A stretch of 64,000 nt of DNA from Patescibacteria group bacterium (GTDB lineage Bacteria; Patescibacteriota; Minisyncoccia; Phycocordibacterales; PALSA-1337). The stretch covers positions 128,041 through 192,040 of the forward strand of contig JBBTYL010000003.1 in assembly GCA_038061795.1 (NCBI GenBank). Direction: 5' to 3'. Of this stretch, positions 1 through 64,000 are shown piece by piece. How positions within the stretch are numbered: the first letter of the stretch is position 1; the number at the start of each line of letters is the position of its first letter. A program made the translations under genes and the position numbers. The notes under the pieces are model-generated. The model was not told the origin of the DNA and searched no databases. It saw only the letters and a program-made list of their open reading frames with translations.

Positions 1-90
1 CGAAGCCGCGTGAGCGGGGGTTGATGTCAGGAAGACTGCGGATGCCGTGAGGCCGATAGCCGCAGTCAGGAGGAGTTTGTTCATTTTCAT
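1..90 (-). CDS. secreted protein, N-terminal fragment only (gene continues left of the window)
   Basis: The reverse strand reads ATG at 90-88, then MKMNKLLLTAAIGLTASAVFLTSTPAHAAS. This is a classic Sec signal peptide with an AHA-A cleavage-type motif. The ORF is open to the window edge. Confidence 0.4.
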   Translation of the reverse strand, partial: MKMNKLLLTAAIGLTASAVFLTSTPAHAAS

Positions 91-330
91 AACTGGAGTG
101 TTTGGTTTGTTCGTTTTCGGAATTGAGTGAATTCACTCTACCCTTCTCGAGCAACACTAATGGCAAAACCAAGGATAAATCCTCGATTAAGTACGGCTTC
201 AGGCCGTTTCCACGTATTAGCAAAGAGCAGAGCTTTGAAGTGAGCCTATCATACTTTATCTCTATTGTCAACGCACTATTCTGGGGATACGGAAACGTTA
301 AAATTAGCAACCATAGGCTATAATATACAC

Positions 331-1023
331 ATGACAATAGCCTATGCCCTTCTCGCCGGACTGCTTCCAGCCCTTCTATGGCTTCTGTTTTGGCTCAGGG
401 AAGACAACCTGCACCCAGAGCCGAAATCTTTGATAACAGGAACCTTCATATCCGGCATGCTAGTAGTCGTAGTGGCAGTTTTTCTAGAAAAATATGCTGC
501 CGACATCATTGCCGATGAGAAATACAGATATATCGCATGGGCGGCTATTGAAGAAATAGCGAAATTCCTTGCCGTGGCCATAATTGCTCTTCGCTCAAGA
601 AGCATGGATGAGCCGGTAGATGCGATGATCTATTGCATCACAGTCGCTCTCGGGTTTGCTGCGCTAGAGAATGCCCTTTTCATACTCTCGCCCCTTGATA
701 CTGGCGATGTCACCCGATCAATCGTCACTGGAAACATGAGGTTCATAGGTGCGACTCTCGTCCATGTCGTATGTTCAGCTTCCATAGGCTTCATGATCGG
801 GCTTTCTTTCTACAAGAATGCTTTTTTGAAAGCGCTCTCGCTGATCTTCGGAGTTATCCTCGCCATCGCATTGCATGCAAGCTTCAATTTGTCTATAATT
901 AACGAAACGGTAACGAATACGCTTAAAGTTTTCGGTTGGGTATGGCTCGCGGTAGTAATTCTCATCGTCCTTTTCGAGGAGGTGAAAGGTATCAGGCCGA
1001 AAAGCGGAGTTTGGGAAGCGTAA
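331..1023 (+). CDS. PrsW-family intramembrane protease
   Basis: Polytopic membrane protein with PrsW-type motifs AAIEEIAKF (EExxK) and HASFN (HxxxN). I moved the start from 265 to ATG 331 because a perfect TATAAT (319-324) lies 6 nt upstream. Confidence 0.75.
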   Translation: MTIAYALLAGLLPALLWLLFWLREDNLHPEPKSLITGTFISGMLVVVVAVFLEKYAADIIADEKYRYIAWAAIEEIAKFLAVAIIALRSRSMDEPVDAMIYCITVALGFAALENALFILSPLDTGDVTRSIVTGNMRFIGATLVHVVCSASIGFMIGLSFYKNAFLKALSLIFGVILAIALHASFNLSIINETVTNTLKVFGWVWLAVVILIVLFEEVKGIRPKSGVWEA

Positions 1024-1067
1024 GTTTATTAATAGATTATTTCAGGAGTACTTATACACAATCACAT

Positions 1068-1532
1068 ATGGCAAAAGAAAAGAAATCATTTTTTGAAAGG
1101 CTCACCGGAACCGTCCGAATGGATGAGACGCGTGACAACGAATTCAAAAGCGCCGCAGACGGCTCAAAGAACGTCGTCGCCTGGATGGATGAGGAGGAGA
1201 AAGACGGCGAATTGACCGTCGATGTCTACCAGACCAATGAAATGATCGTCATCAAAGCCATGATTGCAGGCGTACGTCCTGAAGATTTGGATATTGCCAT
1301 CACCAGAGATATGGTAACCATCAAGGGCAGCCGTGAAGAGGAGAAAGTTGCTCGAGATGACGATTACTTTGTCCGCGAACTCTACTGGGGTTCATTTTCA
1401 AGAAGCATTTCCCTTCCCGAAGAAATCGATGTTGATGAGTCAGAAGCAGTCGAAAAGCATGGGCTGCTTATCCTCAAGCTACCGAAGCTCGACAAGAAGC
1501 GCCAGTCGAAACTCAAAGTAAAGACCATTTAA
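1068..1532 (+). CDS. Hsp20/alpha-crystallin small heat-shock protein
   Basis: Alpha-crystallin domain (LTVDVYQTNEMIVIKAMIAGVRPEDLDIAI ... GLLILKLPK). The start is taken at MAKEKK (1068). The upstream part of ORF 936 overlaps the prsW-like gene. Confidence 0.9.
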   Translation: MAKEKKSFFERLTGTVRMDETRDNEFKSAADGSKNVVAWMDEEEKDGELTVDVYQTNEMIVIKAMIAGVRPEDLDIAITRDMVTIKGSREEEKVARDDDYFVRELYWGSFSRSISLPEEIDVDESEAVEKHGLLILKLPKLDKKRQSKLKVKTI

Positions 1533-1535
1533 AAC

Positions 1536-1562
1536 AAAAAACTCCATTAAGGAGTTTTTTGT
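1536..1562. terminator. bidirectional rho-independent terminator
   Basis: AAAAACTCC-ATTAA-GGAGTTTTT hairpin with A-run and T-run flanks. It sits between the hsp20 stop (1532) and the 3' end of tRNA-Phe (1566, minus strand). Confidence 0.7.
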
Positions 1563-1565
1563 TTG

Positions 1566-1641
1566 TGGTGCCAAGGACCAGGATCGAACTGGTGACCCTT
1601 CCCTCTTCAGGGGAATGCTCTACCAACTGAGCTACCTTGGC
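1566..1641 (-). tRNA. tRNA-Phe (anticodon GAA), CCA encoded
   Basis: The reverse complement GCCAAGGTAGCTCAGTTGGTAGAGCATTCCCCTGAAGAGGGAAGGGTCACCAGTTCGATCCTGGTCCTTGGCACCA folds as a cloverleaf. The anticodon loop is CTGAAGA. Confidence 0.92.
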
Positions 1642-1652
1642 AGGTCTGGAAA

Positions 1653-1931
1653 CTATTGCATCAAATCTTGAAGTGTCTTTAGAAAATCCTGCGATACTGG
1701 TGCTGACTCTGATGTCTCGCTTCCAGTAATTCCTAATGCGCTTGTCATGAACTCAACATATGGCTGAATGAAATAGAATGCGCCGATCGAGAGTCCGATG
1801 ATCACGACCCAATACGTCGCCTTGATGGCCATGCTCCACCTGTTTCCACGGCGAATCTTGCGGAGAATCTCATTGTTCTCCTCAGCCATCTTATATGTTC
1901 TTTCTAGCAACGACCGTTCTTCTGGACTCAT
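1653..1931 (-). CDS. small single-pass membrane protein, unknown function
   Basis: ORF with one TM helix (YWVVIIGLSIGAFYFI). The start is set to ATG 1931 (MSPEERSLL) because an extended -10 TGGTATACT (1939-1947, minus) lies 7 nt upstream. The longer ORF start (1973) would abut the tRNA. Confidence 0.55.
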   Translation of the reverse strand: MSPEERSLLERTYKMAEENNEILRKIRRGNRWSMAIKATYWVVIIGLSIGAFYFIQPYVEFMTSALGITGSETSESAPVSQDFLKTLQDLMQ

Positions 1932-1986
1932 GAAAATGAGTATACCAGAAAGCTGGGAAAAATAAAGCTTCATATTGCTTTTAATA

Positions 1987-2061
1987 TGGTGCCCCCGGCC
2001 AGAATCGAACTGACATCAAATTCTTAGGAGAAATCTGTTCTATCCATTGAACTACGGGGGC
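1987..2061 (-). tRNA. tRNA-Arg (anticodon CCT), CCA encoded
   Basis: The reverse complement GCCCCCGTAGTTCAATGGATAGAACAGATTTCTCCTAAGAATTTGATGTCAGTTCGATTCTGGCCGGGGGCACCA folds as a cloverleaf. The anticodon loop is CTCCTAA, and the anticodon stem has two G-U pairs. Confidence 0.82.
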
Positions 2062-2085
2062 ATAAGGAGCATAGTGCCTCTTATA

Positions 2086-2322
2086 CTATTTTATTCCAAG
2101 CGCCGCTGCAAGCTCACTTTCTTCGAAACCTATCATAAGCTTGCCGTCGACATCAATGACTGGAACGCCGAGCTGGCCGCTCTTGTCTACCATGATCTTG
2201 CGCTGTTCGAGGTCGTGAGCGACATCATGCTCAGTAAAGGCGATGTTATGGTCATTCATGTATTTCTTGGCTTCAATGCAGAAGTGGCAAGTCGGGGTCG
2301 AGTAGATGGTTACGTTCTTCAT
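2086..2322 (-). CDS. glutaredoxin-like / NrdH-like redoxin
   Basis: 78 aa with a thioredoxin-fold pattern: MKNVTIYSTPTCHFCIEAKKYM carries a CHFC (CxxC) active site, and there is a GVPVI cis-Pro loop. Confidence 0.8.
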   Translation of the reverse strand: MKNVTIYSTPTCHFCIEAKKYMNDHNIAFTEHDVAHDLEQRKIMVDKSGQLGVPVIDVDGKLMIGFEESELAAALGIK

Positions 2323-2357
2323 GTGTGTATATTTAAATGATAATTATGGCAATTCTA

Positions 2358-2738
2358 TCATATTTGAAACCAATGGAACAATCGATACCAGAATCCGCGC
2401 GTCGTTGTCGCTGTCTGAGCCGTCCCAGTAGCTTGTCCGTCGATGATTACGGCAACCTGTTCCCCTTCCTTGACCACGCGGAATTTGGCGCGTATCTCGC
2501 TCTCGATTCCCTGATCCGTCTTCAGATAATCAAGGGAAGCTGCGAGATTCTTTTCGCGAAGCGCGAACCTCTCAAGCTCGTTCCTTTCCTGCTCAAGATT
2601 CTGCACGCTCAGGCGGTTTTTCTTATAAACACCCCAAACTCCTCTGAACAGAAGTATGAAAATGATAGCGAGAAGAAGCAGAACAATTGGGGAATAGAGG
2701 ATTTTCCTTAATTTTTTCTTCTTTTGGAACTCAAGCAT
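2358..2738 (-). CDS. septum formation initiator (FtsB/DivIC family)
   Basis: N-terminal TM helix, a coiled coil (LEQERNELERFALREKNL), then the family-typical ESEIRAKFRVVKEGEQVAVI segment. A CATAAT -10 lies 8 nt upstream of the ATG. Confidence 0.65.
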   Translation of the reverse strand: MLEFQKKKKLRKILYSPIVLLLLAIIFILLFRGVWGVYKKNRLSVQNLEQERNELERFALREKNLAASLDYLKTDQGIESEIRAKFRVVKEGEQVAVIIDGQATGTAQTATTTRGFWYRLFHWFQI

Positions 2739-2776
2739 TGAAGTTTATTATGCATATAGTATACTATGCTTCACCT

Positions 2777-2887
2777 ATGTTATTCCATAAAAATACAAAG
2801 AAAGCAGCCAATGTCCTTATGATCATCGTCGGGGTCTTGATTATCATCAGCATGGTTCTCTTCTATTTTCCCATAGCAAACTACTAG
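2777..2887 (+). CDS. candidate 36-aa hydrophobic micro-protein
   Basis: MLFHKNTKKAANVLMIIVGVLIIISMVLFYFPIANY has one TM helix. TATACT (2760-2765) lies 11 nt upstream of the ATG, matching the local promoter-to-start pattern. It is short and there is no homology evidence. Confidence 0.3.
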   Translation: MLFHKNTKKAANVLMIIVGVLIIISMVLFYFPIANY

Positions 2888-4689
2888 TCTGACCTCATCA
2901 TCTTGATGAAGACTTCCTGCGGGATATTGACGTTTCCTCGTCCAAGCTCCTTCATTTTCTTCTTTCCCTCTTTTTGCTTCTCCCACAATTTCATCTTCCT
3001 AGTTCTATCTCCTCCGTACATGTGCTGGGTAACGTTTTTCTGCATTCCTGTAAGGGTTTCCGAGGCGATGATGCGTCCCTGCGCTTTTCCCTGAATCTTG
3101 AGTGTGAACATTTGCCGAGGAAGCACCTTATGCAGCTTTTCGACTGACGCTTTTGCCTCTTCTTCCAACCTTCGTCTGGCGACAACGCGGGTAAAGGCTA
3201 TGACAGGCTCATCGGCAACGAGAATATCGAGGCGGGCCACATCCGCCTCCCTCATATCGCCTATTTCATAAGAAATCGAAGCATAGCCAGAAGAAATGCT
3301 CTTTATCTCATCAAAGAAGTTTCTCATGAGTTCCCGCAATGGCATGATGAGCGCAATCGAGTTCCTGTTTTCTCCGAAATTATCCGTCGAAGTGACTTCC
3401 CCTTCATGATTGAAAACGGCCTGCATGATGACGCCGAGATAATCCGGCGGAGTGATGATTTTCATATTCACCAAAGGCTCGAAGACCTGCTTAACTTCAT
3501 GATCATCTGGAAAAAGCGCCGGGGAGTAGACAGTGATCGTCTTTCCATTTTTCATTTCGACATTGTAAGTGATGCTTGGCGTCGTAACTATGAGGTTAAG
3601 ATTGAATTCGCGCCTGAGACGTTCAGTAATAATTTCCAGATGAAGCATTCCGAGGAAGCCGCAGCGAAATCCCCTTCCTAGGGTTCCCGAGGCCTCTTCT
3701 TCGTGCGTGAATGACGAATCAGAAAGACGGAGACGTCCGAGGGCCATTCGCAGAGAATTGAAATCATCCTGGCTTTCGGTATACACAGAAGCCCAGACGA
3801 CTGGCCGAGGAGACATATAGCCATGAAGCGCCGGCGTCGTATCACGAATAGAGGCGACAGTGTCTCCGACAGAAGCGATTCCAGGCTGCTTGATGCCAGT
3901 CACGATGTAACCGATTTCTCCTGCGCTCAAGCTGTCAGTCGGAGTATCATCGGGAGCGAAGATTCCCACTTCAAGCGCGGTGAATTTCTCATCTGAAATC
4001 TTGAAGAGAAGCGAGTCGTTCTTTTTTACGGATCCGTTCATAACACGGACATAGACGATTACGCCTTTATGATTCGAATATTGGAAATCGAAGACGAGTG
4101 ATCGGAATTCCTTCGTGTTATTGTCTTCTGGAGCTTTCGGCTCTGGAACGCGGTCAATGACCTGATCAAGAAGATCGATAACGCCTTCCCCAGTTTTTCC
4201 AGAAACCTTGAGCACATCTTTTTCTTCGCAGCCGAGAAGTTCGCAAACTTCGTGGACAACCTCCTGAACGCGTGCAAGCGGGGAATCGATCTTCGAAACT
4301 ACTGGAATAATCGTAAGGCCTGATTCGCGGGCCATATTGAGCGTGGTCAATGTTTGAGCTTGGACGCCCTGAGTCGCGTCCACGAGCAGAATCGAGCCTT
4401 CTACGGCCTTCAGGGCTCGAGAAACCTCGTAGGAGAAGTCGATGTGGCCAGGCGTATCTATGAGATTCAAAACGTAATCCCGCCATTTCATGCGCACTGG
4501 CTGCATCTTGATGGTAATGCCGCGTTCTCGCTCAAGCTCCATGCTATCGAGCACCTGCTCCTGCATCTTTCGCTTCTCGATCGTATTCGTCAATTCAAGC
4601 ATGCGGTCTGCAAGCGTTGATTTGCCGTGATCAATGTGGGCGATTATGGAGAAATTTCGTATTCTAATATCATCTTTGGGAAAATTCAT
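2884..4689 (-). CDS. lepA: elongation factor 4 (LepA)
   Basis: 601 aa with GTPase motifs AHIDHGKST and DTPGH. Full-length EF4 architecture, including the LepA C-terminal region. Confidence 0.96.
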   Translation of the reverse strand: MNFPKDDIRIRNFSIIAHIDHGKSTLADRMLELTNTIEKRKMQEQVLDSMELERERGITIKMQPVRMKWRDYVLNLIDTPGHIDFSYEVSRALKAVEGSILLVDATQGVQAQTLTTLNMARESGLTIIPVVSKIDSPLARVQEVVHEVCELLGCEEKDVLKVSGKTGEGVIDLLDQVIDRVPEPKAPEDNNTKEFRSLVFDFQYSNHKGVIVYVRVMNGSVKKNDSLLFKISDEKFTALEVGIFAPDDTPTDSLSAGEIGYIVTGIKQPGIASVGDTVASIRDTTPALHGYMSPRPVVWASVYTESQDDFNSLRMALGRLRLSDSSFTHEEEASGTLGRGFRCGFLGMLHLEIITERLRREFNLNLIVTTPSITYNVEMKNGKTITVYSPALFPDDHEVKQVFEPLVNMKIITPPDYLGVIMQAVFNHEGEVTSTDNFGENRNSIALIMPLRELMRNFFDEIKSISSGYASISYEIGDMREADVARLDILVADEPVIAFTRVVARRRLEEEAKASVEKLHKVLPRQMFTLKIQGKAQGRIIASETLTGMQKNVTQHMYGGDRTRKMKLWEKQKEGKKKMKELGRGNVNIPQEVFIKMMRSD

Positions 4690-4725
4690 AAGGTAGAAGT
4701 CATACTAGCAGATAAAGGCTTGGAA

Positions 4726-6405
4726 TTAAAGCGTCTCCTGATCTGGCACAACGACATTCGACTTCCAGAACTTATGATGGAGAGTAGCCCAAACCTCCTT
4801 TATTTCCCTGTTCTTGAGTATTACAAGCACGATGATCCCCGCGATTATGCCTACGATGCCCGCGCAGAAACCCTGAAGAAACACTCCCCACGCCTTGTCG
4901 AGCGTAAAGAAAAGATTGAAGAAACGGAGAGAAAGGAATGTCACATAACCCATGATGATAGAAGCGCAGAAACTCTGGAAAAGCGCCGCGATGACCGGCT
5001 TGGTGAAGCCAGGATAATCCTTCTCGAAAATATGCCAATGAAGATAGGTATTGAAGATGATTCCGATCGAATATGCCAGAGGAAGCACAAGAACGCTAGT
5101 TCCCATCTGTCCAGAAACCTTGAGCAAGTCCTGAAGAAAAAAAGCAAACATCGGAAAAGCGAAAAAGGCCTTCGTAAATCCATAACCGAGTCCGGCGATG
5201 ACAAGCCCGGAAATGATGTTTATGATAAGTGGCTTCCGCGTCTTCCCTTCAGCATAATATGCGCGAACGAAAAGAAGAATGAGGCTCTGGCCGATGACAG
5301 AAACGATGAAAATTGCGAGCGTGGCGGCCGTGAGGCGCGTGTCGGCCCAATCGAACTTTCCAGCACCGTAGATGGTTCGGACGATTTGCGCGCGAAGCAC
5401 TATGAAGAGCACCATGATTGGGATCGACCAAAAGACAATGTGGCGGGCAGAATCAATCATCTGGCCAAGGAATTCGGTGCGGTTCTTTTCAACAAAAAAT
5501 TTAGACAGTGTCGGGAATACAGCGGAAGAATAACTGACGCCGATGATGGAAAGCGGTACGGATTGGAGATTGAGCGCGAGATTGAAGATGGAGATTGATC
5601 CGCCGCTCATGAGAGAGGCAAGAGCGATCAGGAAAAAGGAGGCAAGCTGATTGGCGGAAAGCGTCAGCGTCCTCGGCAGGGAAATCATTACCACCTTCCT
5701 GATGTCATTCCAATCGATGCGGAAATTGAAGCTAGGGAAGGTTTCCTTGTGCATGATGAAAGGAATCTGTATCGTCATATGCAAGAGCGCGCCTATCACG
5801 ACGCCCCAGATCAGGCCATGCAATCCTAGGAAAGGATATAGGAATATGATGCCGAAGATTATGCCGGCATTGTATACGACCGGACTAAGCGCATATACGA
5901 GGAATCGGCGGTGCATCTGCGTGATGCTTGAAAGGAAATTTGAGAGGCCTAGGAAGATCGGGGAAAGAAGAAGTATCCTCGTCGCCGAAATGAGTTCCGG
6001 CAAGGACGGATCATTGACGAATCCAGGTATAAGGATCTGTATGAGCCAAGGTATCAGGAAATAAGCGATGATGCTCACGGCGATGATCGCAAGAAAGAAA
6101 GCAGAGAAGATGCTGTCGATGAATTTCCTTCCCTTATCGGAATCTTTATGGAACCGATCGATGAAGAACGGCACTAGCACGGAAGCAGACACTACCGAGG
6201 CGACAGAAACGAATATCAGATCAGGAATCCTGAATGCGGAATAATAAACGTCGAGCATATGACCAGCTCCGAAGCTGTAAGCAAGAAGCTTGTCACGGAC
6301 AAGCCCAAGCACCTGCGACATGACCGCAAAGAATGCGAGAAGATACGCAGCTTCATGAAGGCCGCGTATCTCTTTGCCCATCATCTCGAAAAACTTTTTT
6401 ACCAT
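4726..6405 (-). CDS. murJ: lipid II flippase MurJ (MviN family)
   Basis: 559 aa, about 14 TM helices, with the N-terminus LGLVRDKLLAYSFGAG typical of MurJ/MOP exporters. Its ATG overlaps the upstream stop (TAATG). Confidence 0.88.
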   Translation of the reverse strand: MVKKFFEMMGKEIRGLHEAAYLLAFFAVMSQVLGLVRDKLLAYSFGAGHMLDVYYSAFRIPDLIFVSVASVVSASVLVPFFIDRFHKDSDKGRKFIDSIFSAFFLAIIAVSIIAYFLIPWLIQILIPGFVNDPSLPELISATRILLLSPIFLGLSNFLSSITQMHRRFLVYALSPVVYNAGIIFGIIFLYPFLGLHGLIWGVVIGALLHMTIQIPFIMHKETFPSFNFRIDWNDIRKVVMISLPRTLTLSANQLASFFLIALASLMSGGSISIFNLALNLQSVPLSIIGVSYSSAVFPTLSKFFVEKNRTEFLGQMIDSARHIVFWSIPIMVLFIVLRAQIVRTIYGAGKFDWADTRLTAATLAIFIVSVIGQSLILLFVRAYYAEGKTRKPLIINIISGLVIAGLGYGFTKAFFAFPMFAFFLQDLLKVSGQMGTSVLVLPLAYSIGIIFNTYLHWHIFEKDYPGFTKPVIAALFQSFCASIIMGYVTFLSLRFFNLFFTLDKAWGVFLQGFCAGIVGIIAGIIVLVILKNREIKEVWATLHHKFWKSNVVVPDQETL

Positions 6406-8816
6406 TATTTTTTAGCCGGACTTTCCTTCACTGGAAGACTGCTTCTCTTTTCCGGCTTGCTGTCAGTTGGAGGCTGTGCGTCTGCAAACGGCGACTTGCC
6501 GGCCTTTAGGTTGGAAAGGATCAGGGAGACTTCTTCGCTGTCAGGGTTGGTTTGCGCGAGAATTTCAAATTGGCTTATGGCATCTGCTGTCTTGCCGAGA
6601 CGAGCGTATGAAAGGCCTAGGAAGTATTGGGCATTTGCGTACTGATTGTTAAGCTCAGTCGCCTTGCTGAAGGCATTGACTGCCTCCTGATAAGCCTTGT
6701 CATTGTAGTAAAGCAAGCCGAGCTGGAAAAATACGAGGGGATTCGTGGGGTTGATTTGGCTTGCGACCTGGACAGATGTTATGGCCTCCTTTATCTGGCC
6801 CTGGCTCACTTGTATCTGAGAAAGAAGGAAGATTGCCTCGATGTAATTCTGCTTGAGCTGAAGGGCGGCGCCCACGAACTGCTGAGCCTCAGCAAACTTG
6901 TTCTGAGAAGCTTCTATGCGGGCAAGATTGAGATAGAGCGCTGGATTGTAAGGATTATGCTTCAGGGCATTCAAGTATGCCGTCTTCGTATTTTCATAGG
7001 CATTTTCAATCTTAAGAGAAAGGGCCACTTCGGAGATGCGGGCCTCGGCAACGTAGTTATAATAATTCGTCGGATCAAAAGCTGTTGCGCTCCTGGTATA
7101 TCCAACTGCCTCCTCTACAAGCTTCCCAATCTGTGCAATCAGCGCTGAATCAGGAGTCTTTGCGCCTTGTTGGGCTTGCAGCTGGAGCTGTTGCGACAAC
7201 GCCGTAATTTTCAGGATATCGACTTCAGAAAGCGCTTGGTAATAAATGTCGTTCTCATCCCACGAAATCGCTTTGCCGAAGTTCTTTTCTGCAGTCTCTA
7301 TTCCCTGATTCTGTGGGAGATTGAGAGCGCTGATTCCACTCTGGAAATAACCGATAGCAACCATTTTCTTGAGGTAAGCGAAAGCCCAAACGACGCAAAC
7401 GACGAGCGCGGCTGCAATGATGATCTGGATGATTTTTTTGAAACGAGAGCTTTCCGAAGATCCTGTTCCCACAAGCTGGACTTGGCCCTCTGCAACAAGC
7501 GATGAGATGAAAAGGCCGGTCATCACGAAGGTAAGCAGCATGATCGAATGCGAAGGCACGGAGACAAAGCATGCGATCCATAGGAAAATCGACGTGAAGA
7601 ATGTCGAACCGACGAAGAAACGTGAAAAATTGTCATTTGTCTTTCTGAGTCCGCTGAAGCCCGCAAACGCAAGCATGATGATGAATATGCACCAGAGAAG
7701 AAAACCTACGATTCCTTGGGTCGCAAGAGAGGACATTATGACGCCAGAACCGTTGCTGAACTCAACGCTCCAAAGATTATCCGCATTGATTCCAGCCGGT
7801 TTGAATTTGAGATATTGTGAAGCGAACCTGTTAGGTCCTGCCCCGAAAAGCGGGGATTCCTTGAGGGTATCGGATGCGACATCGAGAGTCAGCTGCCATG
7901 GCAATGCCACCTCGCTTGGTTCAAGCTTGAGCGCTTCTATGACCGGGCGAGCAAGCGTATCCCCTTTCCACGCACAAGCGAGAGCGATGATAAGTATGAT
8001 GAGTGATAAGACGGGCAATCTTTTGATGATTCCCGCTTTTTCACCATTCTCATGAGCAGGGGCCAATGAATACTGATAGTACACCATTCCCGCTGCCACG
8101 AGAGCGACTGCGATCCAAATGACTGAAGAATTCACAATGAAAAGAAAGATTCCAGATACTACCAGAAGGGCAATCAGAAGGAATTTAAGAAACTTATTGA
8201 GCGTAATGAACTGAAGGCCGATATACGAGACTATTCCGACTATCCCAGCAAGAAGCGCAAGATCATCCCACCTTCCAATAAGCGATGACATGGTTGATTG
8301 GAAAAGCCCGAAAGTCAGGACCTCTGGTCCTACCAAAAATCTGACAGCATGAAAAAGAGCCAAGATTATGAAGGAAACGATGATGCCACCATATATGTAA
8401 AGCACCCGATCCTTTTCCTTGTGAGTAAGGTACACCGTAAGAAGCGACGCGAGGAATAGGACGAGAAACAAGCTGCCAGTACCAAGCTCGAATCCCTGGC
8501 CGAAAAAGGATTTTGAGATATTAGTGCTCAAAAGCGTCGAGATAATAATAGAAGCGATGATTCCGCCAGCGACAAAGACAAGCGGGTGTTTCGGAATCGA
8601 GAGATTCTTTTGCTTGAATGCCGATATGAAATAGAGAATTCCTGAAGTGAGAACTCCGAAGACAATCACTGCGGTCTTTGACATATCAAGCAACGCATGT
8701 GAGGTCGGTAAAAATGCCAAGGGGGCAAGGATTATGGTTATGAGAAAAACAATGAAAGATATTTTTTCAAGCCCGCCTTTAGGAGACGGAGAAATCTCTG
8801 TTGGTGTTGTATCCAT
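6405..8816 (-). CDS. O-antigen ligase-like polytopic membrane protein with C-terminal TPR domain
   Basis: 803 aa. The N-terminal ~480 aa are polytopic (Wzy_C/O-antigen-ligase-like). The C-terminal ~300 aa are TPR repeats (for example NALKHNPYNPALYLNLARIE and AVNAFSKATELNNQYANAQYFLGLSYARLGK). Confidence 0.72.
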   Translation of the reverse strand: MDTTPTEISPSPKGGLEKISFIVFLITIILAPLAFLPTSHALLDMSKTAVIVFGVLTSGILYFISAFKQKNLSIPKHPLVFVAGGIIASIIISTLLSTNISKSFFGQGFELGTGSLFLVLFLASLLTVYLTHKEKDRVLYIYGGIIVSFIILALFHAVRFLVGPEVLTFGLFQSTMSSLIGRWDDLALLAGIVGIVSYIGLQFITLNKFLKFLLIALLVVSGIFLFIVNSSVIWIAVALVAAGMVYYQYSLAPAHENGEKAGIIKRLPVLSLIILIIALACAWKGDTLARPVIEALKLEPSEVALPWQLTLDVASDTLKESPLFGAGPNRFASQYLKFKPAGINADNLWSVEFSNGSGVIMSSLATQGIVGFLLWCIFIIMLAFAGFSGLRKTNDNFSRFFVGSTFFTSIFLWIACFVSVPSHSIMLLTFVMTGLFISSLVAEGQVQLVGTGSSESSRFKKIIQIIIAAALVVCVVWAFAYLKKMVAIGYFQSGISALNLPQNQGIETAEKNFGKAISWDENDIYYQALSEVDILKITALSQQLQLQAQQGAKTPDSALIAQIGKLVEEAVGYTRSATAFDPTNYYNYVAEARISEVALSLKIENAYENTKTAYLNALKHNPYNPALYLNLARIEASQNKFAEAQQFVGAALQLKQNYIEAIFLLSQIQVSQGQIKEAITSVQVASQINPTNPLVFFQLGLLYYNDKAYQEAVNAFSKATELNNQYANAQYFLGLSYARLGKTADAISQFEILAQTNPDSEEVSLILSNLKAGKSPFADAQPPTDSKPEKRSSLPVKESPAKK

Positions 8817-8884
8817 ATAATAAATACGATGAATCTGCTTAATTTTTAATAAACCTCTTGTACTTTGAAGTTATTATAACAAAC

Positions 8885-8912
8885 AAAAAACTCCCTGTTA
8901 AGGGAGTTTTTT
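8885..8912 (-). terminator. rho-independent terminator downstream of rnpB
   Basis: AAAAAACTCCCT-GTTA-AGGGAGTTTTTT hairpin, with a U-run on the minus-strand transcript. Confidence 0.7.
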
Positions 8913-8918
8913 GATGTG

Positions 8919-9236
8919 ACATATCGATAAGCCGAGTTCTGTATCTGCAATCCGCTTTTGACGGCGACTGCAGACGACAATCATTTATCTGGGAGATGGA
9001 TTGCTCCATCCCTCAAGCGGCACTCCGGCGAAGCATTGCTGCGACTCCGGCACGGCCTTGCACTGGGGTAAGGATTTTGCCGTTTCACTCCCACTAAAGG
9101 GATTCGTCACTGTTCTCACCTCGCGTCTCGCGACGGACGGGCGTTACCCGCTACCTTGCTGCTCTGTTTACACATAGCCAGTGCTCGGACTTTCCTCTAT
9201 TGGCACTTTCGCGCCAACAGCGACTGTCTGATATGT
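8919..9236 (-). ncRNA. rnpB: RNase P RNA (bacterial type), compact ~318 nt
   Basis: The minus-strand RNA contains the conserved blocks GAGGAAAGUCCGAGC (CR-I), GGGUAACGCCC, GAGUGAAACGGC, CAGAUAAAUGAUUGUC and ACAGAACUCGGCUUAU. The terminal P1 pairing is ACAUAUC...GAUAUGU. Confidence 0.9.
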
Positions 9237-9290
9237 AAGCGTATTATACCACAATTAAAAAATGTGCGCAAGAACCAGTATGCGGCTTAG

Positions 9291-10310
9291 CTAGGCCTCT
9301 GGCGCAGATTTCTCGGGCTCCGACTTCTTCTTCGCATGTGCATGAGAATCGACTTCATAGCTTGTATTCTGGGCCTCGAAAAAATTCACGAGCTCATAAA
9401 CATCCGTAGCCGTGCTCATCCACTTTGCTGGATTTGTGACATTGTAGAATTTCGGGAAGCCGAGCTCTTCCAGGCGACGGTCAGCGACATATTTCACATA
9501 TTGATTCACATAGTCCGCATTGAGTCCGAGAATTCCGTTCGGAAAAAGATCCTTGTTGTAATCGACTTCCTTATTTACTCCTTCAATCACGATATTGCGG
9601 ATATCATCGGCGAATTCCGGGGTAAGAAGCTCTGGATTTTCTTCGAGAACATTCTGGATGAGATTCATCCCGAACTGGAGATGAAGGCTCTCATCTCGTA
9701 GCACCCAATTGATCATCGATCCGAAATTGCGAAGCTGTTTTCTTTGGCGGAACGAAAGCACGACCATGAATCCGGAGTAGAACCAAACCCCTTCCATCAC
9801 GATGTTCGTTGCGACAAGGTTCCGAATGAAATCCTTCTTCCCTTCCACGGTCTCGACATCAAGAGAAACTTCAGTCATCCTCTTCATATACTTATTTATG
9901 TAGTCTTCCTTCGCTTTCATAGAAGGCACGTTGAGATGATGATCGAAGACTTTTTCCCGATCGAATGGGAAAGTTTCAAGCACATACTCGAAAGCGACGC
10001 AGTGGTTCGCTTCTTCCCACATCTGCTTCGCAAGGTAGAGATGACATTCCGGAGACTTCACATACGGATAAACTCCGAGCGCAAGCGATCGGTTCACGAT
10101 AAGCTCTGCGGGATTGAAGAAAGCCATGAGAAACTCGACGGCGTGACGCTCGTCTTCCGTCATGTTCTTCCAGTCGTCAAGGTCTTCTTTGAGAGTTATC
10201 TCGTGGGGAAACCATGTATTTCGCACAGCCTGCATATAGAGATCATACGCCCACTTATATTTTATGGGGTGCAGGCTTGTGTCTTCAGGAGCAGCTTTTC
10301 CGATAAGCAT
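9291..10310 (-). CDS. nrdB: ribonucleotide reductase class I beta subunit
   Basis: 339 aa ferritin-like R2 with di-iron ligand motifs EEANH and DESLH (ExxH x2). It lies adjacent to nrdA. Confidence 0.9.
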   Translation of the reverse strand: MLIGKAAPEDTSLHPIKYKWAYDLYMQAVRNTWFPHEITLKEDLDDWKNMTEDERHAVEFLMAFFNPAELIVNRSLALGVYPYVKSPECHLYLAKQMWEEANHCVAFEYVLETFPFDREKVFDHHLNVPSMKAKEDYINKYMKRMTEVSLDVETVEGKKDFIRNLVATNIVMEGVWFYSGFMVVLSFRQRKQLRNFGSMINWVLRDESLHLQFGMNLIQNVLEENPELLTPEFADDIRNIVIEGVNKEVDYNKDLFPNGILGLNADYVNQYVKYVADRRLEELGFPKFYNVTNPAKWMSTATDVYELVNFFEAQNTSYEVDSHAHAKKKSEPEKSAPEA

Positions 10311-10349
10311 ATGATTTTAAAAAATTAAATTGGTAATGTCGGCACCATT

Positions 10350-12995
10350 CTACTGGCACGCTTCGCACTGCGCAAGCTCTGAAGGATCGACTGGGCAAAC
10401 CTTAGGCTTTGCTTTCTTTGGAGAAATCTGGATGTTGGGATTTGAGCTTAATTGGGCCATGATGTCTTCTCGTGATGGGGTTGATGAAACAGGAACTTGG
10501 ATAATTGGTGCTTCTGCGACAGCTACAGGGACTTTTTCGATGACTGGCATCTGAACAGGGGTCTGGATTGATGGCTGAGCCTCAATAATGACTTCGTTTT
10601 CCTTCTTCATGGAGGCAACGGCGGAGAATCCTTTTTTGCCCATCTTTTCAGCCTTGTTGACCTTCGTAGTGCTCTGTTCAGCCGTATGTCGAGGCTTCAT
10701 GTGGAGATAATAAGTAGACTTAAGACCCTTCTTCCATGCTGTCGTATAGATAGACATTGTCTCATCAATATCTCGCGTTTCGAGATACATGTTTCGTGAA
10801 AGAGCCTGATCAACCCACTTCTGTGCTCGAGCTGCCACTTCGACGTATGCAAGAGACGAAGTCGTAAATGCCGTCTTGTAGATATCCTTCGTATGCTGAG
10901 GAATATGTGAGATTGAAGAAATGTCTCCTTGATTTTCAATAATCGCTTCTCGAACTTTTTCCCAGATTCCCATGTTCTTCAAATCCTTAACAAGGTTGTG
11001 ATTGATATCCATATACTTTCCTGAAATCTTGTTTCGAGAGAAGACCTGGGCGAACCGCGCGTCGATTCCTGGAGTTGTTCCCACAACAAGGCCGATGTTT
11101 GCATTCGGCGCAACTGCCATAAGCGTAGCGTTTCGCATTCCCTTCTTGACCTTCGCACGCAAGAGATCCCAGTTGAGTCCCTTATGCTTGCTTTGATTAT
11201 CGACTGTAACTGCAATGCCTCGCTCTTCAGAAAGTTTCTTGATCGTATCGATAGGAACATATCCCTTTGACCACATTGATCCGTTGAAATTCTTGTATGA
11301 TCCTCTCTCAACTGCGAGATTTGCGCTCTCGTCGATCGCCATATAGCTCACGAACTCGAAAATTCGATCTGCGAAATCCCAAGCATGCTCACTGTCGTAT
11401 GCCATGCCAAGCTGTTCTATAGTATCTGCAAATCCCATCACGCCGAGACCCATTGCCCTGTTTTCCCTATCAGACTTTGCTGCTTCTGGAATCGGAAGAA
11501 CGTTGATATCTATAAGATTGTCGAGCTGTCGAACAGCGAGTCGCACAGATTCTTCGAGACGGCCCCAATGCACCTCCTTGTTCTTGATATGAGCAGCAAG
11601 ATTGAGTGACGCAAGGTTACATACGGCAACATTTTCTTTGTCTTGAGGAAGGCAGATTTCTGTGCACAAGTTGGACATATGTATCGTACCAGTATTGTTG
11701 TTGAGGGCACGAGTATTTATGGTGTCCTTCCAGACAAGCCAAGGATGCGAAGTAGACTGGAGGGAAACAAGAATCTGGCGGTATTGCTCAGCTGCAGGAA
11801 CTTTCTTGAAAAGCCTAAGCTCTCCCCTGTCTGCTTTCTCTATATAGTATGCATATCGGACGCTGAATTCCTGGCCATAAAGCTCATTCAAATCAGCTGT
11901 TTCTGCAGGATCGAACATGTACCAATCCTTGCCAGCTTCAACGCGCTTCATGAATTCGTCAGACAAGAAAGCGGCAGTATTGGCTGTTCTCATTCGGACA
12001 TAGTCGTCTCCCGCATTGTGTTTCCAGTCGAGAAATTCAGGAAAATCGATGTGCCAATTCTCCATATAGAAGCAGAGTGCGCCGACTTTCTTTCCTCCTC
12101 GCTGTACGGCACGGATAGATGTGTCGAGAATCTTAGCGAAAGGAGTCGGACCGCTTGAAGTTCCACCGAAGCTTGATTTCAAAGGAGAGCCTGTTGCTCT
12201 AAGCTTCGTGATGGATGCGCCGATTCCTCCAGAGCCCTTGGAGAGAAGAATAACGTCTGAAACCGACTTCGCAATATGTCCCATGTCATCATGAATCTCC
12301 AAAAGATAACAGTTAGAGAGCGCTGGACGAGTAGTTCCCGCCCCGAGATTCGTAGAACCCCCGGCAATGTACTGGTGTCGAGACATCTTGTCATAAAATT
12401 TCTTTGCGTATTCTGTAGGATTATTCTCATGATATGAAAGTCCCATGGCAACTCGCATAAAAAAATATTGCGGGGTCTCAACAGTCTCTTGCCTGTCATC
12501 CTTCATGAAGTATCTATTGAGAATTCCGTCGAGGCCAGCGTAACCGAAGAGTTCATCACGCTCGATAGCGAGAGAATCAGCAAGCTGCTCCAAATTGAAC
12601 TTGCGTCCCATGTCTGGGTGAAGTCTCTTGTTCTCTACTCCAGTCCTTATATATGTGACAAAACCGTCTCGGTGCTTTTTTTTGAGATCCGCGGGATTTT
12701 CTTTGTCATATTCGCCAATAGCTTTTCGGTAAATGGTCTTGAGAAGAAGCCTGGTAGCGACTTTGTCGTACTGGATGTCCTCCTTTATGTTCTGAACGGC
12801 TGCATTGATTGTCGCCTGGTCGAGCTCATCGGTCGTGATGCCGTCATAGAGAGTCAGCCGAGTCTCAGTGGCTATCTGAGTCACCATAGCAATCGGATCG
12901 ATGAGTCCAGCGCACGCGCGCTCTATGGAACGATTCACTCGGTCGGCATTATGGGGCTCTCTGGTTCCGTCGGCTTTGGTGATTGTTATGCTCAT
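10350..12995 (-). CDS. nrdA: ribonucleotide reductase class I alpha subunit
   Basis: 881 aa with an N-terminal ATP-cone-like segment (ITKADGTREPHNADRVNRSIERA) and the active-site SNLCTEI. The C-terminal tail ends in CEAC. Confidence 0.92.
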   Translation of the reverse strand: MSITITKADGTREPHNADRVNRSIERACAGLIDPIAMVTQIATETRLTLYDGITTDELDQATINAAVQNIKEDIQYDKVATRLLLKTIYRKAIGEYDKENPADLKKKHRDGFVTYIRTGVENKRLHPDMGRKFNLEQLADSLAIERDELFGYAGLDGILNRYFMKDDRQETVETPQYFFMRVAMGLSYHENNPTEYAKKFYDKMSRHQYIAGGSTNLGAGTTRPALSNCYLLEIHDDMGHIAKSVSDVILLSKGSGGIGASITKLRATGSPLKSSFGGTSSGPTPFAKILDTSIRAVQRGGKKVGALCFYMENWHIDFPEFLDWKHNAGDDYVRMRTANTAAFLSDEFMKRVEAGKDWYMFDPAETADLNELYGQEFSVRYAYYIEKADRGELRLFKKVPAAEQYRQILVSLQSTSHPWLVWKDTINTRALNNNTGTIHMSNLCTEICLPQDKENVAVCNLASLNLAAHIKNKEVHWGRLEESVRLAVRQLDNLIDINVLPIPEAAKSDRENRAMGLGVMGFADTIEQLGMAYDSEHAWDFADRIFEFVSYMAIDESANLAVERGSYKNFNGSMWSKGYVPIDTIKKLSEERGIAVTVDNQSKHKGLNWDLLRAKVKKGMRNATLMAVAPNANIGLVVGTTPGIDARFAQVFSRNKISGKYMDINHNLVKDLKNMGIWEKVREAIIENQGDISSISHIPQHTKDIYKTAFTTSSLAYVEVAARAQKWVDQALSRNMYLETRDIDETMSIYTTAWKKGLKSTYYLHMKPRHTAEQSTTKVNKAEKMGKKGFSAVASMKKENEVIIEAQPSIQTPVQMPVIEKVPVAVAEAPIIQVPVSSTPSREDIMAQLSSNPNIQISPKKAKPKVCPVDPSELAQCEACQ

Positions 12996-13130
12996 GAGTT
13001 GGCGAATTGATTAAGCTGATAAGTAAGGGTTATTTTACCTTAAAAAAAATATAAAGACTGGGGATAAATCTGTAAATTTATTAATAAGAGACAGAAACAG
13101 AAAATTGTAAATGGTTTTTCGTATTTTTCC

Positions 13131-13598
13131 TTACTTTTGACCCATTATCTTGCCGAAATTGAGAAATTTTCCTGTCACGAGAGCATTTTTTTGAGCGAAA
13201 CCGGAGTTTGCTTCAAGAATATAGAGGGTTTTTTCCGGTGGGAAGAAAACTTTCGGGTAAGAATCGGGGGAAACGTCCTTTTCCACGTGGACAATCTTGC
13301 CCTTATCATCAAGCCAGAAGATGTCGATCGGGAATTTCATGTCCTTCATCCAGATGCCGTACTTATCGGGATCATCAAATACGAAAAGCATCGCAGAATC
13401 AGCGGGCAAAGAGTCCGTGCCTCCAAGTCCTCTAGTTCTGCTTTCAGAAGTCGCGACTACTGTCAGTTCGATCTTTTTTTCTGGAAGGATCAAATACGCT
13501 TTTTCATCATAAATGCTGGTATTTGAATTGGAAAATATGGATACCCCTCCGATGAGGATGCTTCCGGCAAGGGCGAAAAAGAGAATCCTGGACGGCAT
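13131..13598 (-). CDS. DUF192 domain protein (secreted or membrane-anchored)
   Basis: DUF192-like core YGIWMKDMKFPIDIFWLDDKGKIVHV. The start is taken at MPSRILFFALAG (signal anchor), which removes the overlap with the upstream gene. Confidence 0.7.
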   Translation of the reverse strand: MPSRILFFALAGSILIGGVSIFSNSNTSIYDEKAYLILPEKKIELTVVATSESRTRGLGGTDSLPADSAMLFVFDDPDKYGIWMKDMKFPIDIFWLDDKGKIVHVEKDVSPDSYPKVFFPPEKTLYILEANSGFAQKNALVTGKFLNFGKIMGQK

Positions 13599-13599
13599 A

Positions 13600-14052
13600 T
13601 CATTTATTCCTATGGAACGGGTGCAGATGGGCAGCAACGCCCATCGCGAGAGCGACGATTACGAGATTCTTGATGATATACTGCCCCTCGAGAGTCGGGA
13701 CAAGAATGCTCTGCCATGTCATGGCTGGTAAAAAGATGAGCGGAAGCGTCGTCATGACCATGTGCGGGATAAGCAGCGCTATAGCGAAGCGTGCGAGGCG
13801 AGGAATAAGGAATGATATTCCTATAAGCATTTCATAGATAGCGAAAATGATGATGAACGTCCCCCACTCCATAAATGGCAAAGTTGCTTCCATGAGATCC
13901 ATGACCATCGGACCTGCTGGACTCAATCCGAGGATTTTCAATATGCCGAACCAGAAGAAGACAATGAAAAGCGCGACACGAGCGGCAGGCATGCTTAATT
14001 TTCTCAAGAGGTGTATGAACCAGCTGTCGAATTGTTCAAAGTAGCGCCTCAT
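13600..14052 (-). CDS. DoxX/YkgB-like small integral membrane protein
   Basis: 150 aa with 4 predicted TM helices. The family assignment is by general resemblance only. Confidence 0.45.
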   Translation of the reverse strand: MRRYFEQFDSWFIHLLRKLSMPAARVALFIVFFWFGILKILGLSPAGPMVMDLMEATLPFMEWGTFIIIFAIYEMLIGISFLIPRLARFAIALLIPHMVMTTLPLIFLPAMTWQSILVPTLEGQYIIKNLVIVALAMGVAAHLHPFHRNK

Positions 14053-14089
14053 GTGGATATGCTAATAGTATATATGATATCATACGGAC

Positions 14090-14623
14090 ATGAAAATCGC
14101 TTTTGTAGGGCCGGCCGCAGTCGGAAAGGATGTGGCATCGGATTATATTGCAAAAAAATTCAATTTGGCGCATATCCCTACTGGCGATATCGTCCGAGAA
14201 TACATGACGAAAAATAATTTGGGTGAGCTTGATCGAGCCAATGTGAGGATCATTGCAAAAAAGATGCGCGACGAGCAGGGCGGCGATATTTTCGTCAGAA
14301 TTGCCCTTAAAGACAATCCTGACGATGTCGTGCTTAGCGGATTGAGAGCGGTGGATGAGATTTATACGCTCAAGAAGCTTGGCGGAAAAGTGATTGCTCT
14401 CGACGCTCCAACAGAAAAGAGGTTCGAATGGGCGAAAATCAGGGGTAGAATCGGTGACCATATATCATTTGAGGAATTCAAGGCAATCGAAAAAAAAGAA
14501 TATGAGAATAAGGACAAGAATGGCCAGAATGTGGCCCGCGTCATGGCTTTGGCGGACTTTCAAGTAATGAATGATTCTGATCTAGAGAGCCTGTTCAAAA
14601 AACTAGACACTTTGAATCTTTAG
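14090..14623 (+). CDS. P-loop nucleotide kinase, UPF0200-like (dephospho-CoA-kinase-like family mostly seen in archaea)
   Basis: Walker A GPAAVGKD, then GDIVRE, GLRAVDEI, RFEWAKIRGRIGD and ALADFQVMND, which track the UPF0200 pattern. An extended -10 TGATATCAT lies 6 nt upstream of the ATG. Confidence 0.6.
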   Translation: MKIAFVGPAAVGKDVASDYIAKKFNLAHIPTGDIVREYMTKNNLGELDRANVRIIAKKMRDEQGGDIFVRIALKDNPDDVVLSGLRAVDEIYTLKKLGGKVIALDAPTEKRFEWAKIRGRIGDHISFEEFKAIEKKEYENKDKNGQNVARVMALADFQVMNDSDLESLFKKLDTLNL

Positions 14624-14624
14624 C

Positions 14625-17600
14625 TTATTCCGAAGAAGTTTCTTCCACTACCTCGGTCGTCGTTTCAGTAGGCGTCTCTTCAATACCTTCTTCTGTTGCC
14701 GGTTCCTCAACGGGTTCTTCTTCAACAACATCAATTTCTTCTATATTATTGTCTTCCACCGGCGTAGTCTGTTCCGATACCTCCTGAGTACTAGAAGCAA
14801 CACTATCATCTGCAGTACCCGCCTCAGTTTCATGTTCTGTATCTGTCTCACCAACATCATCTGTTGAAGTCGAAACGGTTGTTGATGATTCTGGTATTGT
14901 GGTTGGCGTAGAGGTAGAAACTATATCATCATGAATAGTGTCCTGTTCGTCAGATTCCTCCGTCTCATCATCTGATACAGATTCCTGGTGAACGGTACCA
15001 CCGGCATCTAGAAGTAGAGCCTTAAATTGATCCTTGGTCACGCACACATCATCGACACAAATATCATTCTGAACATTGAATGTCCCGTCAACGAACCAAG
15101 CAAGTACTTTATTGATTTTTGCCACTAGCTCCTTCACCGCCTTGACCAAGATGGAAATGATGGCACGGTCATCGATACCAGAAAGGTCTCCGTCTGCATT
15201 GTAAGTGACGAGACGAGCGTCGATACCTTCTACTTCATCGGCAATGAAACCGTATCGAAGTCGCTGGTCTCCATCATTGTAGACAAATGATGTCGGCATG
15301 AGACCGTTGACGACTGACAGGGCGTCTAGAGACAAAGTTTCGATGTCGTGCTTGGTCTCGCGGAGAGATGGGAGACATGCGTCAGAACCAGAGTTGTATA
15401 CTAGTTCGTTGTTCGAGGAGAGACAGACTGATCCTGCTCCGGTGGAGCCGGTGAGGCCATCGAATCCAGCCGTGCCAGTAACTGAAAACTTGCGCCACGG
15501 CGATGTAGTACCAACACCGACATTTCCCCCTCCATTGAAGATGGCGTCGTAGTTGTTGGTGCCTCCGGTCACTGAGGATATGTACAGGCCTATGTTGTTA
15601 GCCGATGTTCCAGACCATGAGCCGGTGGAGACGATCTCTATGCCAGACTTGTTGATGAAAGACGTGGTTGATGTGGCGGTATTTGATACCTTGATGCCAC
15701 TGAAGGCTGAAGTTTTGACATCGGAGTCAGCTGGCAGTGAAATGTCCAGGATATGAGACGGAGTAATGTCATTGATGCCTATGAGTCCTAGGCCAGAGAT
15801 GAAAAGACGCGACAGTGAGGCTGATCCAGAGTTGGTCTCGAAGCTTATGGGGCGGTAGACTGCATTCCCTGAGGTGCTCGTGAACTTCGCTCCACCGTTC
15901 GATCCTGTGGCGCTGATGTTGAAGGAAGATTGGCCAGTCTTGGTTATGAGGAGAGACGGGTCGCTTGTGTTGCTTATCTGTATGTCCTTAGCGAAGGTGC
16001 TAGCTACGGTTGTAGATGTAGCAGTGAACGAACCTGCCAGAGCGTTCGTGCCTAGGTCGGAAGACCCGTTGACTGACAATGCTCTCCAGGGGGAGGTGGT
16101 GCCGATACCGATGTTGCCGGCGACTGGGACGCTTGAGACAGAAGCACCATTATAAACACCAGTACCATATATGAGATTACCGATATTTAATTGTTGGCTA
16201 CCGGTTACAGAAGGTGCTTCTATGTTTTGGCCAATGACGATATTGTAGCCTCCTGTGGTTATTCCATATCCAGCCTGATAGCCGAGAAGTGTGTTGTAAT
16301 TACTACCAGTACTTGCACTATATCCTGCTTGATAGCCAGCATATACGCCTCCTTGATTAGAATATGGTGTCACTCCACCCGACCCAGCGTTATATCCGAT
16401 TGCCACAGTATTAGTCGCGGAAGTGTTGTACGCGAGCGCATACATACCAACCGCTGAATTGTATGACCCAGTCTTATTGCTTCCAAGTGCCCAATGTCCA
16501 ATAGCAGAGTTGCGCGATCCAGTCGTATTTTCATAATTGGAATAATATCCGACCGACGAATTGTAATTACCTGAACTGTTCCTATATAGGCTTGAGTGAC
16601 CGATTCCGGTATTTTGTGTGCCAGTCGTACTGTACAACGATGCATAACCAAGCCCAGTATTACCGACACCGCTAACATTGAGTTGCAATGACTGTGCTCC
16701 GACGGCGGTATTATGAGTTCCTGTCTGCAATGTAGATGCCGCCCCATGTCCTATCGCCGTATTGTATCCACCAGTAGTTAGTGCCCTCAATGAATCAAAT
16801 CCTGTACCAACATTGTATGATCCAGATGCAGCAATATTCCAGCTGGGATTACCGACAAATAGATTTGATAGGGTTGTCGTACCAAACACATATCCAGCAT
16901 CGATTATATCCTTCGTAGCCAGATTGCTTATCGGCTTATCAATCGATGGAGCAAGCGAATCAATCAAAGTGGCTAGTCCTCTAGCTATGACATCATACCC
17001 AGTCGAATTTAGATGGAGTGTATCGTATCGTAGCGATGTCGGTGGTGTTCCGGCGCTACAGTTTGTCTGATCCGCCGTAGTTGACGCATACCATCCTGTA
17101 GTATTCGATGGTCCAATTGGATTACAAGTGGATAACAGCCATTCCATCGTATCAAAATAATTATCACCGTAAGTAGATGACAAAGTACTATTGATTGAAG
17201 CGATGTTGTCATATGTTCCAGTTCCTGAGCCTTCAGTTAGGCCAGTAATCACACCCATGACTATAAAGTACCTTGGTTGCGTCATGAGTGAGACCATCGA
17301 AGCAATGTTCGCTATCACTGTCGCTGGCGAACTATTGTCATTACGGCCAGACCATATGACCTCAAAATCATTCTGCCTGTTGGTAGCTTTCACGAATCTT
17401 GCAAGTATATTAGTGCTTGACTCTCCACCAACACCGCCATTGAATGTAATATATTCCCTGCTCGTGTAATTGTTTATCGTGTATGTCCACGGATTTCCGC
17501 CACTACCGCTCGTCAAACTGTCTCCCCACGCCGATATCCTAAACGACGACGATACGCTCGATGATGTAGCATACTGTGCATAAAGATTTCCGGAAACAGT

Positions 17601-18524
17601 AAGATTTGTCGTCGATGCATTCGTAAACATCTGCAACCCGGTAAACGTATTAGCGGAATACAGCTTCGGTATAGTCGTCGAAGCATTGATGTAGCTGTTC
17701 ACTCTAGCATCAGTGTAATAGAGGTTCGAACCTTCAGAGACATTGGTAGTGAGGAGACCGAGAGAGGAGGTGGAAATGCCAGAGAGAGTCGTGCCGTTTG
17801 CAGCATAGTAGGCGAGCTGGTTGGCAGTGCCGCTATTGATGGTGCCAGAACCACCAGCACTGATACCCAACGATGATGTAGCCACCAGGTCATAGCCTCC
17901 CAGAGCATTGCCGAGGAGGACTTCACCGTAGGCTGGAGCAGTAGATGTACCTGTACCACCGTTGCTGATTGCTAGATCTGTACCAGACCAGTTGGAGTCA
18001 TTGACTGACGAAGCAGTAGCTAGAGTACCTAGACCAGATATGCTAGAGGTATCTAGGTCATCTACGGAATTGCCAATACTGGTGAATACACGATCAGTCT
18101 GTATAGATGACTTGGTCTTGAAGGCTTCGAGCTCGGAGCGGAGGGATGATATGAGGGAGAGGAGGTAGTCTGCTGAAGCTTCTGGGGGATTGGGTGTTGC
18201 CTGTTCCCTGATGATGGTCTCGACTATCCTGACTGGAGCTGAAGTCTGAGGGTTGAAATCGGATACGGGAACCAAGGGAGCTTCAGGAGCAGGGCTAGCT
18301 ATGACAATATCCTCCTTGCACATGTCAGTGCTAAGGGACAGGAGCGAGGTCAGAGAACAGACGAACCCCTTCCAGCCGTCTGAAGCAGAGGCAGTCTGCC
18401 ATCCCCATGCAGTGGAAAAGGCGTAGGAGCTCTGGGGTGGCATGCTGCTGAAGACCACAGCCAAGAAAAGCGCCGCCACAAGCATTGCTCCAGCCCTGCG
18501 GAGCCGTTTTTTCAGGAAATCCAT
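14625..18524 (-). CDS. giant secreted surface protein: tail-fibre-like N-region, SGNH/GDSL hydrolase, YadA-head-like repeats, peptidase S74 intramolecular-chaperone domain, acidic tail
   Basis: 1299 aa. The signal peptide ends in SSYA. A GDSL block AWGDSLTSG (~17515-17535) and a DTLHLN catalytic-His block (~17010-17030) mark the hydrolase. NTAIGxxA/NSAVG repeats span ~16180-16790. S74 signature SLRETKHDIETL...YGFIADEV (~15090-15380). The D/E/T-rich tail is at 14628-15000. Confidence 0.85.
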   Translation of the reverse strand: MDFLKKRLRRAGAMLVAALFLAVVFSSMPPQSSYAFSTAWGWQTASASDGWKGFVCSLTSLLSLSTDMCKEDIVIASPAPEAPLVPVSDFNPQTSAPVRIVETIIREQATPNPPEASADYLLSLISSLRSELEAFKTKSSIQTDRVFTSIGNSVDDLDTSSISGLGTLATASSVNDSNWSGTDLAISNGGTGTSTAPAYGEVLLGNALGGYDLVATSSLGISAGGSGTINSGTANQLAYYAANGTTLSGISTSSLGLLTTNVSEGSNLYYTDARVNSYINASTTIPKLYSANTFTGLQMFTNASTTNLTVSGNLYAQYATSSSVSSSFRISAWGDSLTSGSGGNPWTYTINNYTSREYITFNGGVGGESSTNILARFVKATNRQNDFEVIWSGRNDNSSPATVIANIASMVSLMTQPRYFIVMGVITGLTEGSGTGTYDNIASINSTLSSTYGDNYFDTMEWLLSTCNPIGPSNTTGWYASTTADQTNCSAGTPPTSLRYDTLHLNSTGYDVIARGLATLIDSLAPSIDKPISNLATKDIIDAGYVFGTTTLSNLFVGNPSWNIAASGSYNVGTGFDSLRALTTGGYNTAIGHGAASTLQTGTHNTAVGAQSLQLNVSGVGNTGLGYASLYSTTGTQNTGIGHSSLYRNSSGNYNSSVGYYSNYENTTGSRNSAIGHWALGSNKTGSYNSAVGMYALAYNTSATNTVAIGYNAGSGGVTPYSNQGGVYAGYQAGYSASTGSNYNTLLGYQAGYGITTGGYNIVIGQNIEAPSVTGSQQLNIGNLIYGTGVYNGASVSSVPVAGNIGIGTTSPWRALSVNGSSDLGTNALAGSFTATSTTVASTFAKDIQISNTSDPSLLITKTGQSSFNISATGSNGGAKFTSTSGNAVYRPISFETNSGSASLSRLFISGLGLIGINDITPSHILDISLPADSDVKTSAFSGIKVSNTATSTTSFINKSGIEIVSTGSWSGTSANNIGLYISSVTGGTNNYDAIFNGGGNVGVGTTSPWRKFSVTGTAGFDGLTGSTGAGSVCLSSNNELVYNSGSDACLPSLRETKHDIETLSLDALSVVNGLMPTSFVYNDGDQRLRYGFIADEVEGIDARLVTYNADGDLSGIDDRAIISILVKAVKELVAKINKVLAWFVDGTFNVQNDICVDDVCVTKDQFKALLLDAGGTVHQESVSDDETEESDEQDTIHDDIVSTSTPTTIPESSTTVSTSTDDVGETDTEHETEAGTADDSVASSTQEVSEQTTPVEDNNIEEIDVVEEEPVEEPATEEGIEETPTETTTEVVEETSSE

Positions 18525-18632
18525 GCTGTAATTGTATCATTCGTAGGGGAAGAAAAACGGGGAGAGGGTGGGGATAACGTGGAGGGTGGGGGATTGTTGT
18601 CAAAACCCCTCTGTCGGCATTTTTACGAAATT

Positions 18633-18656
18633 GCGGAGGAAGAGGGATTCGAATCC
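18633..18656 (-). repeat. tRNA-Ser(CGA) 3'-end fragment, copy 1
   Basis: GCGGAGGAAGAGGGATTCGAATCC matches the 3' acceptor and T-loop half of the tRNA-Ser(CGA) gene (20884-20907) over the first 21 nt. No matching 5' half exists, so it is not a tRNA. Confidence 0.8.
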
Positions 18657-18726
18657 ACAGTAAAAACCTGTAATGTCGGTTGAAATTCAACCGTAGCACT
18701 CGAGAGGCTCTAGATATGTATTATAG

Positions 18727-19626
18727 CTATTTCTTAATTTGATCAACAGCTTGTGACTCATCAAAATCAAGCCATTGGGCCCAACCTCCTAATCTATAAA
18801 TTAGACCTGGCCAATCAAATGTAATGGTTCCATTATCTTCTCTTAGATTTATTTTTTCGCGTACGTCATTTGGCAAATCCTTAACGTATTTAATCCACAT
18901 CGCCTTACCCATATCAGACATCTCACTTGTCCTTGTATATTGAATAATACCGTTAAAAGATTCTACCTTCTCAAAATTAAATCCTGCCTGTAGAAACCAT
19001 TGTTCAAGCTCAGTCTGAGTGGCAAAATATCTAGGTCTTTCATTACCCATATCTTGATATTGTCCAGAAGCCAAATCCTTTAAATTCACAAGGTCATTTA
19101 ATACTTTATTAGTATCATCAGTAGAATAATATGTTTGAAGAATAAATAGCCCATCTTTTTTAAGCACTCTACGTATTTCTTGAAGTGCTTTCAATTGTGC
19201 CTGGCGCGGAAGATCATAAAGTGCAGAACGTAAAAATACACGATCAAATGATCTCTTTAAAAAAGGGGTTGAGATAATTGAAGATTCGACTTTTTGAATT
19301 GCTGGTTCAATCATATTAAGCATGCCTGGGCTAAAATCCAATGCCCAGGCATCAGTCTGAGGAAATTTATCTTTAATTTGGCTAGACAAAAGAGCTGTTC
19401 CGCTCATCGCTTCGAGAACACGTAAACCATCAGACATACGCCCGCTATCAATAAGTTTTGGAATAAACTCATCTTTTCTTATTCCTTCATAAAGAGGACC
19501 GTTCCAGCTTCCAGCAATACGATCGTATCTTTTTTGAAGTGGAATATTTAATATCGGGAAAGAATGGGTTTCGATCTTCAATTCTTCATTATTTTCGCCA
19601 GAAGGAGATTTCTCAAATTTTTCCAT
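18727..19626 (-). CDS. class I SAM-dependent methyltransferase
   Basis: 299 aa with motif I VLEAMSGTA and post-I ALDFSPGM, and the Methyltransf_11-like core DRVFLRSALYDLP...LKKDGLFIL. The gene looks AT-rich by eye. Confidence 0.75.
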   Translation of the reverse strand: MEKFEKSPSGENNEELKIETHSFPILNIPLQKRYDRIAGSWNGPLYEGIRKDEFIPKLIDSGRMSDGLRVLEAMSGTALLSSQIKDKFPQTDAWALDFSPGMLNMIEPAIQKVESSIISTPFLKRSFDRVFLRSALYDLPRQAQLKALQEIRRVLKKDGLFILQTYYSTDDTNKVLNDLVNLKDLASGQYQDMGNERPRYFATQTELEQWFLQAGFNFEKVESFNGIIQYTRTSEMSDMGKAMWIKYVKDLPNDVREKINLREDNGTITFDWPGLIYRLGGWAQWLDFDESQAVDQIKK

Positions 19627-19675
19627 ATAATTAATACTACTATAGTTTCCAATATAGACAACTCATCTCGACTTG

Positions 19676-19716
19676 GCGGAGGAAGAGGGATTCGGTCAGG
19701 AGTCGCTTTCTGCTGA
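19676..19716 (-). repeat. 41-bp direct repeat (left copy); first 19 nt match the tRNA-Ser(CGA) 3' end
   Basis: GCGGAGGAAGAGGGATTCGGTCAGGAGTCGCTTTCTGCTGA is identical to 20740-20780. Confidence 0.9.
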
Positions 19717-19754
19717 GAGAATAACCAAAGCGGCTATAGAGGCCTTGTAGGGCT

Positions 19755-20393
19755 TTAAAATTCAATCTCCTTTCCAAGCTCCAAAGAAATAAATTGTATT
19801 CCTGCTTTTTCTGAATAAAGTTTGAGAAGTCTTTCTGTGATGCCATGTGTCCTTATAAGATTTCCATCATGAACAGGAAAGGCGATTCTCGGTTTTACGT
19901 CAAGAATATAATCAATCGACTGAGCAATGCTGCTCCATGGAGCCGAAACAGGAAATGCCAAAATATCTACAGGAACATTTGGATTATGGAAGGCGTCTCC
20001 AGGGCAGAATAATTTTTTATCAAAAAGATATCCAGTATTTTCTACTTGCTCATAATCACTATAAATAGGCGCGTGAGTTGTGCCATGTCCAGCAATCTCG
20101 ACTCCGCCTATTTCGATTTTTTCTCCGTCTCTGACCTTCGTATATGCAATAGATTCCTTATCAAGAATCTTTCCGACTGAAGCATTAGTGATAATTTGTG
20201 CTTGAGGATTATTCTTTAAAACAATTTTGAGAGACTCAATGTGAAGATGGTCAGTGTGCTCGTGAGTAATAACAATGCAATCAATATTTTTTACCTCATT
20301 TTGTTCAGTAGTATATGCGCCGGGATCAGTCAGAAACCGTTTTTCGTTTATTTCGATAATAAGGCAGCAATGGCCGAGTTTTGTAATTTTCAT
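19755..20393 (-). CDS. MBL-fold metallo-hydrolase
   Basis: 212 aa with the HEHTDH (HxHxDH) metal-binding motif. An extended -10 TGCTAGAAT lies 6 nt upstream of the ATG. Confidence 0.85.
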   Translation of the reverse strand: MKITKLGHCCLIIEINEKRFLTDPGAYTTEQNEVKNIDCIVITHEHTDHLHIESLKIVLKNNPQAQIITNASVGKILDKESIAYTKVRDGEKIEIGGVEIAGHGTTHAPIYSDYEQVENTGYLFDKKLFCPGDAFHNPNVPVDILAFPVSAPWSSIAQSIDYILDVKPRIAFPVHDGNLIRTHGITERLLKLYSEKAGIQFISLELGKEIEF

Positions 20394-20433
20394 ATTTGAA
20401 TTCTAGCACAGGTGAACACAATACCAGGATATA

Positions 20434-20462
20434 TTGACATATTTAACATTAAATGCTATAAT
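20434..20462 (+). promoter_or_regulatory. near-consensus sigma70-type promoter
   Basis: TTGACA (20434-20439), a 17-nt spacer ending in TGC, then TATAAT (20457-20462). The ATG is 9 nt downstream. Confidence 0.7.
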
Positions 20463-20471
20463 ATAAAGCGA

Positions 20472-20684
20472 ATGAATACTTTGAGCGTTCTTTTTACCTT
20501 CGTCCTCGTAACCATCGCAATATCATACGGATTCGGATGGATGTTGGGGGGACCGAAAAAAGCAAATTGGATAGTTTCATGGGAGCTTAAAAAGCTAACC
20601 CAATTCATGCGATGGGCTCTCGGGCTCATCTTTCAGAAGCTAGCAGACCTTTGCAAGCCTCCGAAAAAGAAAAAAATACCTTAA
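20472..20684 (+). CDS. 70-aa membrane protein, unknown function
   Basis: MNTLSVLFTFVLVTIAISYGFGWMLGG has one TM helix and the protein has a basic C-terminus. It is framed by a consensus promoter and a terminator hairpin. Confidence 0.5.
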   Translation: MNTLSVLFTFVLVTIAISYGFGWMLGGPKKANWIVSWELKKLTQFMRWALGLIFQKLADLCKPPKKKKIP

Positions 20685-20688
20685 CCCT

Positions 20689-20724
20689 GGCGAACGACTC
20701 ACACTCGTTCGCCTCAACTTTTAT
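20689..20724 (+). terminator. rho-independent terminator
   Basis: GGCGAACG-ACTCACACT-CGTTCGCC hairpin followed by TCAACTTTT. Confidence 0.6.
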
Positions 20725-20739
20725 ATAGACAAAAATTCT

Positions 20740-20780
20740 GCGGAGGAAGAGGGATTCGGTCAGGAGTCGCTTTCTGCTGA
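20740..20780 (-). repeat. 41-bp direct repeat (right copy)
   Basis: Identical to 19676-19716. It forms the 3' half of the structured element at 20740-20836. Confidence 0.9.
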
Positions 20781-20836
20781 AAGCGCTCCCGACCCGGCCT
20801 CGCTCGCCTGCGCTCGCTCCGGCTTTCTCACCCTCC
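20740..20836 (-). ncRNA. candidate tRNA-Ser-derived structured RNA ('element X'), function unknown
   Basis: On the minus strand, 5' GGAGGGUGAG pairs with 3' CUCUUCCUCC (10 bp, 1 mismatch, 1 G-U). Inside is a 15-bp hairpin GUCGGGAGCGCUUUC-AGCA-GAAAGCGACUCCUGAC. The G-U pairs exist only in the minus-strand reading. There is no valid T-arm, so it is not a functional tRNA. Confidence 0.3.
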
Positions 20837-20884
20837 CCCTACACTAGTTTGCGCAAGCTAAAAAGCTTGCTCAAACTATCGTTG

Positions 20885-20971
20885 CGGAGGAAGAGGGATT
20901 CGAACCCTCGAGACCAGTGAAGGCCTGCCGCTTTTCGAAAGCGGTACTTTAAACCACTCAGCCATTCCTCC
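20885..20971 (-). tRNA. tRNA-Ser (anticodon CGA), long variable arm, CCA not encoded
   Basis: The reverse complement is GGAGGAATGGCTGAGTGGTTTAAAGTACCGCTTTCGAAAAGCGGCAGGCCTTCACTGGTCTCGAGGGTTCGAATCCCTCTTCCTCCG. The anticodon loop is TTCGAAA. Confidence 0.9.
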
Positions 20972-20979
20972 GTATTGTG

Positions 20980-21066
20980 CGGAAGATGAGGGATTTGAAC
21001 CCTCGAAGGCCGTTAAGCCTTACCACCTTTCCAAGATGGCGCACTAGGCCGCTATGCGAATCTTCC
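20980..21066 (-). tRNA. tRNA-Ser (anticodon GGA), long variable arm, CCA not encoded
   Basis: The reverse complement is GGAAGATTCGCATAGCGGCCTAGTGCGCCATCTTGGAAAGGTGGTAAGGCTTAACGGCCTTCGAGGGTTCAAATCCCTCATCTTCCG. The anticodon loop is TTGGAAA. Confidence 0.9.
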
Positions 21067-21078
21067 AATAGCATCATA

Positions 21079-21933
21079 TTACCATCTTCCGCTCGAACCG
21101 CCACCCCCCGACATTCCTCCACCGAATCCCCCGAAACCTCCCCCTGATCCGCCATGCCCGCCACCAAAGCCGCCCCAAAACCCTCCTCCATGTCCTCCAC
21201 CCTTTGAAACAAGAAAATCAATTATGAGGCCAAGAATCGTAAGCCCGATGATTGAGAGAATTCCTGTAAAAAAGAAACCGAATATGAATCCAATGATGAT
21301 TCCTATCACGCCTCCAACCACTCCTCCAAGCCACCACGATTTTGTCCTGCCCAAGATGCTCGCGATGATTATGAAGAGAACAAAGCCATAGTGCTGAAGG
21401 AAATAGATAATTCCTGATGCAGGACTTGCTTCGGGATCAGTAGAGTAGTCAGCCTCGCTTTTCACAACATCGATGATTGCCTGCGTTCCGCTTATAATTC
21501 CCTCTTCCATTTTTCCTTCCCTGAAAGCAGGAACGATGATTTTCTGGATGATTCCGTTCGATTGAGCATCAGTCAGCGCCCCTTCTAGGCCATAGCCGAC
21601 TTCGATGCGGACTTGGCGGTCATTTGGCGCAACTAGGAAAAGCACCCCGTTATCTTTCGCTTCCCCGCCAATTCCCCACTCTTCAAAAAGCTTTACGGCA
21701 TATTTTTCTATCGTTTCATCGCCAAGGGATGGAACAGTCACGACTGCTATCTGTATCGTCGTCTCTTTGCTGAAAGCAGAAAGTCGCTGCTCGAGCTCGG
21801 TCTGTACGGAAGATGAAATAGTTTCAGCATAATCATTCACAAAGCCCTGTGGCTTTCCAGGGCTTGTGTAGGCAGCGGCAGACGCCGCGCTAAAAATAAA
21901 AACTGAAAGAGCGAGAAGTGTGGCTCGCTTCAT
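21079..21933 (-). CDS. TPM-domain (YgcG-like) protein with Gly-rich C-terminal tail
   Basis: The signal peptide starts at MKRATLLALSVFIF. TPM core FVNDYAETIS...IQIAVVTVPSLGDETIEKYAVKLFEEWGIG...RIEVGYGLEG. A TM segment is followed by a GGGHGGGFWGGFGGG tail. Confidence 0.8.
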   Translation of the reverse strand: MKRATLLALSVFIFSAASAAAYTSPGKPQGFVNDYAETISSSVQTELEQRLSAFSKETTIQIAVVTVPSLGDETIEKYAVKLFEEWGIGGEAKDNGVLFLVAPNDRQVRIEVGYGLEGALTDAQSNGIIQKIIVPAFREGKMEEGIISGTQAIIDVVKSEADYSTDPEASPASGIIYFLQHYGFVLFIIIASILGRTKSWWLGGVVGGVIGIIIGFIFGFFFTGILSIIGLTILGLIIDFLVSKGGGHGGGFWGGFGGGHGGSGGGFGGFGGGMSGGGGSSGRW

Positions 21934-21937
21934 GATG

Positions 21938-22492
21938 CTAAAACTTAATCTGCGGAGCATTTTCTGCACCCTCCGTCGCTTCAAAATAGGCTCTCTCATC
22001 AAAGCCAGTCAGAGAAGCTATGATTGAGCTTGGAATCCTCATGACTTTTAGATTGTAAGTTTTTACAGCTTCATTGAATCTCATTCGCTCTACGCTGATG
22101 CGGTTTTCCGTACCCTCATTCTGAGCCATAAGCGTCTGGACTACTTCTGAAGACTTTAGCTGTGGATAATTTTCAGTGATGACAAGAAGCCGTCCGAGGG
22201 CGCTTTCAACCTGCCCGGCTGCTCTGGCCTTTTCATCTACCGTAGTGGCACCGGAATACTTCGTCCTGGCTTCAGCTATAGCCGTAAATACAGCCTGTTC
22301 CTGTCCCATGACGCCTTTCGCTGATTCAACCAGGTTAGGAATGAGATCAAATCGCCTCTGATAGTCGACTTCGACCTGCTTCCACTGGGTATCGGCATTG
22401 ATACTAAGGGTCACTAGGTTGTTATATGTTGAAAATCCATACCACACAGCTGCAAGGACTATGATTATGATTATGACAAGAGTCTTTTTCAT
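21938..22492 (-). CDS. LemA family protein
   Basis: 184 aa with an N-terminal TM helix and a LemA core (YNNLVTLSINADTQWKQVEVDYQRRFDLIPNLV...NRISVERMRFNEAV). It forms the classic pairing with the downstream TPM gene. Confidence 0.88.
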   Translation of the reverse strand: MKKTLVIIIIIVLAAVWYGFSTYNNLVTLSINADTQWKQVEVDYQRRFDLIPNLVESAKGVMGQEQAVFTAIAEARTKYSGATTVDEKARAAGQVESALGRLLVITENYPQLKSSEVVQTLMAQNEGTENRISVERMRFNEAVKTYNLKVMRIPSSIIASLTGFDERAYFEATEGAENAPQIKF

Positions 22493-22514
22493 TTATTTTT
22501 AAATAAGCTAATAA

Positions 22515-23189
22515 CTATTTCTTCGGAGAAACTTTCGTCTCATCCTGTCCTGCCGGACCGACAACGAATTTGAATGACTTGATCATGTCTTTGAACTGGG
22601 CATCAGCAGTATCGACTAGCATGGTGTTTCTGGCGCCGACAGCCTGTGCATCAGCACCGACGAATCCTTTGCTTGTAGGGCTAAGGACAACCGAAGTGAA
22701 TGTGAAAAAGTAACAGATGGAATCCTTCTGCAGAGAATACATCCTGCTGAAGTAATTCCGCCCTTGCACGGTATTTGCGATAGAAATCATATTGAAAGAA
22801 CGGTCATCGACTTTTAGCACATCCCTTTCCTTGACAGTCGTTACTGGAGGAAATGCGCATTTTGACGAAAGGATATCGATCTTGGCCTGAAGATTCCCGA
22901 TCGTATTCTTCTCTTTTGTCGAATCCGTAATCATGCTGAACGTGACGTTGTTAGCCGCCTCCCCGCGCTCCCATGCCGTAGGATACTTGACCGAAAAGCC
23001 CAGCTCGTCATTCTTGTATTCTGAAAGCTTGTCAGAAATCTTGACGGTCTGGCTTGTGGGAACCTTCGGCTCATCTTGCTCTGAGGTGTTTTGATTGTCA
23101 TTGGACAAGCCCCTATTTGAGCTTGTAAATTTCCACGCTACAGCGCCGATAATGGCCACAATCACGACTAAGACGATGATTTTTTTCAT
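22515..23189 (-). CDS. membrane-anchored extracytoplasmic protein, unknown function
   Basis: 224 aa with an N-terminal anchor MKKIIVLVVIVAIIGAVAW. There are no recognisable catalytic motifs. Confidence 0.55.
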   Translation of the reverse strand: MKKIIVLVVIVAIIGAVAWKFTSSNRGLSNDNQNTSEQDEPKVPTSQTVKISDKLSEYKNDELGFSVKYPTAWERGEAANNVTFSMITDSTKEKNTIGNLQAKIDILSSKCAFPPVTTVKERDVLKVDDRSFNMISIANTVQGRNYFSRMYSLQKDSICYFFTFTSVVLSPTSKGFVGADAQAVGARNTMLVDTADAQFKDMIKSFKFVVGPAGQDETKVSPKK

Positions 23190-23234
23190 AATATGAAAAT
23201 TGTACTATTATATGACAAAAAAATCAACGATTCC

Positions 23235-24848
<1,614 letters not shown>

Positions 24849-25166
24849 TTATTTGATTACAGCCAATAATTCGCTCTCTTTAACTATGTAGTACTCTTCA
24901 CCGTCAATCGTTACCTTGTCTCCCCACTGGAAAAGCACTTCATCTCCGACTTTCACCGATACCGGCACCAATTTCCCTTCTTCATATCTTCCTGCTCCGA
25001 CTGCAACTATCTTTCCAGCCTTGCTTCCCTTATCGTCATTTACCGTAATTGGAATTATGATTCCAGAAGCTGTCTTCTTTTCTTTCATATCCGTATTTTC
25101 TTTTATTAAAATCCTATCTCCGAGCGGCTGAATGTTCAGCTTTATTTTTTTTGCGTCTTTTGTCAT
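24849..25166 (-). CDS. groS: co-chaperonin GroES
   Basis: LNIQPLGDRILIKE...KIVAVGAGR...GDEVLF is typical Cpn10. The start at MTKDAKK (25166) has a TATAAT (25174-25179, minus) 7 nt upstream. Confidence 0.93.
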   Translation of the reverse strand: MTKDAKKIKLNIQPLGDRILIKENTDMKEKKTASGIIIPITVNDDKGSKAGKIVAVGAGRYEEGKLVPVSVKVGDEVLFQWGDKVTIDGEEYYIVKESELLAVIK

Positions 25167-25307
25167 GCTTTGTATTATATAGGTAACAGTTGCAAGAACA
25201 ACTTGACTGATCATTAAATAGTATGTGTGTTTGAATAATCAGTAATTCACCGTAATTAGTCAAAGATTTTTTATTATTTCTTCATTTCGGTTTGGTACCG
25301 TTAATGA

Positions 25308-25736
25308 ATGTCGGTACGAAATTTATTCAAAAGATATATAGAGAAATCAAAATATAAAAAGAATGTTGTCATTTATCGCGCTTATGTATGCACTCCAAGA
25401 AAAGAAATACAAGATATTGTGTCAAAAGAGAATCAAAAAATGGTATTTATTTCGACAAAATCATTAAAACACATCTATGACAGGCACGTTTACGAAAAGA
25501 AAAAGCCGAAAGATTTTTACTTTTTAATTAAGAACATTGAAAAGATTATCGGCCGTCCGGATAGAATTTACAAAAACAAGCCGAATAAAAGGGGTGATTT
25601 TATTTTTGTAAAAGAAATGGCAAATCAAACTTATATGTGCACATTGGAAATCGTAAATAAGACAGAATTAGATATAGTTTCAGCTTATATCACTGGCGAA
25701 AAATACCTCTCTAAATTCACACTTTTGTGGAGCTAG
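25308..25736 (+). CDS. hypothetical Lys-rich protein; possible Barnase-EndoU-ColicinE5/D-RelE-like (PBECR-type) nuclease fold
   Basis: 142-aa ORF that looks very AT-rich. The segment SLKHIYDRHVYEKK...IEKIIGRPDRIYKNKPNKRGDFIFVKE resembles the HxxxRH...PD pattern I associate with phage or plasmid PBECR-like domains. This assignment is tentative. Confidence 0.45.
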   Translation: MSVRNLFKRYIEKSKYKKNVVIYRAYVCTPRKEIQDIVSKENQKMVFISTKSLKHIYDRHVYEKKKPKDFYFLIKNIEKIIGRPDRIYKNKPNKRGDFIFVKEMANQTYMCTLEIVNKTELDIVSAYITGEKYLSKFTLLWS

Positions 25737-25873
25737 AGGACGGCGAACCCTCTCTCGTAACACAAATGGATTTTCATCCATCCATGCCCCGCAGTAGAGC
25801 CATTTCTGCATTTAGCCCCGCAAAAAAGCAAATTTATATCGAAATAGTATCAGAAGGTATTTCTTCTTGCAAC

Positions 25874-25902
25874 TTGCACCTCCAATCCCGATATGCTATA
25901 GT
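25874..25902 (+). promoter_or_regulatory. secG promoter
   Basis: TTGCAC (25874-25879), a 17-nt spacer ending in TGC, then TATAGT (25897-25902). The ATG is 8 nt downstream. Confidence 0.6.
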
Positions 25903-25910
25903 ACCCCGCA

Positions 25911-26141
25911 ATGAAGACTATCGCTTCTCTACTTCCGTACACGCAGATTGTACTTGCGGTTATACTTGTAACGGCAATACTACTACAAAGAACCGGCGCT
26001 CAAGTCGGCGGCGCTTTCGGCGGCAGCGACAATTTCAGCTCGGCTTTCCATACCCGACGCGGATTTGAAAAGACTCTCTTCATTATAACGATTGTAGTTG
26101 CTATCCTCTTCGCAGTTTCAGCTCTCGTTACTCTTATCTAA
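25911..26141 (+). CDS. secG: preprotein translocase subunit SecG
   Basis: 76 aa with two TM helices and the central Gly-rich loop QRTGAQVGGAFGGS typical of SecG. Confidence 0.85.
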   Translation: MKTIASLLPYTQIVLAVILVTAILLQRTGAQVGGAFGGSDNFSSAFHTRRGFEKTLFIITIVVAILFAVSALVTLI

Positions 26142-26159
26142 CACTAATTACATACCGAA

Positions 26160-27884
26160 GTGAAAAAGGAATTTCGCTTAAAGGGAAGTGAAAAATTGCT
26201 TGGCATGATTCGTGCTTTTTCTGCGACAGAAAGGGCGGTTTTCGGCCTACTGACTTTCGTCGCCCTAATCAGCGCCCTCGTAATGGCCTGGAAAGTGAAT
26301 AAGTCTTTCCTAGTCCAGATGCCATCGCACGGAGGATCTTTCAGCGAGGGCGTCATAGGACTGCCGCGCTCAATCAACCCCGTCCTTGCCTTTACCGATG
26401 TCGACAAAGACCTTTCAACGCTTATCTATTCCGGACTTATGAAATACGAGAATGGTAAGCTCGTTGGTGATCTTGCAAAAAGCTACGCCGTATCGAAGGA
26501 TGGCCTCTCTTATTCTTTTGTCTTGAATGACGACTTGAAATTCCATGACGGCGCTCCGCTGACGACGGACGACATAGAGTTTACAGTGCAGAGAGTTCAG
26601 GATGATGCTCTCAAAAGCCCGAAACGCGTCGATTGGGCGAGCGTAACCGTAAAGAAAATCAGTTCAACGGAAATCGAATTCATCCTGAAGCAGCCGTATG
26701 CGCCTTTCCTTTCAAATACGACTCTGGGCATAATTCCGAAGCATATTTGGAAAAATGTCTATGCTGACCAATTCATCTTTAGCCAATACAACATCGAGCC
26801 GATCGGTTCAGGCCCTTATGAAGTGAATTCTATCGAGCGCGACAGCGGAGGAATCCCTCAATACTACATTTTAAATACGTTCAGCAGATACCACAACGAA
26901 AAGCCTTACATTTCCCGTGTAAACGTTTATTTCTATCCGAACGAAGCAGCTGCGCTTGATGCCTATAATGCCGGAATCATAGATAATCTTGCCGGAGTTT
27001 CTCCACAGGAAGCCACAAAAATAGCTTCTTCATCGGCTTCTGGCAGCAACATTTCCCATACCCCTCTTCCTAGAATCTTCGGGGTCTTTTTCAATCAAAA
27101 TAGCTCGCTAGTGTTGGCAAACAAAGAAGTCCGACAGGCTCTTGACATGGCACTCGATAAGGAAAGAATAATCCAGCAGGTGCTTTACGGGTACGGAGTC
27201 AGCATTGACAGCCCGATACCCTTCGGAACGCTGCAAGGAACTTCATCGCCAAAGACTGGTGACAAGGACGCGGCAAGAGCTCTATTATCAAAAGCCGGAT
27301 GGCTGACCAATGTCGATGGTGTTTTGGAGAAAAAAACGAAAACATCAGCTCAGACTCTCGAATTTTCAATCGCAACTACCGATGCGCCAGATCTCAAGAA
27401 AACCGCAGAAATCATCAAGGAAGAATGGGAGCAGCTCGGCGCTCGGATAACGATAAAGGTCTTCGAATACGGCGACCTTTCGCAGAACATCATCAAGACA
27501 AGAAAATACGATGCGCTGCTATTCGGAGAAGTCGTCGGCAAGGACCTCGACCTCTATGCATTCTGGCACTCTTCGCAACGCAATGCGCCTGGACTCAACC
27601 TCTCAATGTACGTGAACAGCAAAGCAGACAAAATGCTCGAAGATGCGAGAATCACTTCAGATGAGAAAACAAGGAATGCCACGTACAAATCATTCGAGAA
27701 GATTATACAAGATGAGGTGCCGGCAGTCTTCCTTTATTCTCCGGAGTATGTGTACGTAACATCAGGCGGAATCAAGGGAATCGATCTCAAATCAATAACC
27801 AGCGCTTCCGATAGATGGTACGGCATCGACAAATGGTATATAGAGACGGACAACGTATGGAAGATTTTCTTAAAAAATAACTAG
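26160..27884 (+). CDS. ABC-transporter family-5 substrate-binding protein (OppA/DppA/NikA-like), membrane-anchored
   Basis: 574 aa with an N-terminal anchor and SBP_bac_5-type colinearity. The ORF starts at GTG; an alternative start is ATG 26205. There are no adjacent permease or ATPase genes. Confidence 0.8.
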   Translation: MKKEFRLKGSEKLLGMIRAFSATERAVFGLLTFVALISALVMAWKVNKSFLVQMPSHGGSFSEGVIGLPRSINPVLAFTDVDKDLSTLIYSGLMKYENGKLVGDLAKSYAVSKDGLSYSFVLNDDLKFHDGAPLTTDDIEFTVQRVQDDALKSPKRVDWASVTVKKISSTEIEFILKQPYAPFLSNTTLGIIPKHIWKNVYADQFIFSQYNIEPIGSGPYEVNSIERDSGGIPQYYILNTFSRYHNEKPYISRVNVYFYPNEAAALDAYNAGIIDNLAGVSPQEATKIASSSASGSNISHTPLPRIFGVFFNQNSSLVLANKEVRQALDMALDKERIIQQVLYGYGVSIDSPIPFGTLQGTSSPKTGDKDAARALLSKAGWLTNVDGVLEKKTKTSAQTLEFSIATTDAPDLKKTAEIIKEEWEQLGARITIKVFEYGDLSQNIIKTRKYDALLFGEVVGKDLDLYAFWHSSQRNAPGLNLSMYVNSKADKMLEDARITSDEKTRNATYKSFEKIIQDEVPAVFLYSPEYVYVTSGGIKGIDLKSITSASDRWYGIDKWYIETDNVWKIFLKNN

Positions 27885-27894
27885 AAATAAAAAA

Positions 27895-29742
27895 ATGGAA
27901 AACAAAATCGCAAATTCAGCACCGAAAACAGCGCCTGCATTTTCAAGGCCTTCAAGCAGGGGTCCGCGAAAAACCATGGGCAGGTCGCACGGAATGCGTC
28001 CGTCTCGGCCGCCGGATGCAACGCAGACGCATAAGAAAGTCGAGGATACCGTCCCTCCGTTAGCTCCTGATTCTATCAGGATTATTCCGCTGGGAGGAGT
28101 CGAGGAAATCGGAAAAAACATGACAATGGTCGAGTACGGAAACGACATCGTCATCATCGACATCGGCTTTCAATTTAAGGATGAAAACACCCCAGGAATC
28201 GACTACATACTTCCTAACACGAAATATCTTGAAGAAAGGAAGGACCGCATCCGCGCAGTCATCATCACCCACGGCCACCTAGACCATATCGGTGGCATTC
28301 CCTACGTCATGCCGCGCATCGGCAATCCGCCACTCTATACCAGGATGCTTACGGCCGTCATGATCAAAAAGCGCCAAGAAGAATTCACCCATGTCCCGCC
28401 ACTTGACATCAAAGTCGTTGAAAAAGACGAAACGATCACGCTTGGCTCGCTAAAGGTGAAATTCTTCGCTGTGACCCACACGATTCCTGATGCCATGGGA
28501 GTAGTCATCGTGACTCCTCATGGATCAATCGTCCACACTGGAGACCTCAAGCTCGACCACGTAGACGGAATCCCTACCGATGATGAAGAAGCCGAATTCG
28601 ATCGCGTATTCAAGAATGAGAAAGTCCTCCTCCTTATGGCAGACTCTACGAACGTGGAAAATCCCGGTTTCTCTTTGCCTGAAAAGACCGTCCACAAGAA
28701 CATCGAGGAAATCATAAAGAACACTAAGGGGCGCCTCATCATCGCGACTTTCGCTTCGCTTTTGGAGCGAATGCTCAAGATAATAGATTACGCAGAAAAA
28801 TACGGCAAGAAAGTCGTCGTTGAGGGCCGAAGCATGAAAGGCAATATCGAGATATGTCGCAATCTCGGGCTTCTCAAGCCCAAGAAGGATACTCTCATCA
28901 CTGTCGAGCAGATAGAGAGCTATCCGCCAGACAAGATCGTCATCCTGGCCACAGGAGCCCAGGGCGATGAATTCGCAGCCATGATGCGAATGTCCAACAA
29001 GACGCATAAATACATCAAGATAAGCAAGCGGGACACGATTCTCCTATCATCCTCTATCGTTCCCGGAAATGAGCGGGCGGTCCAGAAGCTCAAGGACAAC
29101 CTTTCAAGGCAAGGCGCGCATATCATTCACTACAAGATCGCTGATGTCCACTCTTCAGGGCACGCAAACCATGATGAAACTGCCTGGATACACAGGAAAA
29201 TCAGACCTAAGTTCTTCGTGCCTGTACATGGATACCATTACATGCTTCGAGTGCATGGGGAGATTGCGCATGAAACGAACGGCCTTACTGAAGACCAGAT
29301 CATCATCCCGGACAACGGATCAATCATAGAAATCCAGGGCTCTGGCTCAAAAATCGTAAAAATCAAAGAGAAGGCGCCTTCGGGAATTGTCATGGTCGAT
29401 GGATTCTCAGTCGGAGATATCCAGGATGTGGTCATCCGCGACCGCCAAATGCTTGCTCAAGATGGAATATTCATCGTCTTTGCCATCATAAACGCGCAGA
29501 CGGGCAGGCTCAAGAAATCTCCAGATATCATTTCTCGAGGATTCGTCTATCTTCGAGAATCACAGGAACTTCTGCACCACGCTCGAATCATAATAAAAAA
29601 TACGATAGAAGAATCGACAAAAGGCATGAATCCGATCAACGTCGAGTATGTGAAAACAAACATTACCGATAACGTCAGCAAATTCCTCCTGCAAAAAACT
29701 GCAAAGCGACCCATTGTCATTCCCGTATTGCTGACGATATAG
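27895..29742 (+). CDS. rnj: ribonuclease J
   Basis: 615 aa with an MBL/beta-CASP fold, the HGHLDHIGG motif and a C-terminal RNase J domain. A basic Pro/Arg-rich N-terminal extension precedes the fold. Confidence 0.9.
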   Translation: MENKIANSAPKTAPAFSRPSSRGPRKTMGRSHGMRPSRPPDATQTHKKVEDTVPPLAPDSIRIIPLGGVEEIGKNMTMVEYGNDIVIIDIGFQFKDENTPGIDYILPNTKYLEERKDRIRAVIITHGHLDHIGGIPYVMPRIGNPPLYTRMLTAVMIKKRQEEFTHVPPLDIKVVEKDETITLGSLKVKFFAVTHTIPDAMGVVIVTPHGSIVHTGDLKLDHVDGIPTDDEEAEFDRVFKNEKVLLLMADSTNVENPGFSLPEKTVHKNIEEIIKNTKGRLIIATFASLLERMLKIIDYAEKYGKKVVVEGRSMKGNIEICRNLGLLKPKKDTLITVEQIESYPPDKIVILATGAQGDEFAAMMRMSNKTHKYIKISKRDTILLSSSIVPGNERAVQKLKDNLSRQGAHIIHYKIADVHSSGHANHDETAWIHRKIRPKFFVPVHGYHYMLRVHGEIAHETNGLTEDQIIIPDNGSIIEIQGSGSKIVKIKEKAPSGIVMVDGFSVGDIQDVVIRDRQMLAQDGIFIVFAIINAQTGRLKKSPDIISRGFVYLRESQELLHHARIIIKNTIEESTKGMNPINVEYVKTNITDNVSKFLLQKTAKRPIVIPVLLTI

Positions 29743-29769
29743 TCTGTCAATGCTATAATAGCTGATGTC

Positions 29770-30942
29770 ATGAGGCATCATCCTTACATAAGAAAAACGA
29801 CTGCGCTCTACACGATCGGCGTAGTTGGTTTTTTTTCCGCGCTTCATGCCAGCCTGCCAACCTATTTCAATTCAAGCTTCCTGGGATCTTTCACCGACGA
29901 AAGAACCGTCAGTCTCATCTATCTTATTATCTCGCTTGTTACCATCGTAGGGTTCCTTTCGATGCACAGCATTCTGCAGAAATTGGGAAATCTGAGAACC
30001 TCCCTGCTCCTGATCATCTTGCAGATCGGCATCTTCTACGGCCTGATAACCGCGACATCATTCAGCGTCATAGCCCCTCTTTTCATCCTTGGTATGAGCG
30101 TAGTCAGCCTTATCGCGCTGACCATAGACATATTCCTCCAAAGAAGCACTGACATCGGGCATACTGGGAGCGTGCGCGGAATTTTCATGACCGTCATAAA
30201 CACCGCTTGGATACTAGGCCCGCTTATCGGAGGAATGCTAATCATTGAAAACGACTACAAGGGCGTATATATGGCAAGCTTCGCCATACTTTTCCCATTG
30301 CTTTACCTCGTCTACAAGAATTTCAATAACTTCAAGGATTCCAATTATGTCAATTTTTCAGCTTTGCAGACGATTTCAAGAATCATCAAGAACAGAGACA
30401 TCAATAGCATATTCATAGTCAATATCGTCCTGCAGACATTCTATGCCTGGATGACGGTTTACACCCCAATCTATCTGCACAACACCATCGGATTCGACTG
30501 GAGGGAAATCAGCATCATCTTCACCATCATGCTCATACCTTTCGTGCTCGTTGATGCGCCCCTCGGCAAGCTTGCAGATAAGAAGTGGGGTGAAAAAGAA
30601 ATGCTGGCAATAGGATTCGTCATCATGGGAATATCGACTGGAGCGCTAGTTTTTTTCGGCACAAAGAGCCTCATCGCATGGACTGTCATGCTTTTCCTGA
30701 CTCGCATCGGCGCGGCCATTGCCGAGGTCATGATCGAAACATATTTCTTCAAGAAAGTCGACGGCAAGGACCCTGAGGTGTTGAGCATGTTCCGAACGAC
30801 CCGCCCTCTTTCGTTCTTCATAGCTCCTGTCATAACTACCATAGGGCTCGTATATACGAGCGAGCGCTACCTTTTTATAGTTCTCGGAATGATTTGCCTT
30901 CTGACTCTTTTTCCTATCTTAAAAATGAAAGATACGAATTAG
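29770..30942 (+). CDS. MFS transporter
   Basis: 390 aa with about 12 TM helices. An extended -10 TGCTATAAT lies 10 nt upstream of the ATG. Confidence 0.78.
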   Translation: MRHHPYIRKTTALYTIGVVGFFSALHASLPTYFNSSFLGSFTDERTVSLIYLIISLVTIVGFLSMHSILQKLGNLRTSLLLIILQIGIFYGLITATSFSVIAPLFILGMSVVSLIALTIDIFLQRSTDIGHTGSVRGIFMTVINTAWILGPLIGGMLIIENDYKGVYMASFAILFPLLYLVYKNFNNFKDSNYVNFSALQTISRIIKNRDINSIFIVNIVLQTFYAWMTVYTPIYLHNTIGFDWREISIIFTIMLIPFVLVDAPLGKLADKKWGEKEMLAIGFVIMGISTGALVFFGTKSLIAWTVMLFLTRIGAAIAEVMIETYFFKKVDGKDPEVLSMFRTTRPLSFFIAPVITTIGLVYTSERYLFIVLGMICLLTLFPILKMKDTN

Positions 30943-30948
30943 ATTTGA

Positions 30949-31716
30949 TTAGATTTTCCTTGCTTCAAGCATGAGAAACATGGGAATCTCCTTTCGGATC
31001 CTGTTTTCTTCAGTAGCCCGAGGTCCAGGGTTGCTCTCCTTATGCGAAACCCATTCTTCGAGTCTAGTTACAGCAAAACCAGCCCTAGTAAGGGCTTTAA
31101 AATATACCTGAAGCGGCCTATGGAAGGAGACTGTGAATTTCTTTTCGCCCTCGTTCTGAGCGCCTGGATTCATTTCTATCTTGTTTTTCGTATCTGACAT
31201 ATACGCATCGATGCGGCGGTATTGCTGGTGGCTTTTGCCATCCCAATCCCAGCTCGAATTTTTCGGGATACGAAAAGCGGGATGGTTGAGGACGATATAA
31301 AAAGTTCCGCTTGGCTTGAGTGCACGGTACGCCTCCTTAACCGCGCCTTGAAGATTTTCAATATTTTGTAGCGCGAGAACGATCAAAGCCTTATCGAATG
31401 AACCGTCCTGCGCGAACGTAAGCGCGTCAGCAGGTGCGATCTCAAACGAAATCGATTTTGGCGAATGAATTCGGGCAATTCCGATAAGTTCCTTCGCAAT
31501 ATCAGCTCCAGTTACCTGTGCCCCGGCTTCATTGAGAAATCTTGAGAAATAACCCTGCCCACACGCAATATCGAGTATTTTTTCGCCTTTTTGTGGGTTT
31601 ATGAGCCTTTTCAAGTTCGGAAGTATGACCTCCTGCTGATACGTACCATCCTTATTCTCGAGCAATTCATCGTACCAGCCAGCCACGTTGCCCCATGAGG
31701 TGTCTTTTTTGTCCAT
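30949..31716 (-). CDS. class I SAM-dependent methyltransferase
   Basis: Motif I ILDIACGQG, with Methyltransf_11-like LKPSGTFYIVL. The start at MDKKDTSWG (31716) is supported by a TATACT 7 nt upstream. Confidence 0.8.
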   Translation of the reverse strand: MDKKDTSWGNVAGWYDELLENKDGTYQQEVILPNLKRLINPQKGEKILDIACGQGYFSRFLNEAGAQVTGADIAKELIGIARIHSPKSISFEIAPADALTFAQDGSFDKALIVLALQNIENLQGAVKEAYRALKPSGTFYIVLNHPAFRIPKNSSWDWDGKSHQQYRRIDAYMSDTKNKIEMNPGAQNEGEKKFTVSFHRPLQVYFKALTRAGFAVTRLEEWVSHKESNPGPRATEENRIRKEIPMFLMLEARKI

Positions 31717-31764
31717 ATGTTTAAGTATACACAAAGTTGATATACTTACGAAACATCTTAATAA

Positions 31765-33072
<1,308 letters not shown>

Positions 33073-33155
33073 ACTACCACAGCAGGTTGTCCACACATAA
33101 TCGCTACTTATAAACAAGTTGTGAACAGTATTTCCCCTTTTCCGATGCTTTTTCT

Positions 33156-33183
33156 ATTGACTTAGAAAATCATGGGAATATAC
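33156..33183 (+). promoter_or_regulatory. sigma70-type promoter inside the eno 3' intergenic region
   Basis: TTGACT (33156-33161), a 16-nt spacer, then TATACT (33178-33183). Confidence 0.5.
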
Positions 33184-33189
33184 TTAAAA

Positions 33190-33372
33190 GTGAGTCTACC
33201 CTCTCCAAGGAGAAGATCCTTAAATTTAACAAAAGGAGTCCGCAGTATAGTGGCTTCGGCCGCATAAAGGACACCGCCTTATAGTTATGGTATCTCTCTC
33301 CTTCATCAGAGTAGGCTACCCCAAAAGAAAACAGCCTCGCATGTCTGACATGCAGTGGGCTGTTTTCTTTTT
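33190..33372 (+). ncRNA. candidate ~180-nt structured small RNA, identity unknown
   Basis: The unit has its own promoter and ends in the terminator hairpin. Long-range pairings are GUCUAC/GUAGGC and AAGGAGAAGAUCC/GGUAUCUCUCUCCUU, and a UUCG-capped hairpin (GUGGC-UUCG-GCCGC) is present. No ORF is evident. Confidence 0.3.
33322..33371. terminator. bidirectional rho-independent terminator
   Basis: GAAAACAGCC..GCATG-TCTGA-CATGC..GGCTGTTTTC extended hairpin flanked by an A-run and a T-run. It sits between convergent units: eno plus the candidate sRNA on the plus strand, and the 1595-aa gene on the minus strand. Confidence 0.75.
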
Positions 33373-33395
33373 CCTATTATATCAACTGTACGACT

Positions 33396-36300
33396 TTAGT
33401 ATTCGTAAGCTCCCACATCCCATACTCCATCCGCTCCACGAGTAGCTCCCACTGGATCCTTCTCGAAGGTAGTGACTGGACCAAGGACTGTAGTCACGTT
33501 CGGAACGGACACTCCAGCTATCGGAGCCGCAAGCTTGAATGTTCCTGATGCGAACGGATTGCTTGATGCAGTCACGTTATTGCTTGAGTTGGTTGGAAGA
33601 TATCCTATGCCTCCGCCCGCAACATTGTAGACTAAGTTGTTCCTAACTACGCTGTCAGATGACCAGAACACCGTGGTATCACCGCGCGTGATGGCTGCCC
33701 ACGCGTTGGTTATGGTGTTGTTATAGACATAGAACGGACCATGGGTGACATTTCCTGAGTATGAACGAAGCTCTAAGAATCGATGCGTGCTTCCGTTCTT
33801 TCCTCCATATCCGTCATGGAAGACGTTGCCGTAGACATACCAGTTCCTGCTCGTGCTTCCCCATGGGTACAATCCTTCAACCTGCCAGTTGTATACGTCG
33901 TTATTCCTGAAGACAATACCGTTGCTTCCATTAACGATCATGAGATTTCCGTGCCAAGTAGCTGAGTTTGCGGCACCGTTGTCGTAAACCTTATTGTTCT
34001 CGATAAGAACATTGTTTGCACCAGCGAACCAGAATTCATTTGGATGGCCGCGGACTCGGCTATTTCGCACGGTAATATTGTTAGTGCTATGGCTTGGATA
34101 TCCGTAACCGATATTTACTCCGCTATTATCTCCATTGAATGTTGCGAGCGCGCTGCCTATAGATGTTCCTTCGAGGCTGTTTGCCGCGCTTGGACCGACG
34201 AGGTCGACATGGTCAACAGTGACATAATGTCCGTTCGTAGCGTCGTATGATGATGGCACTCCGCTACTATTTGAAGAGATAAATCTCATACCCATATCAA
34301 CTCTTCCATCGATATACACATATGATACTGGTGTTGACAATGAGCCGAATGTGGCTCGCGAATCAAGAGCCGCGATCCATCCGGATCCTGTCGCTACAGA
34401 ATCGCTCGAAAGGATTCGCTTGATGTATATAAGATTTGCAGCAGTACCGCTCTTTCCTACATTCAAGCCAGAATAGCTACCTCCCGCAACCCAAATCGTA
34501 TCACCTGGTTGGATACTGCTCCAGACGATATTGTTTGTATTCTTCCATGCGCTTGACCATGATGTACCGTTTCCTGAAGTTCCAACTGAGGCATTTAGAT
34601 ACCAGTTATTGCCAGTGCCTGTAGGCTCAGCATTAAACGTCGCTGTAACTGTTCCTGCTGAAGTCAATGCACATGAGTTGACTGTACATGAACCTGCTGA
34701 TGTAGGAGATGCTGTCAGACCAGCAAGAGTTGAACCTGAAGCAGCTGTTGCTGAAACAAGAACTGTTGATCCTGAATTCGTACTGCATGATGCAGGGCTG
34801 CATGTAACCGTTCCTGAACCAGTTCCTGCCTTTGCCGTAGTGACAGTAAAGGTTGTTGTTGGATCGGACACGATGACATTGAATGCCGCATTGACTGTCG
34901 TATTTGAATTGAGTGTAAATGAACATGACTGAGATGTTCCTGTACATGCTCCTGACCAGCCAGCGAATGAATGAGTATAGACTGAGCCTCCAGAAGTAGT
35001 CTGTGGGGCAGGTGTCGCTGTCAAAATAATAGTCTGTCCCACATTTCCACTTGCTGCACATGAGGTACCGCAATTTATTGAAGATGAGGTAACTGTTCCA
35101 GATCCAGCACCTGACTTCGTAATAGTATACGAAGCTTGCACTGGAGGCGTATATGCATCAAGACCATCTTGACCTACCCATCCGTCAACTCCAGAGTTGA
35201 AATCAATATTCCACCATTGATATGACGTACCACTTAATGTCGCTGTAACTGGACCTGCTACAGTGGTTCCAGGCACAGCTGTTGATTGTGTATCAAGAAG
35301 CGTTCCTGCGGCTGTCTGACGGACATTTACTATTGCATTCGGTATGACTGATTGAGGAATTGTGAACTTCGCTGCTACAAGAGTGATTGTGACTGAAGCG
35401 CTTCGTGAAAGCGAGACATTGCCTGCTAGGTCCTTCGCCCACGCATAGAGTGTCTTCGATCCTGCTGTTGCAAAAGTATAAGACGTTGGTGCTGAGAGGG
35501 TCCAACCAGAAACAGTTGCGGAAGGGGCTGTTGCTGATTCAGTAATCAAATAACCTGTCACACCAAAATTATCACTCGCGACAACCGAAGTCGTCACTGT
35601 AAGTGAAGATGAGGTAGAAGGAATTGTGAATGCAGTAACTGTAGGCTTTGTAGTATCGTTTGTTACAGGAATCGTGTTGAACGTCGCCGTAACTGTTCCA
35701 GCCGAAGTGAGCGTACATGCTCCTGTTCCAGTACATGCTCCTGACCAGCCTACGAAGGTCGAGCCTGAAGCTGGAACTGCTGTAACTGATACTGTTGAAC
35801 CTATGTTTGCAGTACATGATGTTGGAGCACATGTGACTGTTCCTGAGCCATTGCCAGCCTTTGCCGTAGTGACAGTGAAGGTAACTGGGTTAACAATGAC
35901 AGCTGTAAATGTGGCTGTGACCGTTCCAGCCGAAGTTACCGTACAAGCTCCTGTTCCCATACATGCTCCCGACCATCCTGTGAATGTTGAGCCTGATGCT
36001 GGTGTTGCAGTTACAGATACTGATGAACCTACAGAAGCGCTACATGAACTTGGGCTACATGAAACCGTTCCTGAGCCAGTTCCTGCCTTTGCCGTAGTGA
36101 CAGTAAAGGTTGTCGCTGCTGAATAAAGCTTCAAAGTTCCCTGTCCAGAATAGCCGTCAACCGTAGTTCCATCGTAATCAATTTTCCACCAATAGAAACC
36201 GTCTGTAGGATTTTGAATTCCACCTCCTACTATTGTTCCGATAGAACCAAGCGCTCTAGTTCCAACTAAAGTTCCACTTAATGAGGCAATCGTTCGGACA

Positions 36301-38183
36301 TTAGTCTGTTCATTCGTCTGGATTCGATCGCCAACTTTGAAATTAGTAGAAAGTACTGCTGGCTTTATATTTTCTTCACCGACATATCCATCAACACCTG
36401 TCTCAAAATCAAGTTTCCACCAGAAATGTCCATCGGTTGAATTTTTTATACCTTCAGGAGCATCTGGATCATCAACAACAGTTGCAGGTGATCCTGTATA
36501 TTGAGTACCATCAAGCCTTGAAGACAGCGCAGCCAAACGTCGAACATTTGAAACGTTTACAGTCTGAACTTTGTCACCAATCCTGAATTTTGAAGAAGTG
36601 ACTACTTGAGCTGGCGCGACCGAAATAGTTACTGAAGAAATCGTCGATACTCCGCCAAGCCCAGTACAATAAATCGTATACATCGTGCTTGTTTGGATTT
36701 CTGTTATTGTAGTCACGGTCTGTGATCCTGAAACCGCCTTCGTACCGGCAAACGATCCGCCAGAACCAGTACATGACGTAGCGTCAGTCGATGATGTCCA
36801 GGACAACGTTGACGGCTGGCCTGAAGCGACAGAGGTAGGGTTTGCAGAAAGTGAGACCGTAGGAGCGTTTGGAAGCGTCTTCACTTGAACAGCGGCGGAT
36901 TGATCAGAGGCATTTCCAGCCGCATCGACTGCTACGACCGTATATGAATATGGCGTATTCGGACCAGCCCCTGAGTCAGAGTAGCTGGTATTTGTCACAT
37001 CGCTGATCTTTGATCCGTTTCGATAGACCTTGTATCCTGTCACGCCGATATTGTCTGTTGATGCTGACCAAGAGATTCGAGCGCCTGTCTTGGTGATGTC
37101 TGAAGCTGTAACACCAGAAGGTATGGATGGCTTTGTCGTATCTGTCGCAGACTTTGTCGTAAACTTAGAATTTGAAGAAGATGCCTTGTTTCCTGCAGTA
37201 TCAACAGAGGTGACGCTAAAATTGTATTCGGTACCGGACGCCAAGCCAGTGATCGTTGCCGAATGTGAGGTTACTTTGCTCGTATTGAGGCCTGTGTTGC
37301 TTGTATATGAAGATGTGAATCCGTATTCTACAAAGCTGTCTGAAGCCTCATTCGTCGTCCATGTCACTGTTGCCTGGCTTTCTGTTATATTTGACACATT
37401 TACGCTTGAGATGGAAGGAGCGGTAGTATCTGAAGGAGACGATGTTTCCCCCGTGTATGTGTAAAGGGCTGTCACATCAGAAGCAGAAAGAGCCTTATTG
37501 TAAATCCTAAAATCATCCACTAAGCTCTTTGCGAAGAAGGATCCGGTGTTTCCATAGTGTCCGATATGCACCTGATCAAAAAAGTCTCCAGGGGAATTGG
37601 CATTCTTGCTTACGATTCGTGTGCCGTCAAGGTAAATTTTGACATTATTGGAAGCATCGTAGCTCATCACGACATGATGCCATTTACCATCATTTACTAT
37701 TTTTCCAGTACCAGTTGAGTAGAATTGGTCGGTGTATTCCCAAGAGAGTTTGCCTCCTTCTATGTAAAGGGTCGGTGCTCGTTGCGCACCTGAACCGCCG
37801 TAGCTACCAGTGAGAGTTCCATCGCCAGTCGGCTTGAACCAGAACGAGACCGTTCCGGCAGATGTTTGATATACCTGGCTATCGATAAAAACGTAGTTTG
37901 TTCCATCGAATGAGACAGAGCCGTTTCCAATCTTTCCTGATGAAAAGCTCGAAGATCCAGACCATGAGCCGTCGTTTCCGCTGCCAGAGGCATCGGCGAG
38001 AGAAGAATCATCGAACGGAAGGTGTGCGACAAGTCCTGAAGGAAGAGCTGCGGATACCTGTGCCTGCTGGCTATCGAGGATATTGTCTGCAACCTGCTGT
38101 TGGTTGAGGGAGAGCGAACCGATATACACTCCTGTAAGGACGATGATGCCGACAAGCAAGGAACCTAATAGTTTGGGATTCAT
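33396..38183 (-). CDS. giant secreted surface protein: LamG, 3x Fn3, SH3-like modules, 4x InlB-B-repeat-like modules, Ig-like domain, C-terminal right-handed beta-helix
   Basis: 1595 aa with an N-terminal anchor. The LamG_3 region (~37465-38050) ends in VDDFRIYNKALS. The Fn3 modules start with DTTAPSISS and DTTKPSIPSG. FTVTTAKAGxGSGTVxC modules carry GWSGAC. The C-terminal ~400 aa show a parallel beta-helix pattern (NNITVRNSRVRG, VLIENNKVYDNG, IVFRNNDVYN). Confidence 0.85.
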   Translation of the reverse strand: MNPKLLGSLLVGIIVLTGVYIGSLSLNQQQVADNILDSQQAQVSAALPSGLVAHLPFDDSSLADASGSGNDGSWSGSSSFSSGKIGNGSVSFDGTNYVFIDSQVYQTSAGTVSFWFKPTGDGTLTGSYGGSGAQRAPTLYIEGGKLSWEYTDQFYSTGTGKIVNDGKWHHVVMSYDASNNVKIYLDGTRIVSKNANSPGDFFDQVHIGHYGNTGSFFAKSLVDDFRIYNKALSASDVTALYTYTGETSSPSDTTAPSISSVNVSNITESQATVTWTTNEASDSFVEYGFTSSYTSNTGLNTSKVTSHSATITGLASGTEYNFSVTSVDTAGNKASSSNSKFTTKSATDTTKPSIPSGVTASDITKTGARISWSASTDNIGVTGYKVYRNGSKISDVTNTSYSDSGAGPNTPYSYTVVAVDAAGNASDQSAAVQVKTLPNAPTVSLSANPTSVASGQPSTLSWTSSTDATSCTGSGGSFAGTKAVSGSQTVTTITEIQTSTMYTIYCTGLGGVSTISSVTISVAPAQVVTSSKFRIGDKVQTVNVSNVRRLAALSSRLDGTQYTGSPATVVDDPDAPEGIKNSTDGHFWWKLDFETGVDGYVGEENIKPAVLSTNFKVGDRIQTNEQTNVRTIASLSGTLVGTRALGSIGTIVGGGIQNPTDGFYWWKIDYDGTTVDGYSGQGTLKLYSAATTFTVTTAKAGTGSGTVSCSPSSCSASVGSSVSVTATPASGSTFTGWSGACMGTGACTVTSAGTVTATFTAVIVNPVTFTVTTAKAGNGSGTVTCAPTSCTANIGSTVSVTAVPASGSTFVGWSGACTGTGACTLTSAGTVTATFNTIPVTNDTTKPTVTAFTIPSTSSSLTVTTSVVASDNFGVTGYLITESATAPSATVSGWTLSAPTSYTFATAGSKTLYAWAKDLAGNVSLSRSASVTITLVAAKFTIPQSVIPNAIVNVRQTAAGTLLDTQSTAVPGTTVAGPVTATLSGTSYQWWNIDFNSGVDGWVGQDGLDAYTPPVQASYTITKSGAGSGTVTSSSINCGTSCAASGNVGQTIILTATPAPQTTSGGSVYTHSFAGWSGACTGTSQSCSFTLNSNTTVNAAFNVIVSDPTTTFTVTTAKAGTGSGTVTCSPASCSTNSGSTVLVSATAASGSTLAGLTASPTSAGSCTVNSCALTSAGTVTATFNAEPTGTGNNWYLNASVGTSGNGTSWSSAWKNTNNIVWSSIQPGDTIWVAGGSYSGLNVGKSGTAANLIYIKRILSSDSVATGSGWIAALDSRATFGSLSTPVSYVYIDGRVDMGMRFISSNSSGVPSSYDATNGHYVTVDHVDLVGPSAANSLEGTSIGSALATFNGDNSGVNIGYGYPSHSTNNITVRNSRVRGHPNEFWFAGANNVLIENNKVYDNGAANSATWHGNLMIVNGSNGIVFRNNDVYNWQVEGLYPWGSTSRNWYVYGNVFHDGYGGKNGSTHRFLELRSYSGNVTHGPFYVYNNTITNAWAAITRGDTTVFWSSDSVVRNNLVYNVAGGGIGYLPTNSSNNVTASSNPFASGTFKLAAPIAGVSVPNVTTVLGPVTTFEKDPVGATRGADGVWDVGAYEY
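34630..36112 (-). repeat. intragenic tandem or dispersed coding repeats (four ~75-aa B-repeat modules)
   Basis: DNA-level repeats, for example CCTGCCTTTGCCGTAGTGACAGTAAAGGT near 34824 and 36085 and a close variant near 35860. The modules diverge through mixed substitution types. Confidence 0.8.
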
Positions 38184-38646
38184 TTAATTAATGTTATACG
38201 ATTAATAAGCTTTTTAATAAATAGGAAACGGCCACTAAAAGAACTCCGCTAATTTTAACATGCAATCAAAATATAATCCCCATAACACATGTGGATAAAA
38301 AGCAACCCCAAAGATTTATTGGATCTTCAGGGCTGCTTTAATCCTCCGCGAGCATTACTGCTGTGGAGCAGGGGCTGCAGGTGCAGGATTCTCTGCTGGT
38401 GGCTTGTGTGCCATATGCATTATGCTCAGGTTGATTAGCTCCTGTGCGGGGTTAATTGTAATCCACCTTCAAGCAAGATTAACTTTCAGTCATTAAGTTG
38501 ACAGAGCGTCAAAAGCTTTGGCGAAAAGACAAGGAATGATGGTACTTTCCAGCCATGGTGTAATGATGATCAAAATTAGAAAACATTTTATGATTTTTGG
38601 CAAAACTTTTTGGAGTTTTCGGCCTGATGCAGTAGAATGAAGTACT

Positions 38647-40149
38647 ATGAAAAAACCTATAATGCTTATCGTGCTCGACGGCTGGGGCCACCGCGAAGAG
38701 ATAAAGGACAATGCAATAAGACAGTCAAAAACCCCATTTTTCAACACGCTTTGGGATAAATATCCCCATTCCCTGCTGAAAGCCTCTGGAAATGCTGTGG
38801 GTTTGCCTGAAGGCCAGATGGGCAACAGCGAAGTCGGCCACACTACTATAGGAGCCGGGAAACCAGTCGATACTGACCTCGTTCGCATCGACAAAGCCAT
38901 AGCAGAAGGAGCACTTCATACGAACCCAGCCTTCGTCGCTCTTTTTGAGCATATAAAGAAAAATAATTCGACCCTTCATGTGCAGGGTCTCGTCAGTATC
39001 GGCGGAGTTCACAGCCACCAGAACCATCTTTTCGCCTTCTTGCGGGAAGCCAAGGCTCAAGGAATGAAAAAAGTTGCTATCCATGTCTTTACAGACGGCC
39101 GAGACACGCCTCCCCAGAGCGCTTCAAAGTACATGAAAGAGCTTGAGGCGCTTATTGAGGAACTCGGCCCGGAATTCTTCATCGCAACTATCTCAGGACG
39201 ATACTACGCCATGGATCGCGACAACAACTGGGACCGTCTCGCAAAAGCCGAACAGGCGATGTTCGAATGCAAAGGCAATGTCTGTGAAATCAAGCCTTCA
39301 GCTTATCTTGAAGAACAATACAAGCTCGGCAAGACCGATGAGCTCCTCGAACCAGCCGTCTGCGCCACACTTGAGGGCCGAGGTTGCGCCCTTGAAAAGA
39401 ACGATGGCGTCTTTTTCTTCAATTTCCGTGCTGATCGCGCCAGAATGCTCACCCAGAAGCTCATCGAGAAGCAGAAAGCTGACAATATTTACGTCGTAAC
39501 CTTAACTGAATACTGCATCGATTATACGTGCCACGTCGCCTTTCCTCCTTCAAATATCGAAGTGACGCTTGGAGAAGAGGTCTCTCGAGTCGGACTCAAG
39601 CAAAGCCACATTGCTGAGACTGAAAAATTCGCCCATGCCACCTATTTCCTCAACGGCGGACGAGAAAAGCCATACGATGGAGAGACTGATATCATGCTTC
39701 CAAGCCGAAAAGACGTGAAAACACACGATGAAGCTCCCGAAATGCGCGCAGAGGGCATTGCGGACAAGGCTATCGAGGAAATCGAGAAGGGAGTCGACTT
39801 TATTTTCATAAACTTCGCAAATCCTGATATGGTCGGACATACCGCAAACGTTCCGGCCATCATAAAAGCGGTTGAGACAGTAGATACCCAGCTCAACCGA
39901 GTCATTACGGCACTTGAAAAGAAAGGTGGGGTCGCCTTCATCACTGCTGATCATGGAAATGCAGAGGTTAACATCGACCCAATCACTGGAACGAGACATA
40001 CAGCTCACACCGTAAATCCTGTACCCGCAATTCTCACAGATACTTCACACACGCTCAGAGATGGCGGTCTTGCTGACATCGCACCGACCATCCTTGCACT
40101 CCTCGACATAGAAACTCCAGCAAAAATGACTGGAAAGAAGCTTATTTAG
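38647..40149 (+). CDS. gpmI: 2,3-bisphosphoglycerate-independent phosphoglycerate mutase
   Basis: 500 aa with LIVLDGWG, NSEVGH, TADHGNAE and full iPGM colinearity. TAGAAT lies 8 nt upstream of the ATG. Confidence 0.95.
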   Translation: MKKPIMLIVLDGWGHREEIKDNAIRQSKTPFFNTLWDKYPHSLLKASGNAVGLPEGQMGNSEVGHTTIGAGKPVDTDLVRIDKAIAEGALHTNPAFVALFEHIKKNNSTLHVQGLVSIGGVHSHQNHLFAFLREAKAQGMKKVAIHVFTDGRDTPPQSASKYMKELEALIEELGPEFFIATISGRYYAMDRDNNWDRLAKAEQAMFECKGNVCEIKPSAYLEEQYKLGKTDELLEPAVCATLEGRGCALEKNDGVFFFNFRADRARMLTQKLIEKQKADNIYVVTLTEYCIDYTCHVAFPPSNIEVTLGEEVSRVGLKQSHIAETEKFAHATYFLNGGREKPYDGETDIMLPSRKDVKTHDEAPEMRAEGIADKAIEEIEKGVDFIFINFANPDMVGHTANVPAIIKAVETVDTQLNRVITALEKKGGVAFITADHGNAEVNIDPITGTRHTAHTVNPVPAILTDTSHTLRDGGLADIAPTILALLDIETPAKMTGKKLI

Positions 40150-40172
40150 GCAAAAAAGTAAGCAAAAGAAAA

Positions 40173-40194
40173 CGCGCCGCTTTGCAGTGGCGCG
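40173..40194. terminator. terminator hairpin between convergent genes
   Basis: CGCGCCGC-TTTGCA-GTGGCGCG (8 bp). The U-run is clear on the minus-strand reading (AAAAGAAAA upstream on the plus strand). Confidence 0.55.
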
Positions 40195-40227
40195 AATTTG
40201 TAAAAAGCTTGTGGATGATTATTACCC

Positions 40228-40827
40228 CTAATGCCAAGAAGATCCTCTTATGTTCCACAAAGTGATCCCCTTTAATTTGAGATCAGCGATGAATCCGTTA
40301 GTGTCGAGTTCATAGCGAGTGGGTGCATCTAGAAGCATCTTGCGATGCGTGTAGAACGAGTCTGTTGTAATGCCTGTCAGCATATTCGCGGCATTTGCTT
40401 GATAGTTTGTCTGACCTACCGCATCCGCAAAGACAAGCTCATTCTCGATCCCCATAACCCCGACCTCAAGAACATATTGTTCGAGGTTATTGAAAACCCT
40501 AACGTTCCAAGACTCAGGAGCAAGTTTATAGATGACTCGTGTCGCACCATTCGTATAGTTGCGCAAAGAATTCTGGTACCAAATCCCTGCCGGGACATGA
40601 TGGAATTTCTCTTCTTTTTCAAAATACAGGTCATTATTCCCTTGGACAACAAAGGGAAAACCGTACACCAACGAAAGAAACGCAAGCGGAAACGAGAAAA
40701 GCATAATAGCTCCGACAACTGTTTTTTTCCTGCTTTTTGCATTGACAAACAATGAACATCCGACTATCGTTGCAGCAAGGAATCCAAGCAACGTGAAGAA
40801 GACCATCATGAGAGGTAATCGTATCAT
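40228..40827 (-). CDS. membrane-anchored protein, unknown function
   Basis: 199 aa with two N-terminal TM helices. There are no recognisable motifs. Confidence 0.55.
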   Translation of the reverse strand: MIRLPLMMVFFTLLGFLAATIVGCSLFVNAKSRKKTVVGAIMLFSFPLAFLSLVYGFPFVVQGNNDLYFEKEEKFHHVPAGIWYQNSLRNYTNGATRVIYKLAPESWNVRVFNNLEQYVLEVGVMGIENELVFADAVGQTNYQANAANMLTGITTDSFYTHRKMLLDAPTRYELDTNGFIADLKLKGITLWNIRGSSWH

Positions 40828-40919
40828 AAGAGTTTCACTTTCATTTAGAAGTTTTCAAACCGCAAGCAGCTTTCGACTGCCAGCAAAGAGCTTCAGCCCA
40901 GTGCCATTTACTGGTATTT

Positions 40920-40947
40920 ATTATGCATAAAAATATAAAAAAGTCAA
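40920..40947 (-). promoter_or_regulatory. sigma70-type promoter for the 40228-40827 gene
   Basis: The minus strand reads TTGACT (40947-40942), a 16-nt spacer, then CATAAT (40925-40920). Here the leader is ~90 nt and contains hairpins, an exception to the leaderless pattern. Confidence 0.5.
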
Positions 40948-40951
40948 GAGT

Positions 40952-42226
40952 CTATCCCCTCCTATATTCCCTGAATTTCGTTATAAAAAGCCCAAAATAC
41001 CTCACTGAAAGTATCATAAGCGTCGTCCAGAAAAGGCCGAAACCAATGCCTGCCACCACATCAGAAACCCAGTGTACGCCAAGATAGATCCTACTGAAGC
41101 CGACAAGAAGCCCTAGCGCAACACAAACAACGATAAAAAGCTCTCTCCAAACAAGCAGTTGTATCCTCCGCGCAAAGATATAGATGGCAAGGGCAAAGAA
41201 GATGGTTGCCGCGACAGCATGCCCGCTCGGGAAGCTGTACCCTGTTTCTATAAGAAAAGCTGTTTCCGGACGGGCGCGCATGACAAGAGCTTTCATGATG
41301 CTATTCAAGACAAATCCCCCGCCGATTGAAGAAAAAGTGATGACTGCATATCTCCAGGATTTTTTATAGATAAAGTAGATCATGGCTGCCAAGCCTGCAG
41401 CAGCAATCATTTCCGGACTGAAAACATTCGTAATGACATTCATGAATGTCAGCCAGACCGCAGTCGCATGCGTCAAGAAGAAGAAATTGATCCAGACATC
41501 GAAATCAGCCATGAATGCGTGGTCGCTCAAGGCATCCTGCACCGTCTTGAAAAAGATGAAAAGGCCGGCGAGATTCGCGACAAGCGTAATAAGCTCGTAT
41601 TTTGCAAAGATATGGAACTGCTTGTTAACGAAGCGATATGCCATGACTATAAGGATAGCAAGAATTATGCCAATGACAATGAACTTTCCAAGTAGGCCCG
41701 CAACAGTATGGTAGCTTGCTCCGAATATATAGCCGACCGAGAGCGATAGCGATGTCCAGATTAGGACGCCGATGAGGTCAAGCGGCAGGAATTTCTTGAA
41801 CGGAATTCCGCTTGCACCAACAATGAAAGGCGCCAGTGGACGTGTTACTGGGCTGAATCTGCCAAGAATAGTCGTCTTCCCCACATGTTTGCTGATCAAT
41901 CCACTGACTCTTTCTATTTTGTCCTCAGTGATGAAAAAATACTTGCCGAATTTGCTTAGAAGCATGAATCCGAACCTTTTCCCGCAATAATAGGCAACGC
42001 AATCCCCTCCCAATGCACCAAGGACGATAAGTGGCACAATGATGTAGATATTGAGAACTTGGAGCTTGGCAAGAAAACCTGAAAGGATGACGATGGTGTG
42101 GCCAGGGACGAATTGGCCTATTGCCGGGACTCCTTCGAGGACAGTGACGAGAAAAAGAGCTATGTATCCCCCGTGCTCGATGATGGCTTCGATGTGGGAG
42201 ATGATGGGGGCGAGGAAAGAGTGCAT
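40952..42226 (-). CDS. DedA (VTT/SNARE-associated) domain fused to a PAP2 phosphatase
   Basis: The N-terminal ~190 aa are DedA-like (LEGVPAIGQFVPGHTIVILSGFLA...GGDCVAYYCGKRFG...LGRFSPVTRPLAPFIVGASG). The C-terminus carries the three PAP2 motifs KALVMRARP, PSGH and SRIYLGVHWVSD. Confidence 0.85.
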   Translation of the reverse strand: MHSFLAPIISHIEAIIEHGGYIALFLVTVLEGVPAIGQFVPGHTIVILSGFLAKLQVLNIYIIVPLIVLGALGGDCVAYYCGKRFGFMLLSKFGKYFFITEDKIERVSGLISKHVGKTTILGRFSPVTRPLAPFIVGASGIPFKKFLPLDLIGVLIWTSLSLSVGYIFGASYHTVAGLLGKFIVIGIILAILIVMAYRFVNKQFHIFAKYELITLVANLAGLFIFFKTVQDALSDHAFMADFDVWINFFFLTHATAVWLTFMNVITNVFSPEMIAAAGLAAMIYFIYKKSWRYAVITFSSIGGGFVLNSIMKALVMRARPETAFLIETGYSFPSGHAVAATIFFALAIYIFARRIQLLVWRELFIVVCVALGLLVGFSRIYLGVHWVSDVVAGIGFGLFWTTLMILSVRYFGLFITKFREYRRG

Positions 42227-42344
42227 GGGAATTGTACGTGGCGATGATTATACCATATCCCGTATGAAGTTTTAGTGAAGAAATTTCGGGGTTTTGCACA
42301 GATTATTTTGTTGGGAAAGAGAAAAATAAACTATAATGATTCTC

Positions 42345-43025
42345 ATGAAAATTTTAATAATTGAAGATGATGAGGACGTAATTGATTTTCTAAGGGTCAG
42401 CCTTAAATCAGAATCTTTTACGGTTGATGTCGCGAGAAATGGTTCAGATGGCTCATTCCTGGCTCGAACGAACCCCTATGATATGATAATAATTGATTAC
42501 TCACTCCCCGTTAAAAATGGCCTGACTGTCTGCAAAGAAATCAGGACTGCAGAAATTGAAACTCCAATAATTTTCCTGACAATCCATTTGGAAATCAAAA
42601 AGAAAATCGATGCTTTAGATATTGGCGCAGATGATTACATAGTAAAGCCATTTTCATTTGACGAGCTGAGGTCAAGGATCTATGCAATCAAAAGAAGGCC
42701 TAAGAAGATCGAAAGCTTAATATTGGCAGCTGGCGATATAGTAATTGATACAAGAAAACAGGATGCTCGCAGAGAAAACATAGCACTTAACTTAACAAGA
42801 AAAGAATACAATCTGCTTGAGTATCTTGTCAAAAATAAAAATATGGTTGTATCGCGAGGAATGATCATGGAACATGTGTGGAACGCCGAAAGTGATCCCC
42901 TATCAAACACCGTAGAAGCTCACATCCTTAATTTGAGAAAAAAAATAAATATAGAATCAGCACTAGGAAAGAATAAAGAAATTATTAGGAATGTTCCTGG
43001 GCGCGGTTACATAATTGATGCGTAG
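42345..43025 (+). CDS. OmpR/PhoB-family response regulator
   Basis: Receiver domain (MKILIIEDDEDV, IIIDYSLP, KPF) plus a winged-helix C-terminus (...GRGYIIDA). The start at 42345 is supported by TATAAT (42332-42337) 7 nt upstream. Confidence 0.9.
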   Translation: MKILIIEDDEDVIDFLRVSLKSESFTVDVARNGSDGSFLARTNPYDMIIIDYSLPVKNGLTVCKEIRTAEIETPIIFLTIHLEIKKKIDALDIGADDYIVKPFSFDELRSRIYAIKRRPKKIESLILAAGDIVIDTRKQDARRENIALNLTRKEYNLLEYLVKNKNMVVSRGMIMEHVWNAESDPLSNTVEAHILNLRKKINIESALGKNKEIIRNVPGRGYIIDA

Positions 43026-43267
43026 TTAAAATTTAATCAATATTTTATAATTTTTTTTATTTTTCTTTATTACCAGTTGTTATACTTTCAGGCGTTATAA
43101 GTCGAAATAACATTTAGCCATTAAAAAAATAACCATGAATAACTACATACAACAGATACTTTCTGGTGAAGCTGGACGAAAAAGCATCACCATAGAATCA
43201 GCATCCAAAAATGCTGATGAAAATTTCTTGCCGTGGAGCGGATAAGCTCGATTTAAAATATGAATAT

Positions 43268-44632
43268 ATGAAATTCAAAATACATCGGCTTTACATGGCA
43301 AAATCTCAGGATGAGGACACAAAAAGGCATGAGTATATACTCAATATAATCCTTTGCGTATCAATCCTCATATTGACCTTATACGATCTTATCATCCTTA
43401 GAAACTCTCTTGTAAAAACGATAGATTATGATGGGATACAATTTGCGACATTCACAGCAATTATTTGTGCGTACGTGGTTTTATTAATACTCTCAAAAAG
43501 AGGTTACATAAAAACAGCATCGTATGCCCTCATAGCTTCATATTGGGCAGGCGCGCTCCATTGCGGGTACCAATGGGGCGCTAGTTTGCCTATAACATTA
43601 ATAACCTTTATTCTTGTCATTTTTATCTCATCAATTCTGATAAGTTCTAAATTTGGGGCATCAGTGACTTTCATCACTATAATATCATTTGTATTGCTTG
43701 GCATTCATGAGTATAAGAATCCAGAAATATTGTCTTGGCGAATGGATTCAATCAACAACACTGATTTAATAGCATATTCATTTTTTCTTGTTGGCATAGC
43801 ATTGCTTTCGTGGCTTTCTAACAAAGAAACTGAGAGATCATTGAGACGAGCGCGCAACTCAGAAAATGAACTGAAAAATGAAAGGGATCAGCTCGAAATA
43901 AAGATAGTCGAAAGAACAAAAGAACTTAGAGAAAGTCAGTTGATGCGAATGTCAGAGCTTGAAAGGATAGCAGAGTTCGGCAGGCTATCACAGGGCTTGT
44001 TTCATGACCTAATCTCCCCATTGACATCAGTCATGCTTCATATGGAAAAGATAAAAGGGATTTCGCCGTCAGAATTAAATGAATCGCATGCCTCGTTAGA
44101 AAAAATAGTCATTGCTTCAAAGAAAATGGGAGAGAACATGCAAAATTTAAGATTTTCCCTGAGAAACACTTTGCCACCTAGGCAATGTTCAATTGCGGAT
44201 GAGCTCAATAAATGCATCGGTTTTCTTAAATTTAAAATAAGAGAGAATAACATAAGCATTAGGATTAAAAATGACTCAAATTGTTTGTGGTTCGGCGATC
44301 CAGTCAAATTACAACAAATATTCTCCAATCTTATAACGAATGCCATTGATGCCTGCACCTCAAAAAACACCGAAGCTGGAAAAATTATAATCAGCTTAAA
44401 CTCTCACGATAAGAAGTGTCGAATAAGCATAAAAGACAATGGTATCGGAATGGACGCAGAAACAATTAAAAAAATATTTGACCCGTTTTTCACGACAAAA
44501 CCACCGGAACTCGGCACTGGAATCGGACTTACAACTGTTCAAAGAATTATGGACGAAATCAATGGAACCATATCAGTTAAGAGTATAAAAGATGGTGGTA
44601 GCACTTTTATACTATTATTACCACTAAAATAG
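43268..44632 (+). CDS. membrane sensor histidine kinase
   Basis: About 6 TM helices, then H-box FHDLISPLTSV, N-box NLITNAIDA, G1 DNGIGM and G2 GTGIGL. The start is uncertain (43211, 43268 or 43295); 43268 has TAAAAT 8 nt upstream. Confidence 0.82.
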   Translation: MKFKIHRLYMAKSQDEDTKRHEYILNIILCVSILILTLYDLIILRNSLVKTIDYDGIQFATFTAIICAYVVLLILSKRGYIKTASYALIASYWAGALHCGYQWGASLPITLITFILVIFISSILISSKFGASVTFITIISFVLLGIHEYKNPEILSWRMDSINNTDLIAYSFFLVGIALLSWLSNKETERSLRRARNSENELKNERDQLEIKIVERTKELRESQLMRMSELERIAEFGRLSQGLFHDLISPLTSVMLHMEKIKGISPSELNESHASLEKIVIASKKMGENMQNLRFSLRNTLPPRQCSIADELNKCIGFLKFKIRENNISIRIKNDSNCLWFGDPVKLQQIFSNLITNAIDACTSKNTEAGKIIISLNSHDKKCRISIKDNGIGMDAETIKKIFDPFFTTKPPELGTGIGLTTVQRIMDEINGTISVKSIKDGGSTFILLLPLK

Positions 44633-44638
44633 GCTTAA

Positions 44639-47140
44639 CTAAACCCCATGACACTTCTTGTACTTCTTTCCAGACCCGCAAGGGCAAGGGTCATTTCTTC
44701 CCACCTCCGCCTTCTTTGGTGCTGAAGCCTGAGCATTCTGCTTGTCACCATCCCCAGAACCTATAGTCTGAGCTTGTTCGTGGACTTCCTTGAGCTCCAC
44801 AGCCTCCTGATTCACCATTCCTCCTGCAATATGTGGCATGAGGTCAGTGATCTTTGAGTTGATAGCAGCCTGCATTTCCTTGAAAAGCCTGAGGCCTTCT
44901 TTCTTGTACTCGACGAGAGGATCACGCTGTCCGTAAGCGCGAAGATTCACGCTTGAGCGGGTATAGTCCATGATTTCGAGGTGTTCCACCCAGTACATGT
45001 CGATAGTCTGGAGCATGAGCTGGCGAGCGACCGTGAGAAATCGTTCCTTGCCGATCTGCGCGATCTTGTCATCCATGATTTTCTTGAGCTCAGCACTGTC
45101 GCCGATCACTTCCATGATCTTTTCTTCCACTTCCTCTGGAGTTCCGAGAAGAATCTTTCGTCGTCGCTCGTAGACTGTCTTTCGCTGATGGTTCAGGATA
45201 TCGTCATATTCAAGGACATGCTTTCGCGAGTCAAAGTTAAATCCTTCGATCTTCGTCTGCGCGTTCTCAAGTGATCGCGTGATGATGCTGTTCTCGATCG
45301 CTTCGTCCTCAGCCACGCCAAGCTTGCCCATCAATTTCTTGATAGTATCTGAAGCAAAAATGCGCATGAGAGAATCCTCGAGAGAGACAAAAAACTGCGT
45401 AGCTCCAGGATCTCCCTGTCGTCCGGATCGTCCGCGGAGCTGGTTATCGATGCGTCGCGCTTCGTGTCGTTCTGTACCGAGCACAAATAGCCCGCCGATG
45501 GACTTCACTTCTTCATAGAGATCCTTTGATCCGGGATTTCCTCCAAGCCGGATGTCCACTCCTCGTCCTGCCATGTTTGTAGCGATAGTCACCGCGCCCT
45601 TCTTTCCGGCTTGCGCGATGATTTCTCCTTCTCGTTCGTGATTCTTGGCATTCAAGATTTCATGCTGGACCCCCTCGGCTTTCAAGAATTCAGAAAGAAC
45701 TTCGTTCTTTTCGATAGAGACTGTACCGATGAGCACCGGCTGGCCAGTCTTGTTCAATTCCTTAACCTTTCGAGCAATCGCCTTGAACTTCCCTATTTCT
45801 GTCTGGAAAATGAGGTCATTGTGATCGGCGCGCTGTGCATCCTTGTTCGTAGGAACAGTCACGACTTCAAGTCCATATACCTTGTAGAACTCTTCGCTTG
45901 AGGTCGAAGCAGTACCTGTCATACCAGAAAGCTTCTTGTAGAGGCGGAAATAGTTCTGGAATGTGATGGAAGCGAATGTTCGGGATTCCTTCTGCACAGA
46001 AACTCCTTCTTTCGCCTCAATGGCCTGATGAAGTCCATCTGACCATCGCCGTCCTGGCTGGAGACGTCCTGTAAATGTATCGACGATTATAATTGAATTC
46101 TCCTTTATGACGTATTCAGTATTCAAATTAAAAAGCGCTTTGGCCTTCACTGCCGTCTCGAGATGGTGGACGTATTTGATTCCCTTTTCTGTATAAATAT
46201 TATCGACACCGAGCTTCTTCTCTGCTTTCTCGATTCCCTGGGAAGTCATGGCGATGCTTCGCTGCTTCTCGTCAACGGTGAAATCCTCGTCCTTTACGAA
46301 ATCCTTCGCCATCTGAGCGAAAATTCCGTAAAGGTTTTCAGAATCAGTCGTCGGAGCGGAAATGATAAGAGGAGTTCGAGCCTCATCGATCAAGATAGAG
46401 TCAATCTCGTCCACAACAGCGTAATTAAATTCCCTCTGGCGAAGCCTTGAAGATTCGTATTCGAGATTGTCTCGGAGATAATCGAAGCCGAACTCGTTGT
46501 TAGTACCATATGTTATATCCGCAGCATAAGCCTCGTGTCGAGAAACTGGACGAAGAAATTCGTGCACGACCTTGAAAGATCCGAGATCATCGCGCTCCTT
46601 GTCGAGGGATTTGTCTTCTTCGGTATGCGAAGGATCATAGATAAAAGAAGATTCGTGATTGATGACTCCTGTCGTAAGTCCGAGGAAATTGTAAATCTGT
46701 CCCATCCATACTGCATCTCGTCGAGAGAGATAATCATTGACGGTAACGACGTGCACGCCTTTCCCAGTAAGTCCGTTAAGATATGCCGGCAATGTTGCGA
46801 CAAGCGTCTTTCCCTCTCCTGTTCGCATTTCAGCGATGCTTCCGCTATTGAGTATTGCTCCTCCGATAAGCTGCACGTCGAAATGGCGCTGCTTGAGCAC
46901 GCGCTTCGATGCTTCACGGACGACGGCGAAGGCTTCAGGCAGAAGCTGTTCGAGCGTCTCGCTTTTTCCATCTTTTTCATCCAGACGTGCCCTGAATTCT
47001 GCAGTCTTTGCCCTGAGCTGTTCATCAGATAGGGCTGAAATAGCTGGCTCAAAAGCATTGACCTGGGCTACGATGGGCTGGTATTTCTTGAGCAGTTTCT
47101 TGTTCGGATCCCCGAAAATATGCTGTAATTTGAATGCCAT
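44639..47140 (-). CDS. secA: preprotein translocase ATPase SecA
   Basis: 833 aa with MRTGEGKT and DEID motifs and a C-terminal zinc finger CPCGSGKKYKKCHG. An extended -10 TGATATAGT lies 11 nt upstream of the ATG. Confidence 0.97.
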   Translation of the reverse strand: MAFKLQHIFGDPNKKLLKKYQPIVAQVNAFEPAISALSDEQLRAKTAEFRARLDEKDGKSETLEQLLPEAFAVVREASKRVLKQRHFDVQLIGGAILNSGSIAEMRTGEGKTLVATLPAYLNGLTGKGVHVVTVNDYLSRRDAVWMGQIYNFLGLTTGVINHESSFIYDPSHTEEDKSLDKERDDLGSFKVVHEFLRPVSRHEAYAADITYGTNNEFGFDYLRDNLEYESSRLRQREFNYAVVDEIDSILIDEARTPLIISAPTTDSENLYGIFAQMAKDFVKDEDFTVDEKQRSIAMTSQGIEKAEKKLGVDNIYTEKGIKYVHHLETAVKAKALFNLNTEYVIKENSIIIVDTFTGRLQPGRRWSDGLHQAIEAKEGVSVQKESRTFASITFQNYFRLYKKLSGMTGTASTSSEEFYKVYGLEVVTVPTNKDAQRADHNDLIFQTEIGKFKAIARKVKELNKTGQPVLIGTVSIEKNEVLSEFLKAEGVQHEILNAKNHEREGEIIAQAGKKGAVTIATNMAGRGVDIRLGGNPGSKDLYEEVKSIGGLFVLGTERHEARRIDNQLRGRSGRQGDPGATQFFVSLEDSLMRIFASDTIKKLMGKLGVAEDEAIENSIITRSLENAQTKIEGFNFDSRKHVLEYDDILNHQRKTVYERRRKILLGTPEEVEEKIMEVIGDSAELKKIMDDKIAQIGKERFLTVARQLMLQTIDMYWVEHLEIMDYTRSSVNLRAYGQRDPLVEYKKEGLRLFKEMQAAINSKITDLMPHIAGGMVNQEAVELKEVHEQAQTIGSGDGDKQNAQASAPKKAEVGRNDPCPCGSGKKYKKCHGV

Positions 47141-47169
47141 AAGTACACGCCACTATATCACATCGGGAA

Positions 47170-47211
47170 GGATTAAAAAAGCAAAAACAGCCCGGCTTTC
47201 GCTGGGCTGTT
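47170..47211 (-). terminator. rho-independent terminator just upstream of secA
   Basis: The minus strand reads CAGCCCAGC-GAAA-GCCGGGCTG followed by TTTTTGCTTTTTT. Confidence 0.7.
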
Positions 47212-47220
47212 TCATTGCGT

Positions 47221-47301
47221 CTATCTTCGTGACTTCTTTGATTTCTTTGCCTTCTTTTTTGATGCCTTCTTCTTCGTTGTCTTTCGAGCTTTCTTTTTCA
47301 T
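47221..47301 (-). CDS. candidate 26-aa poly-lysine micro-ORF
   Basis: MKKKARKTTKKKASKKKAKKSKKSRR, with its stop 10 nt before the terminator. No SD or -10 box is adjacent. It may be fortuitous inside a non-coding RNA. Confidence 0.25.
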   Translation of the reverse strand: MKKKARKTTKKKASKKKAKKSKKSRR

Positions 47302-47395
47302 TTGAGTGATGGGAAAAATCAATTCCCACAAAAAATCTTTTAGAGTTCTAACGAAGCAAACAATTTTCGACCTTGAGAAATTGCGTACTTGCTTA

Positions 47396-47424
47396 TATTA
47401 TGACGCACGCAGAATTATTTACAA
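47396..47424 (-). promoter_or_regulatory. sigma70-type promoter of an orphan ~220-nt transcription unit
   Basis: The minus strand reads TTGTAA (47424-47419), a 16/17-nt spacer, then CATAAT/ATAATA (47402-47396). Confidence 0.45.
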
Positions 47425-47472
47425 TGCTTTCTTAGGAAATATGTGGACAACTCCAAAAAATTATTTTTGAAT

Positions 47473-48492
47473 TTACTGCACGTATTCCACCTCAGGAAAA
47501 ATTTCTATGCCGGTTTTTTCGTAAACTGCATCAACCATTTTTTGTGCGAGGTCAGTTATTTCCTGCGCGGTCGCGTCTCCATAATTTATCAAAACGAGCG
47601 CTTGATTTTTGTATGTGCCGACATTCCCCTTCTTCACTCCGCGAAATCCGCAAACATGATCGAGCAGCCATGCCAGAGGAATCTTCACTTTCTTGTCATT
47701 TACTGCATGAACGACCATTTCTGGATATTTAGCAACAAGTTCTTGTGACTGTATCTGAGAAACGATAACATTCTTGAAGAATGATCCAGCTGTTCCGTAT
47801 TCGCGCACGTCAGGCAGCTTTCGCATGCGGATCTCGATGACTGCATCACGAACCTGCTTGAGTGTCGGTTCTTTTATTTTTTTAAATGAAAAATATTCCT
47901 GAACATCCTTGTAACTGATATTAAGTCCGGCTTTCTTTTTCAAGATGCATGTCATCGAAAGCACAACGTATCGTCCTGGCTCTTGTTTAAAAATACTTGT
48001 CCTGTATGCGAATTTGCACTCGCTGTTCTTAATCGTCTTGTATTCATCCTTGAGTACATCGAGGACATAGACTGACTCCAAAGCATCTTTTATCTCGCTG
48101 CCGTATGCGCCGATATTCTGCACTGGTGCTGCTCCAACCGTTCCGGGAATATATGAAAGATTTTCAAAACCATACAAGCCCCTATCTACAGTCGCCTGGA
48201 CAAGCGCATCCCAGCTTTCTCCAGCGGCTGCAGTCACCCTTACATCATTGCCTTCTTCGGCATAAGTCACGCCCTTCATTTCCATCTTTATGACGATACC
48301 AGGAAAACCGGCATCTGAAATCAAAATATTCGAGCCCCCGCCGAGTATGAAAAAAGGCACTTTTTTCTTCTTTGAGAAGCTGACAGCCTCTATGAGATCA
48401 TCTTCGTTCTGCGCAACACAAAAAAATCGGGCGGGGCCCCCGATCCTGAAAGTCGTGTATTGATTGAGCAGTATGTTTTCCTGGATTGTCAT
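47473..48492 (-). CDS. murB: UDP-N-acetylenolpyruvoylglucosamine reductase
   Basis: 339 aa with FAD-binding PCMH motifs FRIGGPARFF and GGGSNIL, and a MurB C-terminal domain. Confidence 0.92.
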   Translation of the reverse strand: MTIQENILLNQYTTFRIGGPARFFCVAQNEDDLIEAVSFSKKKKVPFFILGGGSNILISDAGFPGIVIKMEMKGVTYAEEGNDVRVTAAAGESWDALVQATVDRGLYGFENLSYIPGTVGAAPVQNIGAYGSEIKDALESVYVLDVLKDEYKTIKNSECKFAYRTSIFKQEPGRYVVLSMTCILKKKAGLNISYKDVQEYFSFKKIKEPTLKQVRDAVIEIRMRKLPDVREYGTAGSFFKNVIVSQIQSQELVAKYPEMVVHAVNDKKVKIPLAWLLDHVCGFRGVKKGNVGTYKNQALVLINYGDATAQEITDLAQKMVDAVYEKTGIEIFPEVEYVQ

Positions 48493-48637
48493 GGTTGCGC
48501 TGAATGTTGGCGAACGGGTGTTAGCTCCAAATATAATGTCTAAATTAATATGTGAGTACAGCCGGTCGCCATCACTTAGAACAACCTACGCTCATTATAG
48601 CAAAAGGTCAATCATGCTACAATAAAGATACAATCCT

Positions 48638-49459
48638 ATGAATTTCGAAATCATCATAAATGACAGCTATAGCATCTTCGCGAATCTATTGAGCATCGTG
48701 CTTTTTGCGGCGCTGCTGCTGTTCATCCTGCTGTTCATCACTCGTATGATCTGGAGGAAATTCAGGAAATACGAGACTCTGAAATACGAGTTCGTCACCA
48801 TCATCGCTCACAAATTCCGCACGCCTTTGACGCAGATGAAATGGATCGCTGAGACCATCCTTGAGAAAGAGCAGGATCCTTACAAGGTAGAGAGCCTGAA
48901 GAGCCTGAACCAGTCGAACCAGGGGCTGATCAGCCTCACTGGAACCCTCATAGAGCTTACGGACTCCGCTCATACCTCGCTTGCCGCCTATAATCTTGAA
49001 AAAATCGACGTCTGCAAGCTGGCCGGCAGCGTGCTTGAGACGCTCAAGAAGGAATTCCATGAGAAGAACCTTTTCTTCGGCATCCAATGCTCGGATGCGG
49101 AAATTTTTGCGAAAGCCGATCGTACCAGACTCGAATTCGTGATACAAACTTTACTTGAAAATAGCATCCGTTACAGCCCCACAGGAAGAAATGTCGAGGT
49201 CGAAGTCGTCAGAAACCGCCGCAAGGTGCAGATAAAAGTGATCGATCACGGCATCGGCATCGATCCTGCAGACATGCAGAGCATGTTCACGAAATTCTTC
49301 CGCGCGCAGAACGCACGATCAATGGACACTGAGGGCTTCGGCGTCGGCCTCTATCTCGCTCAATCGATTGTAAAGAGGCATAAAGGGAAAATAGGCGTCT
49401 ACTCTGCCGGCCTTGGACAAGGTTCGACATTCACTGTCACATTGCCGTTGGCTAAATAG
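48638..49459 (+). CDS. orphan histidine kinase (single N-terminal TM helix)
   Basis: H-box IIAHKFRTPLT, N-box LLENSIRYS, G1 DHGIGI and G2 GFGVGL. There is no adjacent response regulator. Confidence 0.85.
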   Translation: MNFEIIINDSYSIFANLLSIVLFAALLLFILLFITRMIWRKFRKYETLKYEFVTIIAHKFRTPLTQMKWIAETILEKEQDPYKVESLKSLNQSNQGLISLTGTLIELTDSAHTSLAAYNLEKIDVCKLAGSVLETLKKEFHEKNLFFGIQCSDAEIFAKADRTRLEFVIQTLLENSIRYSPTGRNVEVEVVRNRRKVQIKVIDHGIGIDPADMQSMFTKFFRAQNARSMDTEGFGVGLYLAQSIVKRHKGKIGVYSAGLGQGSTFTVTLPLAK

Positions 49460-49607
49460 GACTTTGCTTTATGAATACACAAAATCCTGCCGAGGCAGGA
49501 CCTTATGTAGACATTTTATTTTTGAAGTACCAACAACTAAGCCGAAGCTTTATCAGTACTCACACCTTTATAGTATACACCCGTACAAGGCGGCGTGCAA
49601 GACAGAT

Positions 49608-51899
49608 TTATTGCATCGCAGGAAGCTTCCCTTCCTGTATCTGTTTGATCACAGCATCAATCTGCGTCTTGAGAAGCGGGAATTTCTCCGCAGCAGCTTT
49701 CAAAGTCTGTATCGCCAAGTAATCCTGTTTGCTCAAGATATACACGGAGGCAAGGGAAGAATAGAGTTCTTGGCTATCCGGCGATTCCTTGAGGAGCTGT
49801 TTGTATATTTCAATGGCCTTGCCGAACTGCTTAGTCGAGACATACGCGTTAATGACGCCTGGATCAGCGAAGACCGATGGCTCATCGACGAATATCTCCC
49901 GGGCTCTCTTTTCTTCTCCAGATGAAATAAGGATGGCTGCGTAGCCGATCTTCGCATTCCTGTTATCGGGCGCTGACAGATACGCTTTCTCGATCAATGC
50001 GACAGCTTCTTTCTGCTTGTTGGAATTTATATAGTTAAGCGCAAGCTCGAAGAGAATGGTCTGCTTCGTCGGGGAAAGCTGCGCGGCTTTTTCGAGAAGC
50101 GGACGGGCATTGTCCCAATCCTGTATCGAATCATAGAATCCTCCAGCAATGATATGGGTTCTCGCGTCGTTCGGCGTAACTGCTATCTGATTCTTCGTCT
50201 CATCATTCACCAGCCTGTAGAATTCAGCCTTTTTGTCTACAGCTACACTGCTCCTTATGACATTTGCAGCACAAGTGTACATTTGTTCGCGGATTTCCTG
50301 ATTTGCCATTGTTTGGCCGAGCGATAGGGCTTTCTTGAATGAATCAGCAGAAATCGTCTGCGCGCTTGCGCAGGCTCTTAGAGCATCAATGAGACGCGTG
50401 TTCGCTTGGATCGGCCGGATATTCACAAGGTAAAGAGTCGAAAAAAGGGCGAGAATAATGACCGGGGTAAAGACATAATTCCGAAGCGTCGAGTAGTTTT
50501 CAGAGACAAGCTTCTTCGTATCGTGAAGCCATCCAGGAATCTTTGCCGACTTGAAAGAATGGACGAATGCAAGGAATGTAAAGAACATCACGTAGCTTGT
50601 TTGGTTATCGAAAACAAAGACATTGTGGATGCTATAGCCGACAAGCAACCCGGTCAGCATGGACTTCTGTCCAACACTCGTATCGCTCCTCCATATATAT
50701 ATGAGCGCGAGGACATAGAGAGCAAGATATGCGATAAGGCCAAGCAAGCCTCCGGCGACAAGCCAGTCGAGGAAGACGCTATGCGCGCGGTCGAACCATT
50801 GCTCGTGCGCCCACATCTTCGGATCATAGTGCGAATTGAAAATATAGTTGAAATTCTCTTGTCCGATGCCGATAATGGCTGTCTTTGGATTCTCAAAAAT
50901 TCCTTTTATTGCCATCGGCCAGATGAATCCTCGAGCCTGAGTCTTCGTGTCTGATAGAGATATTGTTGCGAGACGTCCGAGCACGGCGTTATGCTGTATC
51001 CACTGTGCATTTCTGTTGAAATAGAAAAGGATTCCAAGAAGCACAACGAGACCAATTATTCCTCCCGCGATTGTTCGAGAGCGATTTGATTGCCCTTTTT
51101 CCTTCGTGCCGATGACTGCATACATGAAGCAAAAAATCATCACTCCAGCAATCCATCCAAGGATGGTTCCTCGAGTCGCAGTCTGGAACATGATGAAGGA
51201 AAAGAAGCCTGCAGACACCGAATAGACCCAAATAAATACGTTGCTGCTGCCTTTTATAGCAAGCTTATGGACATACGCCGTGCACGCCATATATCCCGCG
51301 AGAAAAGCATTGATGAGCATGTACACCGCCATGTATGCGGAATTTCCAAGAGAAGCATCAACTCGAGTAGCACCCTGATGCGTTTCTGCCCAGCCAAAAA
51401 ACTGAAAGAGTCCGTAGAATGCCGTTATGCCTCCAGCGACGAGGGCGACATTAAGGAATCGGTGCCAATTTTTTCGTCCATCCATGGTTGAAATTGATGC
51501 GCCGAATATGCTTGAAAGAACAATGAAATATGCCCATAGATGAATAATCGTCATCCATCCTTCCATTCTCTCAAAGTTTGACCAGATACTTCTCAAAAAA
51601 TTGAGTCCAAAAATATCAGCAACGAAAATAATGACTGTAAAAATAGTGACGGAAATCGTCAATGAATTTATCCGCGGAGCGATGCTTGCATCCGTGCCAG
51701 CAACAGAAGTTCCCCTTTCCCGAAGGACGAGAATGAGCCAGAGGGCAAAAACGATCTCAACGATGATGCGGAATGCGAAGGCTTTTCCTGTTATAAAAGG
51801 AAAGAAGAGTGGGTTGGCGACATAGAGCGGGATGAACGGAACGAGTGCCAGACCAGCGATTACTGCATTCTTGAGTACTTTATTCATAGTGTTATTCAT
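49608..51899 (-). CDS. O-antigen ligase-like polytopic membrane protein with C-terminal TPR domain (paralogue-type of 6405-8816)
   Basis: 763 aa. The N-terminal ~470 aa are polytopic. The C-terminal part is TPR repeats (AVALIEKAYLSAPDNRNAKIGYAAILI, AIEIYKQLLKESPDSQELYSSLASVYI). Confidence 0.72.
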   Translation of the reverse strand: MNNTMNKVLKNAVIAGLALVPFIPLYVANPLFFPFITGKAFAFRIIVEIVFALWLILVLRERGTSVAGTDASIAPRINSLTISVTIFTVIIFVADIFGLNFLRSIWSNFERMEGWMTIIHLWAYFIVLSSIFGASISTMDGRKNWHRFLNVALVAGGITAFYGLFQFFGWAETHQGATRVDASLGNSAYMAVYMLINAFLAGYMACTAYVHKLAIKGSSNVFIWVYSVSAGFFSFIMFQTATRGTILGWIAGVMIFCFMYAVIGTKEKGQSNRSRTIAGGIIGLVVLLGILFYFNRNAQWIQHNAVLGRLATISLSDTKTQARGFIWPMAIKGIFENPKTAIIGIGQENFNYIFNSHYDPKMWAHEQWFDRAHSVFLDWLVAGGLLGLIAYLALYVLALIYIWRSDTSVGQKSMLTGLLVGYSIHNVFVFDNQTSYVMFFTFLAFVHSFKSAKIPGWLHDTKKLVSENYSTLRNYVFTPVIILALFSTLYLVNIRPIQANTRLIDALRACASAQTISADSFKKALSLGQTMANQEIREQMYTCAANVIRSSVAVDKKAEFYRLVNDETKNQIAVTPNDARTHIIAGGFYDSIQDWDNARPLLEKAAQLSPTKQTILFELALNYINSNKQKEAVALIEKAYLSAPDNRNAKIGYAAILISSGEEKRAREIFVDEPSVFADPGVINAYVSTKQFGKAIEIYKQLLKESPDSQELYSSLASVYILSKQDYLAIQTLKAAAEKFPLLKTQIDAVIKQIQEGKLPAMQ

Positions 51900-51901
51900 G
51901 G

Positions 51902-52687
51902 TTATTGTTTAATTTTTCCTGAAATAATCTTGATTCTTCTAATAATCGCTTTCGTATACTTTCTCATGAATATGATGACCTTTGCAACTGACATTTTGAC
52001 TTTGTAATGATCTATCGGATTCACTTTGGCGTTCCAAGTCCCGCTGATTCCCGTTAAAATCGCAGTCCGCCTGATAGGTATGCATTGTTCACCGTCCGCC
52101 ATCGCCATTGTTATAGCGTCGTAGAGCACTGCTTCCATCGATTTCCTTTCCGAATCATTTATCTTGTCCTGAAGCGGCAAAAGGTATTTCTCAAGGAAAG
52201 AAATTTTTGCGACAAAAAACAGGCTCCAAGTATATGTAATGTTGCGATCGAAGGTTGAAGCGATCATGAAATCCCCCTCTTTCTCAAGATCGCCAAGAAT
52301 GTCCTTGAGATTCTCGATGATGTAGCGGCCAGTGAATTTCACCACGTATTTTGAATCCAGAATGAGCTTGGAATTATTAATTGCGTTTCTGATGGCAAGC
52401 GTTTCGCCATAGCCTTTTCCGAGATGCCGCGGAAAATTCTGACCGTCTGGATATTCGATGATTTCATAAGGCACCTGCGGAAATTTTTTGAAGACGGCTT
52501 CGATCCTTGACGTATCCGATCCTGAATTTTCAGAAAAAACGACAGGGTACTGGCAGACCGAAAGAAGCCTCTCAAGCGCTACGATATAATCGTTCTCACG
52601 CAGCTTCGGATTCTTGCGACGAGTGAATGACATCCCTTTCGGATCAATTGTCGCCGTAATGAGTATACAGAAAGTAGACATAATCAA
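51902..52687 (-). CDS. hypothetical protein in the glycan cluster
   Basis: 261-aa soluble ORF tightly packed against the upstream gene (2-nt gap). No confident motif was found. Confidence 0.5.
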   Translation of the reverse strand: MIMSTFCILITATIDPKGMSFTRRKNPKLRENDYIVALERLLSVCQYPVVFSENSGSDTSRIEAVFKKFPQVPYEIIEYPDGQNFPRHLGKGYGETLAIRNAINNSKLILDSKYVVKFTGRYIIENLKDILGDLEKEGDFMIASTFDRNITYTWSLFFVAKISFLEKYLLPLQDKINDSERKSMEAVLYDAITMAMADGEQCIPIRRTAILTGISGTWNAKVNPIDHYKVKMSVAKVIIFMRKYTKAIIRRIKIISGKIKQ

Positions 52688-52721
52688 GCATTATAGTATC
52701 ATAAACCTACCTTACTTCTAA

Positions 52722-53990
52722 ATGACAGGAACCAGGCCAACATATCCCCTTTTCGCCAAGATGCAGTCTTTTGTGAAGACCGATCTTTCTTATTTCATCA
52801 GGGGCGGGTTCTGGATCAATTCAAATTACGTTTTCGGATCGATACTTTCTCTCGTGCTTTCAATGCTTTTCGCTCACTATGTTTCTAAGGATATTTTCGG
52901 AATCTATAAATACATCATTTCCATTGCTTCAGTCGCTGCCGCATTTTCTCTTACCGGAATGAATGTCGCCGTGATGCGATCCGTCGCACAAGGATTCGAT
53001 GGTATCTTCAAGAAATCTCTAATTGTCCAATTCAAATGGTCATTGCCTCAATTGCTTTTTGTCCTCGCCTTTTCCGCCTATTATTTTTTTCAAGGAAATT
53101 CTACCTATGGATTCGCCTTCCTTTTCATCAGCGTCCTAAGCCCGCTTTCCTCGATTGCCAATACATATAATGCGCTTCTGAACGGAAAAAAAGATTTCAA
53201 GACCGGTTCGCTCTATGGATTCTTCACTAATGTCGCCTATTTCATCGTCATGACGATTGCAATCCTGAGCGCCTCATCATCAGCACTCATTCTCGCCGTC
53301 TCATACTTCCTCGTCATGACCAGCATGAATGTTTTCTTCTGCATCAGGATATATAAAAAATACGAAGCAGGAAAAAAACAGGATTATCGCGAAGAAGATA
53401 TCTCGTATGGAAAGCATATGAGCCTCATGGGAGCAGTCGGGTCGCTCGCAAGCCAGCTCGACAATATTCTCCTCTATCATCTTCTTGGTCCTGCCACCCT
53501 CGCTCTCTACAGCTTCGCTACCATCATCCCCGAGCGGATTCGTTCAATGTTCGGATTCATCTCGACGCTGGCATTTCCGAAAATAGCTGAAAAGGAGGAA
53601 AGTATTTCAAGAAAAGCCCTCGCACATAAGATACTCCAGCTCCTTGGACTTTCCATAGTAATTGCCGGAGTATATGCTCTGACTGCCCCTTTCCTTTATG
53701 ACCTATTGTTCCCTCAATACTCGAATGCAGTCATCTACTCGCAGATATTCGCGCTTTCCCTTGTCGCAATCGGCGCGAACATCTCTTCGACCGCTCTTCA
53801 GGCGCAGCGACGACAAAAAGAGCTCTATTATCTCAATACGATTGCCCCTATCCTCAAAATCGTCCTGACCGTCGTCGGAATCTGGTACTTCGGCATCTGG
53901 GGCGCCATCATCTCGAAGCTTTTAAGCTATTTCTTTCTCCTCGGATTCTCTTCATACCTTCTTTTAAAAAATGATTCACCTCGCATATAG
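52722..53990 (+). CDS. Wzx-like oligosaccharide flippase (MOP / polysaccharide biosynthesis protein family)
   Basis: 422 aa with 12 or more TM helices, and the topology and size of Wzx/RfbX-type exporters. Confidence 0.7.
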   Translation: MTGTRPTYPLFAKMQSFVKTDLSYFIRGGFWINSNYVFGSILSLVLSMLFAHYVSKDIFGIYKYIISIASVAAAFSLTGMNVAVMRSVAQGFDGIFKKSLIVQFKWSLPQLLFVLAFSAYYFFQGNSTYGFAFLFISVLSPLSSIANTYNALLNGKKDFKTGSLYGFFTNVAYFIVMTIAILSASSSALILAVSYFLVMTSMNVFFCIRIYKKYEAGKKQDYREEDISYGKHMSLMGAVGSLASQLDNILLYHLLGPATLALYSFATIIPERIRSMFGFISTLAFPKIAEKEESISRKALAHKILQLLGLSIVIAGVYALTAPFLYDLLFPQYSNAVIYSQIFALSLVAIGANISSTALQAQRRQKELYYLNTIAPILKIVLTVVGIWYFGIWGAIISKLLSYFFLLGFSSYLLLKNDSPRI

Positions 53991-55050
53991 GGCGCCGCGC
54001 TACAGCACCATCATAGGAAAGATATTCGAGAAGATCGCCTTCTCGAAGTTTGGCCTACCGAAAGGATTCCCGACGTTCTGGCGCAATGGCAATCATCTTG
54101 CCTGGAGAAAACCTACTCGGGCACCGCACTCGATTTCCTGTCACCTGATCGAAGCATTCAAAAGAAAGGAGGGCAAGATAAAATTCTACGATCTTTATGA
54201 AAATACCGTCTGCAATCTCAAATCCGGGGATATCTTCATCGGCGTGCCTATCCAGGTATTCGAAGAGAAGGCCTGGGGCGACTCAGCAATACATCGAGTG
54301 ACAGCGCGCACGCTTGAAGCATATGCAAACCGCGATGACATCAAGAAAGTGGTCATCATGCCGTACACCCACGATCCTCGCTACAACATTGCAACCACCG
54401 AGCTCATCAAGCGATACGGGAAAAATCTCATCATCGTTTCCGGAGAAATATGGAAGCGCACATGGGATCTATCTCCATTGAAAGAATATGTAAAAGACCT
54501 TCTGCAGGTTGAAATGGCTGTCGATAGCGCGGATTACCCTGTCGTCAAGAAAAGCTTCAATGCTCCTGGCAAACGGAAATATCTCTACGTCGGACATACC
54601 GGGCATTACAAAAACATCGCACAGATGGAGGCTCTCGCAGAAGCGCTGCCTGATTTTCAAGGCGGACATATCGGCCTCGGAACAATCAAGGGTTGGAAAA
54701 AAATCTCTGATTTCGCCGACCTAACGCCTGAATTCATGTCGAAAATCGCCGAGGAATATGACATCTTCATGAATACAAGCAGCGCTGATGCGTCAGTGAC
54801 CACCGTGCTCGAACAAATGTGCTTCGGGTTTGCAGTAGCTTGTACTCCAGAGTCCGGCTATGCGTATGATTCCATCGCCGCGCTTTCGATAAACGATACG
54901 CAGAAAAATGTCGAGCTTCTGACTTCGCTTCAAAACGAAGACGAGCAGTCATTGCTTGCGAAAAGCAGAAAAAATCGCGAATATGCGATCAGGTTTCATA
55001 ATTGGGATATTTTCACCGAGAAGATTTACGATTACCTAATGAAAAAATAA
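53971..55050 (+). CDS. hypothetical protein with a GT-B-like C-terminal half (possible glycosyltransferase)
   Basis: 359 aa. The C-terminal EYDIFMNTSSADASVTTVLEQMCFGFAVACTPESGY resembles the GT1/GT4 nucleotide-sugar-binding segment. The assignment is weak. Confidence 0.45.
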   Translation: MIHLAYRAPRYSTIIGKIFEKIAFSKFGLPKGFPTFWRNGNHLAWRKPTRAPHSISCHLIEAFKRKEGKIKFYDLYENTVCNLKSGDIFIGVPIQVFEEKAWGDSAIHRVTARTLEAYANRDDIKKVVIMPYTHDPRYNIATTELIKRYGKNLIIVSGEIWKRTWDLSPLKEYVKDLLQVEMAVDSADYPVVKKSFNAPGKRKYLYVGHTGHYKNIAQMEALAEALPDFQGGHIGLGTIKGWKKISDFADLTPEFMSKIAEEYDIFMNTSSADASVTTVLEQMCFGFAVACTPESGYAYDSIAALSINDTQKNVELLTSLQNEDEQSLLAKSRKNREYAIRFHNWDIFTEKIYDYLMKK

Positions 55051-55052
55051 TC

Positions 55053-56012
55053 ATGAGCAATACAGTAAAAAATCTTGAGGTAATCGATATCGTCCTCAGC
55101 ATCTACAACCAGGAGAAGATCATCGCTCGCGTCCTATCGGGAATTTTCGATAACACGACGACGCCTTTCAACCTTATCCTCATCTTCGATGGATGCACAG
55201 ATGCCAGCATGCAGATTGCTCTTGATCATGTAAAAAAAGAAAATCCTCCGCTCATGAAAGAGTTTATTACAACGACTGCGACGAATGTCTACGAGACAAA
55301 AGCAAATAATATCGGCTTCAAGCTCGGAAAAGAAAAATATCTGCTTACCATTCAAGACGATATCGTTATCTGCGAAAAAGGATGGGAGCGCCGACTGACT
55401 TTCCCTATCCGTGCATTCAATGACGTCTTCGCAGTCAGCGCACGCGCAGCACTCAATCCGTATTTCAATGATGACAGCTCTTATCCCCTTTATCGAGACA
55501 AAGCAGGGCGGGAATTCTTCACGCTTAAGCGCAATCAATTCAAGATCCGTTCTGTCATAAATCGCGGTCCGATTGCGTTCGATGCTGACGTGCTCCGCAA
55601 GCTGAACTTTCTTGATGAGGCCTTCGCTCCTGCTCAGCTTGATGAAGCTGATCTTGTTCTACGTGCACGCGAACAGCTTGGGCTAAAAAGCGGTGTCTTC
55701 TCCGTTTATTACCGATCAGATGCAGCTTGGGGAAAGACTCGAAGCGCTGACTCATCCATGAATACGGGCAAAACCCTTGCAAAGAACGGCGAACTTCTCA
55801 AATCACGCCATTTCATGCAAGCAAAAGCATTTTCAGAAACGCGCACTGTACCAGCGGATTCGATCGATTATATTGAAACAGATTCCCTGCCGGCACGAAT
55901 CAAAAACTTTGCATTCGATTTCAAGCAGAGCTTATTGCTTTATATGACTCGAAAATATAATTCTATCCGCCACTCCGTCGCAACAAAAATAAAAAAACTC
56001 CTTAGACTCTAG
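55053..56012 (+). CDS. family 2 glycosyltransferase
   Basis: GT-A pattern DIVLSIYNQEKII, IFDGCTD and IQDDIV. The start is taken at MSNTVKN (55053). Confidence 0.78.
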   Translation: MSNTVKNLEVIDIVLSIYNQEKIIARVLSGIFDNTTTPFNLILIFDGCTDASMQIALDHVKKENPPLMKEFITTTATNVYETKANNIGFKLGKEKYLLTIQDDIVICEKGWERRLTFPIRAFNDVFAVSARAALNPYFNDDSSYPLYRDKAGREFFTLKRNQFKIRSVINRGPIAFDADVLRKLNFLDEAFAPAQLDEADLVLRAREQLGLKSGVFSVYYRSDAAWGKTRSADSSMNTGKTLAKNGELLKSRHFMQAKAFSETRTVPADSIDYIETDSLPARIKNFAFDFKQSLLLYMTRKYNSIRHSVATKIKKLLRL

Positions 56013-56841
56013 GTTTAGCAATAAACGTATCTTCCATCTCCAAAATCGCCGCAAGAGATTCCTGTTTTATCTTGCTTCCCTTCAGTGTAAACAATTCATA
56101 GCCGTTCTGAATGAACCAGGCAAGAATGTCATCATGGGTGTATGAGTAGGCTTTAAGATTACGCGGCTCGATTTCGAGAAAAATGACCGGCTTATATTTC
56201 AAAATGGTCTCCCTACCTCCTTTCAAAACAAGAAGTTCAGCACCTTCAGTATCTATTTTAATGACATCAATCTGATTGATTTTCTCTCGTGCCGCCCATT
56301 CATCAAGCGTAATGATCTGCACGCGAACGGATTTGCCTCCATCTGCCCTTCCGGTATCCATGAGTCCGTCAGTGCCGGCATGCTTCGGATCATGTATAAA
56401 GAATTCTGTTTCTCCTGCCTTGTCGCCAAGCGCTTCAGGAAAAATTTCCAAATCATTCACAGCATTTTTTTCAACTGAAAGATTGAGAAGCTCACGCTGC
56501 ATCATTCCGGGTTCAAATGCAAAGATTTGAACATCAGAGACTTTTGATTTTGTGGCAAAGCTTATCAATCCGATATTCGCTCCGACATCAAGAAAAACCG
56601 GATTTTCCTTCTTCTGAAGCTCGGCGACAATTCCATCACAAAGTTCCATCTCGAAAACAGGCTCGCGTTTCAGACGACGAACAATCGCATTTCCTTTATT
56701 ATAATAAAGGCTGATGCCAGAATATTTTCTAGAACGGACCGCTGGACCAAGATTTGCAATAAAATCAGCTACTGAAAAATAAGCAGTTCTGGCAAACTCC
56801 CAAGCAGATTTCGGAATATGTTTTTTTAGGAATTCTTTCAT
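56002..56841 (-). CDS. FkbM-family methyltransferase
   Basis: FLDVGANIGLISF, FAFEPG and IDVIKIDTEGAELLVLKG. Confidence 0.85.
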   Translation of the reverse strand: MKEFLKKHIPKSAWEFARTAYFSVADFIANLGPAVRSRKYSGISLYYNKGNAIVRRLKREPVFEMELCDGIVAELQKKENPVFLDVGANIGLISFATKSKVSDVQIFAFEPGMMQRELLNLSVEKNAVNDLEIFPEALGDKAGETEFFIHDPKHAGTDGLMDTGRADGGKSVRVQIITLDEWAAREKINQIDVIKIDTEGAELLVLKGGRETILKYKPVIFLEIEPRNLKAYSYTHDDILAWFIQNGYELFTLKGSKIKQESLAAILEMEDTFIAKPRV

Positions 56842-57890
56842 AGGATTTTGATCAGAGGATTAACGATTTCTTTCGGCGTGAAGTGCTCCAAATAAGTCTT
56901 CAGATTGTTTTCTGCGAGCGACTTCTGTAATTCGGACGAATTTTTCAACTTCAGGATCTTTTCTGCCAAATCCCTTGCATCAGCCTTGTTTGTCAGCAAG
57001 CAATTTTCTCCGTCTCGAGCGATTTCCGAAACGCTCACAGTTCTAGAAGTAATATAAGGAAGCTTCAATACCATCGCTTCAAAGGCTTTGTGTGGAATCG
57101 TCCGCTCCACACGCTCATTATCGGAAAACTGTCCAAGGCTCGCATGACATTGTAGCATCAATCGGTTCAATTCATCTGTGGCGACATGCTTGCTAATAAA
57201 AGTTATATTCGAGAATGAATTATTCTTGAGAATTTCATCAAATTCCCTTTTTGCAGGACCCCAGCCATAGCCAACAACGAGAAAATCGACACTGTCTCTT
57301 TCAAGAATCTTCGCTGCTTCAAGCACATACTTCAATCCAGCTTCTTGTGTAATTCTCCCCCTGAAAAGCACAGTGAATTTCTCATTCTTCTGGACAGATT
57401 GATCAAAATGGAATTTCGCCTCGTCGACGCCGGTGTATGTCACGACGGCTTTTTCCCTTGCGACGCCAAGCTTCTGCACGAAATACTCCTTCTGCGCTTC
57501 CGTCTCGACAAGAATATAGTCAGCGCTTCGCGTTGCGAGCCAATCAACCAGCTTCACGTACGGGATGCGAAAAGGATTTCCTCGATACGCATCTCGGGAA
57601 ATTATCTGAGACTCATAAAATGAGCAGAGGGCGTCAAAAATAATAGGTTTGTTCCAAGCGAATAACCGAGCAAATGGCGTAACTATATATCCAGGGTATC
57701 CGACGATAATCACGTCGTATTCACCTTTAAGAGCGCGAGTCTTTTTAAACAACTTGAAGAACTTAAGCGGACCGCGGCTCTTATCAATGCAATAAATCAC
57801 CTCAAAGCCATGAAGCTTCAAACCATCTGCATAGACCTTATTCCTGGAAAAATCATGATCAAAAATGCCGAAGTAAAGTATTTTTTTCAT
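56838..57890 (-). CDS. family 1/4 (GT-B) glycosyltransferase
   Basis: The start at MKKILYFGIF (57890) abuts the upstream stop. The C-terminal half has a GT1 pattern (FTVLFRGRITQEAGL...PHKAFEAMVLKLPYITS). Confidence 0.75.
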   Translation of the reverse strand: MKKILYFGIFDHDFSRNKVYADGLKLHGFEVIYCIDKSRGPLKFFKLFKKTRALKGEYDVIIVGYPGYIVTPFARLFAWNKPIIFDALCSFYESQIISRDAYRGNPFRIPYVKLVDWLATRSADYILVETEAQKEYFVQKLGVAREKAVVTYTGVDEAKFHFDQSVQKNEKFTVLFRGRITQEAGLKYVLEAAKILERDSVDFLVVGYGWGPAKREFDEILKNNSFSNITFISKHVATDELNRLMLQCHASLGQFSDNERVERTIPHKAFEAMVLKLPYITSRTVSVSEIARDGENCLLTNKADARDLAEKILKLKNSSELQKSLAENNLKTYLEHFTPKEIVNPLIKIL

Positions 57891-57891
57891 A

Positions 57892-58494
57892 TCATTTCTT
57901 AGCTGTGGCAAAATATCCCAACGGATAATTCTTTTTCGAGAATTTTGCTTTAATGATTGCATCCAGCCCTTTTGCAGCAAACGCAAAGGGAAAACGGATG
58001 ATATCGAAATAAAGTGCATTATAAATAATTTGGTATGCCGCCGTGAACGGGCCGGCTCCTACTGCAACAACGTTGACATCCCTGAATCCCGCTTCGGAAA
58101 GGATTTTCTCCAGCGTATCGCCAGAGTATCTCCAATAATCATGTGGGCATGGATGAATCTGTATCATGAATGGCACAGCAATGACAATGCTGCCTCCCTG
58201 TCTCAATATCCTGAAGCTTTCCGACAGAAAATTCCGATAATCATAGACATGTTCCATGACATTAATCGCAAGAGTGGCATCGTATGAATTTGCAGAAAGT
58301 AGAAAAGATTTTTCCAAATCAACCTTATGGTCATATCCGTATCCTTCATCAATATTTGCCACCTCGATTAAAAAATCGCCTTTGAGAATCTCATGATAGC
58401 CGGATTTCCGTGATCCGCCCAGGTCAATGATCTTGCCCGAAAGGTTCAGTGAGCTTAATTCCTTATACAGTTTTTTTCTCCAAGGCGTCGGCAT
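57892..58494 (-). CDS. class I SAM-dependent methyltransferase
   Basis: Motif I IIDLGGS, with Methyltransf_11-like YDATLAINVMEHV...LRQGGSIVIAVP. Confidence 0.78.
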   Translation of the reverse strand: MPTPWRKKLYKELSSLNLSGKIIDLGGSRKSGYHEILKGDFLIEVANIDEGYGYDHKVDLEKSFLLSANSYDATLAINVMEHVYDYRNFLSESFRILRQGGSIVIAVPFMIQIHPCPHDYWRYSGDTLEKILSEAGFRDVNVVAVGAGPFTAAYQIIYNALYFDIIRFPFAFAAKGLDAIIKAKFSKKNYPLGYFATAKK

Positions 58495-58496
58495 TG

Positions 58497-60122
58497 TTAT
58501 TTAATAAAATAATAGGAATCTCCAAGCTGATTCTTGAGCAAGAGGTTAAGCGCATTCAGGTCAAAATAATCAGGCTCAGACCTCTGATGCCAGTCGAATT
58601 CATAATAATAGATGATGTGATCATATTCGTCTATCAGGTCCTTCGTCAGGATAAAATAGTCAGGAATGGAATAGCGGATCGAAAGTGGAATCGAGTCTTT
58701 CGGCAAATCGGTCTCCTGAATAGCCTTATAGAGATTAAGACTACTCTTGTTCGTCATATCAGTATATGCCTTATATGCCTCCTTAGTGTGAGCGGCGCCG
58801 AGGAGATAATGCTTCACTACCAGCGTTTTCGCATCAGATTCCTCAATCTGCAATTTCTGCAGATCTCGAATCAATTCAGTCTCTTTTGGCGATTGCATCC
58901 AGGTCTTGATCAGCAAACCATCAATGAAAATATTGAAAACAAACACGGATGAAATTAGTGTGATGAAAATGATAGAAACATGCTTGTTCAAATGAAATTC
59001 CTTGCTATATGAATGTGATGCAAGTATTCCAGCATACAGGACAAGCAATACCATAATCGGAAGTATATATCTACTTTCATGATGTCCCATCAGCCCGAAA
59101 AGCAGGAAAAAAAGCGATCCTGGCAGGATGAGCGTCCAGAACCAAAAGCGTCTGTATATTTTCTGCTTAATGCAGAGGTAAATCGTCATCAAGGCAATAG
59201 CAATGAGAAGAGGTAGCTGATTATTCAAAAGTATGCGCGAATAATATGAAAACGACAATCCTATTGGCGACTTTTCAAGGGAATGTTGCGTCGTATCCGT
59301 GTCAACGATATCGCCCCCAGTCAGTCCGACAATCCTGAAGAAAGGATGTGGATTCCATACAACGACGAGCGATGCAAAAGCGATGAGGGAAATAAGAAAA
59401 ACAGCGAACCTTTTGAGCTGAAAATAGTTCCTACCCTTGATCCAGACAAAAAGCAATGGAAGCCACAGAGTCATAAAAATAATGCTCAAATAACTGATAC
59501 CGAAACCGAAAATCGTAAAAAAAAGCGAATGATAGAAATATTTCCTTTCGCCAGATTCATGAAGCCTGACGATTGAATACAGCATGCCGACAATTGAAAA
59601 AAGGATGAATATCCAATGCCTGAAAAAATGCCCGTATTCGAAAAAAAGAAAATTTGTAGAAAGAAGAACCGTAACAGCTAACGGCAGATATTTGTTGCTG
59701 CTCGGATTGAACGTTTCGGTGCAAAATAGCTTAAAAACAATTAGAAGCGACAAGAAGCTGAACAAAACTGAGATCAGTCTCGCCTTCCAAACGATACCTC
59801 CCCAATTCCACAATATATGATCGCGATAGTCCGAGGCAGAACGAACGCCAGAAAAAAGAAACTTTTCAGAGAAGTCGGCAATTACAGCTGGCAAAGCAAT
59901 GATCGAGAAAATCGGACCATAATAAACAGTCTGCGCATTCCTCATTCCCAAAAGACTCCTTTCTTGGAGTATCTTCAGTGCGCCATTTATAGGTGCCTGT
60001 TCATCGCCGATATATGACATATGCAACGCGAGCTTCTGGGTGCCGTAAAAGACCGCAGGAAGCTGGGTGATGAGCCATACGAGGGAAAGGATTACGAGGG
60101 ATATTTTGAGACCTTTTGACAT
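58497..60122 (-). CDS. GT-C-fold-like polytopic membrane glycosyltransferase (ArnT/PMT_2-like)
   Basis: 541 aa with about 11 TM helices. The first extracytoplasmic loop carries GDEQAP (a DE motif as in GT-C enzymes), and there is a soluble C-terminal domain. Confidence 0.55.
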   Translation of the reverse strand: MSKGLKISLVILSLVWLITQLPAVFYGTQKLALHMSYIGDEQAPINGALKILQERSLLGMRNAQTVYYGPIFSIIALPAVIADFSEKFLFSGVRSASDYRDHILWNWGGIVWKARLISVLFSFLSLLIVFKLFCTETFNPSSNKYLPLAVTVLLSTNFLFFEYGHFFRHWIFILFSIVGMLYSIVRLHESGERKYFYHSLFFTIFGFGISYLSIIFMTLWLPLLFVWIKGRNYFQLKRFAVFLISLIAFASLVVVWNPHPFFRIVGLTGGDIVDTDTTQHSLEKSPIGLSFSYYSRILLNNQLPLLIAIALMTIYLCIKQKIYRRFWFWTLILPGSLFFLLFGLMGHHESRYILPIMVLLVLYAGILASHSYSKEFHLNKHVSIIFITLISSVFVFNIFIDGLLIKTWMQSPKETELIRDLQKLQIEESDAKTLVVKHYLLGAAHTKEAYKAYTDMTNKSSLNLYKAIQETDLPKDSIPLSIRYSIPDYFILTKDLIDEYDHIIYYYEFDWHQRSEPDYFDLNALNLLLKNQLGDSYYFIK

Positions 60123-60142
60123 GCGTTCAGTCTATCAATATA

Positions 60143-61051
60143 TCAGTTATGAGACAAATTATAATGGGATTCGACGAGAAAACCGACAAAAGCAAAGAGG
60201 AGCTGTACAGCGAAGATAGAAAGCGAAAGAGAAAGCGCCACGGCAGACGATACAGAGAAAAGAGCAAGAATTCCTACAAACGAGACTTCCCTGACTCCGA
60301 TCCCAGCAATACTTATCGGCAGGAATTGCAGCACAGACACAAAACCAAAAATCCAAAACCAATCAATGATCGAAATATGAATCCCCAAAGTTCTCGCAAG
60401 TACCATTGTTATGAGGACTGAAAGAATCTGGTAGAGTGCACCAAGAAAAATATTGAGCAAGACGATTGTGTGGCTCTTTTTAAATTCTTCGAGGCTTGAA
60501 AGAACGTTCTTGGGCGGGGTCCATGTTATGCGACGACTTAGAAAACCGGACACAGCTGGAAAATCAAAAATATAAATGCTTGCAATACCAGCGGCAAGAA
60601 GCAGCGTAATGATTATATAGAGAAAAAGTGGAAATGAATGCTCAGAAAAAGAAATGCCTATCAAAGCAACAAAAACAAGTCCGATCAATCCTGTTATCTT
60701 GTCCATCCATATCGAAACTGCAACTTTCTTCATATCACCTGTCCTTTTGCCAAGTCTGAATGCTTTTGCAACCTCTCCTGAAATCTGTCCTGGCAAGACC
60801 ATGCCATAAAAAATATCGATAAATGTAAATTGGAAAAGTCTACTAAATCCTTGCTCTGGCAGAAAAAGCTTCCATTTAAAGCAATTCACGAGTATCGCAC
60901 AAAAATAGAGTGCGATTACTGCAGCGATCGTTAAAGGCATAATATTTTTCCACGATAAAATAACCTCTGCCAAATCTATTCTTCTGAAAAGAAAATAGAT
61001 AAGCAGAACTGAGATCGATACTTTTAGAAGTATTAAGAGCCGCTTATTCAT
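60143..61051 (-). CDS. UPF0104 / LPG-synthase-TM 'flippase-like' membrane protein
   Basis: 302 aa with 8 TM helices and a family-typical N-terminus LLKVSISVLLIYFLFRRIDL. Confidence 0.65.
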   Translation of the reverse strand: MNKRLLILLKVSISVLLIYFLFRRIDLAEVILSWKNIMPLTIAAVIALYFCAILVNCFKWKLFLPEQGFSRLFQFTFIDIFYGMVLPGQISGEVAKAFRLGKRTGDMKKVAVSIWMDKITGLIGLVFVALIGISFSEHSFPLFLYIIITLLLAAGIASIYIFDFPAVSGFLSRRITWTPPKNVLSSLEEFKKSHTIVLLNIFLGALYQILSVLITMVLARTLGIHISIIDWFWIFGFVSVLQFLPISIAGIGVREVSFVGILALFSVSSAVALSLSLSIFAVQLLFAFVGFLVESHYNLSHN

Positions 61052-61919
61052 TTTTTCTTAAAGTTATGATGAGTGGTGAGTATGACTTCGTAGCCACAAG
61101 CGTCCAAATCGCCAGTTTCAAAAGTCCAGTCTTTTTCACAAGTTCAAGCCATCTCTTGACCTTTTCAAGACCTGCCCATGTCGAAAAATTGATACCCTGC
61201 ATCCTCTCCTTAAAAATCTCCTCACCGAACGTAATCTCAGTCACCGCCCCGCGCTTCAGATATGGCTTCAAGATTTTGCGTACGCTAAAATAATTCATCT
61301 CCGTTCTCAAAGTATCGACATACGAAACGTCTTTTTTATGAAAAACCCTAATAAACAATTTCCAAAGCCACTTCGGTTGATATGGAATATAGAAGCTTGA
61401 ATAGTGTCCATCATAAAATGATCCATAGTTCGGAAACACAATCTGAACATATCCCCCTGGCTTACAAACCCTGATCGCCTCAGAAATAAAATCTTTCGGA
61501 CTTTGCACGTGCTCGAGTACATTTGTAGAATACACAATATCAAAACTATCCTTTTCAAATGGCAGCGCCTCCCCCATTCCAGTCTTTATTATCCCTTTTT
61601 CGATTCCATTTTCTTCAAGAATTTTTTGTGAGATAACAAAAGAATCCCCAAACCCTTCGCCATCAGGCTCGACTCCGTATGACTCAATATTTTTTTGTCG
61701 AGAAGCTGTGATAAAAATTCCAAAACCCGATCCAACTTCCAAAAGTTTTCTACCTCCGAGGCTTCCACAATATCTCTCAATGATAGCCAACTGCTCTTCA
61801 GGCTTTTTTTCTGAAAGCACATCTTGAGTTATCTTATGCGCAGACACGCCTGTAAGCGGCTCGTAGTAACGGCCGTATGAGTTTTCGACTTTAGTATAAA
61901 TCTCCTGAGTTATCTTCAT
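61044..61919 (-). CDS. class I SAM-dependent methyltransferase
   Basis: Motif I LLEVGSGFG, plus FDIVYSTNVLEHV and CKPGGYVQIVFP. Confidence 0.8.
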   Translation of the reverse strand: MKITQEIYTKVENSYGRYYEPLTGVSAHKITQDVLSEKKPEEQLAIIERYCGSLGGRKLLEVGSGFGIFITASRQKNIESYGVEPDGEGFGDSFVISQKILEENGIEKGIIKTGMGEALPFEKDSFDIVYSTNVLEHVQSPKDFISEAIRVCKPGGYVQIVFPNYGSFYDGHYSSFYIPYQPKWLWKLFIRVFHKKDVSYVDTLRTEMNYFSVRKILKPYLKRGAVTEITFGEEIFKERMQGINFSTWAGLEKVKRWLELVKKTGLLKLAIWTLVATKSYSPLIITLRKNE

Positions 61920-62662
61920 ATTTTTTCAAAAAGTCCACAGAATTGATCCCCGAGCTTACGCTTAGTCGAGCAATATTTGAAAAAGAAAAATATAACAGCT
62001 GAAAGTGATTTCTGCTTCCATCCATATTTTCCAGTCGTAAATGAATTGCCGGCTGAATTAGTAAGATTGCAGACTTCGCGGTATATCGGATTATAAAAAG
62101 GAAATCCTGCATAAAAAATACTCTCGGCTTTGAATCCTTTTTGTTTCATAAATTCTTCAACTTCGCCTTTCTTGAAATTTCTGAAGTGGCCGACAATGAC
62201 CTCGAATGCGCGCATCCTTCCCGTTGGAAAAGAAACAAGCACGTATTTATTCGACGCATCAGCCATTCTACCGAGAAGATTCTTCCAATCCTCGATATGC
62301 TCAAGTACTTCGAAAGCAGTAACAAGATCATATTTATTTTTTAAATTGACCGACCCTTCATCGTGAATGAATTTAAGATTAGGGGAAGAGTAAGCCTTTT
62401 TCGCGCATAAAATGCCAGTCAATGAAAAATCTATTCCAGTAACCTGCGCTTCAGGAATATCTTTCGCAAGATGATACGTTATCGTACCTTCACCTGAGCC
62501 GACATCGAGAACCGACTTGATCTTATTCGGACCGATAAAAGCAAGTTGATCTTTTATCAAAGACCTAAGCCATCTGCTCGCTGGACCGTAAATCTTCATA
62601 TCGACCCAATCTACCCAAGTCGAATCGTAAATTTTTTTATTGTTTACTTTATTTTCTGACAT
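61916..62662 (-). CDS. class I SAM-dependent methyltransferase
   Basis: Motif I VLDVGSGEGT, plus YDLVTAFEVLEHI. There is an ATGA start/stop overlap with the downstream gene. Confidence 0.8.
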   Translation of the reverse strand: MSENKVNNKKIYDSTWVDWVDMKIYGPASRWLRSLIKDQLAFIGPNKIKSVLDVGSGEGTITYHLAKDIPEAQVTGIDFSLTGILCAKKAYSSPNLKFIHDEGSVNLKNKYDLVTAFEVLEHIEDWKNLLGRMADASNKYVLVSFPTGRMRAFEVIVGHFRNFKKGEVEEFMKQKGFKAESIFYAGFPFYNPIYREVCNLTNSAGNSFTTGKYGWKQKSLSAVIFFFFKYCSTKRKLGDQFCGLFEKI

Positions 62663-63792
62663 ATGTTTATATATTTCTCAGCAACCATTTTCCAAGAGAA
62701 TGTCTGCGACTTTAATTCTGACGCCTTGCCGAAACTTGTCCTCAAATCAGGATCCTTAATAAATTTCTCTATAATCTCAGAAAGATCTTTGTGGTCTTTA
62801 TAAAGGAACCCATTTGATCCTGATTCGACAAGCTCGTCGTTTCCAGCGATGTCAGTCGCGATGATTGCCATGCCAGAGGCGATAGCTTCAAGCACGACAT
62901 TCGGCATTCCTTCATCAAACGAAGGCAAAACAAAGACATCAGCTTTTTGATAATATGCAGGCAGATCAGCCCTCGAAGCCCAACCAAGAAAAGAAAAGGC
63001 ATGCTCAAGATTTTTTGACTTAGCCTCAGCTTCCAAACTTTCGCGTAGCGAGCCATCACCGATGACGTCACATGAGATTGCGTCCTTAAGCGAAGGATTT
63101 TTCAAAATAATCTGCTCTACCGCCTTTATCAAATACGTAACGCCTTTCTGCTCGACAAGGCGTCCAACAAAAAGCAATTTAAGCTTTGATGTATCCTTTA
63201 CAACCTGTGCTGGAAAAAATTCTTTCGTATTTACTCCATTTGGAATATACTCAACAGTCTTACTGAATTTTAGTGCAGTCTTTTCAGCAAGTGTCGTCAA
63301 ACCCTTGCTATTAGCGATTATGTCGGCAGATCCTTTCCAAACAAGGTTAGTAACCGAAGCTGAAATAATGTGATGATATTTTAGACTTATCGGCAAAAAG
63401 CCCGGTACATCTCCTCCTCTTAGTGAAATGATATACGGCAATTTATACTTTTTCTTGAGGTACAGTCCGATAATGCCGGTTGGCACCGCAAAGAAGCAGA
63501 CTACTTTTTCTGGCTTGAACTCGCTCACAATACTCTTGCTTCCTCGAATGGCACACCATACGAAATGAAGCATCTCAACAAGATTCGAGCTCTCTTTTTT
63601 CTTGCGTAGAGAATGCAGACGAATTACCCGATATCTATCGACAACCTCATCGTCTGATTGTCCCTCAAACCACGCAGTAACAACACAAACGGAATGTCCG
63701 AGCGCTGTCATTTCGCGCGCAATGTTCTTTGTTGCATTTCCTGCACCTCCGCCAAGTGGTGGAAATTCATAATTTAAAAGTAGGATTCTCAT
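62644..63792 (-). CDS. family 4 (GT-B) glycosyltransferase
   Basis: The start is at MRILLLNYEFPPLGGGAGNA (63792). EX7E region PSFDEGMPNVVLEAIASGMAIIATDIAGNDELV. Confidence 0.85.
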   Translation of the reverse strand: MRILLLNYEFPPLGGGAGNATKNIAREMTALGHSVCVVTAWFEGQSDDEVVDRYRVIRLHSLRKKKESSNLVEMLHFVWCAIRGSKSIVSEFKPEKVVCFFAVPTGIIGLYLKKKYKLPYIISLRGGDVPGFLPISLKYHHIISASVTNLVWKGSADIIANSKGLTTLAEKTALKFSKTVEYIPNGVNTKEFFPAQVVKDTSKLKLLFVGRLVEQKGVTYLIKAVEQIILKNPSLKDAISCDVIGDGSLRESLEAEAKSKNLEHAFSFLGWASRADLPAYYQKADVFVLPSFDEGMPNVVLEAIASGMAIIATDIAGNDELVESGSNGFLYKDHKDLSEIIEKFIKDPDLRTSFGKASELKSQTFSWKMVAEKYINICQKIK

Positions 63793-64000
63793 TGTTTTAA
63801 CATTCCTCCAAATTTCCAAGAATTGCCGTTTCTCATGAGAATGTATTTTGAATTCTGGTCTATTTCGGGATACGCTGCAAGCCATTTCTCAAGAGTCTCC
63901 TTTTTGAGGTACGTTGTCTGTGGAGTCACAAGCTGATCAAACGCAACATGTCTGAAGAAAGCGAATTCCCTTTTTGAAATCCAAACGCTGTAATCATAAA
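63789..64000 (-). CDS. C-terminal fragment of an upstream cluster gene (function unknown; continues right of the window)
   Basis: The open frame on the minus strand ends ...EKWLAAYPEIDQNSKYILMRNGNSWKFGGMLKQ*. Its TGA overlaps the ATG of the next gene (ATGA), as at other junctions in this operon. Confidence 0.45.
   Translation of the reverse strand, partial: YDYSVWISKREFAFFRHVAFDQLVTPQTTYLKKETLEKWLAAYPEIDQNSKYILMRNGNSWKFGGMLKQ

Follow-up and report, generated by a model that had tools for sequence, protein, structure and literature searches.

The window, a 64-kb stretch of DNA, carries on its minus strand a gene encoding a protein of 1299 amino acids (14625..18524, stop codon included); the strand was missing from the earlier note on this DNA. 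The reading frame runs from an ATG, located four codons 3' of an in-frame stop, to its stop codon. The same 1299-residue protein is encoded on four contigs that were assembled independently of one another and has an NCBI entry, MEK7464009.1, named 'tail fiber domain-containing protein [Patescibacteria group bacterium]'; it is therefore not a chance open reading frame. The source sample is Hainich groundwater and the NCBI source label reads 'Patescibacteria group bacterium', which fits the earlier guess of an episymbiont. We assigned the following features to the gene.

14625..18524, minus strand: whole gene, 1299 amino acids and stop.
18420..18524, minus strand: predicted Sec signal peptide, aa 1-35 (hydropathy and alignment with relatives P0001, P0002, P0003, P0005 and P0009).
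18177..18419, minus strand: lineage-specific N-terminal module, aa 36-116 (sequence comparison with relatives).
17547..18176, minus strand: helix and Gly/Ser/Thr-rich shaft module, aa 117-326 (alignment, structure model).
16935..17546, minus strand: SGNH/GDSL esterase domain, aa 327-530 (Pfam, alignment, profile search).
16155..16823, minus strand: repeat module, aa 568-790 (repeat period, PHROG, tblastn, profiles).
15369..16139, minus strand: distal module, aa 796-1052 (profile search, alignment).
15003..15368, minus strand: peptidase-S74 intramolecular chaperone domain, aa 1053-1174 (Pfam, profiles, model).
14628..15002, minus strand: acidic Ser/Thr-rich tail, aa 1175-1299 (composition, homologue comparison).

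Every motif that had been quoted earlier was recovered at its place in the frame: LAISNGGTGTST at residue 184, GDSLT at 334 (Ser336), NGGVGG at 362, GRND at 393, DTLHLN at 501, NTAIG at 588, NSAVG at 689 and SLRETK at 1053.

For three of these modules the nearest characterised relatives are phage tail fibres or tailspikes, and together with the NCBI name this could indicate an ordinary phage tail fibre, whether from a prophage, the remnant of one or phage DNA present as a contaminant. The setting of the gene makes that origin highly improbable. The whole 64 kb consists of housekeeping Patescibacteria genes, among them those for RNase P RNA and tRNAs, and no capsid, terminase, portal, tail tube or integrase gene was found anywhere in it. 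The immediate flanks are a methyltransferase, an MBL hydrolase, a nucleotide kinase-like gene, DUF192 and NrdAB, with GroEL/ES, SecA, MurJ, MurB and enolase also among the surrounding genes. The contig comprises 256,750 bp of Patescibacteria DNA, and the GC content of the fibre gene is that of its surroundings. Homologues P0002 and P0004 occupy a shared housekeeping locus, and homologues in other genomes likewise lie between housekeeping genes. In addition, the protein has a signal peptide as well as paired cysteines; a virion protein that is assembled in the cytoplasm needs neither. The gene is thus chromosomal and outside any prophage, in agreement with the earlier note, which had named a prophage location, or the failure of SGNH and S74 profile searches, as grounds for abandoning its proposal; both points were tested, and the profile searches support both domains, as described below. 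Genes for the synthesis of surface polysaccharide and for two O-antigen-ligase-like proteins are also present in the window.

The S74 domain was identified by Pfam (Peptidase_S74, aa 1055-1105, 29.2 bits against a cut-off of 22) and by profile matches to solved structures: the tail fibre 8jov (2.5e-14), 6f45 (7e-13), the eukaryotic myelin regulatory factor MyRF (7dc3, 8e-9) and T5 pb1 (8hqz, 9e-8). The domain was modelled at a pLDDT of 86-96, and its best structural match in Foldseek was the ICA domain of MyRF (5e-5, probability 1.0), a cellular, non-viral use of S74. Ser1053, Lys1058, Gly1092 and Ala1095 are invariant in 27 of 27 sequences. Ser1053 is the predicted nucleophile at the scissile position and Lys1058, at +5, the predicted base, which bears out the Ser...Lys spacing reported earlier for SLRETK. 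The chaperone domains of K1F endosialidase (3gw6), T5 pb1 (8hqz/4uw8) and phi29 gp12 (3gud) share this dyad and its spacing, their GxIAQE-type motif corresponds to GFIADEV in the window protein, and their S74 domain likewise follows a trimeric beta structure. By analogy with these systems, the domain would trimerise the protein and cleave itself at Ser1053. The phage proteins end with S74, whereas the window protein has a conserved cysteine pair before the domain and, after it, a conserved mini-motif (C1156-V-D-D-V-C1161-VTKDQF) and the acidic tail. The tail of 125 residues (E29 T25 S15 D13 V13, without Lys or Arg) is predicted to be disordered. It had been called unusual, which holds in relation to phage S74 domains but not within the Patescibacteria family, where most of 32 homologues possess it. 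No transmembrane segment follows S74 in the window protein, unlike in homologues P0089, P0094 and P0108.

In Bdellovibrio, the 'mosaic adhesive trimer' (MAT) fibres have tips of intertwined beta-helix, and the module preceding S74 in the window protein (aa 796-1052) is homologous to these tips. In a profile search with aa 795-1180, the matches over the pre-S74 module were Bd2133 (1e-12), Bd3182 (2.3e-7) and Bd1334 (5e-4). Two copies of a G-I/V-G-T-T-S-P-W-R motif (aa 806-814 and 1003-1011) bound the module, and a conserved Cys1034...Cys1050 pair ends it just N-terminal of the predicted cleavage site; the monomer model of the module is of low confidence (pLDDT 50-60). MAT fibres are displayed on the predator surface, and in Bd3182 the S74 serine is the site of self-cleavage (Caulton et al. 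2024, PMC10769870). The S74 subgroup of Bdellovibrio bacteriovorus MAT fibres (e.g. Bd3182) resembles the window protein in being chromosomal, signal-peptide-bearing, roughly 1000 residues long and a mosaic of modules, in belonging to a bacterium that lives on other bacteria, and in having a terminal S74 with a Ser...Lys dyad preceded by a G-x-G-T-x-x-P-x-x-x-L-type loop. The two differ in phylum and envelope type, and in the serine motif (S-L-R-E-T-K in the window protein, S-D-x-x-x-K in MAT). The 130-residue conserved N-domain that defines the Bdellovibrio MATs was not found in the window protein, which has a different, lineage-restricted N-terminal module, the 125-residue acidic tail after S74, 17-residue repeats and an in-line SGNH enzyme; the word 'esterase' does not occur in the MAT paper (PMC10769870).

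All four catalytic blocks of the SGNH domain are intact (I, G334-D-S336; II, G364; III, G393-x-N395; V, D501-x-x-H504), and the GDS, Gly, GxN and DxxH residues are invariant in an alignment of 14 sequences. The Pfam match to Lipase_GDSL_2 (aa 333-511, E 6e-7) scored 30.5 bits, 2.4 bits below the cut-off of 32.9, but the orthologous domains of P0002 and P0011 exceed it, and the SGNH assignment of the earlier note was thereby upheld. The best solved matches of the SGNH profile were two 'tail spike protein' constructs, 9sij (7.8e-22) and 9sim (5.8e-21), whose chain lengths fit constructs of the epsilon15 gp20 esterase, an enzyme that deacetylates O-antigen. The PHROG tail-fibre family phrog_11419 matched at 8e-29, and tblastn returned tail fibres of Rhodococcus, Stenotrophomonas and E. 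coli phages. A fold search with a model of the SGNH region, built on a misaligned alignment, gave no significant match. As in the phage SGNH tailspikes and fibres (the epsilon15 gp20 'petal' domain, G7C gp63.1 and Klebsiella prophage receptor-binding proteins), the enzyme would sit on a trimeric fibre with its Ser/Gly/Asn/Asp-His blocks intact. However, the phage proteins belong to virions and are produced in the cytoplasm, whereas the window protein is cellular and predicted to be exported, and the beta-barrel insert between blocks II and III of the epsilon15 petal is absent from the window domain.

The sequence of the domain suggests esterase activity and a polysaccharide substrate, although the substrate class is not fixed by sequence, because SGNH hydrolases also include lipases and thioesterases. 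The fibre could instead carry a lipase or phospholipase that hydrolyses host membrane lipids or lipoproteins and feeds a bacterium unable to make lipids, with no deacetylation of glycans. Patescibacteria generally lack lipid synthesis, lysophospholipases belong to the same superfamily, and PAF acetylhydrolase and GDSL lipases were among the profile matches (1e-7 to 1e-8). We regard this as improbable, since the tailspike esterase is ahead of any lipase by about 13 orders of magnitude (7.8e-22 against 3.4e-8 for the best generic GDSL lipase, this group scoring about 3e-8), it shares with the window domain a family-specific ...PP-x-SLR-x-D-x-x-H motif, and the characterised SGNH domains of phage receptor-binding proteins are polysaccharide acetyl esterases. 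JGI names several of the homologues 'lysophospholipase L1-like esterase', a name that would suit a lipase.

The repeats between the esterase and the distal module have a strict period of 17 residues (about 12 copies over aa 567-775; consensus G-x-x-N-T-A-I/V-G-x-x-A-L-x-x-N-T-T) and are closed by a conserved QQLNIGNLIYG motif. Phage tail fibres share these repeats, whose probable fold is a beta-roll or beta-helix within a trimeric adhesin. Their earlier description as YadA-head-like did not survive the profile test. The likeness to the heads of trimeric autotransporter adhesins lies in short repeats rich in Asn, Ser, Ala, Ile and Gly (N-T-A-I-G) and is superficial: YadA_head (PF05658) has a period of 14 rather than 17 and was not matched in the window protein or 11 relatives, the repeat profile had no match to solved adhesins, and the window protein has no autotransporter anchor. 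We consequently rejected a YadA-head identity on the absent PF05658 match and the period.

The N-terminus is consistent with a Sec signal peptide, as had been proposed: a basic n-region (KKRLRR) precedes the sole hydrophobic stretch of the protein (aa 8-30), and the putative cleavage site, S-Y-A|F, is kept in relatives as A/T/S-x-A|F. The module that follows (aa 36-116), a candidate cell-proximal anchor, is rich in Trp at its start and contains a conserved Cys56...Cys69 loop as well as a Pro-rich linker that varies; aa 1-135 had only two relatives among 1.84 billion representative proteins. A conserved helix (DYLLSLISSLRSELEAFKTKS, pLDDT about 80) then leads into a shaft containing …ISNGGTGTSTAP…SSLGLLTTNVSEGSNLYYTD…. 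This Gly/Ser/Thr-rich module recurs in 74 of 120 homologues, often in several copies per protein; it had no solved relative in the profile search, and its PHROG tail-protein matches were weak. Two paired-cysteine motifs co-occur across homologues, both being present or both absent. Because of the signal peptide and the paired cysteines, the protein is expected to fold outside the cytoplasm, and we infer that the fibre is exported and retained at the surface.

Retention bears on another reading, in which the protein leaves the cell as a soluble, unattached trimer, such as a diffusible enzyme that modifies glycans or a factor resembling a toxin. If the signal peptide is removed, plain secretion could be the outcome: relatives keep the signal-peptidase-type site, the 1299 residues showed no sortase motif, lipobox, transmembrane anchor or known domain for wall binding, and the C-terminal part is itself predicted to come off by cleavage. 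Against this, the module right after the signal peptide is conserved in relatives while its linker varies, which is the arrangement of the cell-proximal N-domain of MATs, and some homologues, prior to cleavage, have a C-terminal membrane tether. We consider a soluble trimer unlikely.

The reading that we favour, and hold to be fairly probable, is a Sec-exported, phage-tail-fibre-like Patescibacterium protein that is assembled as a trimer by S74, cleaves itself and acts with its esterase on the polysaccharide of a host or neighbour. After export, the S74 domain would bring three chains into register from the C-terminus and then cut itself off at Ser1053, with Lys1058 as base. A fragment of 247 residues (chaperone, small Cys motif and acidic tail) would be released, and the mature fibre would end at Pro1052. 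The lineage-specific module would form the base, presumably attached to the cell's own envelope, followed outward by the helix, the shaft, three SGNH domains, of which each chain contributes one, about 12 turns of the 17-residue repeats and the MAT-type beta-helix tip. Such a fibre may bind a polysaccharide on the surface of a host cell or a neighbour and strip O-acetyl or similar acyl groups, as SGNH phage tailspikes do. The homology to tailspike esterases that deacetylate O-antigen and to Bdellovibrio prey-recognition fibres lends support, by analogy, to the earlier proposal of a trimeric fibre that works on a glycan of host or prey. The protein is a relative of those prey-recognition fibres and plausibly a host-recognition tool. 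Since aa 796-1052 are homologous to MAT fibre tips, cellular S74 fibres have a published precedent (PMC10769870), and what is new is the enzyme-carrying variant; our literature search found no paper tying MAT/S74-type fibres to Patescibacteria.

The fibre might also act on the cell's own envelope, on matrix or on abiotic material, as a general adhesin or in remodelling of its own polysaccharide, without recognising another cell. The polysaccharide genes and O-antigen-ligase-like proteins of the window, the lack of a pointer to any particular host in the present data, and the occurrence of relatives in members of Bacteroidota and Pseudomonadota for which an epibiotic life is not known would agree with this. 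Yet the nearest studied cellular relatives, the MAT fibres, and all studied phage relatives target the surface of another cell, and we judge action on the own envelope to be a minor, though not negligible, prospect. Recognition of another cell, which we prefer, is also what the exchange of modules would lead one to expect: the close relative P0001 keeps both ends of the protein, with the esterase-plus-repeat centre replaced by unrelated sequence. Such a cassette swap between near-identical ends is the pattern expected of a specificity determinant under diversifying pressure. At the C-terminal end, P0001 and the window protein are 66% identical over the 781-1293 alignment; by our estimates from the alignment, the identity is about 95% over aa 117-318 and about 85% over aa 803-1180.

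The gene under study was a complete open reading frame of 1299 codons on the minus strand (14625-18524), with its ATG four codons past an upstream in-frame stop; the plus-strand translation of this interval was riddled with stops, so the gene was assigned to the minus strand. An earlier note, made from the sequence, had delimited this open reading frame and quoted several motifs in its product, and all were found as placed. That observation is confirmed, and the computed evidence, as far as it reaches, supports its interpretation. The motif positions in the protein (hereafter the fibre protein) were LAISNGGTGTST at residue 184, GDSLT at 334, NGGVGG at 362, GRND at 393, DTLHLN at 501, NTAIG at 588, NSAVG at 689 and SLRETK at 1053. 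Four independently assembled contigs carry an identical protein; one of them comes from a Hainich groundwater sample, and on another, of 256,750 bp, the protein has the NCBI entry MEK7464009.1, named 'tail fiber domain-containing protein [Patescibacteria group bacterium]'. A single-sequence search of PDB sequences with the fibre protein gave nothing at E<=1, matches requiring profiles, and an NCBIfam search gave no meaningful match.

By gene content, the 64-kb window was ordinary cellular DNA of a Patescibacterium. Besides the fibre gene and four tRNAs, it carried the following features.

First set of genes: LepA, MurJ, two TPR/O-antigen-ligase-like proteins, NrdB, NrdA, DUF192
8912-9239: RNase P RNA
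Second set of genes: nucleotide-kinase-like gene, methyltransferase, MBL hydrolase, TPM, LemA, GroEL/GroES
Third set of genes: oligopeptide-binding protein, RNase J, enolase, phosphoglycerate mutase, two-component system, SecA, MurB
52722-63885: surface-polysaccharide synthesis cluster with a flippase-like gene, a GT2, two GT4, FkbM-type and other methyltransferases, and an LPG_synthase_TM protein

We considered the reading that the gene encodes the tail fibre of a prophage and rejected it, since the 64 kb lacked any gene for phage structure, packaging or integration: the window held no capsid, terminase, portal, tail-tube or integrase gene. GC over the fibre gene (0.47) was the same as in its surroundings, and the window held no paralogue of the gene. 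In other genomes, the homologues were likewise flanked by housekeeping genes, with no phage genes around them; homologues P0002 and P0004 share a common locus (RRM-LOG-TGT-[fibre]-PfkB-aldolase), and homologue P0009 is a member of a tandem pair of S74 proteins. The earlier note had held that a prophage location would speak against its interpretation, and the check placed the gene outside prophage. The nucleotide-kinase-like gene adjoins the fibre gene tail to tail and ends one base from the fibre-gene stop, which leaves this convergent pair without room for a separate terminator. Two open reading frames on opposite strands overlap at that end: 14090-14623 (plus), with AAA_17/AAA_18 kinase-like domains, is the frame that the public assembly annotates, and 14036-14461 (minus), which gave no match, is probably spurious.

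The first 35 residues of the fibre protein begin with a basic n-region, residues 8-30 form the only hydrophobic stretch of the whole protein, and an S-Y-A|F site follows that relatives keep as A/T/S-x-A|F. These features, on which the signal peptide of the earlier note can stand, are consistent with a Sec signal peptide as predicted by rule rather than by a trained predictor. Residues 36-116 form an N-terminal module whose start is rich in Trp; it also contains a conserved loop (Cys56...Cys69) and a variable linker rich in Pro. In an exhaustive HMMER search, 1.84 billion representative proteins yielded relatives of residues 1-135 only in homologues P0001 and P0002, both Patescibacteria-type, which makes the N-terminal module lineage-specific; with just these two relatives, the module could not be linked to a known anchor domain. 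A conserved helix and then a Gly/Ser/Thr-rich shaft module make up residues 117-326. Among the 120 best homologues, 74 have the shaft module, frequently in several copies per protein; residues 130-326 were without a solved relative, and their matches to PHROG tail proteins were weak.

The SGNH/GDSL hydrolase proposed in the earlier note is supported for residues 327-530. In an alignment of 14 sequences, all four catalytic blocks were invariant: W-G-D-S of block I (G334-D335-S336, with the nucleophile Ser), the oxyanion-hole residues of blocks II and III (G364 and G393-R-N395), and D501-T-L-H504 of block V with the catalytic Asp and His. The Pfam family Lipase_GDSL_2 (PF13472) matched with E 6e-7 over profile positions 2-177 of 178, at 30.5 bits just below the curated cut-off of 32.9 bits; the orthologous domains of homologues P0002 and P0011 passed it with 35.9 and 43.9 bits. 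A profile built from the 14 sequences matched two PDB entries named 'tail spike protein' at 7.8e-22 and 5.8e-21, and generic GDSL lipases and PAF acetylhydrolases at about 3e-8 at best. The lengths of the two tail-spike chains (371 and 857 residues) suggest that they are the constructs gp20(734-1070) and gp20(248-1070) of epsilon15, whose SGNH 'petal' deacetylates O-antigen galactose. The PHROG tail-fibre family phrog_11419 also matched the domain (8e-29), and tblastn located it in the tail fibres of phages of Rhodococcus, Stenotrophomonas and E. coli. A structural model of residues 130-560 had a pLDDT of 56, its MAFFT input having SGNH rows smeared across the Gly/Ser/Thr-rich shaft, and the top Foldseek match of this degraded model was the SGNH esterase 3mil with a non-significant E of 0.22; neither the model nor this match was counted as evidence.

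Residues 567-775 consist of about twelve 17-residue repeats with the consensus G-x-x-N-T-A-I/V-G-x-x-A-L-x-x-N-T-T, terminated by a conserved QQLNIGNLIYG motif; BLOSUM autocorrelation peaked at lags 17 and 34 only. Tail fibres of Pelagibacter, Roseobacter, Methylophilales and Prochlorococcus phages share about 35% identity with the repeats, which also match PHROG tailspike and structural families. The repeats had been described in the earlier note as YadA-head-like. We rejected the YadA-head assignment, given the absence of PF05658 and a period of 17 rather than 14 residues. YadA_head gave no match at E<=1 in the fibre protein and none in 12 aligned repeat regions (those of the fibre protein and 11 relatives), and the repeat profile matched no solved structure, adhesins included, so that 'YadA-head-like' is a label by analogy only.

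The distal module (residues 796-1052) is framed by two copies of G-I/V-G-T-T-S-P-W-R, with the capping-loop-type motif GxGTTSPWRxL occurring twice in the fibre protein, and no Pfam family covered it. We based its profile on a checked 37-row alignment of residues 795-1180, a single alignment of residues 320-1180 having been abandoned after a MAFFT test with 59 of 83 rows misplaced. The profile matched crystallised fibre tips of Bdellovibrio bacteriovorus, namely Bd2133 (8ond, 1e-12) and Bd3182 (8ojn, 2.3e-7), and more weakly Bd1334 (8oml, 5e-4) and Bd2439 (8ol4, 0.034); these are tips of the mosaic adhesive trimers (MAT), and the homology spans residues ~840-1010. Foldseek of a monomer model of the module retrieved the same Bdellovibrio entries weakly (E 0.02-0.06). 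The model was of low confidence (pLDDT 50-60), as would be expected of an intertwined trimer, yet this proves nothing.

The S74 chaperone domain with its Ser...Lys pair, also claimed in the earlier note, was recovered by profile matches, residue conservation and the fold of a model. Peptidase_S74 (PF13884) matched residues 1055-1105 with 29.2 bits against a cut-off of 22, and in the domain as a whole (residues 1053-1174) Ser1053, Lys1058 five residues later, Gly1092 and Ala1095 were invariant in all 27 homologues compared. The S74 profile matched the solved chaperones 8jov (2.5e-14), 6f45 (7e-13), MyRF (7dc3, 8e-9), T5 pb1 (8hqz, 9e-8) and phi29 gp12 (3gud, 0.045). The model of this region had a pLDDT of 86-96, and its best Foldseek match was the ICA domain of MyRF (7dc3, 5e-5, probability 1.0), with 3gud and 3gw6 also listed. 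The domain is flanked by two cysteine pairs.

15369-15440, minus strand: Cys1034/Cys1050 pair, just upstream of Ser1053
15040-15059, minus strand: Cys1156/Cys1161 pair, in C-V-D-D-V-C-VTKDQF, past the chaperone helices

The upstream pair was found in 23 of the 27 homologues, the remaining four lacking Cys at both positions, and the downstream pair in 16 of the 27. This pattern suggests disulfides formed outside the cytoplasm.

The S74 domain sits behind a fibre-type module, but 125 residues still lie C-terminal to it. This acidic tail (residues 1175-1299) contains 29 Glu, 25 Thr, 15 Ser, 13 Asp and 13 Val, and no Lys or Arg. Most of 32 S74-bearing homologues have a tail of 40-280 residues after S74 that is Asp/Glu-, Ser/Thr- or Pro-rich and nearly free of Lys/Arg, which makes the tail a trait of this mostly patescibacterial family rather than the oddity of a single gene. 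The S74 proteins of a Bdellovibrio sp. and of a Bacteroidetes genome terminate 60-75 residues beyond the Pfam match, and neither phage nor predator versions have such a post-S74 tail. The tail is therefore unusual, as the earlier note had called it, relative to phage and predator S74 proteins but not within its own family. Three other homologues (P0089, P0094 and P0108) have an N-terminal signal peptide, and in them the acidic tail gives way to a transmembrane helix that directly follows S74 at the C-terminus and ends in basic residues (e.g. ...WQWIAIGLLVVWNVRLTLRKK). This is a MyRF-like topology in bacteria, in which self-cleavage would free the fibre from its membrane tether.

The homologues of the fibre protein are mosaics, the best match being 66% identical over just 39% of the query. 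By BLASTP, P0001 was 64% identical over residues 1-333 and 66% over residues 781-1293, with sub-ranges at ~95% (residues 117-318) and ~85% (residues 803-1180) as estimated from the printed alignment. In P0001, ~560 unrelated residues without Pfam annotation take the place of the centre of the fibre protein (residues 320-800, window 16125-17567), where the esterase and the repeats lie. Conserved cell-proximal and assembly ends around a swapped functional cassette are the pattern of phage receptor-binding proteins, and the same pattern is termed 'tip swapping' for the MAT fibres (PMC10769870).

Among described systems, the MAT superfamily of B. bacteriovorus comes closest; it comprises 21 signal-peptide-bearing fibres of ~1000 residues on the surface of the predator, 13 of them ending in S74 (PMC10769870). 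There is proof of self-cleavage for Bd3182 and of glycan binding by one MAT member; only for Bdellovibrio members has it been shown that the fibres sit on the surface and bind glycans of another cell, and the paper mentions neither esterases nor Patescibacteria (PMC10769870). The fibre protein has in common with MAT an export signal, the S74 end and, at the level of sequence, a beta-helix module; it differs in its in-line enzyme, 17-residue repeats, acidic tail, phylum and, it seems, N-terminal module. Residues 1-135 had no similarity to the N-terminus of one Bdellovibrio sp. S74 protein, and the N-terminal module, with its Cys loop, Pro-rich linker and helix, looks different from the conserved ~130-aa beta-rich domain that comes right after the signal peptide in MAT. 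A whole-protein scan of species-representative contigs located sequences related to the distal half in Bacteroidota and Pseudomonadota and also in a Bdellovibrio sp., indicating that cellular S74 fibres are widespread and not specific to Patescibacteria. In the open-access literature we found nothing linking S74, tail-fibre-like or MAT proteins with Patescibacteria. The proposal of the earlier note that a phage-type fibre operates in a cell holds as to its cellular nature, no prophage having been found; beside the repeat type and the tail, it needs correcting in that MAT is a known cellular family. The fibre protein is an enzyme-carrying version of a known kind of protein and not a new kind of system; its family is already abundant and labelled in databases, and every domain is of known type.

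Two loci in other genomes carry S74 proteins. On the chromosome of Bdellovibrio sp. HCB337 (locus L015, 18-8747), a 2909-aa protein with an S74 end has RHS-repeat and MG2 matches and an N-terminus without an obvious signal peptide; a 1420-aa LVIVD-repeat protein comes after it. In another Patescibacteria genome (locus L003, 6001-14984), S74 fibre genes of 1354 and 1582 aa stand in tandem; upstream of them are genes that match TrwB/DUF87 (conjugation-type ATPase) weakly.

We infer all functions of the fibre protein, and propose the following sequence of events. After Sec export, the S74 domains of three chains would associate and template the folding of a trimeric fibre, by analogy with K1F endosialidase, T5 pb1, MyRF and Bd3182. 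Ser1053, activated by Lys1058, would then cut the chain as in these analogues, freeing a 247-residue fragment in which the acidic tail and the Cys motif leave together with the chaperone. As SGNH tailspikes do, the three esterase domains would strip acetyl groups from a surface polysaccharide of another cell, and the repeat region and the MAT-type tip would supply binding. The transmembrane helix that stands in place of the tail in P0089, P0094 and P0108 suggested, speculatively, a common role for both appendages: the acidic tail or the transmembrane end could retain the C-termini on or close to the membrane, or else in soluble form, until trimerisation. The fibre protein would in this way be a case of an S74 chaperone acting after Sec export, and the alternative appendages, acidic tail and membrane anchor, are candidates for a role in extracellular trimer assembly.

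The means by which the ultrasmall Patescibacteria find and hold their hosts are largely unknown, published work indicating type IV pili and unnamed adhesins. The fibre gene is a concrete candidate for epibiont host recognition: its product is akin both to the fibres with which Bdellovibrio recognises prey and to the receptor-binding proteins of phages, and it carries an enzyme of a class that phages use to deacetylate host polysaccharides. A broader proposal, which we consider tentative and rather doubtful, is that host recognition and host range in Patescibacteria are set by phage-derived, enzyme-armed MAT-like fibres. The central cassette would then be exchanged between conserved cell-attachment and assembly ends, as phages swap receptor-binding modules; S74 with the acidic tail or transmembrane anchor would be an extracytoplasmic trimer-folding device that is later cut off; and the host surface glycan would be deacetylated early in the attachment of the epibiont. 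Should the candidacy of the fibre gene itself be confirmed, phages, a predator and epibionts, three very different 'parasites of bacteria', would use one modular fibre toolkit, and the variable central cassettes could serve as host-range markers in metagenomes.

Further genes were noted in the window. The polysaccharide-synthesis cluster at 52722-63885 has a lower GC (0.40-0.42 vs 0.46), and its open reading frames 53971-55050 and 58497-60122 had no Pfam match. Large membrane proteins with C-terminal TPR repeats are encoded at 6405-8816 and 49608-51899 (both minus), the latter with an additional Wzy_C (O-antigen ligase) domain. A 1595-aa protein at 33396-38183 (minus), named 'LamG-like jellyroll fold domain-containing protein' by NCBI, combines LamG, fn3, purple-acid-phosphatase-N and InlB B-repeat domains. 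In locus L004, the S74 fibre gene of P0004 has a gene for a comparable LamG/fn3 protein of 1600 aa three genes away, and the surroundings of both P0002 and P0004 include LamG pseudopilin-like genes.

Follow-up and report, generated by a model that had tools for sequence, protein, structure and literature searches.

The Dehalococcoides ssrA islands described by McMurdie et al. (2011) are flanked by a 20-bp repeat that begins in the T-loop, carry a large serine recombinase (LSR) gene by attL on the reverse strand and form tandem arrays (PMC3146451). Their integrase is a CcrB-like LSR, and the 15 islands that lack the integration module have been read as mobilisable in cis or as fixed (PMC3146451). 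Under the Islander approach every tDNA island must include a tyrosine integrase gene of its own (PMC4383910). CIMEs (cis-mobilisable elements), in the sections of PMC3146451 and PMC5704250 that treat them, accrete with ICEs or IMEs; they are bounded by att repeats, carry no recombination or transfer genes and lie in tandem at the site used by recombinase-bearing elements. The term homology-facilitated illegitimate recombination occurs in passages on natural transformation (PMC6382021, PMC8116780), and a 2014 survey lists the 3′ ends of tRNA-Ser genes as unknown among the attachment sites of serine recombinases.

Here we analyse a locus in a Candidatus Taylorbacteria/Paceibacteria genome, lying within a 64-kb stretch of DNA (the window), in which copies of a tRNA-Ser 3′ end delimit short units carrying one or two genes. 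We read it, with a probability of roughly 0.55, as a scar of composite origin at a tRNA-Ser recombination hotspot and not as three equivalent cassettes. The reading is built on sequence relationships, junctions, synteny, composition and the recombinase contexts of relatives, from which we infer an order of events, an enzyme and a history for one allele, that of the MBL gene.

Results

Four direct copies of a tRNA-Ser(CGA) 3′ end

The 19-mer GCGGAGGAAGAGGGATTCG matches the window four times when up to two mismatches are allowed, always on the plus strand (18633, 19676, 20740 and 20884; successive start-to-start distances of 1043, 1064 and 144 bp), and has no match in 100 shuffles (expected number 0). 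A first-pass annotation made from the letters alone had reported these copies and spacings, assigned the 19-mer to the 3′ end of tRNA-Ser(CGA) and extended copies 2 and 3 to a perfect 41-bp direct repeat. The search returns exactly these four sites, the copy at 20884 ends the tRNA gene itself, and the 41-bp repeat is borne out, reaching 44 bp with one mismatch. The repeats and their immediate surroundings are as follows.

18631-18662, minus strand: copy 1, a tRNA-Ser(CGA) 3′ fragment with the entire T-loop
19676-19719, minus strand: copy 2, 44 bp duplicated from the 3′ end of module M and made up of X22 and the 19-nt core
20740-20758, minus strand: copy 3, the 3′ strand of the basal stem of module M
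20846-20877, minus strand: terminator-like hairpin, AGTTTGAGCAAGC-TTTTT-AGCTTGCGCAAACT, immediately after tRNA-Ser(CGA)
20884-20902, minus strand: copy 4, the last 19 nt of the tRNA-Ser(CGA) gene proper
20884-20971, minus strand: tRNA-Ser(CGA); Rfam threshold reached
20979-21066, minus strand: tRNA-Ser(GGA), 7 bp upstream of tRNA-Ser(CGA); Rfam threshold reached

The cores of the four repeats are 19-23 bp long and begin at T-loop position C56 or U54; three of them are displaced tRNA fragments of 19-23 nt in direct orientation, the kind of fragment by which Islander recognizes a tDNA island. Copy 1 is identical to the tRNA over 21-23 bp and resembles it over about 32 nt with mismatches included; it forms the distal, attR-type boundary of the array and closes the methyltransferase islet. 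All 80 related loci lack tRNA-Ser(CGA) at the corresponding position, and relatives have a counterpart of the 20846-20877 hairpin with a different sequence. The same gene order recurs at 99.97-100% identity in contigs of five independent assemblies from groundwater of Hainich well H41, which rules out an assembly artefact.

Four direct copies that begin in or at the T-loop are the classical signature of tDNA islands (principle in PMC4383910). They would suit three successive conservative integrations into tRNA-Ser(CGA), a CIME-type accretion leaving tandem non-autonomous elements of 125, 1,064 and 1,043 bp that a recombinase encoded elsewhere mobilises in trans. The 22 element-side nucleotides common to copies 2 and 3, as for one element family or a resident attR, fit such a series, and tandem islands without a recombinase are documented (PMC3146451). 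Against it, the exact methyltransferase, MBL and 70-aa proteins encoded between the copies are each known from a single context, and the internal structure of two of the three units, given below, makes the series unlikely in our view.

Gene content, composition and recombinase search

14625-18524, minus strand: 1299-aa protein (GDSL lipase-like plus Peptidase_S74; Pfam), on the far side of the array
18727-19626, minus strand: class I SAM methyltransferase, also labelled P0004 (Pfam; GC3 0.25)
19755-20393, minus strand: MBL-fold hydrolase, Lactamase_B_3 (Pfam; GC3 0.29)
20434-20462, plus strand: sigma-70 consensus promoter with an extended -10 TG
20472-20684, plus strand: 70-aa protein with one transmembrane helix (ORF)
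20689-20713, plus strand: 9-bp GC hairpin 3′ of the 70-aa gene

Pfam and the open reading frames agree with the earlier description of a lone methyltransferase between copies 1 and 2 and of an MBL hydrolase with a 70-aa membrane protein between copies 2 and 3. The promoter then proposed for the 70-aa gene matches 12 of 12 consensus positions; of the accompanying terminator the hairpin is present, but its T-tract is weak and a terminator scan made no call there. The AT-richness that had been judged by eye is confirmed by windowed GC (0.357 and 0.384 for the two segments versus 0.450 +/- 0.035 for the window), and GC3 is likewise low for both the methyltransferase and the MBL gene relative to 0.489 +/- 0.074 over 40 genes; low GC in both gene-bearing units is again what serial integration would leave. 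Neither a homologue of the methyltransferase nor a counterpart of the 70-aa gene, whose protein is known solely from the present context, occurs in the 80 related loci. The 1299-aa gene, which lies within a variable region extending from tRNA-Ser(GGA) to an AAA_17 kinase gene, is absent from 80 of 80 relatives, yet its composition is native (GC3 0.46).

The reported lack of a recombinase withstood three tests over the 64 kb, all negative, in which ORFs of 130 aa or longer were run against Pfam, the six reading frames were searched with an LSR profile, and tyrosine-recombinase motifs were scanned for. Islander's integrase gene in each island thus has no equivalent in the window, and the six-frame profile detected no LSR pseudogene fragment within the islets. 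Devoid of a recombinase as they now are, the islets could be mobile only in trans or through recombination between repeats.

LSR genes at tRNA-Ser in related genomes

About 50 relatives keep a LemA-TPM-tRNA-Ser(GGA) block that anchors the locus, and the DNA downstream of this anchor is hypervariable, with singletons making up 65 of 129 ORFs. Duplications of tRNA 3′ ends are found at the corresponding locus in L045, L061, L086 and L089 as well. In L094 and L048 an LSR gene is convergent with tRNA-Ser(GGA) and overlaps its 3′ end by 24 nt, and in L094 the LSR gene is immediately followed by one for a tyrosine integrase. A co-occurring strain, L003, is 99.86% identical over 8.5 kb and diverges exactly at the 3′ end of tRNA-Ser(GGA); the ORF past that point matches the C-terminus of the L094 LSR (42% identity, E = 2e-7) over no more than 53 residues, located where a contig of 4x coverage ends, and its similarity to the L119 family is not significant. 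The LSR gene adjoins attL on the strand opposite the RNA gene in L094, L048 and L003, and does so with intervening cargo in L119 and L134; an LSR profile search found no such arrangement in the 64-kb window. A tRNA-Ser gene lies within 8 kb in three of the four LSR contexts looked up. The LSRs found here are only distant relatives of CcrB and XisF, and all score under the family cut-offs. No empty site or other cassette content at tRNA-Ser(CGA) was recovered, and two metagenome scans gave no matches.

These contexts support a site-specific integration hotspot at tRNA-Ser, and the LSRs of this clade seem to have their attachment sites at the 3′ ends of tRNA-Ser genes. They likewise favour the original view of the repeats as the scar of site-specific integration at a tRNA gene, relatives and L003 having an LSR, and L094 a tyrosine recombinase too, at the tRNA-Ser 3′ end.

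The methyltransferase islet resembles an LSR element

18652-19675, minus strand: methyltransferase islet (E3), comprising left-end remnant, methyltransferase gene and hairpin, without a recombinase
18677-18693, minus strand: islet hairpin, within E3
19627-19675, minus strand: LSR-family left-end remnant, by alignment with the L119/L134 left end

Copy 2 continues into CCAAGTCGAG, which reads as an encoded CCA followed by the left end of the LSR family found in L119 and L134. The flank CCGCCAAGTCGAGATGAGTTGTCT aligns with that left end with the CCA included, and the window's own tRNA gene has no CCA; after CCGCCAA, 14 of 21 nt are identical, in a short alignment that concerns the methyltransferase islet only. 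The methyltransferase has its nearest homologue, at 73% identity, in L119, where that homologue is carried as the only cargo by an LSR element of 2,648 bp; tRNA-Ser, methyltransferase gene and convergent LSR gene follow one another in this element, which shows an imperfect direct repeat. In L134, where the tRNA gene is tRNA-Ser(CGA), LSR family and left end are those of L119. In the intact L119-type element the exact repeat is only 10-13 bp, at the CCA end; the window has repeats of 19-23 bp that begin in the T-loop, and the att geometry is therefore not identical.

Sequence comparison supports the islet as compositionally foreign, with cargo and left end in common with an LSR element family. 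A new cassette mechanism of the integron type, which would be marked by an attC site (an R''/L''-L'/R' imperfect palindrome) at the cassette end with IntI and attI nearby, has no positive support; Pfam scans of the window's ORFs gave no tyrosine recombinase domain, and what the data show is an LSR element family as the source of the cargo homologue and of the left end of one islet. From copy 2 to copy 1, the islet would be the remnant of an LSR integrative element of the L119/L134 family that retained its left end and a homologous cargo gene and lost its LSR gene by deletion; because neither an LSR nor a pseudogene fragment is present in the window or the islets, that deletion is something we infer and do not see.

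A conserved structured module behind the tRNA gene

20735-20846, minus strand: module M, a four-helix structured element of ~110 nt, by conservation and covariation
20759-20780, minus strand: X22, the loop and 3′ arm of the long M hairpin P3

Module M follows tRNA-Ser in L080, L066, L058 and L100 and tRNA-Leu in L073, and so occurs in at least five other Paceibacteria. Covariation is strong: across 11 members, all from about 1.4 Mb of related loci, 91.6% of cells form pairs versus 63% after shuffling, and both sides change in 28 of 33 pairs, in an alignment that was fitted to the model and is biased toward structure. In Rfam nothing overlaps M or the dispersed members of its family at E <= 0.1-1, only the two tRNAs reaching thresholds. 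Family members measure ~100-130 nt and have a conserved core of two hairpins, one with a GNAG loop, the other of 16 bp with an AGCA loop and a bulged A. This P2/P3 core caps basal stems of unrelated sequence: a mimic of the acceptor and T-stem after tRNA-Ser or tRNA-Leu, and perfect 19-32-bp hairpins at other intergenic sites. In the tRNA-linked members the basal helix pairs a copy of the 3′ strand of the adjacent tRNA's T-stem and acceptor with its inverted complement, the 5′ strand repeating the duplicated tRNA end imperfectly and in inverted orientation. Among relatives of M the tRNA-like strand decays and the core stays conserved; the P2 helix of the window copy is broken.

As modelled, M would mimic an acceptor/T minihelix in which the core replaces the T-loop, and its family might represent either a tRNA-like small RNA or an element for recombination or targeting by which tRNA ends are duplicated. 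That M represents an undescribed family of structured elements in Paceibacteria, alongside clade LSRs that apparently attach at tRNA-Ser 3′ ends, we put forward only tentatively as a joint reading. The 144-bp unit was considered as a minimal cassette and discarded: it is a conserved structured module that other species, too, have behind tRNA genes, and in this respect both the first-pass cassette interpretation and the 125-bp 'element' of a threefold integration fail. Copy 3 would be an old duplication of the T-loop-to-3′-end segment that has since become the 3′ strand in M's basal helix.

One could suppose that M, or its P2/P3 core, is an active mobile or RNA-guided element that aims at hairpin loops, here the T-loop, and that copies 3 and 2 are its products through a novel mechanism; the use of one core on unrelated stems, sites that differ between related genomes (L064 versus L066, for example), the imperfect inversion of the tRNA end in the basal helix and the blank Rfam result are all in keeping with this. 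Yet in L049 and L065 it occupies orthologous positions with stems that covary, as would suit an RNA gene passed on vertically; no associated protein, no third copy of the stem sequence near dispersed members and no match in motif searches of IMG/VR was found; and with the broken P2 of the window copy and so few members from so narrow a set of loci we think an active element improbable.

The MBL unit contains a microhomology junction

19713-19757, minus strand: ABC-transporter gene stump, KPYKASIAALVIL versus KPYKAFVAALVIL; the gene follows MBL in L037

Orthologues of the MBL gene lie 24-33 bp after tRNA-Ser(GGA) in L037 (86%) and L109 (76%), and the stump corresponds to the initial ~13 codons of the ABC-transporter gene next to MBL in the sister species L037. 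It ends in an 8-nt microhomology, CTCTCAGC (6 of 8 nt), common to the hairpin loop of module M: the 5′ codons of the L037 gene are matched down to 19713 and M from 19718 on, with the overlap reading CTCTCAGC / CTTGCAGC / CTTTCAGC. An att-bounded MBL cassette was rejected, as the unit holds L037-syntenic DNA and its right-hand 41-bp repeat starts at this junction inside the ABC gene and not at a conservative att crossover. Serial conservative integration meets the same obstacle, the left edge of the copy-2 repeat being the microhomology junction with no element arm. The Logan contig L017, a circularly permuted MBL unit, would seem to speak for such an integration, but this circle says nothing either way, the 41-bp repeat being longer than the assembler k of 31. 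The proposal of three integrase-less cassettes is only partly right, because the copies differ in origin.

The composite reading would instead build the 1,064-bp unit (70-aa gene, MBL and ABC stump) from one exchange within the tRNA/M segment and one illegitimate junction at microhomology, which joined the ABC gene to the M hairpin loop and re-duplicated 44 bp of M. This pattern would be that of homology-facilitated illegitimate recombination or of a Campbell-type insertion of an aberrantly excised circle. Signals for the MBL gene itself conflict: synteny and the ABC stump point to resident DNA, and GC3 points to a foreign allele, MBL being the sole pair among 15 orthologue pairs in which GC3 falls below that of the L037 counterpart. 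The allele may either have stayed in place or have returned from a lower-GC relative.

A clearly illegitimate junction might also suggest that the array arose by local rearrangement with no mobile element, through slippage or unequal crossing-over at short repeats, the low GC being gene-specific bias; the MBL orthologues in L037 and L109, too, have GC3 under that of neighbouring genes. We hold this to be very improbable, given that the methyltransferase, 70-aa and 1299-aa genes have no counterpart in the 80 related loci, that the cargo and end of the methyltransferase islet match LSR elements, and that LSR genes adjoin the same tRNA in relatives and in the co-occurring strain.

Discussion

Patescibacteria (CPR) have tiny genomes, and their routes of gene gain are little known. 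At this locus they can be seen, down to the single base pair, to use a classical tRNA-gene hotspot, and the picture departs from the textbook in that the recombinase genes at the tRNA-Ser site are mainly LSRs and in that islets shrink to the size of a single gene. At least one apparent cassette would have been built by homologous or site-specific exchange plus a microhomology junction, not by clean integration, and its case counsels caution against treating every repeat-flanked unit as a mobile cassette. Module M, located behind tRNA genes whose 3′ end it mimics, is a candidate for a new RNA or a new recombination element.

Homology-facilitated illegitimate recombination anchors one side in homology and joins the other at microhomology. 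The MBL unit is similar in having an anchor in the tRNA/M segment and a far side at 6/8-nt microhomology inside an unrelated gene; it differs in that the event gave a 44-bp duplication and not a deletion, and competence and DNA uptake are putative here. Psi-SCC elements lack ccr genes. Like these and like CIMEs, our islets are devoid of recombination and transfer genes, bounded by repeats and arranged in tandem at a predicted attachment site, although at least the left side of copy 2 is not an att-type junction as in CIMEs. With Islander tDNA islands the locus shares an intact tRNA gene, direct displaced 3′ fragments, a block of identity from T-loop to 3′ end and, between the copies, DNA that is foreign in the case of the methyltransferase, the MBL signals being in conflict; unlike them it has no tyrosine integrase in the window, and the clade recombinases at tRNA-Ser are mostly LSRs.

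From the ssrA islands of Dehalococcoides the locus differs in its target, tRNA-Ser instead of ssrA; in its units, which span about 1 kb and hold one or two genes, compared with 10-30 kb; in a window without an integration module; in having one illegitimate boundary and one repeat inside a conserved structured module; and in LSRs that are just distantly related to CcrB/XisF. It resembles them in its direct repeats of roughly 20 bp beginning in the T-loop, its tandem units downstream of a stable-RNA gene, its low GC, its broken synteny and, in L003, L094 and L048, a reverse-strand LSR beside attL. On this comparison, we judge that the ssrA islands are the closest precedent and that the locus is a known kind of scar.

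Repeat copies, cargo and assembly

Searching the window at up to two mismatches, we recovered the four direct copies of the tRNA-Ser(CGA) 3'-end 19-mer that the first-pass annotation had described, spaced 1043, 1064 and 144 bp apart; a fifth copy is absent from the window at this threshold, and 100 shuffles gave 0.

18633, + strand: copy 1, matching the tRNA exactly over 21-23 bp
19676, + strand: copy 2, sharing 41 perfect bp (44 bp with one mismatch) with copy 3
20740, + strand: copy 3
20884, + strand: copy 4, the 3' end of the tRNA-Ser(CGA) gene at 20884-20971 (-)

The 19-mer is thus the tRNA end that it was taken for, and the 41-bp direct repeat is likewise confirmed. Upstream of tRNA-Ser(CGA), at a distance of 7 bp, is a tRNA-Ser(GGA) gene. 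Candidate degenerate core copies in the C-rich tract 18552-18594 are no better than shuffle background. IMG/VR holds 18 matches to the 19-mer, chiefly phage tRNA-Ser genes; in one of them, contig L028, two tyrosine integrases accompany a Bacteroidota-type tandem, a classical case unrelated to the window. The element-side 22-mer has no further copies in IMG/VR or JGI metagenomes, and a gapped pattern found no orthologous tRNA-Ser(CGA) loci in metagenomes.

As annotated, the units encode a class I SAM methyltransferase, an MBL-fold hydrolase and a 70-aa single-TM protein whose promoter matches the consensus at 12/12 positions. The AT-richness of the two gene-bearing segments, previously judged by eye, is borne out by windowed GC (0.357 and 0.384, versus 0.450 +/- 0.035 for the window) and by the GC3 of their genes (0.25 and 0.29, versus 0.489 +/- 0.074). 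Nor did a recombinase emerge anywhere in the 64 kb, whether from a domain scan of all ORFs of at least 130 aa, a six-frame profile search for large serine recombinases (LSRs) or a motif scan for tyrosine recombinases.

Exact matches to these three proteins come only from metagenomes of Hainich groundwater well H41, and the nearest species-level genomes are Candidatus Taylorbacteria/Paceibacteria MAGs. Contigs of five H41 assemblies agree in gene order at 99.97-100% identity, which rules out an assembly artefact.

Three other stretches of the window drew our attention:

14625-18524, - strand: 1299-aa protein; GDSL-lipase and Peptidase_S74 (endosialidase chaperone) domains, both weak
25308-25736, + strand: 142-aa PBECR3/PBECR2 nuclease-like gene in a strongly AT-rich patch (GC 0.30) between secG and groES
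42336-44632, + strand: response regulator and histidine kinase pair, GC 0.36-0.37, the lowest of 40 larger genes

The 1299-aa gene is missing from 80/80 related loci and is nonetheless native in composition; several low-coverage contigs end at 18525-18550, just upstream of it. Since the secG-groES interval spans only ~70 bp in the relative L037, the nuclease-like gene represents a second small insertion, with no tRNA nearby. The two-gene regulatory pair may be another acquired segment.

A hotspot downstream of tRNA-Ser(GGA)

The order LemA-TPM-tRNA-Ser(GGA) is common to ~50 relatives, none of which carries tRNA-Ser(CGA) at that position. Beyond tRNA-Ser(GGA) their DNA is hypervariable, with singletons accounting for 65/129 ORFs. 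Part of the tRNA 3' end has been duplicated here repeatedly, in L061 (21 bp), L086 (53 bp), L089 and L045. The locus is a hotspot. In L045 (11413-13384) a nearly full-length, degenerate tRNA-Ser(GGA) copy lies 1.8 kb beyond the gene, the two enclosing ORFs of 391 and 122 aa that have no Pfam match: another recombinase-less insertion at the same hotspot.

Two relatives carry an LSR (Resolvase + Recombinase + Zn_ribbon_recom) convergent to tRNA-Ser(GGA):

L094, 13334-14962: LSR gene, frame ending 24 nt inside tRNA-Ser(GGA)
L048, 12048-13607: LSR gene, frame ending 24 nt inside tRNA-Ser(GGA)

In both, the complement of the tRNA's T-arm codes for the last residues of the protein (..DSNS*), so that the recombinase gene overlaps the attachment site at its 3' end. 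In L094 a tyrosine integrase gene follows immediately behind the LSR gene; no long direct repeats flank either element within the DNA examined. A co-occurring strain (L003) is 99.86% identical to the window over 8.5 kb and diverges exactly at the tRNA-Ser(GGA) 3' end, on a contig of 4x coverage that ends 215 bp past that point. There a frame (L003:8494-8708) reading towards and into the tRNA aligns over a short stretch, 53 residues, with the C-terminal end of the LSR in L094 (42% identity, E = 2e-7). This fragment matches nothing in Pfam, NCBIfam or the protein databases, and has no significant match to the LSR of L119, an element described below.

The methyltransferase islet

Homologues of the methyltransferase encoded between copies 1 and 2 sit in unrelated contexts. 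One of them, at 73% identity, makes up the entire cargo of a 2,648-bp unit in L119, arranged as tRNA-Ser, methyltransferase and a convergent 440-aa LSR, with the tRNA end imperfectly repeated at its boundaries. The same LSR family occurs at a tRNA-Ser(CGA) gene in L134, where the sequence just past the tRNA is also the same, and a tRNA-Ser gene lies within 8 kb in 3/4 of the LSR contexts looked up. Copy 2 with its flank, CCGCCAAGTCGAGATGAGTTGTCT, aligns with the left end shared by L119 and L134, CCGCCAACACGAG(T/C)TAGCTCGA, across a CCA that is missing from the window's own tRNA gene; this alignment marks copy 2 as a putative attL/attP-type site of that LSR family. The islet is probably derived from an LSR element: it keeps the left end and the cargo gene and lacks the LSR gene, of which the LSR profile search found no fragment left in the islet. 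The gene would have been lost through deletion. A search of IMG/VR found no methyltransferase match, and a candidate LSR for the window's own genome, P0138, was rejected as belonging to another organism.

ARAGORN calls identical tRNA-Ser genes with anticodon ACT at L119:7793-7882 and L057:14032-14121, the former being the one occupied by the LSR and methyltransferase; an ACT anticodon is unusual in bacteria. Elsewhere, L119-type LSR genes (L121, L132 and L134) have defence-like or restriction-modification neighbours, among them N6_N4 methylases, an HSP70-like/AAA cluster, SIR2_2, PycTM and Mrr_cat, and L134 has a second LSR gene beside a Rep-like gene.

The MBL unit

The 1,064-bp MBL unit, bounded by the 41-bp repeats, has a different history. 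L037 and L109 have MBL orthologues (86% and 76% identical) 24-33 bp past tRNA-Ser(GGA), unflanked by repeats, and the next gene in L037 encodes an ABC transporter. In the window, the MBL stop codon is followed by 45 bp of homology to codons 8-20 of this ABC gene (KPYKASIAALVIL versus KPYKAFVAALVIL). The homology stops in CTCTCAGC, exactly where identity to module M, the folded element that holds copy 3, begins; at the junction the ABC gene reads CTTGCAGC and M reads CTTTCAGC. The 41-bp repeat is therefore bounded on its left by a microhomology junction. A single exchange within tRNA/M sequence, together with this illegitimate joint, can account for the 1,064-bp unit and its perfect repeats. 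The unit as a whole is no clean cassette.

Whether the MBL gene itself ever left the site can be argued both ways. Synteny favours a gene that stayed in place. Return from a lower-GC relative is favoured by GC3: of 15 orthologue pairs shared with L037, this is the only one in which the window's value falls below that of L037 (0.288 versus 0.325), the remaining 14 being higher by 0.01-0.20. An excised circle or a tandem copy would fit L017, a 1094-bp Logan contig (ERR3858138) that corresponds to window 19676-20780 as a circular permutation of the unit (1064 + 30 bp). A de Bruijn loop predicts that contig equally, and because the 41-bp repeat exceeds the assembler's k = 31, L017 is uninformative on a circular MBL unit.

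A conserved folded module

Module M aligns with DNA past tRNA-Ser(GGA) and a terminator hairpin in L080, L066 and L058. A covariance model adds two tRNA-linked members, in L100 behind tRNA-Ser and in L073 behind tRNA-Leu, and six more in other intergenic sites.

Members of the M family
Window 20735-20846, - strand
L080:11790-11901
L066:12079-12190
L058:5756-5863
L100:5186-5316
L073:14628-14752 and L073:5999-6063
L049:2212-2314
L065:4178-4285
L064:6756-6843, just upstream of the RNase P RNA gene
L087:2619-2716
L062:76-170

The family comprises ~100-130-nt four-helix elements with strong covariation. Measured on an alignment fitted to the model, 91.6% of cells pair across 11 members (63% when shuffled, ~44% with slid partners), 28/33 pairs vary on both sides, and the covariation score is 0.597 versus 0.188, reached by 0/500 shuffles. 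Folded singly, 5/6 tRNA-linked members have z-scores of -3.4 to -5.7; the tRNA-Leu member of L073 folds no better than shuffles (z = 0.04).

Where a member follows a tRNA gene, the 3' strand of its basal helix copies the tRNA of its own genome from C56 to the 3' end, and the 5' strand is an imperfect inverted copy of that end. Such members appear, from sequence, to mimic the acceptor/T minihelix of the adjacent tRNA. The remaining members build this helix from unrelated sequence that pairs perfectly over 19-32 bp, and no third copy of the stem lies close by. No Rfam family matches M, and by eye none of SRP RNA, RNase P, tmRNA, Y RNA, ribozymes, retron RNA or attC fits. Two scans of IMG/VR for M motifs were empty. 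A MAFFT alignment of the family's cores (A8) proved non-structural and was set aside.

Comparison with known systems

Of the first-pass reading of the locus as a series of integration sites, the hotspot, the foreign cargo, clearest for the methyltransferase, and the absent recombinase stand. The units are not three equivalent cassettes, given the microhomology junction at the MBL unit's edge and the position of copy 3 inside conserved M, and nothing in the locus calls for a new cassette mechanism. What merits follow-up is module M and the association of LSRs with tRNA-Ser.

A limited literature search found no report of LSR/tRNA-gene integration of this kind in Patescibacteria. Elsewhere, a regenerated tRNA gene with displaced fragments marking island ends, at times in tandem, is a standard principle (PMC4383910). 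The nearest precedent is the ssrA islands of Dehalococcoides, which form tandem arrays, have a 20-bp repeat that begins in the T-loop, carry a CcrB-like serine recombinase gene adjoining attL on the reverse strand, and include 15 islands without an integration module, interpreted as cis-mobilisable or fixed (PMC3146451); the LSRs of this clade's loci are only distantly related to CcrB and XisF.

What the first reader, a model, noticed from the sequence alone, without database searches (positions are those of the whole stretch)
40952..42226. Rosetta-stone fusion of a DedA domain with a PAP2 lipid phosphatase, divergent from a two-component system
A single 424-aa polytopic protein joins a complete DedA/VTT domain to a complete PAP2 domain. 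The PAP2 motifs KxxxxxxRP, PSGH and SRxxxxxHxxxD are all intact. PAP2 enzymes of the BcrC/PgpB type dephosphorylate undecaprenyl pyrophosphate on the outer face of the membrane. DedA-family proteins have been implicated in returning undecaprenyl phosphate to the inner face. A covalent fusion would couple the two consecutive steps of lipid-carrier recycling. The gene is divergently arranged with an OmpR-type response regulator and histidine kinase pair (42345-44632), which suggests envelope-stress control. I do not know how common this fusion is. It supports a functional link and may mark a minimal carrier-recycling module in a reduced genome.
Basis: partly seen in the sequence, partly recalled or inferred. 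Interest (0 to 1): 0.55.

Follow-up and report, generated by a model that had tools for sequence, protein, structure and literature searches.

The report
Known DedA–PAP2 lipid-carrier fusion protein
A real, intact membrane protein that joins a lipid-carrier phosphatase to a DedA transporter-like domain; this fusion is already named in databases and discussed in the literature, so it is a new member of a known kind, with some unreported details.

Summary
The 424-aa ORF (40952-42226, minus strand) is real. It carries VTT/DedA and PAP2 domains above Pfam cut-offs, with all PAP2 catalytic motifs intact. It is not an artefact: contigs from other runs cross the domain junction without indels, and 23 of 24 congeners have it. 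Charge counts and published DedA topology place the PAP2 site outside.

The fusion is not new. NCBI names it "bifunctional DedA family/phosphatase PAP2 family protein". Roney & Rudner already used it as Rosetta-stone evidence, with about 1.3% of dedA genes fused.

Most likely it dephosphorylates undecaprenyl-PP outside, while the DedA half handles the product. It holds the only PAP2 and there is no BacA in this genome.

Caveats:
- A second, canonical DedA exists.
- The fused DedA lacks the essential Asp (YghB D51 is His here).
- The tested Pseudomonas fusion PA4011 did not act as a flippase.

The divergent regulator is kept beside it in 20 of 24 loci. Relatives have a pho-box-like repeat there, but it is weak in the window and recurs genome-wide. 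The genus lacks UppS.

The parts
40952..42226 (-). Whole fusion gene, 424 aa plus stop: N-terminal DedA module and C-terminal 6-TM PAP2 module
   Evidence: (AlphaFold2 mean pLDDT 85.2, pTM 0.72)
41612..42226 (-). DedA/VTT module, residues 1 to about 205 (Pfam VTT_dom 40-166 = nt 41729-42109). E31, R123 and R129 align with YghB E39, R130 and R136. H43 sits at the YghB D51 position
40955..41602 (-). PAP2 module, residues 209-424 (Pfam PAP2 296-410 = nt 40997-41341), six helices, motifs C1 to C3 intact. Closest solved structure is B. subtilis PgpB/YodM, 5jki
   Evidence: E 3.2e-29; target TM-score 0.79
42247..42255 (-). Extended -10 (TGGTATAAT on the fusion's coding strand), 20 nt upstream of the fusion ATG. 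A TGnTAnnnT-type match lies 7-25 nt before the ATG in 17 of 20 relatives' intergenic regions
42264..42285 (.). Two 11-bp units (ATGAAGTTTTA, GTGAAGAAATT) 11 nt from the -10 hexamer. This is positionally homologous to the tandem 11-bp direct repeat of relatives. In the window itself only 6 of 11 positions match (P = 0.69)
42291..42300 (.). GTTTTGCACA block, the counterpart of the conserved GATTTCCACA block of relatives. Role unknown
   Evidence: read by eye, not scored
42336..43025 (+). OmpR/PhoB-type response regulator (Response_reg + Trans_reg_C), the only Trans_reg_C protein found in this assembly. TATAAT at 42332-42337 lies 7 nt before the second ATG (42345), so the true start is probably 42345 on a leaderless or near-leaderless mRNA
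43211..44632 (+). Histidine kinase: five hydrophobic segments between residues 43 and 202 with short loops, H-box at H265, HATPase_c at 362-472. A membrane-embedded sensor without a large outer domain. The start codon is uncertain

Best explanation
The gene encodes a polytopic inner-membrane protein of a known bifunctional architecture.

The C-terminal half is a 6-helix PAP2 lipid-phosphate phosphatase with its active site on the outer face. Its most likely substrate is undecaprenyl pyrophosphate, released when peptidoglycan (and any other carrier-built glycan) is polymerised.

The N-terminal half is a COG0586-type DedA domain. It keeps the Glu and the two re-entrant-loop Arg residues that bind undecaprenyl phosphate in UptA. 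It most likely receives the Und-P product from the adjoining phosphatase and returns it to, or equilibrates it with, the inner leaflet. The fusion would therefore shorten the hand-off between two consecutive steps of carrier recycling.

The second membrane-embedded acidic residue (YghB D51) is replaced by His here. It is non-Asp in nearly all fused forms. The DedA half therefore probably works differently from the stand-alone proton-dependent flippases. A canonical stand-alone DedA in the same genome probably does the bulk flipping.

In this genus the gene probably lies under the divergent OmpR-type two-component system, through an activator-type promoter in which direct repeats take the place of the -35.

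Shown here: the domains, the motifs, the predicted outward topology, the integrity of the gene, its conservation and its synteny. Inferred: the substrate, flipping by the DedA half, and control by the regulator.
For: - Both domains pass Pfam cut-offs. The six PAP2 catalytic residues are intact in 96 of 109 full-length representatives, and the DedA E/R/R triad in 100 of 109.
- Fold: the C-terminal half matches B. subtilis PgpB 5jki (Foldseek E 8.5e-5, target TM-score 0.79). By sequence profile the match is E 3.2e-29. E. coli PgpB is titled a 'PGP and C55-PP phosphatase' (8bm3).
- Topology: K+R is 21 of 81 residues inside and 4 of 98 outside. The YqjA C-terminus (G217C) is cytoplasmic and V180 periplasmic by SCAM. 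The review states that PAP2 active sites lie outside the cytoplasm.
- Need for the enzyme: MurJ is in this window, and MraY is in 39 of 41 genomes sampled, including 23 of 24 congeners.
- Sole candidate: the fusion holds the only PAP2 in this genome. No BacA and no DUF368 were found. BacA was not found in 14 of 24 congeners, six of them 98-100% complete.
- PGP is not made: PgsA-type PF01066 was found in 0 of 24 congeners and not in G000.
- UptA R112, R118 and E32 bind C55-P. Their equivalents are invariant here.
- Envelope neighbours in some loci: Wzy_C directly upstream in L008, BacA divergently adjacent in L105, and MurB nearby in L054. A MurB-like FAD_binding_4 gene follows in L008, with similar N-termini in L013 and L016.
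- The published gene-neighbourhood argument.
- Regulation: the regulator is adjacent in 20 of 24 loci. A tandem 11-bp repeat with 2 mismatches or fewer occurs in 8 of 20 loci, against 0-4 at other periods. It lies 10-11 nt from an extended -10. G007 lost the DedA half but keeps regulator, repeat, -10 and PAP2. This is the only Trans_reg_C regulator in the assembly.
Against: - P. aeruginosa PA4011, the same architecture at 437 aa, could not complement the flippase mutant. It did not worsen that mutant's defects either. [quoted passage not shown]
- The fused DedA lacks the Asp named as functionally essential in YqjA/YghB. There is no Asp among the 38 close homologues, 1 in 109 representatives and none in 8 diverse fusions.
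- A canonical DedA with the full tetrad is present and scores higher on the DedA and UptA models (162 and 70 bits, against 78 and 48). The fused half is therefore not needed as the flippase.
- Every substrate-specific NCBIfam model is far below its cut-off (SepP 35.4 of 250, PgpB 33.2 of 261, PRK11837 23.4 of 229, LpxE 21.1 of 177).
- The closest solved structure is titled a PGP phosphatase.
- The assembly is only 84.65% complete, so BacA could lie in the missing part. Ten of 24 congeners have both BacA and, in nine of these, the fusion.
- Regulation: the window's own repeat is 6 of 11 (P = 0.69). The motif recurs 5-23 times per congener genome (control 0-1), so it may be a general promoter or curved-DNA element. 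A degenerate form is not enriched in G000 (30 against 28).
- Regulator adjacency is confined to the closer clade: 6 of 28 full-length loci.
- iPGM adjacency is also conserved (10 of 24 loci), so plain inherited synteny can explain much of the pattern.
Confidence: 0.55

Rival explanations
1. The PAP2 half is the Und-PP phosphatase, but the fused DedA half is not a flippase. It may be a lipid-binding or substrate-delivery module, or a membrane scaffold, that presents Und-PP to the active site or holds Und-P. The stand-alone canonical DedA (contig 2) does the flipping.
For: - PA4011 genetics.
- Loss of the D51-equivalent Asp in essentially all fused forms.
- The stand-alone DedA with the full E/D/R/R tetrad is conserved in most congeners.
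- G007 dispensed with the DedA half and kept the PAP2 with its promoter.
Against: - E31, R123 (R or K) and R129 remain under strong conservation, in 100 of 109 representatives. That would be unexpected for a mere anchor.
- 25 of 109 representatives keep an acidic Glu at the position.
- His could still carry a proton (inference).
- PA4011 comes from a distant organism with six DedA paralogues.
Confidence: 0.25
2. The protein is a general membrane-lipid remodelling or scavenging device unrelated to the glycan carrier. The PAP2 half would dephosphorylate phosphatidic acid, lysophosphatidic acid or another scavenged host lipid phosphate on the outer face. The DedA half would scramble phospholipid, as proposed for TMEM41B and VMP1.
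For: - The closest solved structure is a phosphatidylglycerophosphate phosphatase.
- No carrier-specific NCBIfam model reaches its cut-off.
- The authors of the PA4011 study suggest 'phosphoregulation or membrane lipid remodeling'.
- The lineage lacks PgsA and so must obtain lipids from outside (inference).
- Todor et al. propose scramblase roles for other DedA subfamilies.
Against: - Without PgsA there is no PGP to hydrolyse.
- A cell with MraY and MurJ needs an Und-PP phosphatase, and none other was found in G000 or in 14 of 24 congeners.
- PAP2 fusions are reported for the COG0586 subfamily, the putative Und-P flippases.
- Wzy_C, BacA and MurB are neighbours in some loci.
Confidence: 0.15
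3. The fusion is an assembly or frameshift artefact that joins two separate genes.
For: None found.
Against: - There is no indel or joint in 4 runs from 2 studies, and contigs bridge the junction.
- There is a single frame in 23 of 24 congeners.
- All 120 best database hits carry both domains.
- 109 of the 150 best 50%-identity representatives are 380-520 aa long.
Confidence: 0.01

Closest known systems
'Bifunctional DedA family/phosphatase PAP2 family protein' (NCBI name); the dedA-pap2 fusions of Roney & Rudner, Fig. 3A and S11
   Same: Same two Pfam domains in the same order in one protein of about 420-440 aa. Homologues carrying this NCBI name are 43-57% identical over 94-98% of the query. 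The published reading is the same one: sequential Und-PP dephosphorylation and Und-P flipping.
   Different: Nothing architectural. This instance belongs to a Patescibacteria genus that has no UppS. I could not see the preprint's Table S2, so I cannot say whether Patescibacteria examples were among theirs.
Pseudomonas aeruginosa PA4011 (437 aa, PF09335 + PF01569)
   Same: Same architecture and length. A P. marincola protein of this architecture (L130, 439 aa) aligns along its whole length at 27% identity. It also lacks Asp at the YghB D51 position, carrying Thr.
   Different: PA4011 was tested genetically. It gave no fosmidomycin phenotype, could not replace the flippase PA4029, and its function 'remains elusive'. 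It works in a cell with six DedA paralogues and de novo carrier synthesis. It has no divergent OmpR-type regulator in L130.
UptA (B. subtilis YngC) and E. coli YghB/YqjA, the stand-alone DedA Und-P flippase candidates
   Same: VTT domain. The Glu and the two Arg residues spaced six apart on the second re-entrant loop are conserved. The predicted helix pattern shows two helix-loop-helix hairpins.
   Different: YghB D51 is His here. NCBIfam UptA equivalog scores are 47.6 and 41.2 bits, against cut-offs of 250 and 300. The domain is covalently followed by a phosphatase.
B. subtilis PgpB/YodM (PDB 5jki) and the PAP2 Und-PP phosphatases BcrC, YbjG, PgpB and LpxT
   Same: Six-helix membrane PAP2 fold (target TM-score 0.79) and identical catalytic motifs. 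The active side is the outer face.
   Different: About 26% identity. The protein is below every equivalog cut-off. The substrate is not established.
PhoB/OmpR-type activator promoters (pho box: two 11-bp direct repeats replacing the -35, about 10 bp from the -10). This geometry is recalled textbook knowledge, not taken from a call
   Same: Relatives have two tandem 11-bp repeats 10-11 nt upstream of an extended -10, next to an OmpR-family regulator gene. The generic scan found no -35/-10 pair there.
   Different: The repeat sequence (GATAAAATTTT) is unrelated to the pho box. It is degenerate in the window. It occurs at 5-23 sites per congener genome, often in arrays of 3-4 units. Binding is untested.

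Membership tests
DedA / VTT domain (Pfam PF09335; COG0586-type) | Scores above Pfam's gathering cut-off over the whole domain | tested here: met
   59.8 bits against 33.9, profile positions 1-122 of 123. Best NCBIfam hit is PRK10847 'DedA family protein' at 78.2 bits, below its equivalog cut-off of 236.
DedA / VTT domain (Pfam PF09335; COG0586-type) | Two re-entrant helix-loop-helix hairpins plus membrane-spanning helices, with a cytoplasmic C-terminus | tested here: inconclusive
   The model's secondary structure shows H12-31/loop/H42-54 and H115-124/loop/H132-138 between long helices. The charge distribution fits. I could not inspect coordinates, and no solved DedA structure was matched.
DedA / VTT domain (Pfam PF09335; COG0586-type) | Functionally essential tetrad of YqjA/YghB: E39, D51, R130, R136 (named) | tested here: not met
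   E31, R123 and R129 align with E39, R130 and R136, but D51 aligns with H43. Asp occurs at this column in 1 of 109 full-length representatives.
UptA (NCBIfam equivalogs NF052604 and NF052605) | Score above the curated equivalog cut-off | tested here: not met
   47.6 bits against 250 and 41.2 bits against 300.
PAP2 superfamily (Pfam PF01569), integral-membrane type | Pfam cut-off passed, and motifs KxxxxxxRP, PSGH and SRxxxxxHxxxD present | tested here: met
   66.4 bits against 27.2. Motifs are present and invariant in 38 sequences.
PAP2 superfamily (Pfam PF01569), integral-membrane type | Six-helix fold like solved membrane PAP2 enzymes | tested here: met
   5jki: Foldseek E 8.5e-5, target TM-score 0.79, rmsd 3.3 over 202 columns. 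6ebu (LpxE): target TM-score 0.75.
PAP2 superfamily (Pfam PF01569), integral-membrane type | Active site on the outer face of the membrane | tested here: met
   By prediction only. The positive-inside count is 21 of 81 against 4 of 98. The DedA C-terminus is cytoplasmic in YqjA. No experimental topology exists for this protein.
Und-PP phosphatases of PAP2 type (NCBIfam SepP NF047884; PRK11837; PgpB PRK10699) | Score above the equivalog cut-off, or demonstrated C55-PP hydrolysis | tested here: not met
   35.4 of 250, 23.4 of 229 and 33.2 of 261 bits. Activity cannot be tested with these tools. The assignment rests on the absence of any other candidate.
Bifunctional DedA family/phosphatase PAP2 family protein (NCBI name) | Both domains in one reading frame, DedA N-terminal, and close full-length homologues that bear the name | tested here: met
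   All 120 best hits carry PF01569 + PF09335. Five of them bear the NCBI name, at 43-57% identity. Integrity of the frame was confirmed.
OmpR/PhoB-type two-component control through a direct-repeat box | Receiver plus winged-helix regulator, and a kinase with H-box and HATPase domain | tested here: met
   Response_reg 97 bits, Trans_reg_C 78.2 bits, HATPase_c 95.7 bits. H-box at H265.
OmpR/PhoB-type two-component control through a direct-repeat box | Tandem direct repeats at about 11-bp period, correctly placed at the target promoter | tested here: inconclusive
   Met in 8 of 20 related loci, 7 of them with shuffle P of 0.01 or less. The window's own pair is 6 of 11 (P = 0.69). The motif is genome-wide in congeners.
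OmpR/PhoB-type two-component control through a direct-repeat box | The regulator binds the box and changes transcription | not testable with these tools
   No RNA run holds the locus. Binding needs EMSA or footprinting.

The most novel reading that the evidence does not exclude
This lineage cannot build its own glycan carrier. UppS was found in 0 of 25 genomes of the genus, and polyprenyl synthase in 0 of 41 genomes of the order sample. It still runs MraY and MurJ. The fused protein could therefore be a carrier-salvage machine rather than a mere recycler. It would capture host-derived Und-PP or Und-P arriving in the outer leaflet and strip the distal phosphate. It would then pass the Und-P to a DedA half that has given up the proton-coupling Asp and simply equilibrates the lipid inward. 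The cell's only OmpR-type two-component system, with a membrane-embedded sensor, would switch it on when carrier is scarce. The family-wide loss of the D51-equivalent Asp would then mark a mechanistically distinct, phosphatase-coupled DedA subfamily. That subfamily is shared by CPR bacteria, DPANN-labelled archaea and Proteobacteria.
Probability: 0.15. Interest if true: 0.75.

Novelty: new member of a known kind. Interest (0 to 1): 0.36.

Why it matters
The fusion itself adds nothing new to the argument that DedA proteins recycle undecaprenyl phosphate. That use of it is already in print.

Three things found here could matter.

1. Fused DedA domains almost never keep the Asp that is essential in YqjA/YghB. 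Together with the negative genetics for PA4011, this suggests the fused forms are a mechanistically separate subfamily. They should not be annotated as flippases by analogy.

2. In this genus the fusion is often the only recognisable Und-PP phosphatase, in cells that cannot synthesise the carrier at all. This makes carrier recycling or salvage a likely point of dependence on a host, and so a concrete, testable piece of Patescibacteria symbiosis biology.

3. The conserved promoter architecture next to the cell's only OmpR-type regulator gives a rare handle on transcriptional control in these organisms.

Tried and rejected
- Expression: no RNA holder is listed for the locus, so no transcript start or level could be read.
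- Regulon in the window's own genome, first scan: TGAAG-N6-TGAAG gave 10 sites against 1.45 in mononucleotide shuffles. That null ignores codon structure.
- Regulon in the window's own genome, second scan: a degenerate two-unit pattern gave 30 matches against 28 for the backwards control. No enrichment was shown, and I dropped this line.
- The generic sigma-70 scan found 11 promoter-like sites against 7.5 +/- 3.3 in shuffles. None lay at the conserved extended -10. It is not informative on its own.
- L012, one of the regulator-less loci, has a 309-nt upstream region with no repeat box.
- Link between the fusion and UppS loss: rejected as specific. Eleven of 16 other genera of the order lack UppS without having the fusion. 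G231 has both the fusion and UppS.
- Link between the fusion and BacA loss: not clean. Nine congeners have both.
- Literature searches for undecaprenyl with Patescibacteria and with 'candidate phyla radiation' listed 4 and 3 papers, none on carrier synthesis by their titles and abstracts. These two searches of an open-access library do not show that the point is unpublished.
- MraY absence in G000: rejected as biology. It is present in 23 of 24 congeners, so it is an assembly gap.
- I did not run complex prediction, the ESM Atlas, or a second structure prediction of the isolated DedA half. No solved DedA fold was available to compare it with.
It was corrected and sent again.
Full report
**Observation.** The ORF at 40952-42226 (minus strand) is 424 aa with an ATG start. 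Pfam finds a complete VTT/DedA domain (residues 40-166, 59.8 bits, cut-off 33.9). It also finds a complete PAP2 domain (residues 296-410, 66.4 bits, cut-off 27.2). The three PAP2 motifs read KALVMRARP, PSGH and SRIYLGVHWVSD. Their catalytic residues are invariant in a 38-sequence alignment of homologues 41-88% identical to the query. An OmpR-type response regulator (Response_reg + Trans_reg_C) and a histidine kinase lie divergently upstream. The gap between the genes is 109 bp.

**Not an artefact.**
- Contigs of four DNA runs from two studies were laid on 40900-42400. None of these runs was flagged as the likely source of this assembly. They show substitutions only, with no inserted or deleted letters and no joints.
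- Single contigs of X3, X5 and X6 cross the domain junction (about 41590-41640) with 0 gaps.
- A full-length single-frame match (query about 1-420) is present in 23 of 24 congeneric genomes at 41-88% identity.

**How common, and is it known?**
- Of 8000 scored candidates in the 5.8-billion-protein search, 1231 had E of 0.001 or less. All 120 listed best hits carry PF01569 + PF09335.
- Five of those bear the NCBI name 'bifunctional DedA family/phosphatase PAP2 family protein [Patescibacteria group bacterium]'. Eleven bear JGI's 'undecaprenyl-diphosphatase'.
- The exhaustive representative search gave 244 clusters at E of 1e-30 or less. Of the best 150, 109 are 380-520 aa long.
- In an even draw of 400 genomes of the phylum, only G231 showed a full-length match among the listed rows. 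A further 210 weaker rows were not listed.
- In the species-representative genome collection, 28 of the 79 kept loci are full length. Their record titles name Patescibacteria (Taylorbacteria, Parcubacteria, 'Saccharibacteria'). They also name archaea (Nanoarchaeia, Woesearchaeota, 'Archaeon BMS3Abin17') and Proteobacteria (Burkholderiales, Mesorhizobium, Pseudomonas marincola and others).
- In passages of the Roney & Rudner preprint (10.1101/2022.02.03.479048) I read that dedA and pap2 genes are adjacent in some genomes and fused in others. [quoted passage not shown] The authors take this to support sequential steps of the lipid II cycle.
- Passages of Todor et al. (PMC9881974) note PAP2 fusions in the COG0586 subfamily.

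**Topology.**
- The AlphaFold2 model is confident (mean pLDDT 85.2, pTM 0.72). It shows two helix-loop-helix hairpins (12-31/42-54 and 115-124/132-138) among long helices. After a four-residue turn (205-208) come the PAP2 helices.
- With the PAP2 motifs placed outside, the inside loops hold 21 K+R in 81 residues. The outside loops hold 4 in 98, and all four lie within PAP2 motifs C1 and C3 (K312, R317, R319, R379).
- In passages of the YqjA topology preprint (10.1101/2021.10.18.464800), G217C near the C-terminus is cytoplasmic. V180C is periplasmic, and V99C and L117C are cytoplasmic. That orientation is what a following six-helix PAP2 needs to face outward.
- The review PMC12826051 (passages) states that PAP2 and BacA active sites lie outside the cytoplasm.

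**What the PAP2 half most likely does.**
- Its closest solved relative is B. subtilis PgpB/YodM. The 5jki profile E-value is 3.2e-29. Foldseek gives E 8.5e-5 and a target TM-score of 0.79.
- All substrate-specific NCBIfam models are far below their cut-offs, so homology does not fix the substrate. Context does better.
- The window's genome (635,871 bp, 84.65% complete) has MurJ. MraY is missing from the assembly, but it is present in 39 of 41 sampled genomes, including 23 of 24 congeners. I read its absence as an assembly gap.
- The fusion holds the only PAP2 domain in the genome. No BacA and no DUF368 were found.
- BacA was not found in 14 of 24 congeners, six of them 98-100% complete.
- PgsA-type transferases were found in 0 of 24 congeners and not in G000. 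Phosphatidylglycerophosphate is therefore not made there.

A cell that polymerises peptidoglycan must dephosphorylate Und-PP. Here the fusion is the only visible candidate.

**What the DedA half does is less clear.**
- Aligned with E. coli YghB, the fusion keeps E39, R130 and R136 (E31, R123, R129). YghB D51 is His43.
- The YqjA preprint names E39, D51, R130 and R136 as the functionally essential residues.
- The UptA preprint (10.1101/2024.04.02.587717, passages) shows that R112, R118 and E32 contribute to C55-P binding.
- At the D51 column the 109 full-length representatives have Gln in 44, Glu in 25 and His in 13. Ala, Gly, Ser and other residues make up the rest. Asp appears only once.
- Eight diverse fusions (the window, Pseudomonas, Burkholderiales, three archaeal-labelled records and two other Patescibacteria) have H, T, E, M, Q, Q, Q and Y at that column.
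- The same genome has a second, stand-alone DedA on contig 2 with the full E/D/R/R tetrad. It scores higher on the DedA and UptA models. Similar stand-alone copies are seen in most congeners.
- In passages of PMC12893004, P. aeruginosa PA4011 (437 aa, PF09335 + PF01569) did not affect fosmidomycin sensitivity and could not complement the flippase mutant. [quoted passage not shown]

I therefore keep 'couples dephosphorylation to handling of Und-P' as the best single explanation. A sizeable share goes to a non-flippase role for the DedA half.

**Carrier synthesis.**
- UppS (PF01255) was not found in G000 or in any of 24 congeners. It was found in 5 of 16 other genera of the order.
- Polyprenyl synthase (PF00348) was found in 0 of 41 genomes. 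Both searches ring in 14 of 14 control genomes.
- Across the phylum draw, UppS is present in 248 of 401 genomes. That tally includes one unpublished genome, G194.
- The loss is not tied to the fusion. Eleven UppS-less genera lack the fusion, and G231 has both.
- It does mean that in this genus the carrier pool can be kept up only by recycling or by uptake.
- Two literature searches found nothing on this point. That does not show it is unpublished.

**Regulation: synteny.**
- The divergent regulator lies beside the fusion in 20 of 24 loci of the genus, own locus included. In these loci the fusion is down to about 40% identical.
- The four exceptions have other neighbours. One is a Wzy_C + TPR protein directly upstream.

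**Regulation: promoter.**
- On the fusion's coding strand, relatives share this order: two tandem 11-bp repeats (for example AAAATTTTATC, AGAATTTTATC), then 10-11 nt, then an extended -10 (TGGTATAAT), then 7-25 nt, then the ATG.
- A tandem pair with 2 mismatches or fewer is seen in 8 of 20 loci at period 11. The counts are 4, 2, 1, 0, 0 and 0 at periods 8, 9, 10, 12, 13 and 14. Seven of the eight have shuffle P of 0.01 or less.
- G007 is the one congener without the fusion. It keeps the regulator divergent from a 144-aa PAP2-only gene, with the same repeat (8 of 11), spacing and -10.
- The regulator is the only Trans_reg_C protein found in G000.
- The kinase has five hydrophobic segments with short loops and an H-box at H265.

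**Regulation: evidence against a specific link.**
- The window's own pair matches at only 6 of 11 positions (P = 0.69).
- The 21-nt motif occurs 5-23 times per genome in five congeners, against 0-1 for the reversed control. It often forms intergenic arrays of 3-4 units. It may be the site of a global regulator, or a general promoter or curved-DNA element.
- A degenerate form is not enriched in G000.
- Beyond the closer clade, the regulator is absent from the neighbourhood. It is adjacent in 6 of 28 full-length loci. Three distant loci have some other kinase gene nearby.
- Inherited synteny is also visible for a phosphoglycerate mutase on the other side.

I put direct control by this regulator at roughly even odds.

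**Verdict.** This is a genuine, intact member of an already named and published architecture. It needs tempering for the DedA half. The added value of this look lies in three points:
- the near-universal loss of the D51-equivalent Asp in fused forms;
- the dependence of a UppS-less lineage on this protein as its only visible Und-PP phosphatase;
- a conserved activator-type promoter architecture.

Noticed in passing
whole genome G000 and relatives (MurJ lies at about 4897-6285, minus strand, in the window): No UppS (PF01255) was found in G000 or in 24 of 24 congeners, and it was found in only 5 of 16 other genera of the order. No polyprenyl synthase (PF00348) was found in 41 of 41 genomes. MraY (39 of 41) and MurJ are present. 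Across the phylum draw, 153 of 401 genomes lack a UppS match. This suggests the glycan carrier lipid must be acquired from outside.
   Followed up: partly
L036 707-2329 (-) = G002; similar frames in G008, G012 and G015: In four congeners BacA/UppP sits in a frame of about 540-558 aa. In G002 the C-terminal half carries what I read by eye as M23-peptidase-like motifs. This would be a fusion of an Und-PP phosphatase to a cell-wall hydrolase. It was not scanned against Pfam.
   Followed up: partly
L039 1353-1787 (+) in G007: The one congener without the fusion has a 144-aa stand-alone PAP2 with all three motifs at the same locus. It is still divergent from the regulator and keeps the same repeat and extended -10. 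It looks like a secondary loss of the DedA half.
   Followed up: partly
congener genomes G005, G008, G012, G015, G017 (loci L041-L052): The 11-bp tandem motif (GATAAAATTTT-like) recurs 5-23 times per genome, against 0-1 for the reversed control. It is mostly intergenic and often forms arrays of 3-4 units, several of them identical copies. Its nature is open: a global regulator site, a promoter upstream element, or phased A-tract curvature.
   Followed up: partly
window 38647-40149 (+) and related loci: A phosphoglycerate mutase lies next to the fusion in many loci, but of two unrelated types. iPGM lies on the opposite strand in 10 of 24 congener loci. A His_Phos_1 dPGM lies co-directionally in L008, L054, L058, L061, L062 and L068 (by Pfam). 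A similar N-terminus is seen in L013 and L016. Enolase is often nearby. This looks like non-orthologous displacement within a conserved block.
   Followed up: no
window 40228-40827 (-): A 199-aa ORF with no Pfam or NCBIfam hit and a hydrophobic N-terminus ending ...IVGC (lipoprotein-like, read by eye). It lies between the fusion and iPGM. It is absent from that position in the nearest relative's locus L006. A promoter-like site lies just upstream at 40947-40920.
   Followed up: no
L059, L071, L092 (records titled archaeon, Nanoarchaeia, Woesearchaeota): Full-length fusions 35-41% identical to the window protein occur on contigs labelled as DPANN-type archaea. This is either gene transfer between CPR bacteria and DPANN archaea or mis-binning.
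   Followed up: no
window 42332-42345: A perfect TATAAT lies 7 nt before the regulator's second ATG (42345) and overlaps the first ATG (42336). In several relatives the fusion's own -10 ends 7 nt before its ATG. Leaderless mRNAs may be common here.
   Followed up: no
window 42001-44000: GC content drops to 0.373 over the two-component genes, against 0.449 and 0.453 in the flanking 2-kb windows.
   Followed up: no
L104, L119, L121; G199, G438: Other long architectures were seen: PAP2 + LssY_C (L104, 544 aa), VTT domain in a 721-aa protein (L119), and VTT + DUF2252 in a 1135-aa protein (L121). DedA-like matches also lie in 712- and 719-aa frames in G438 and G199.
   Followed up: no
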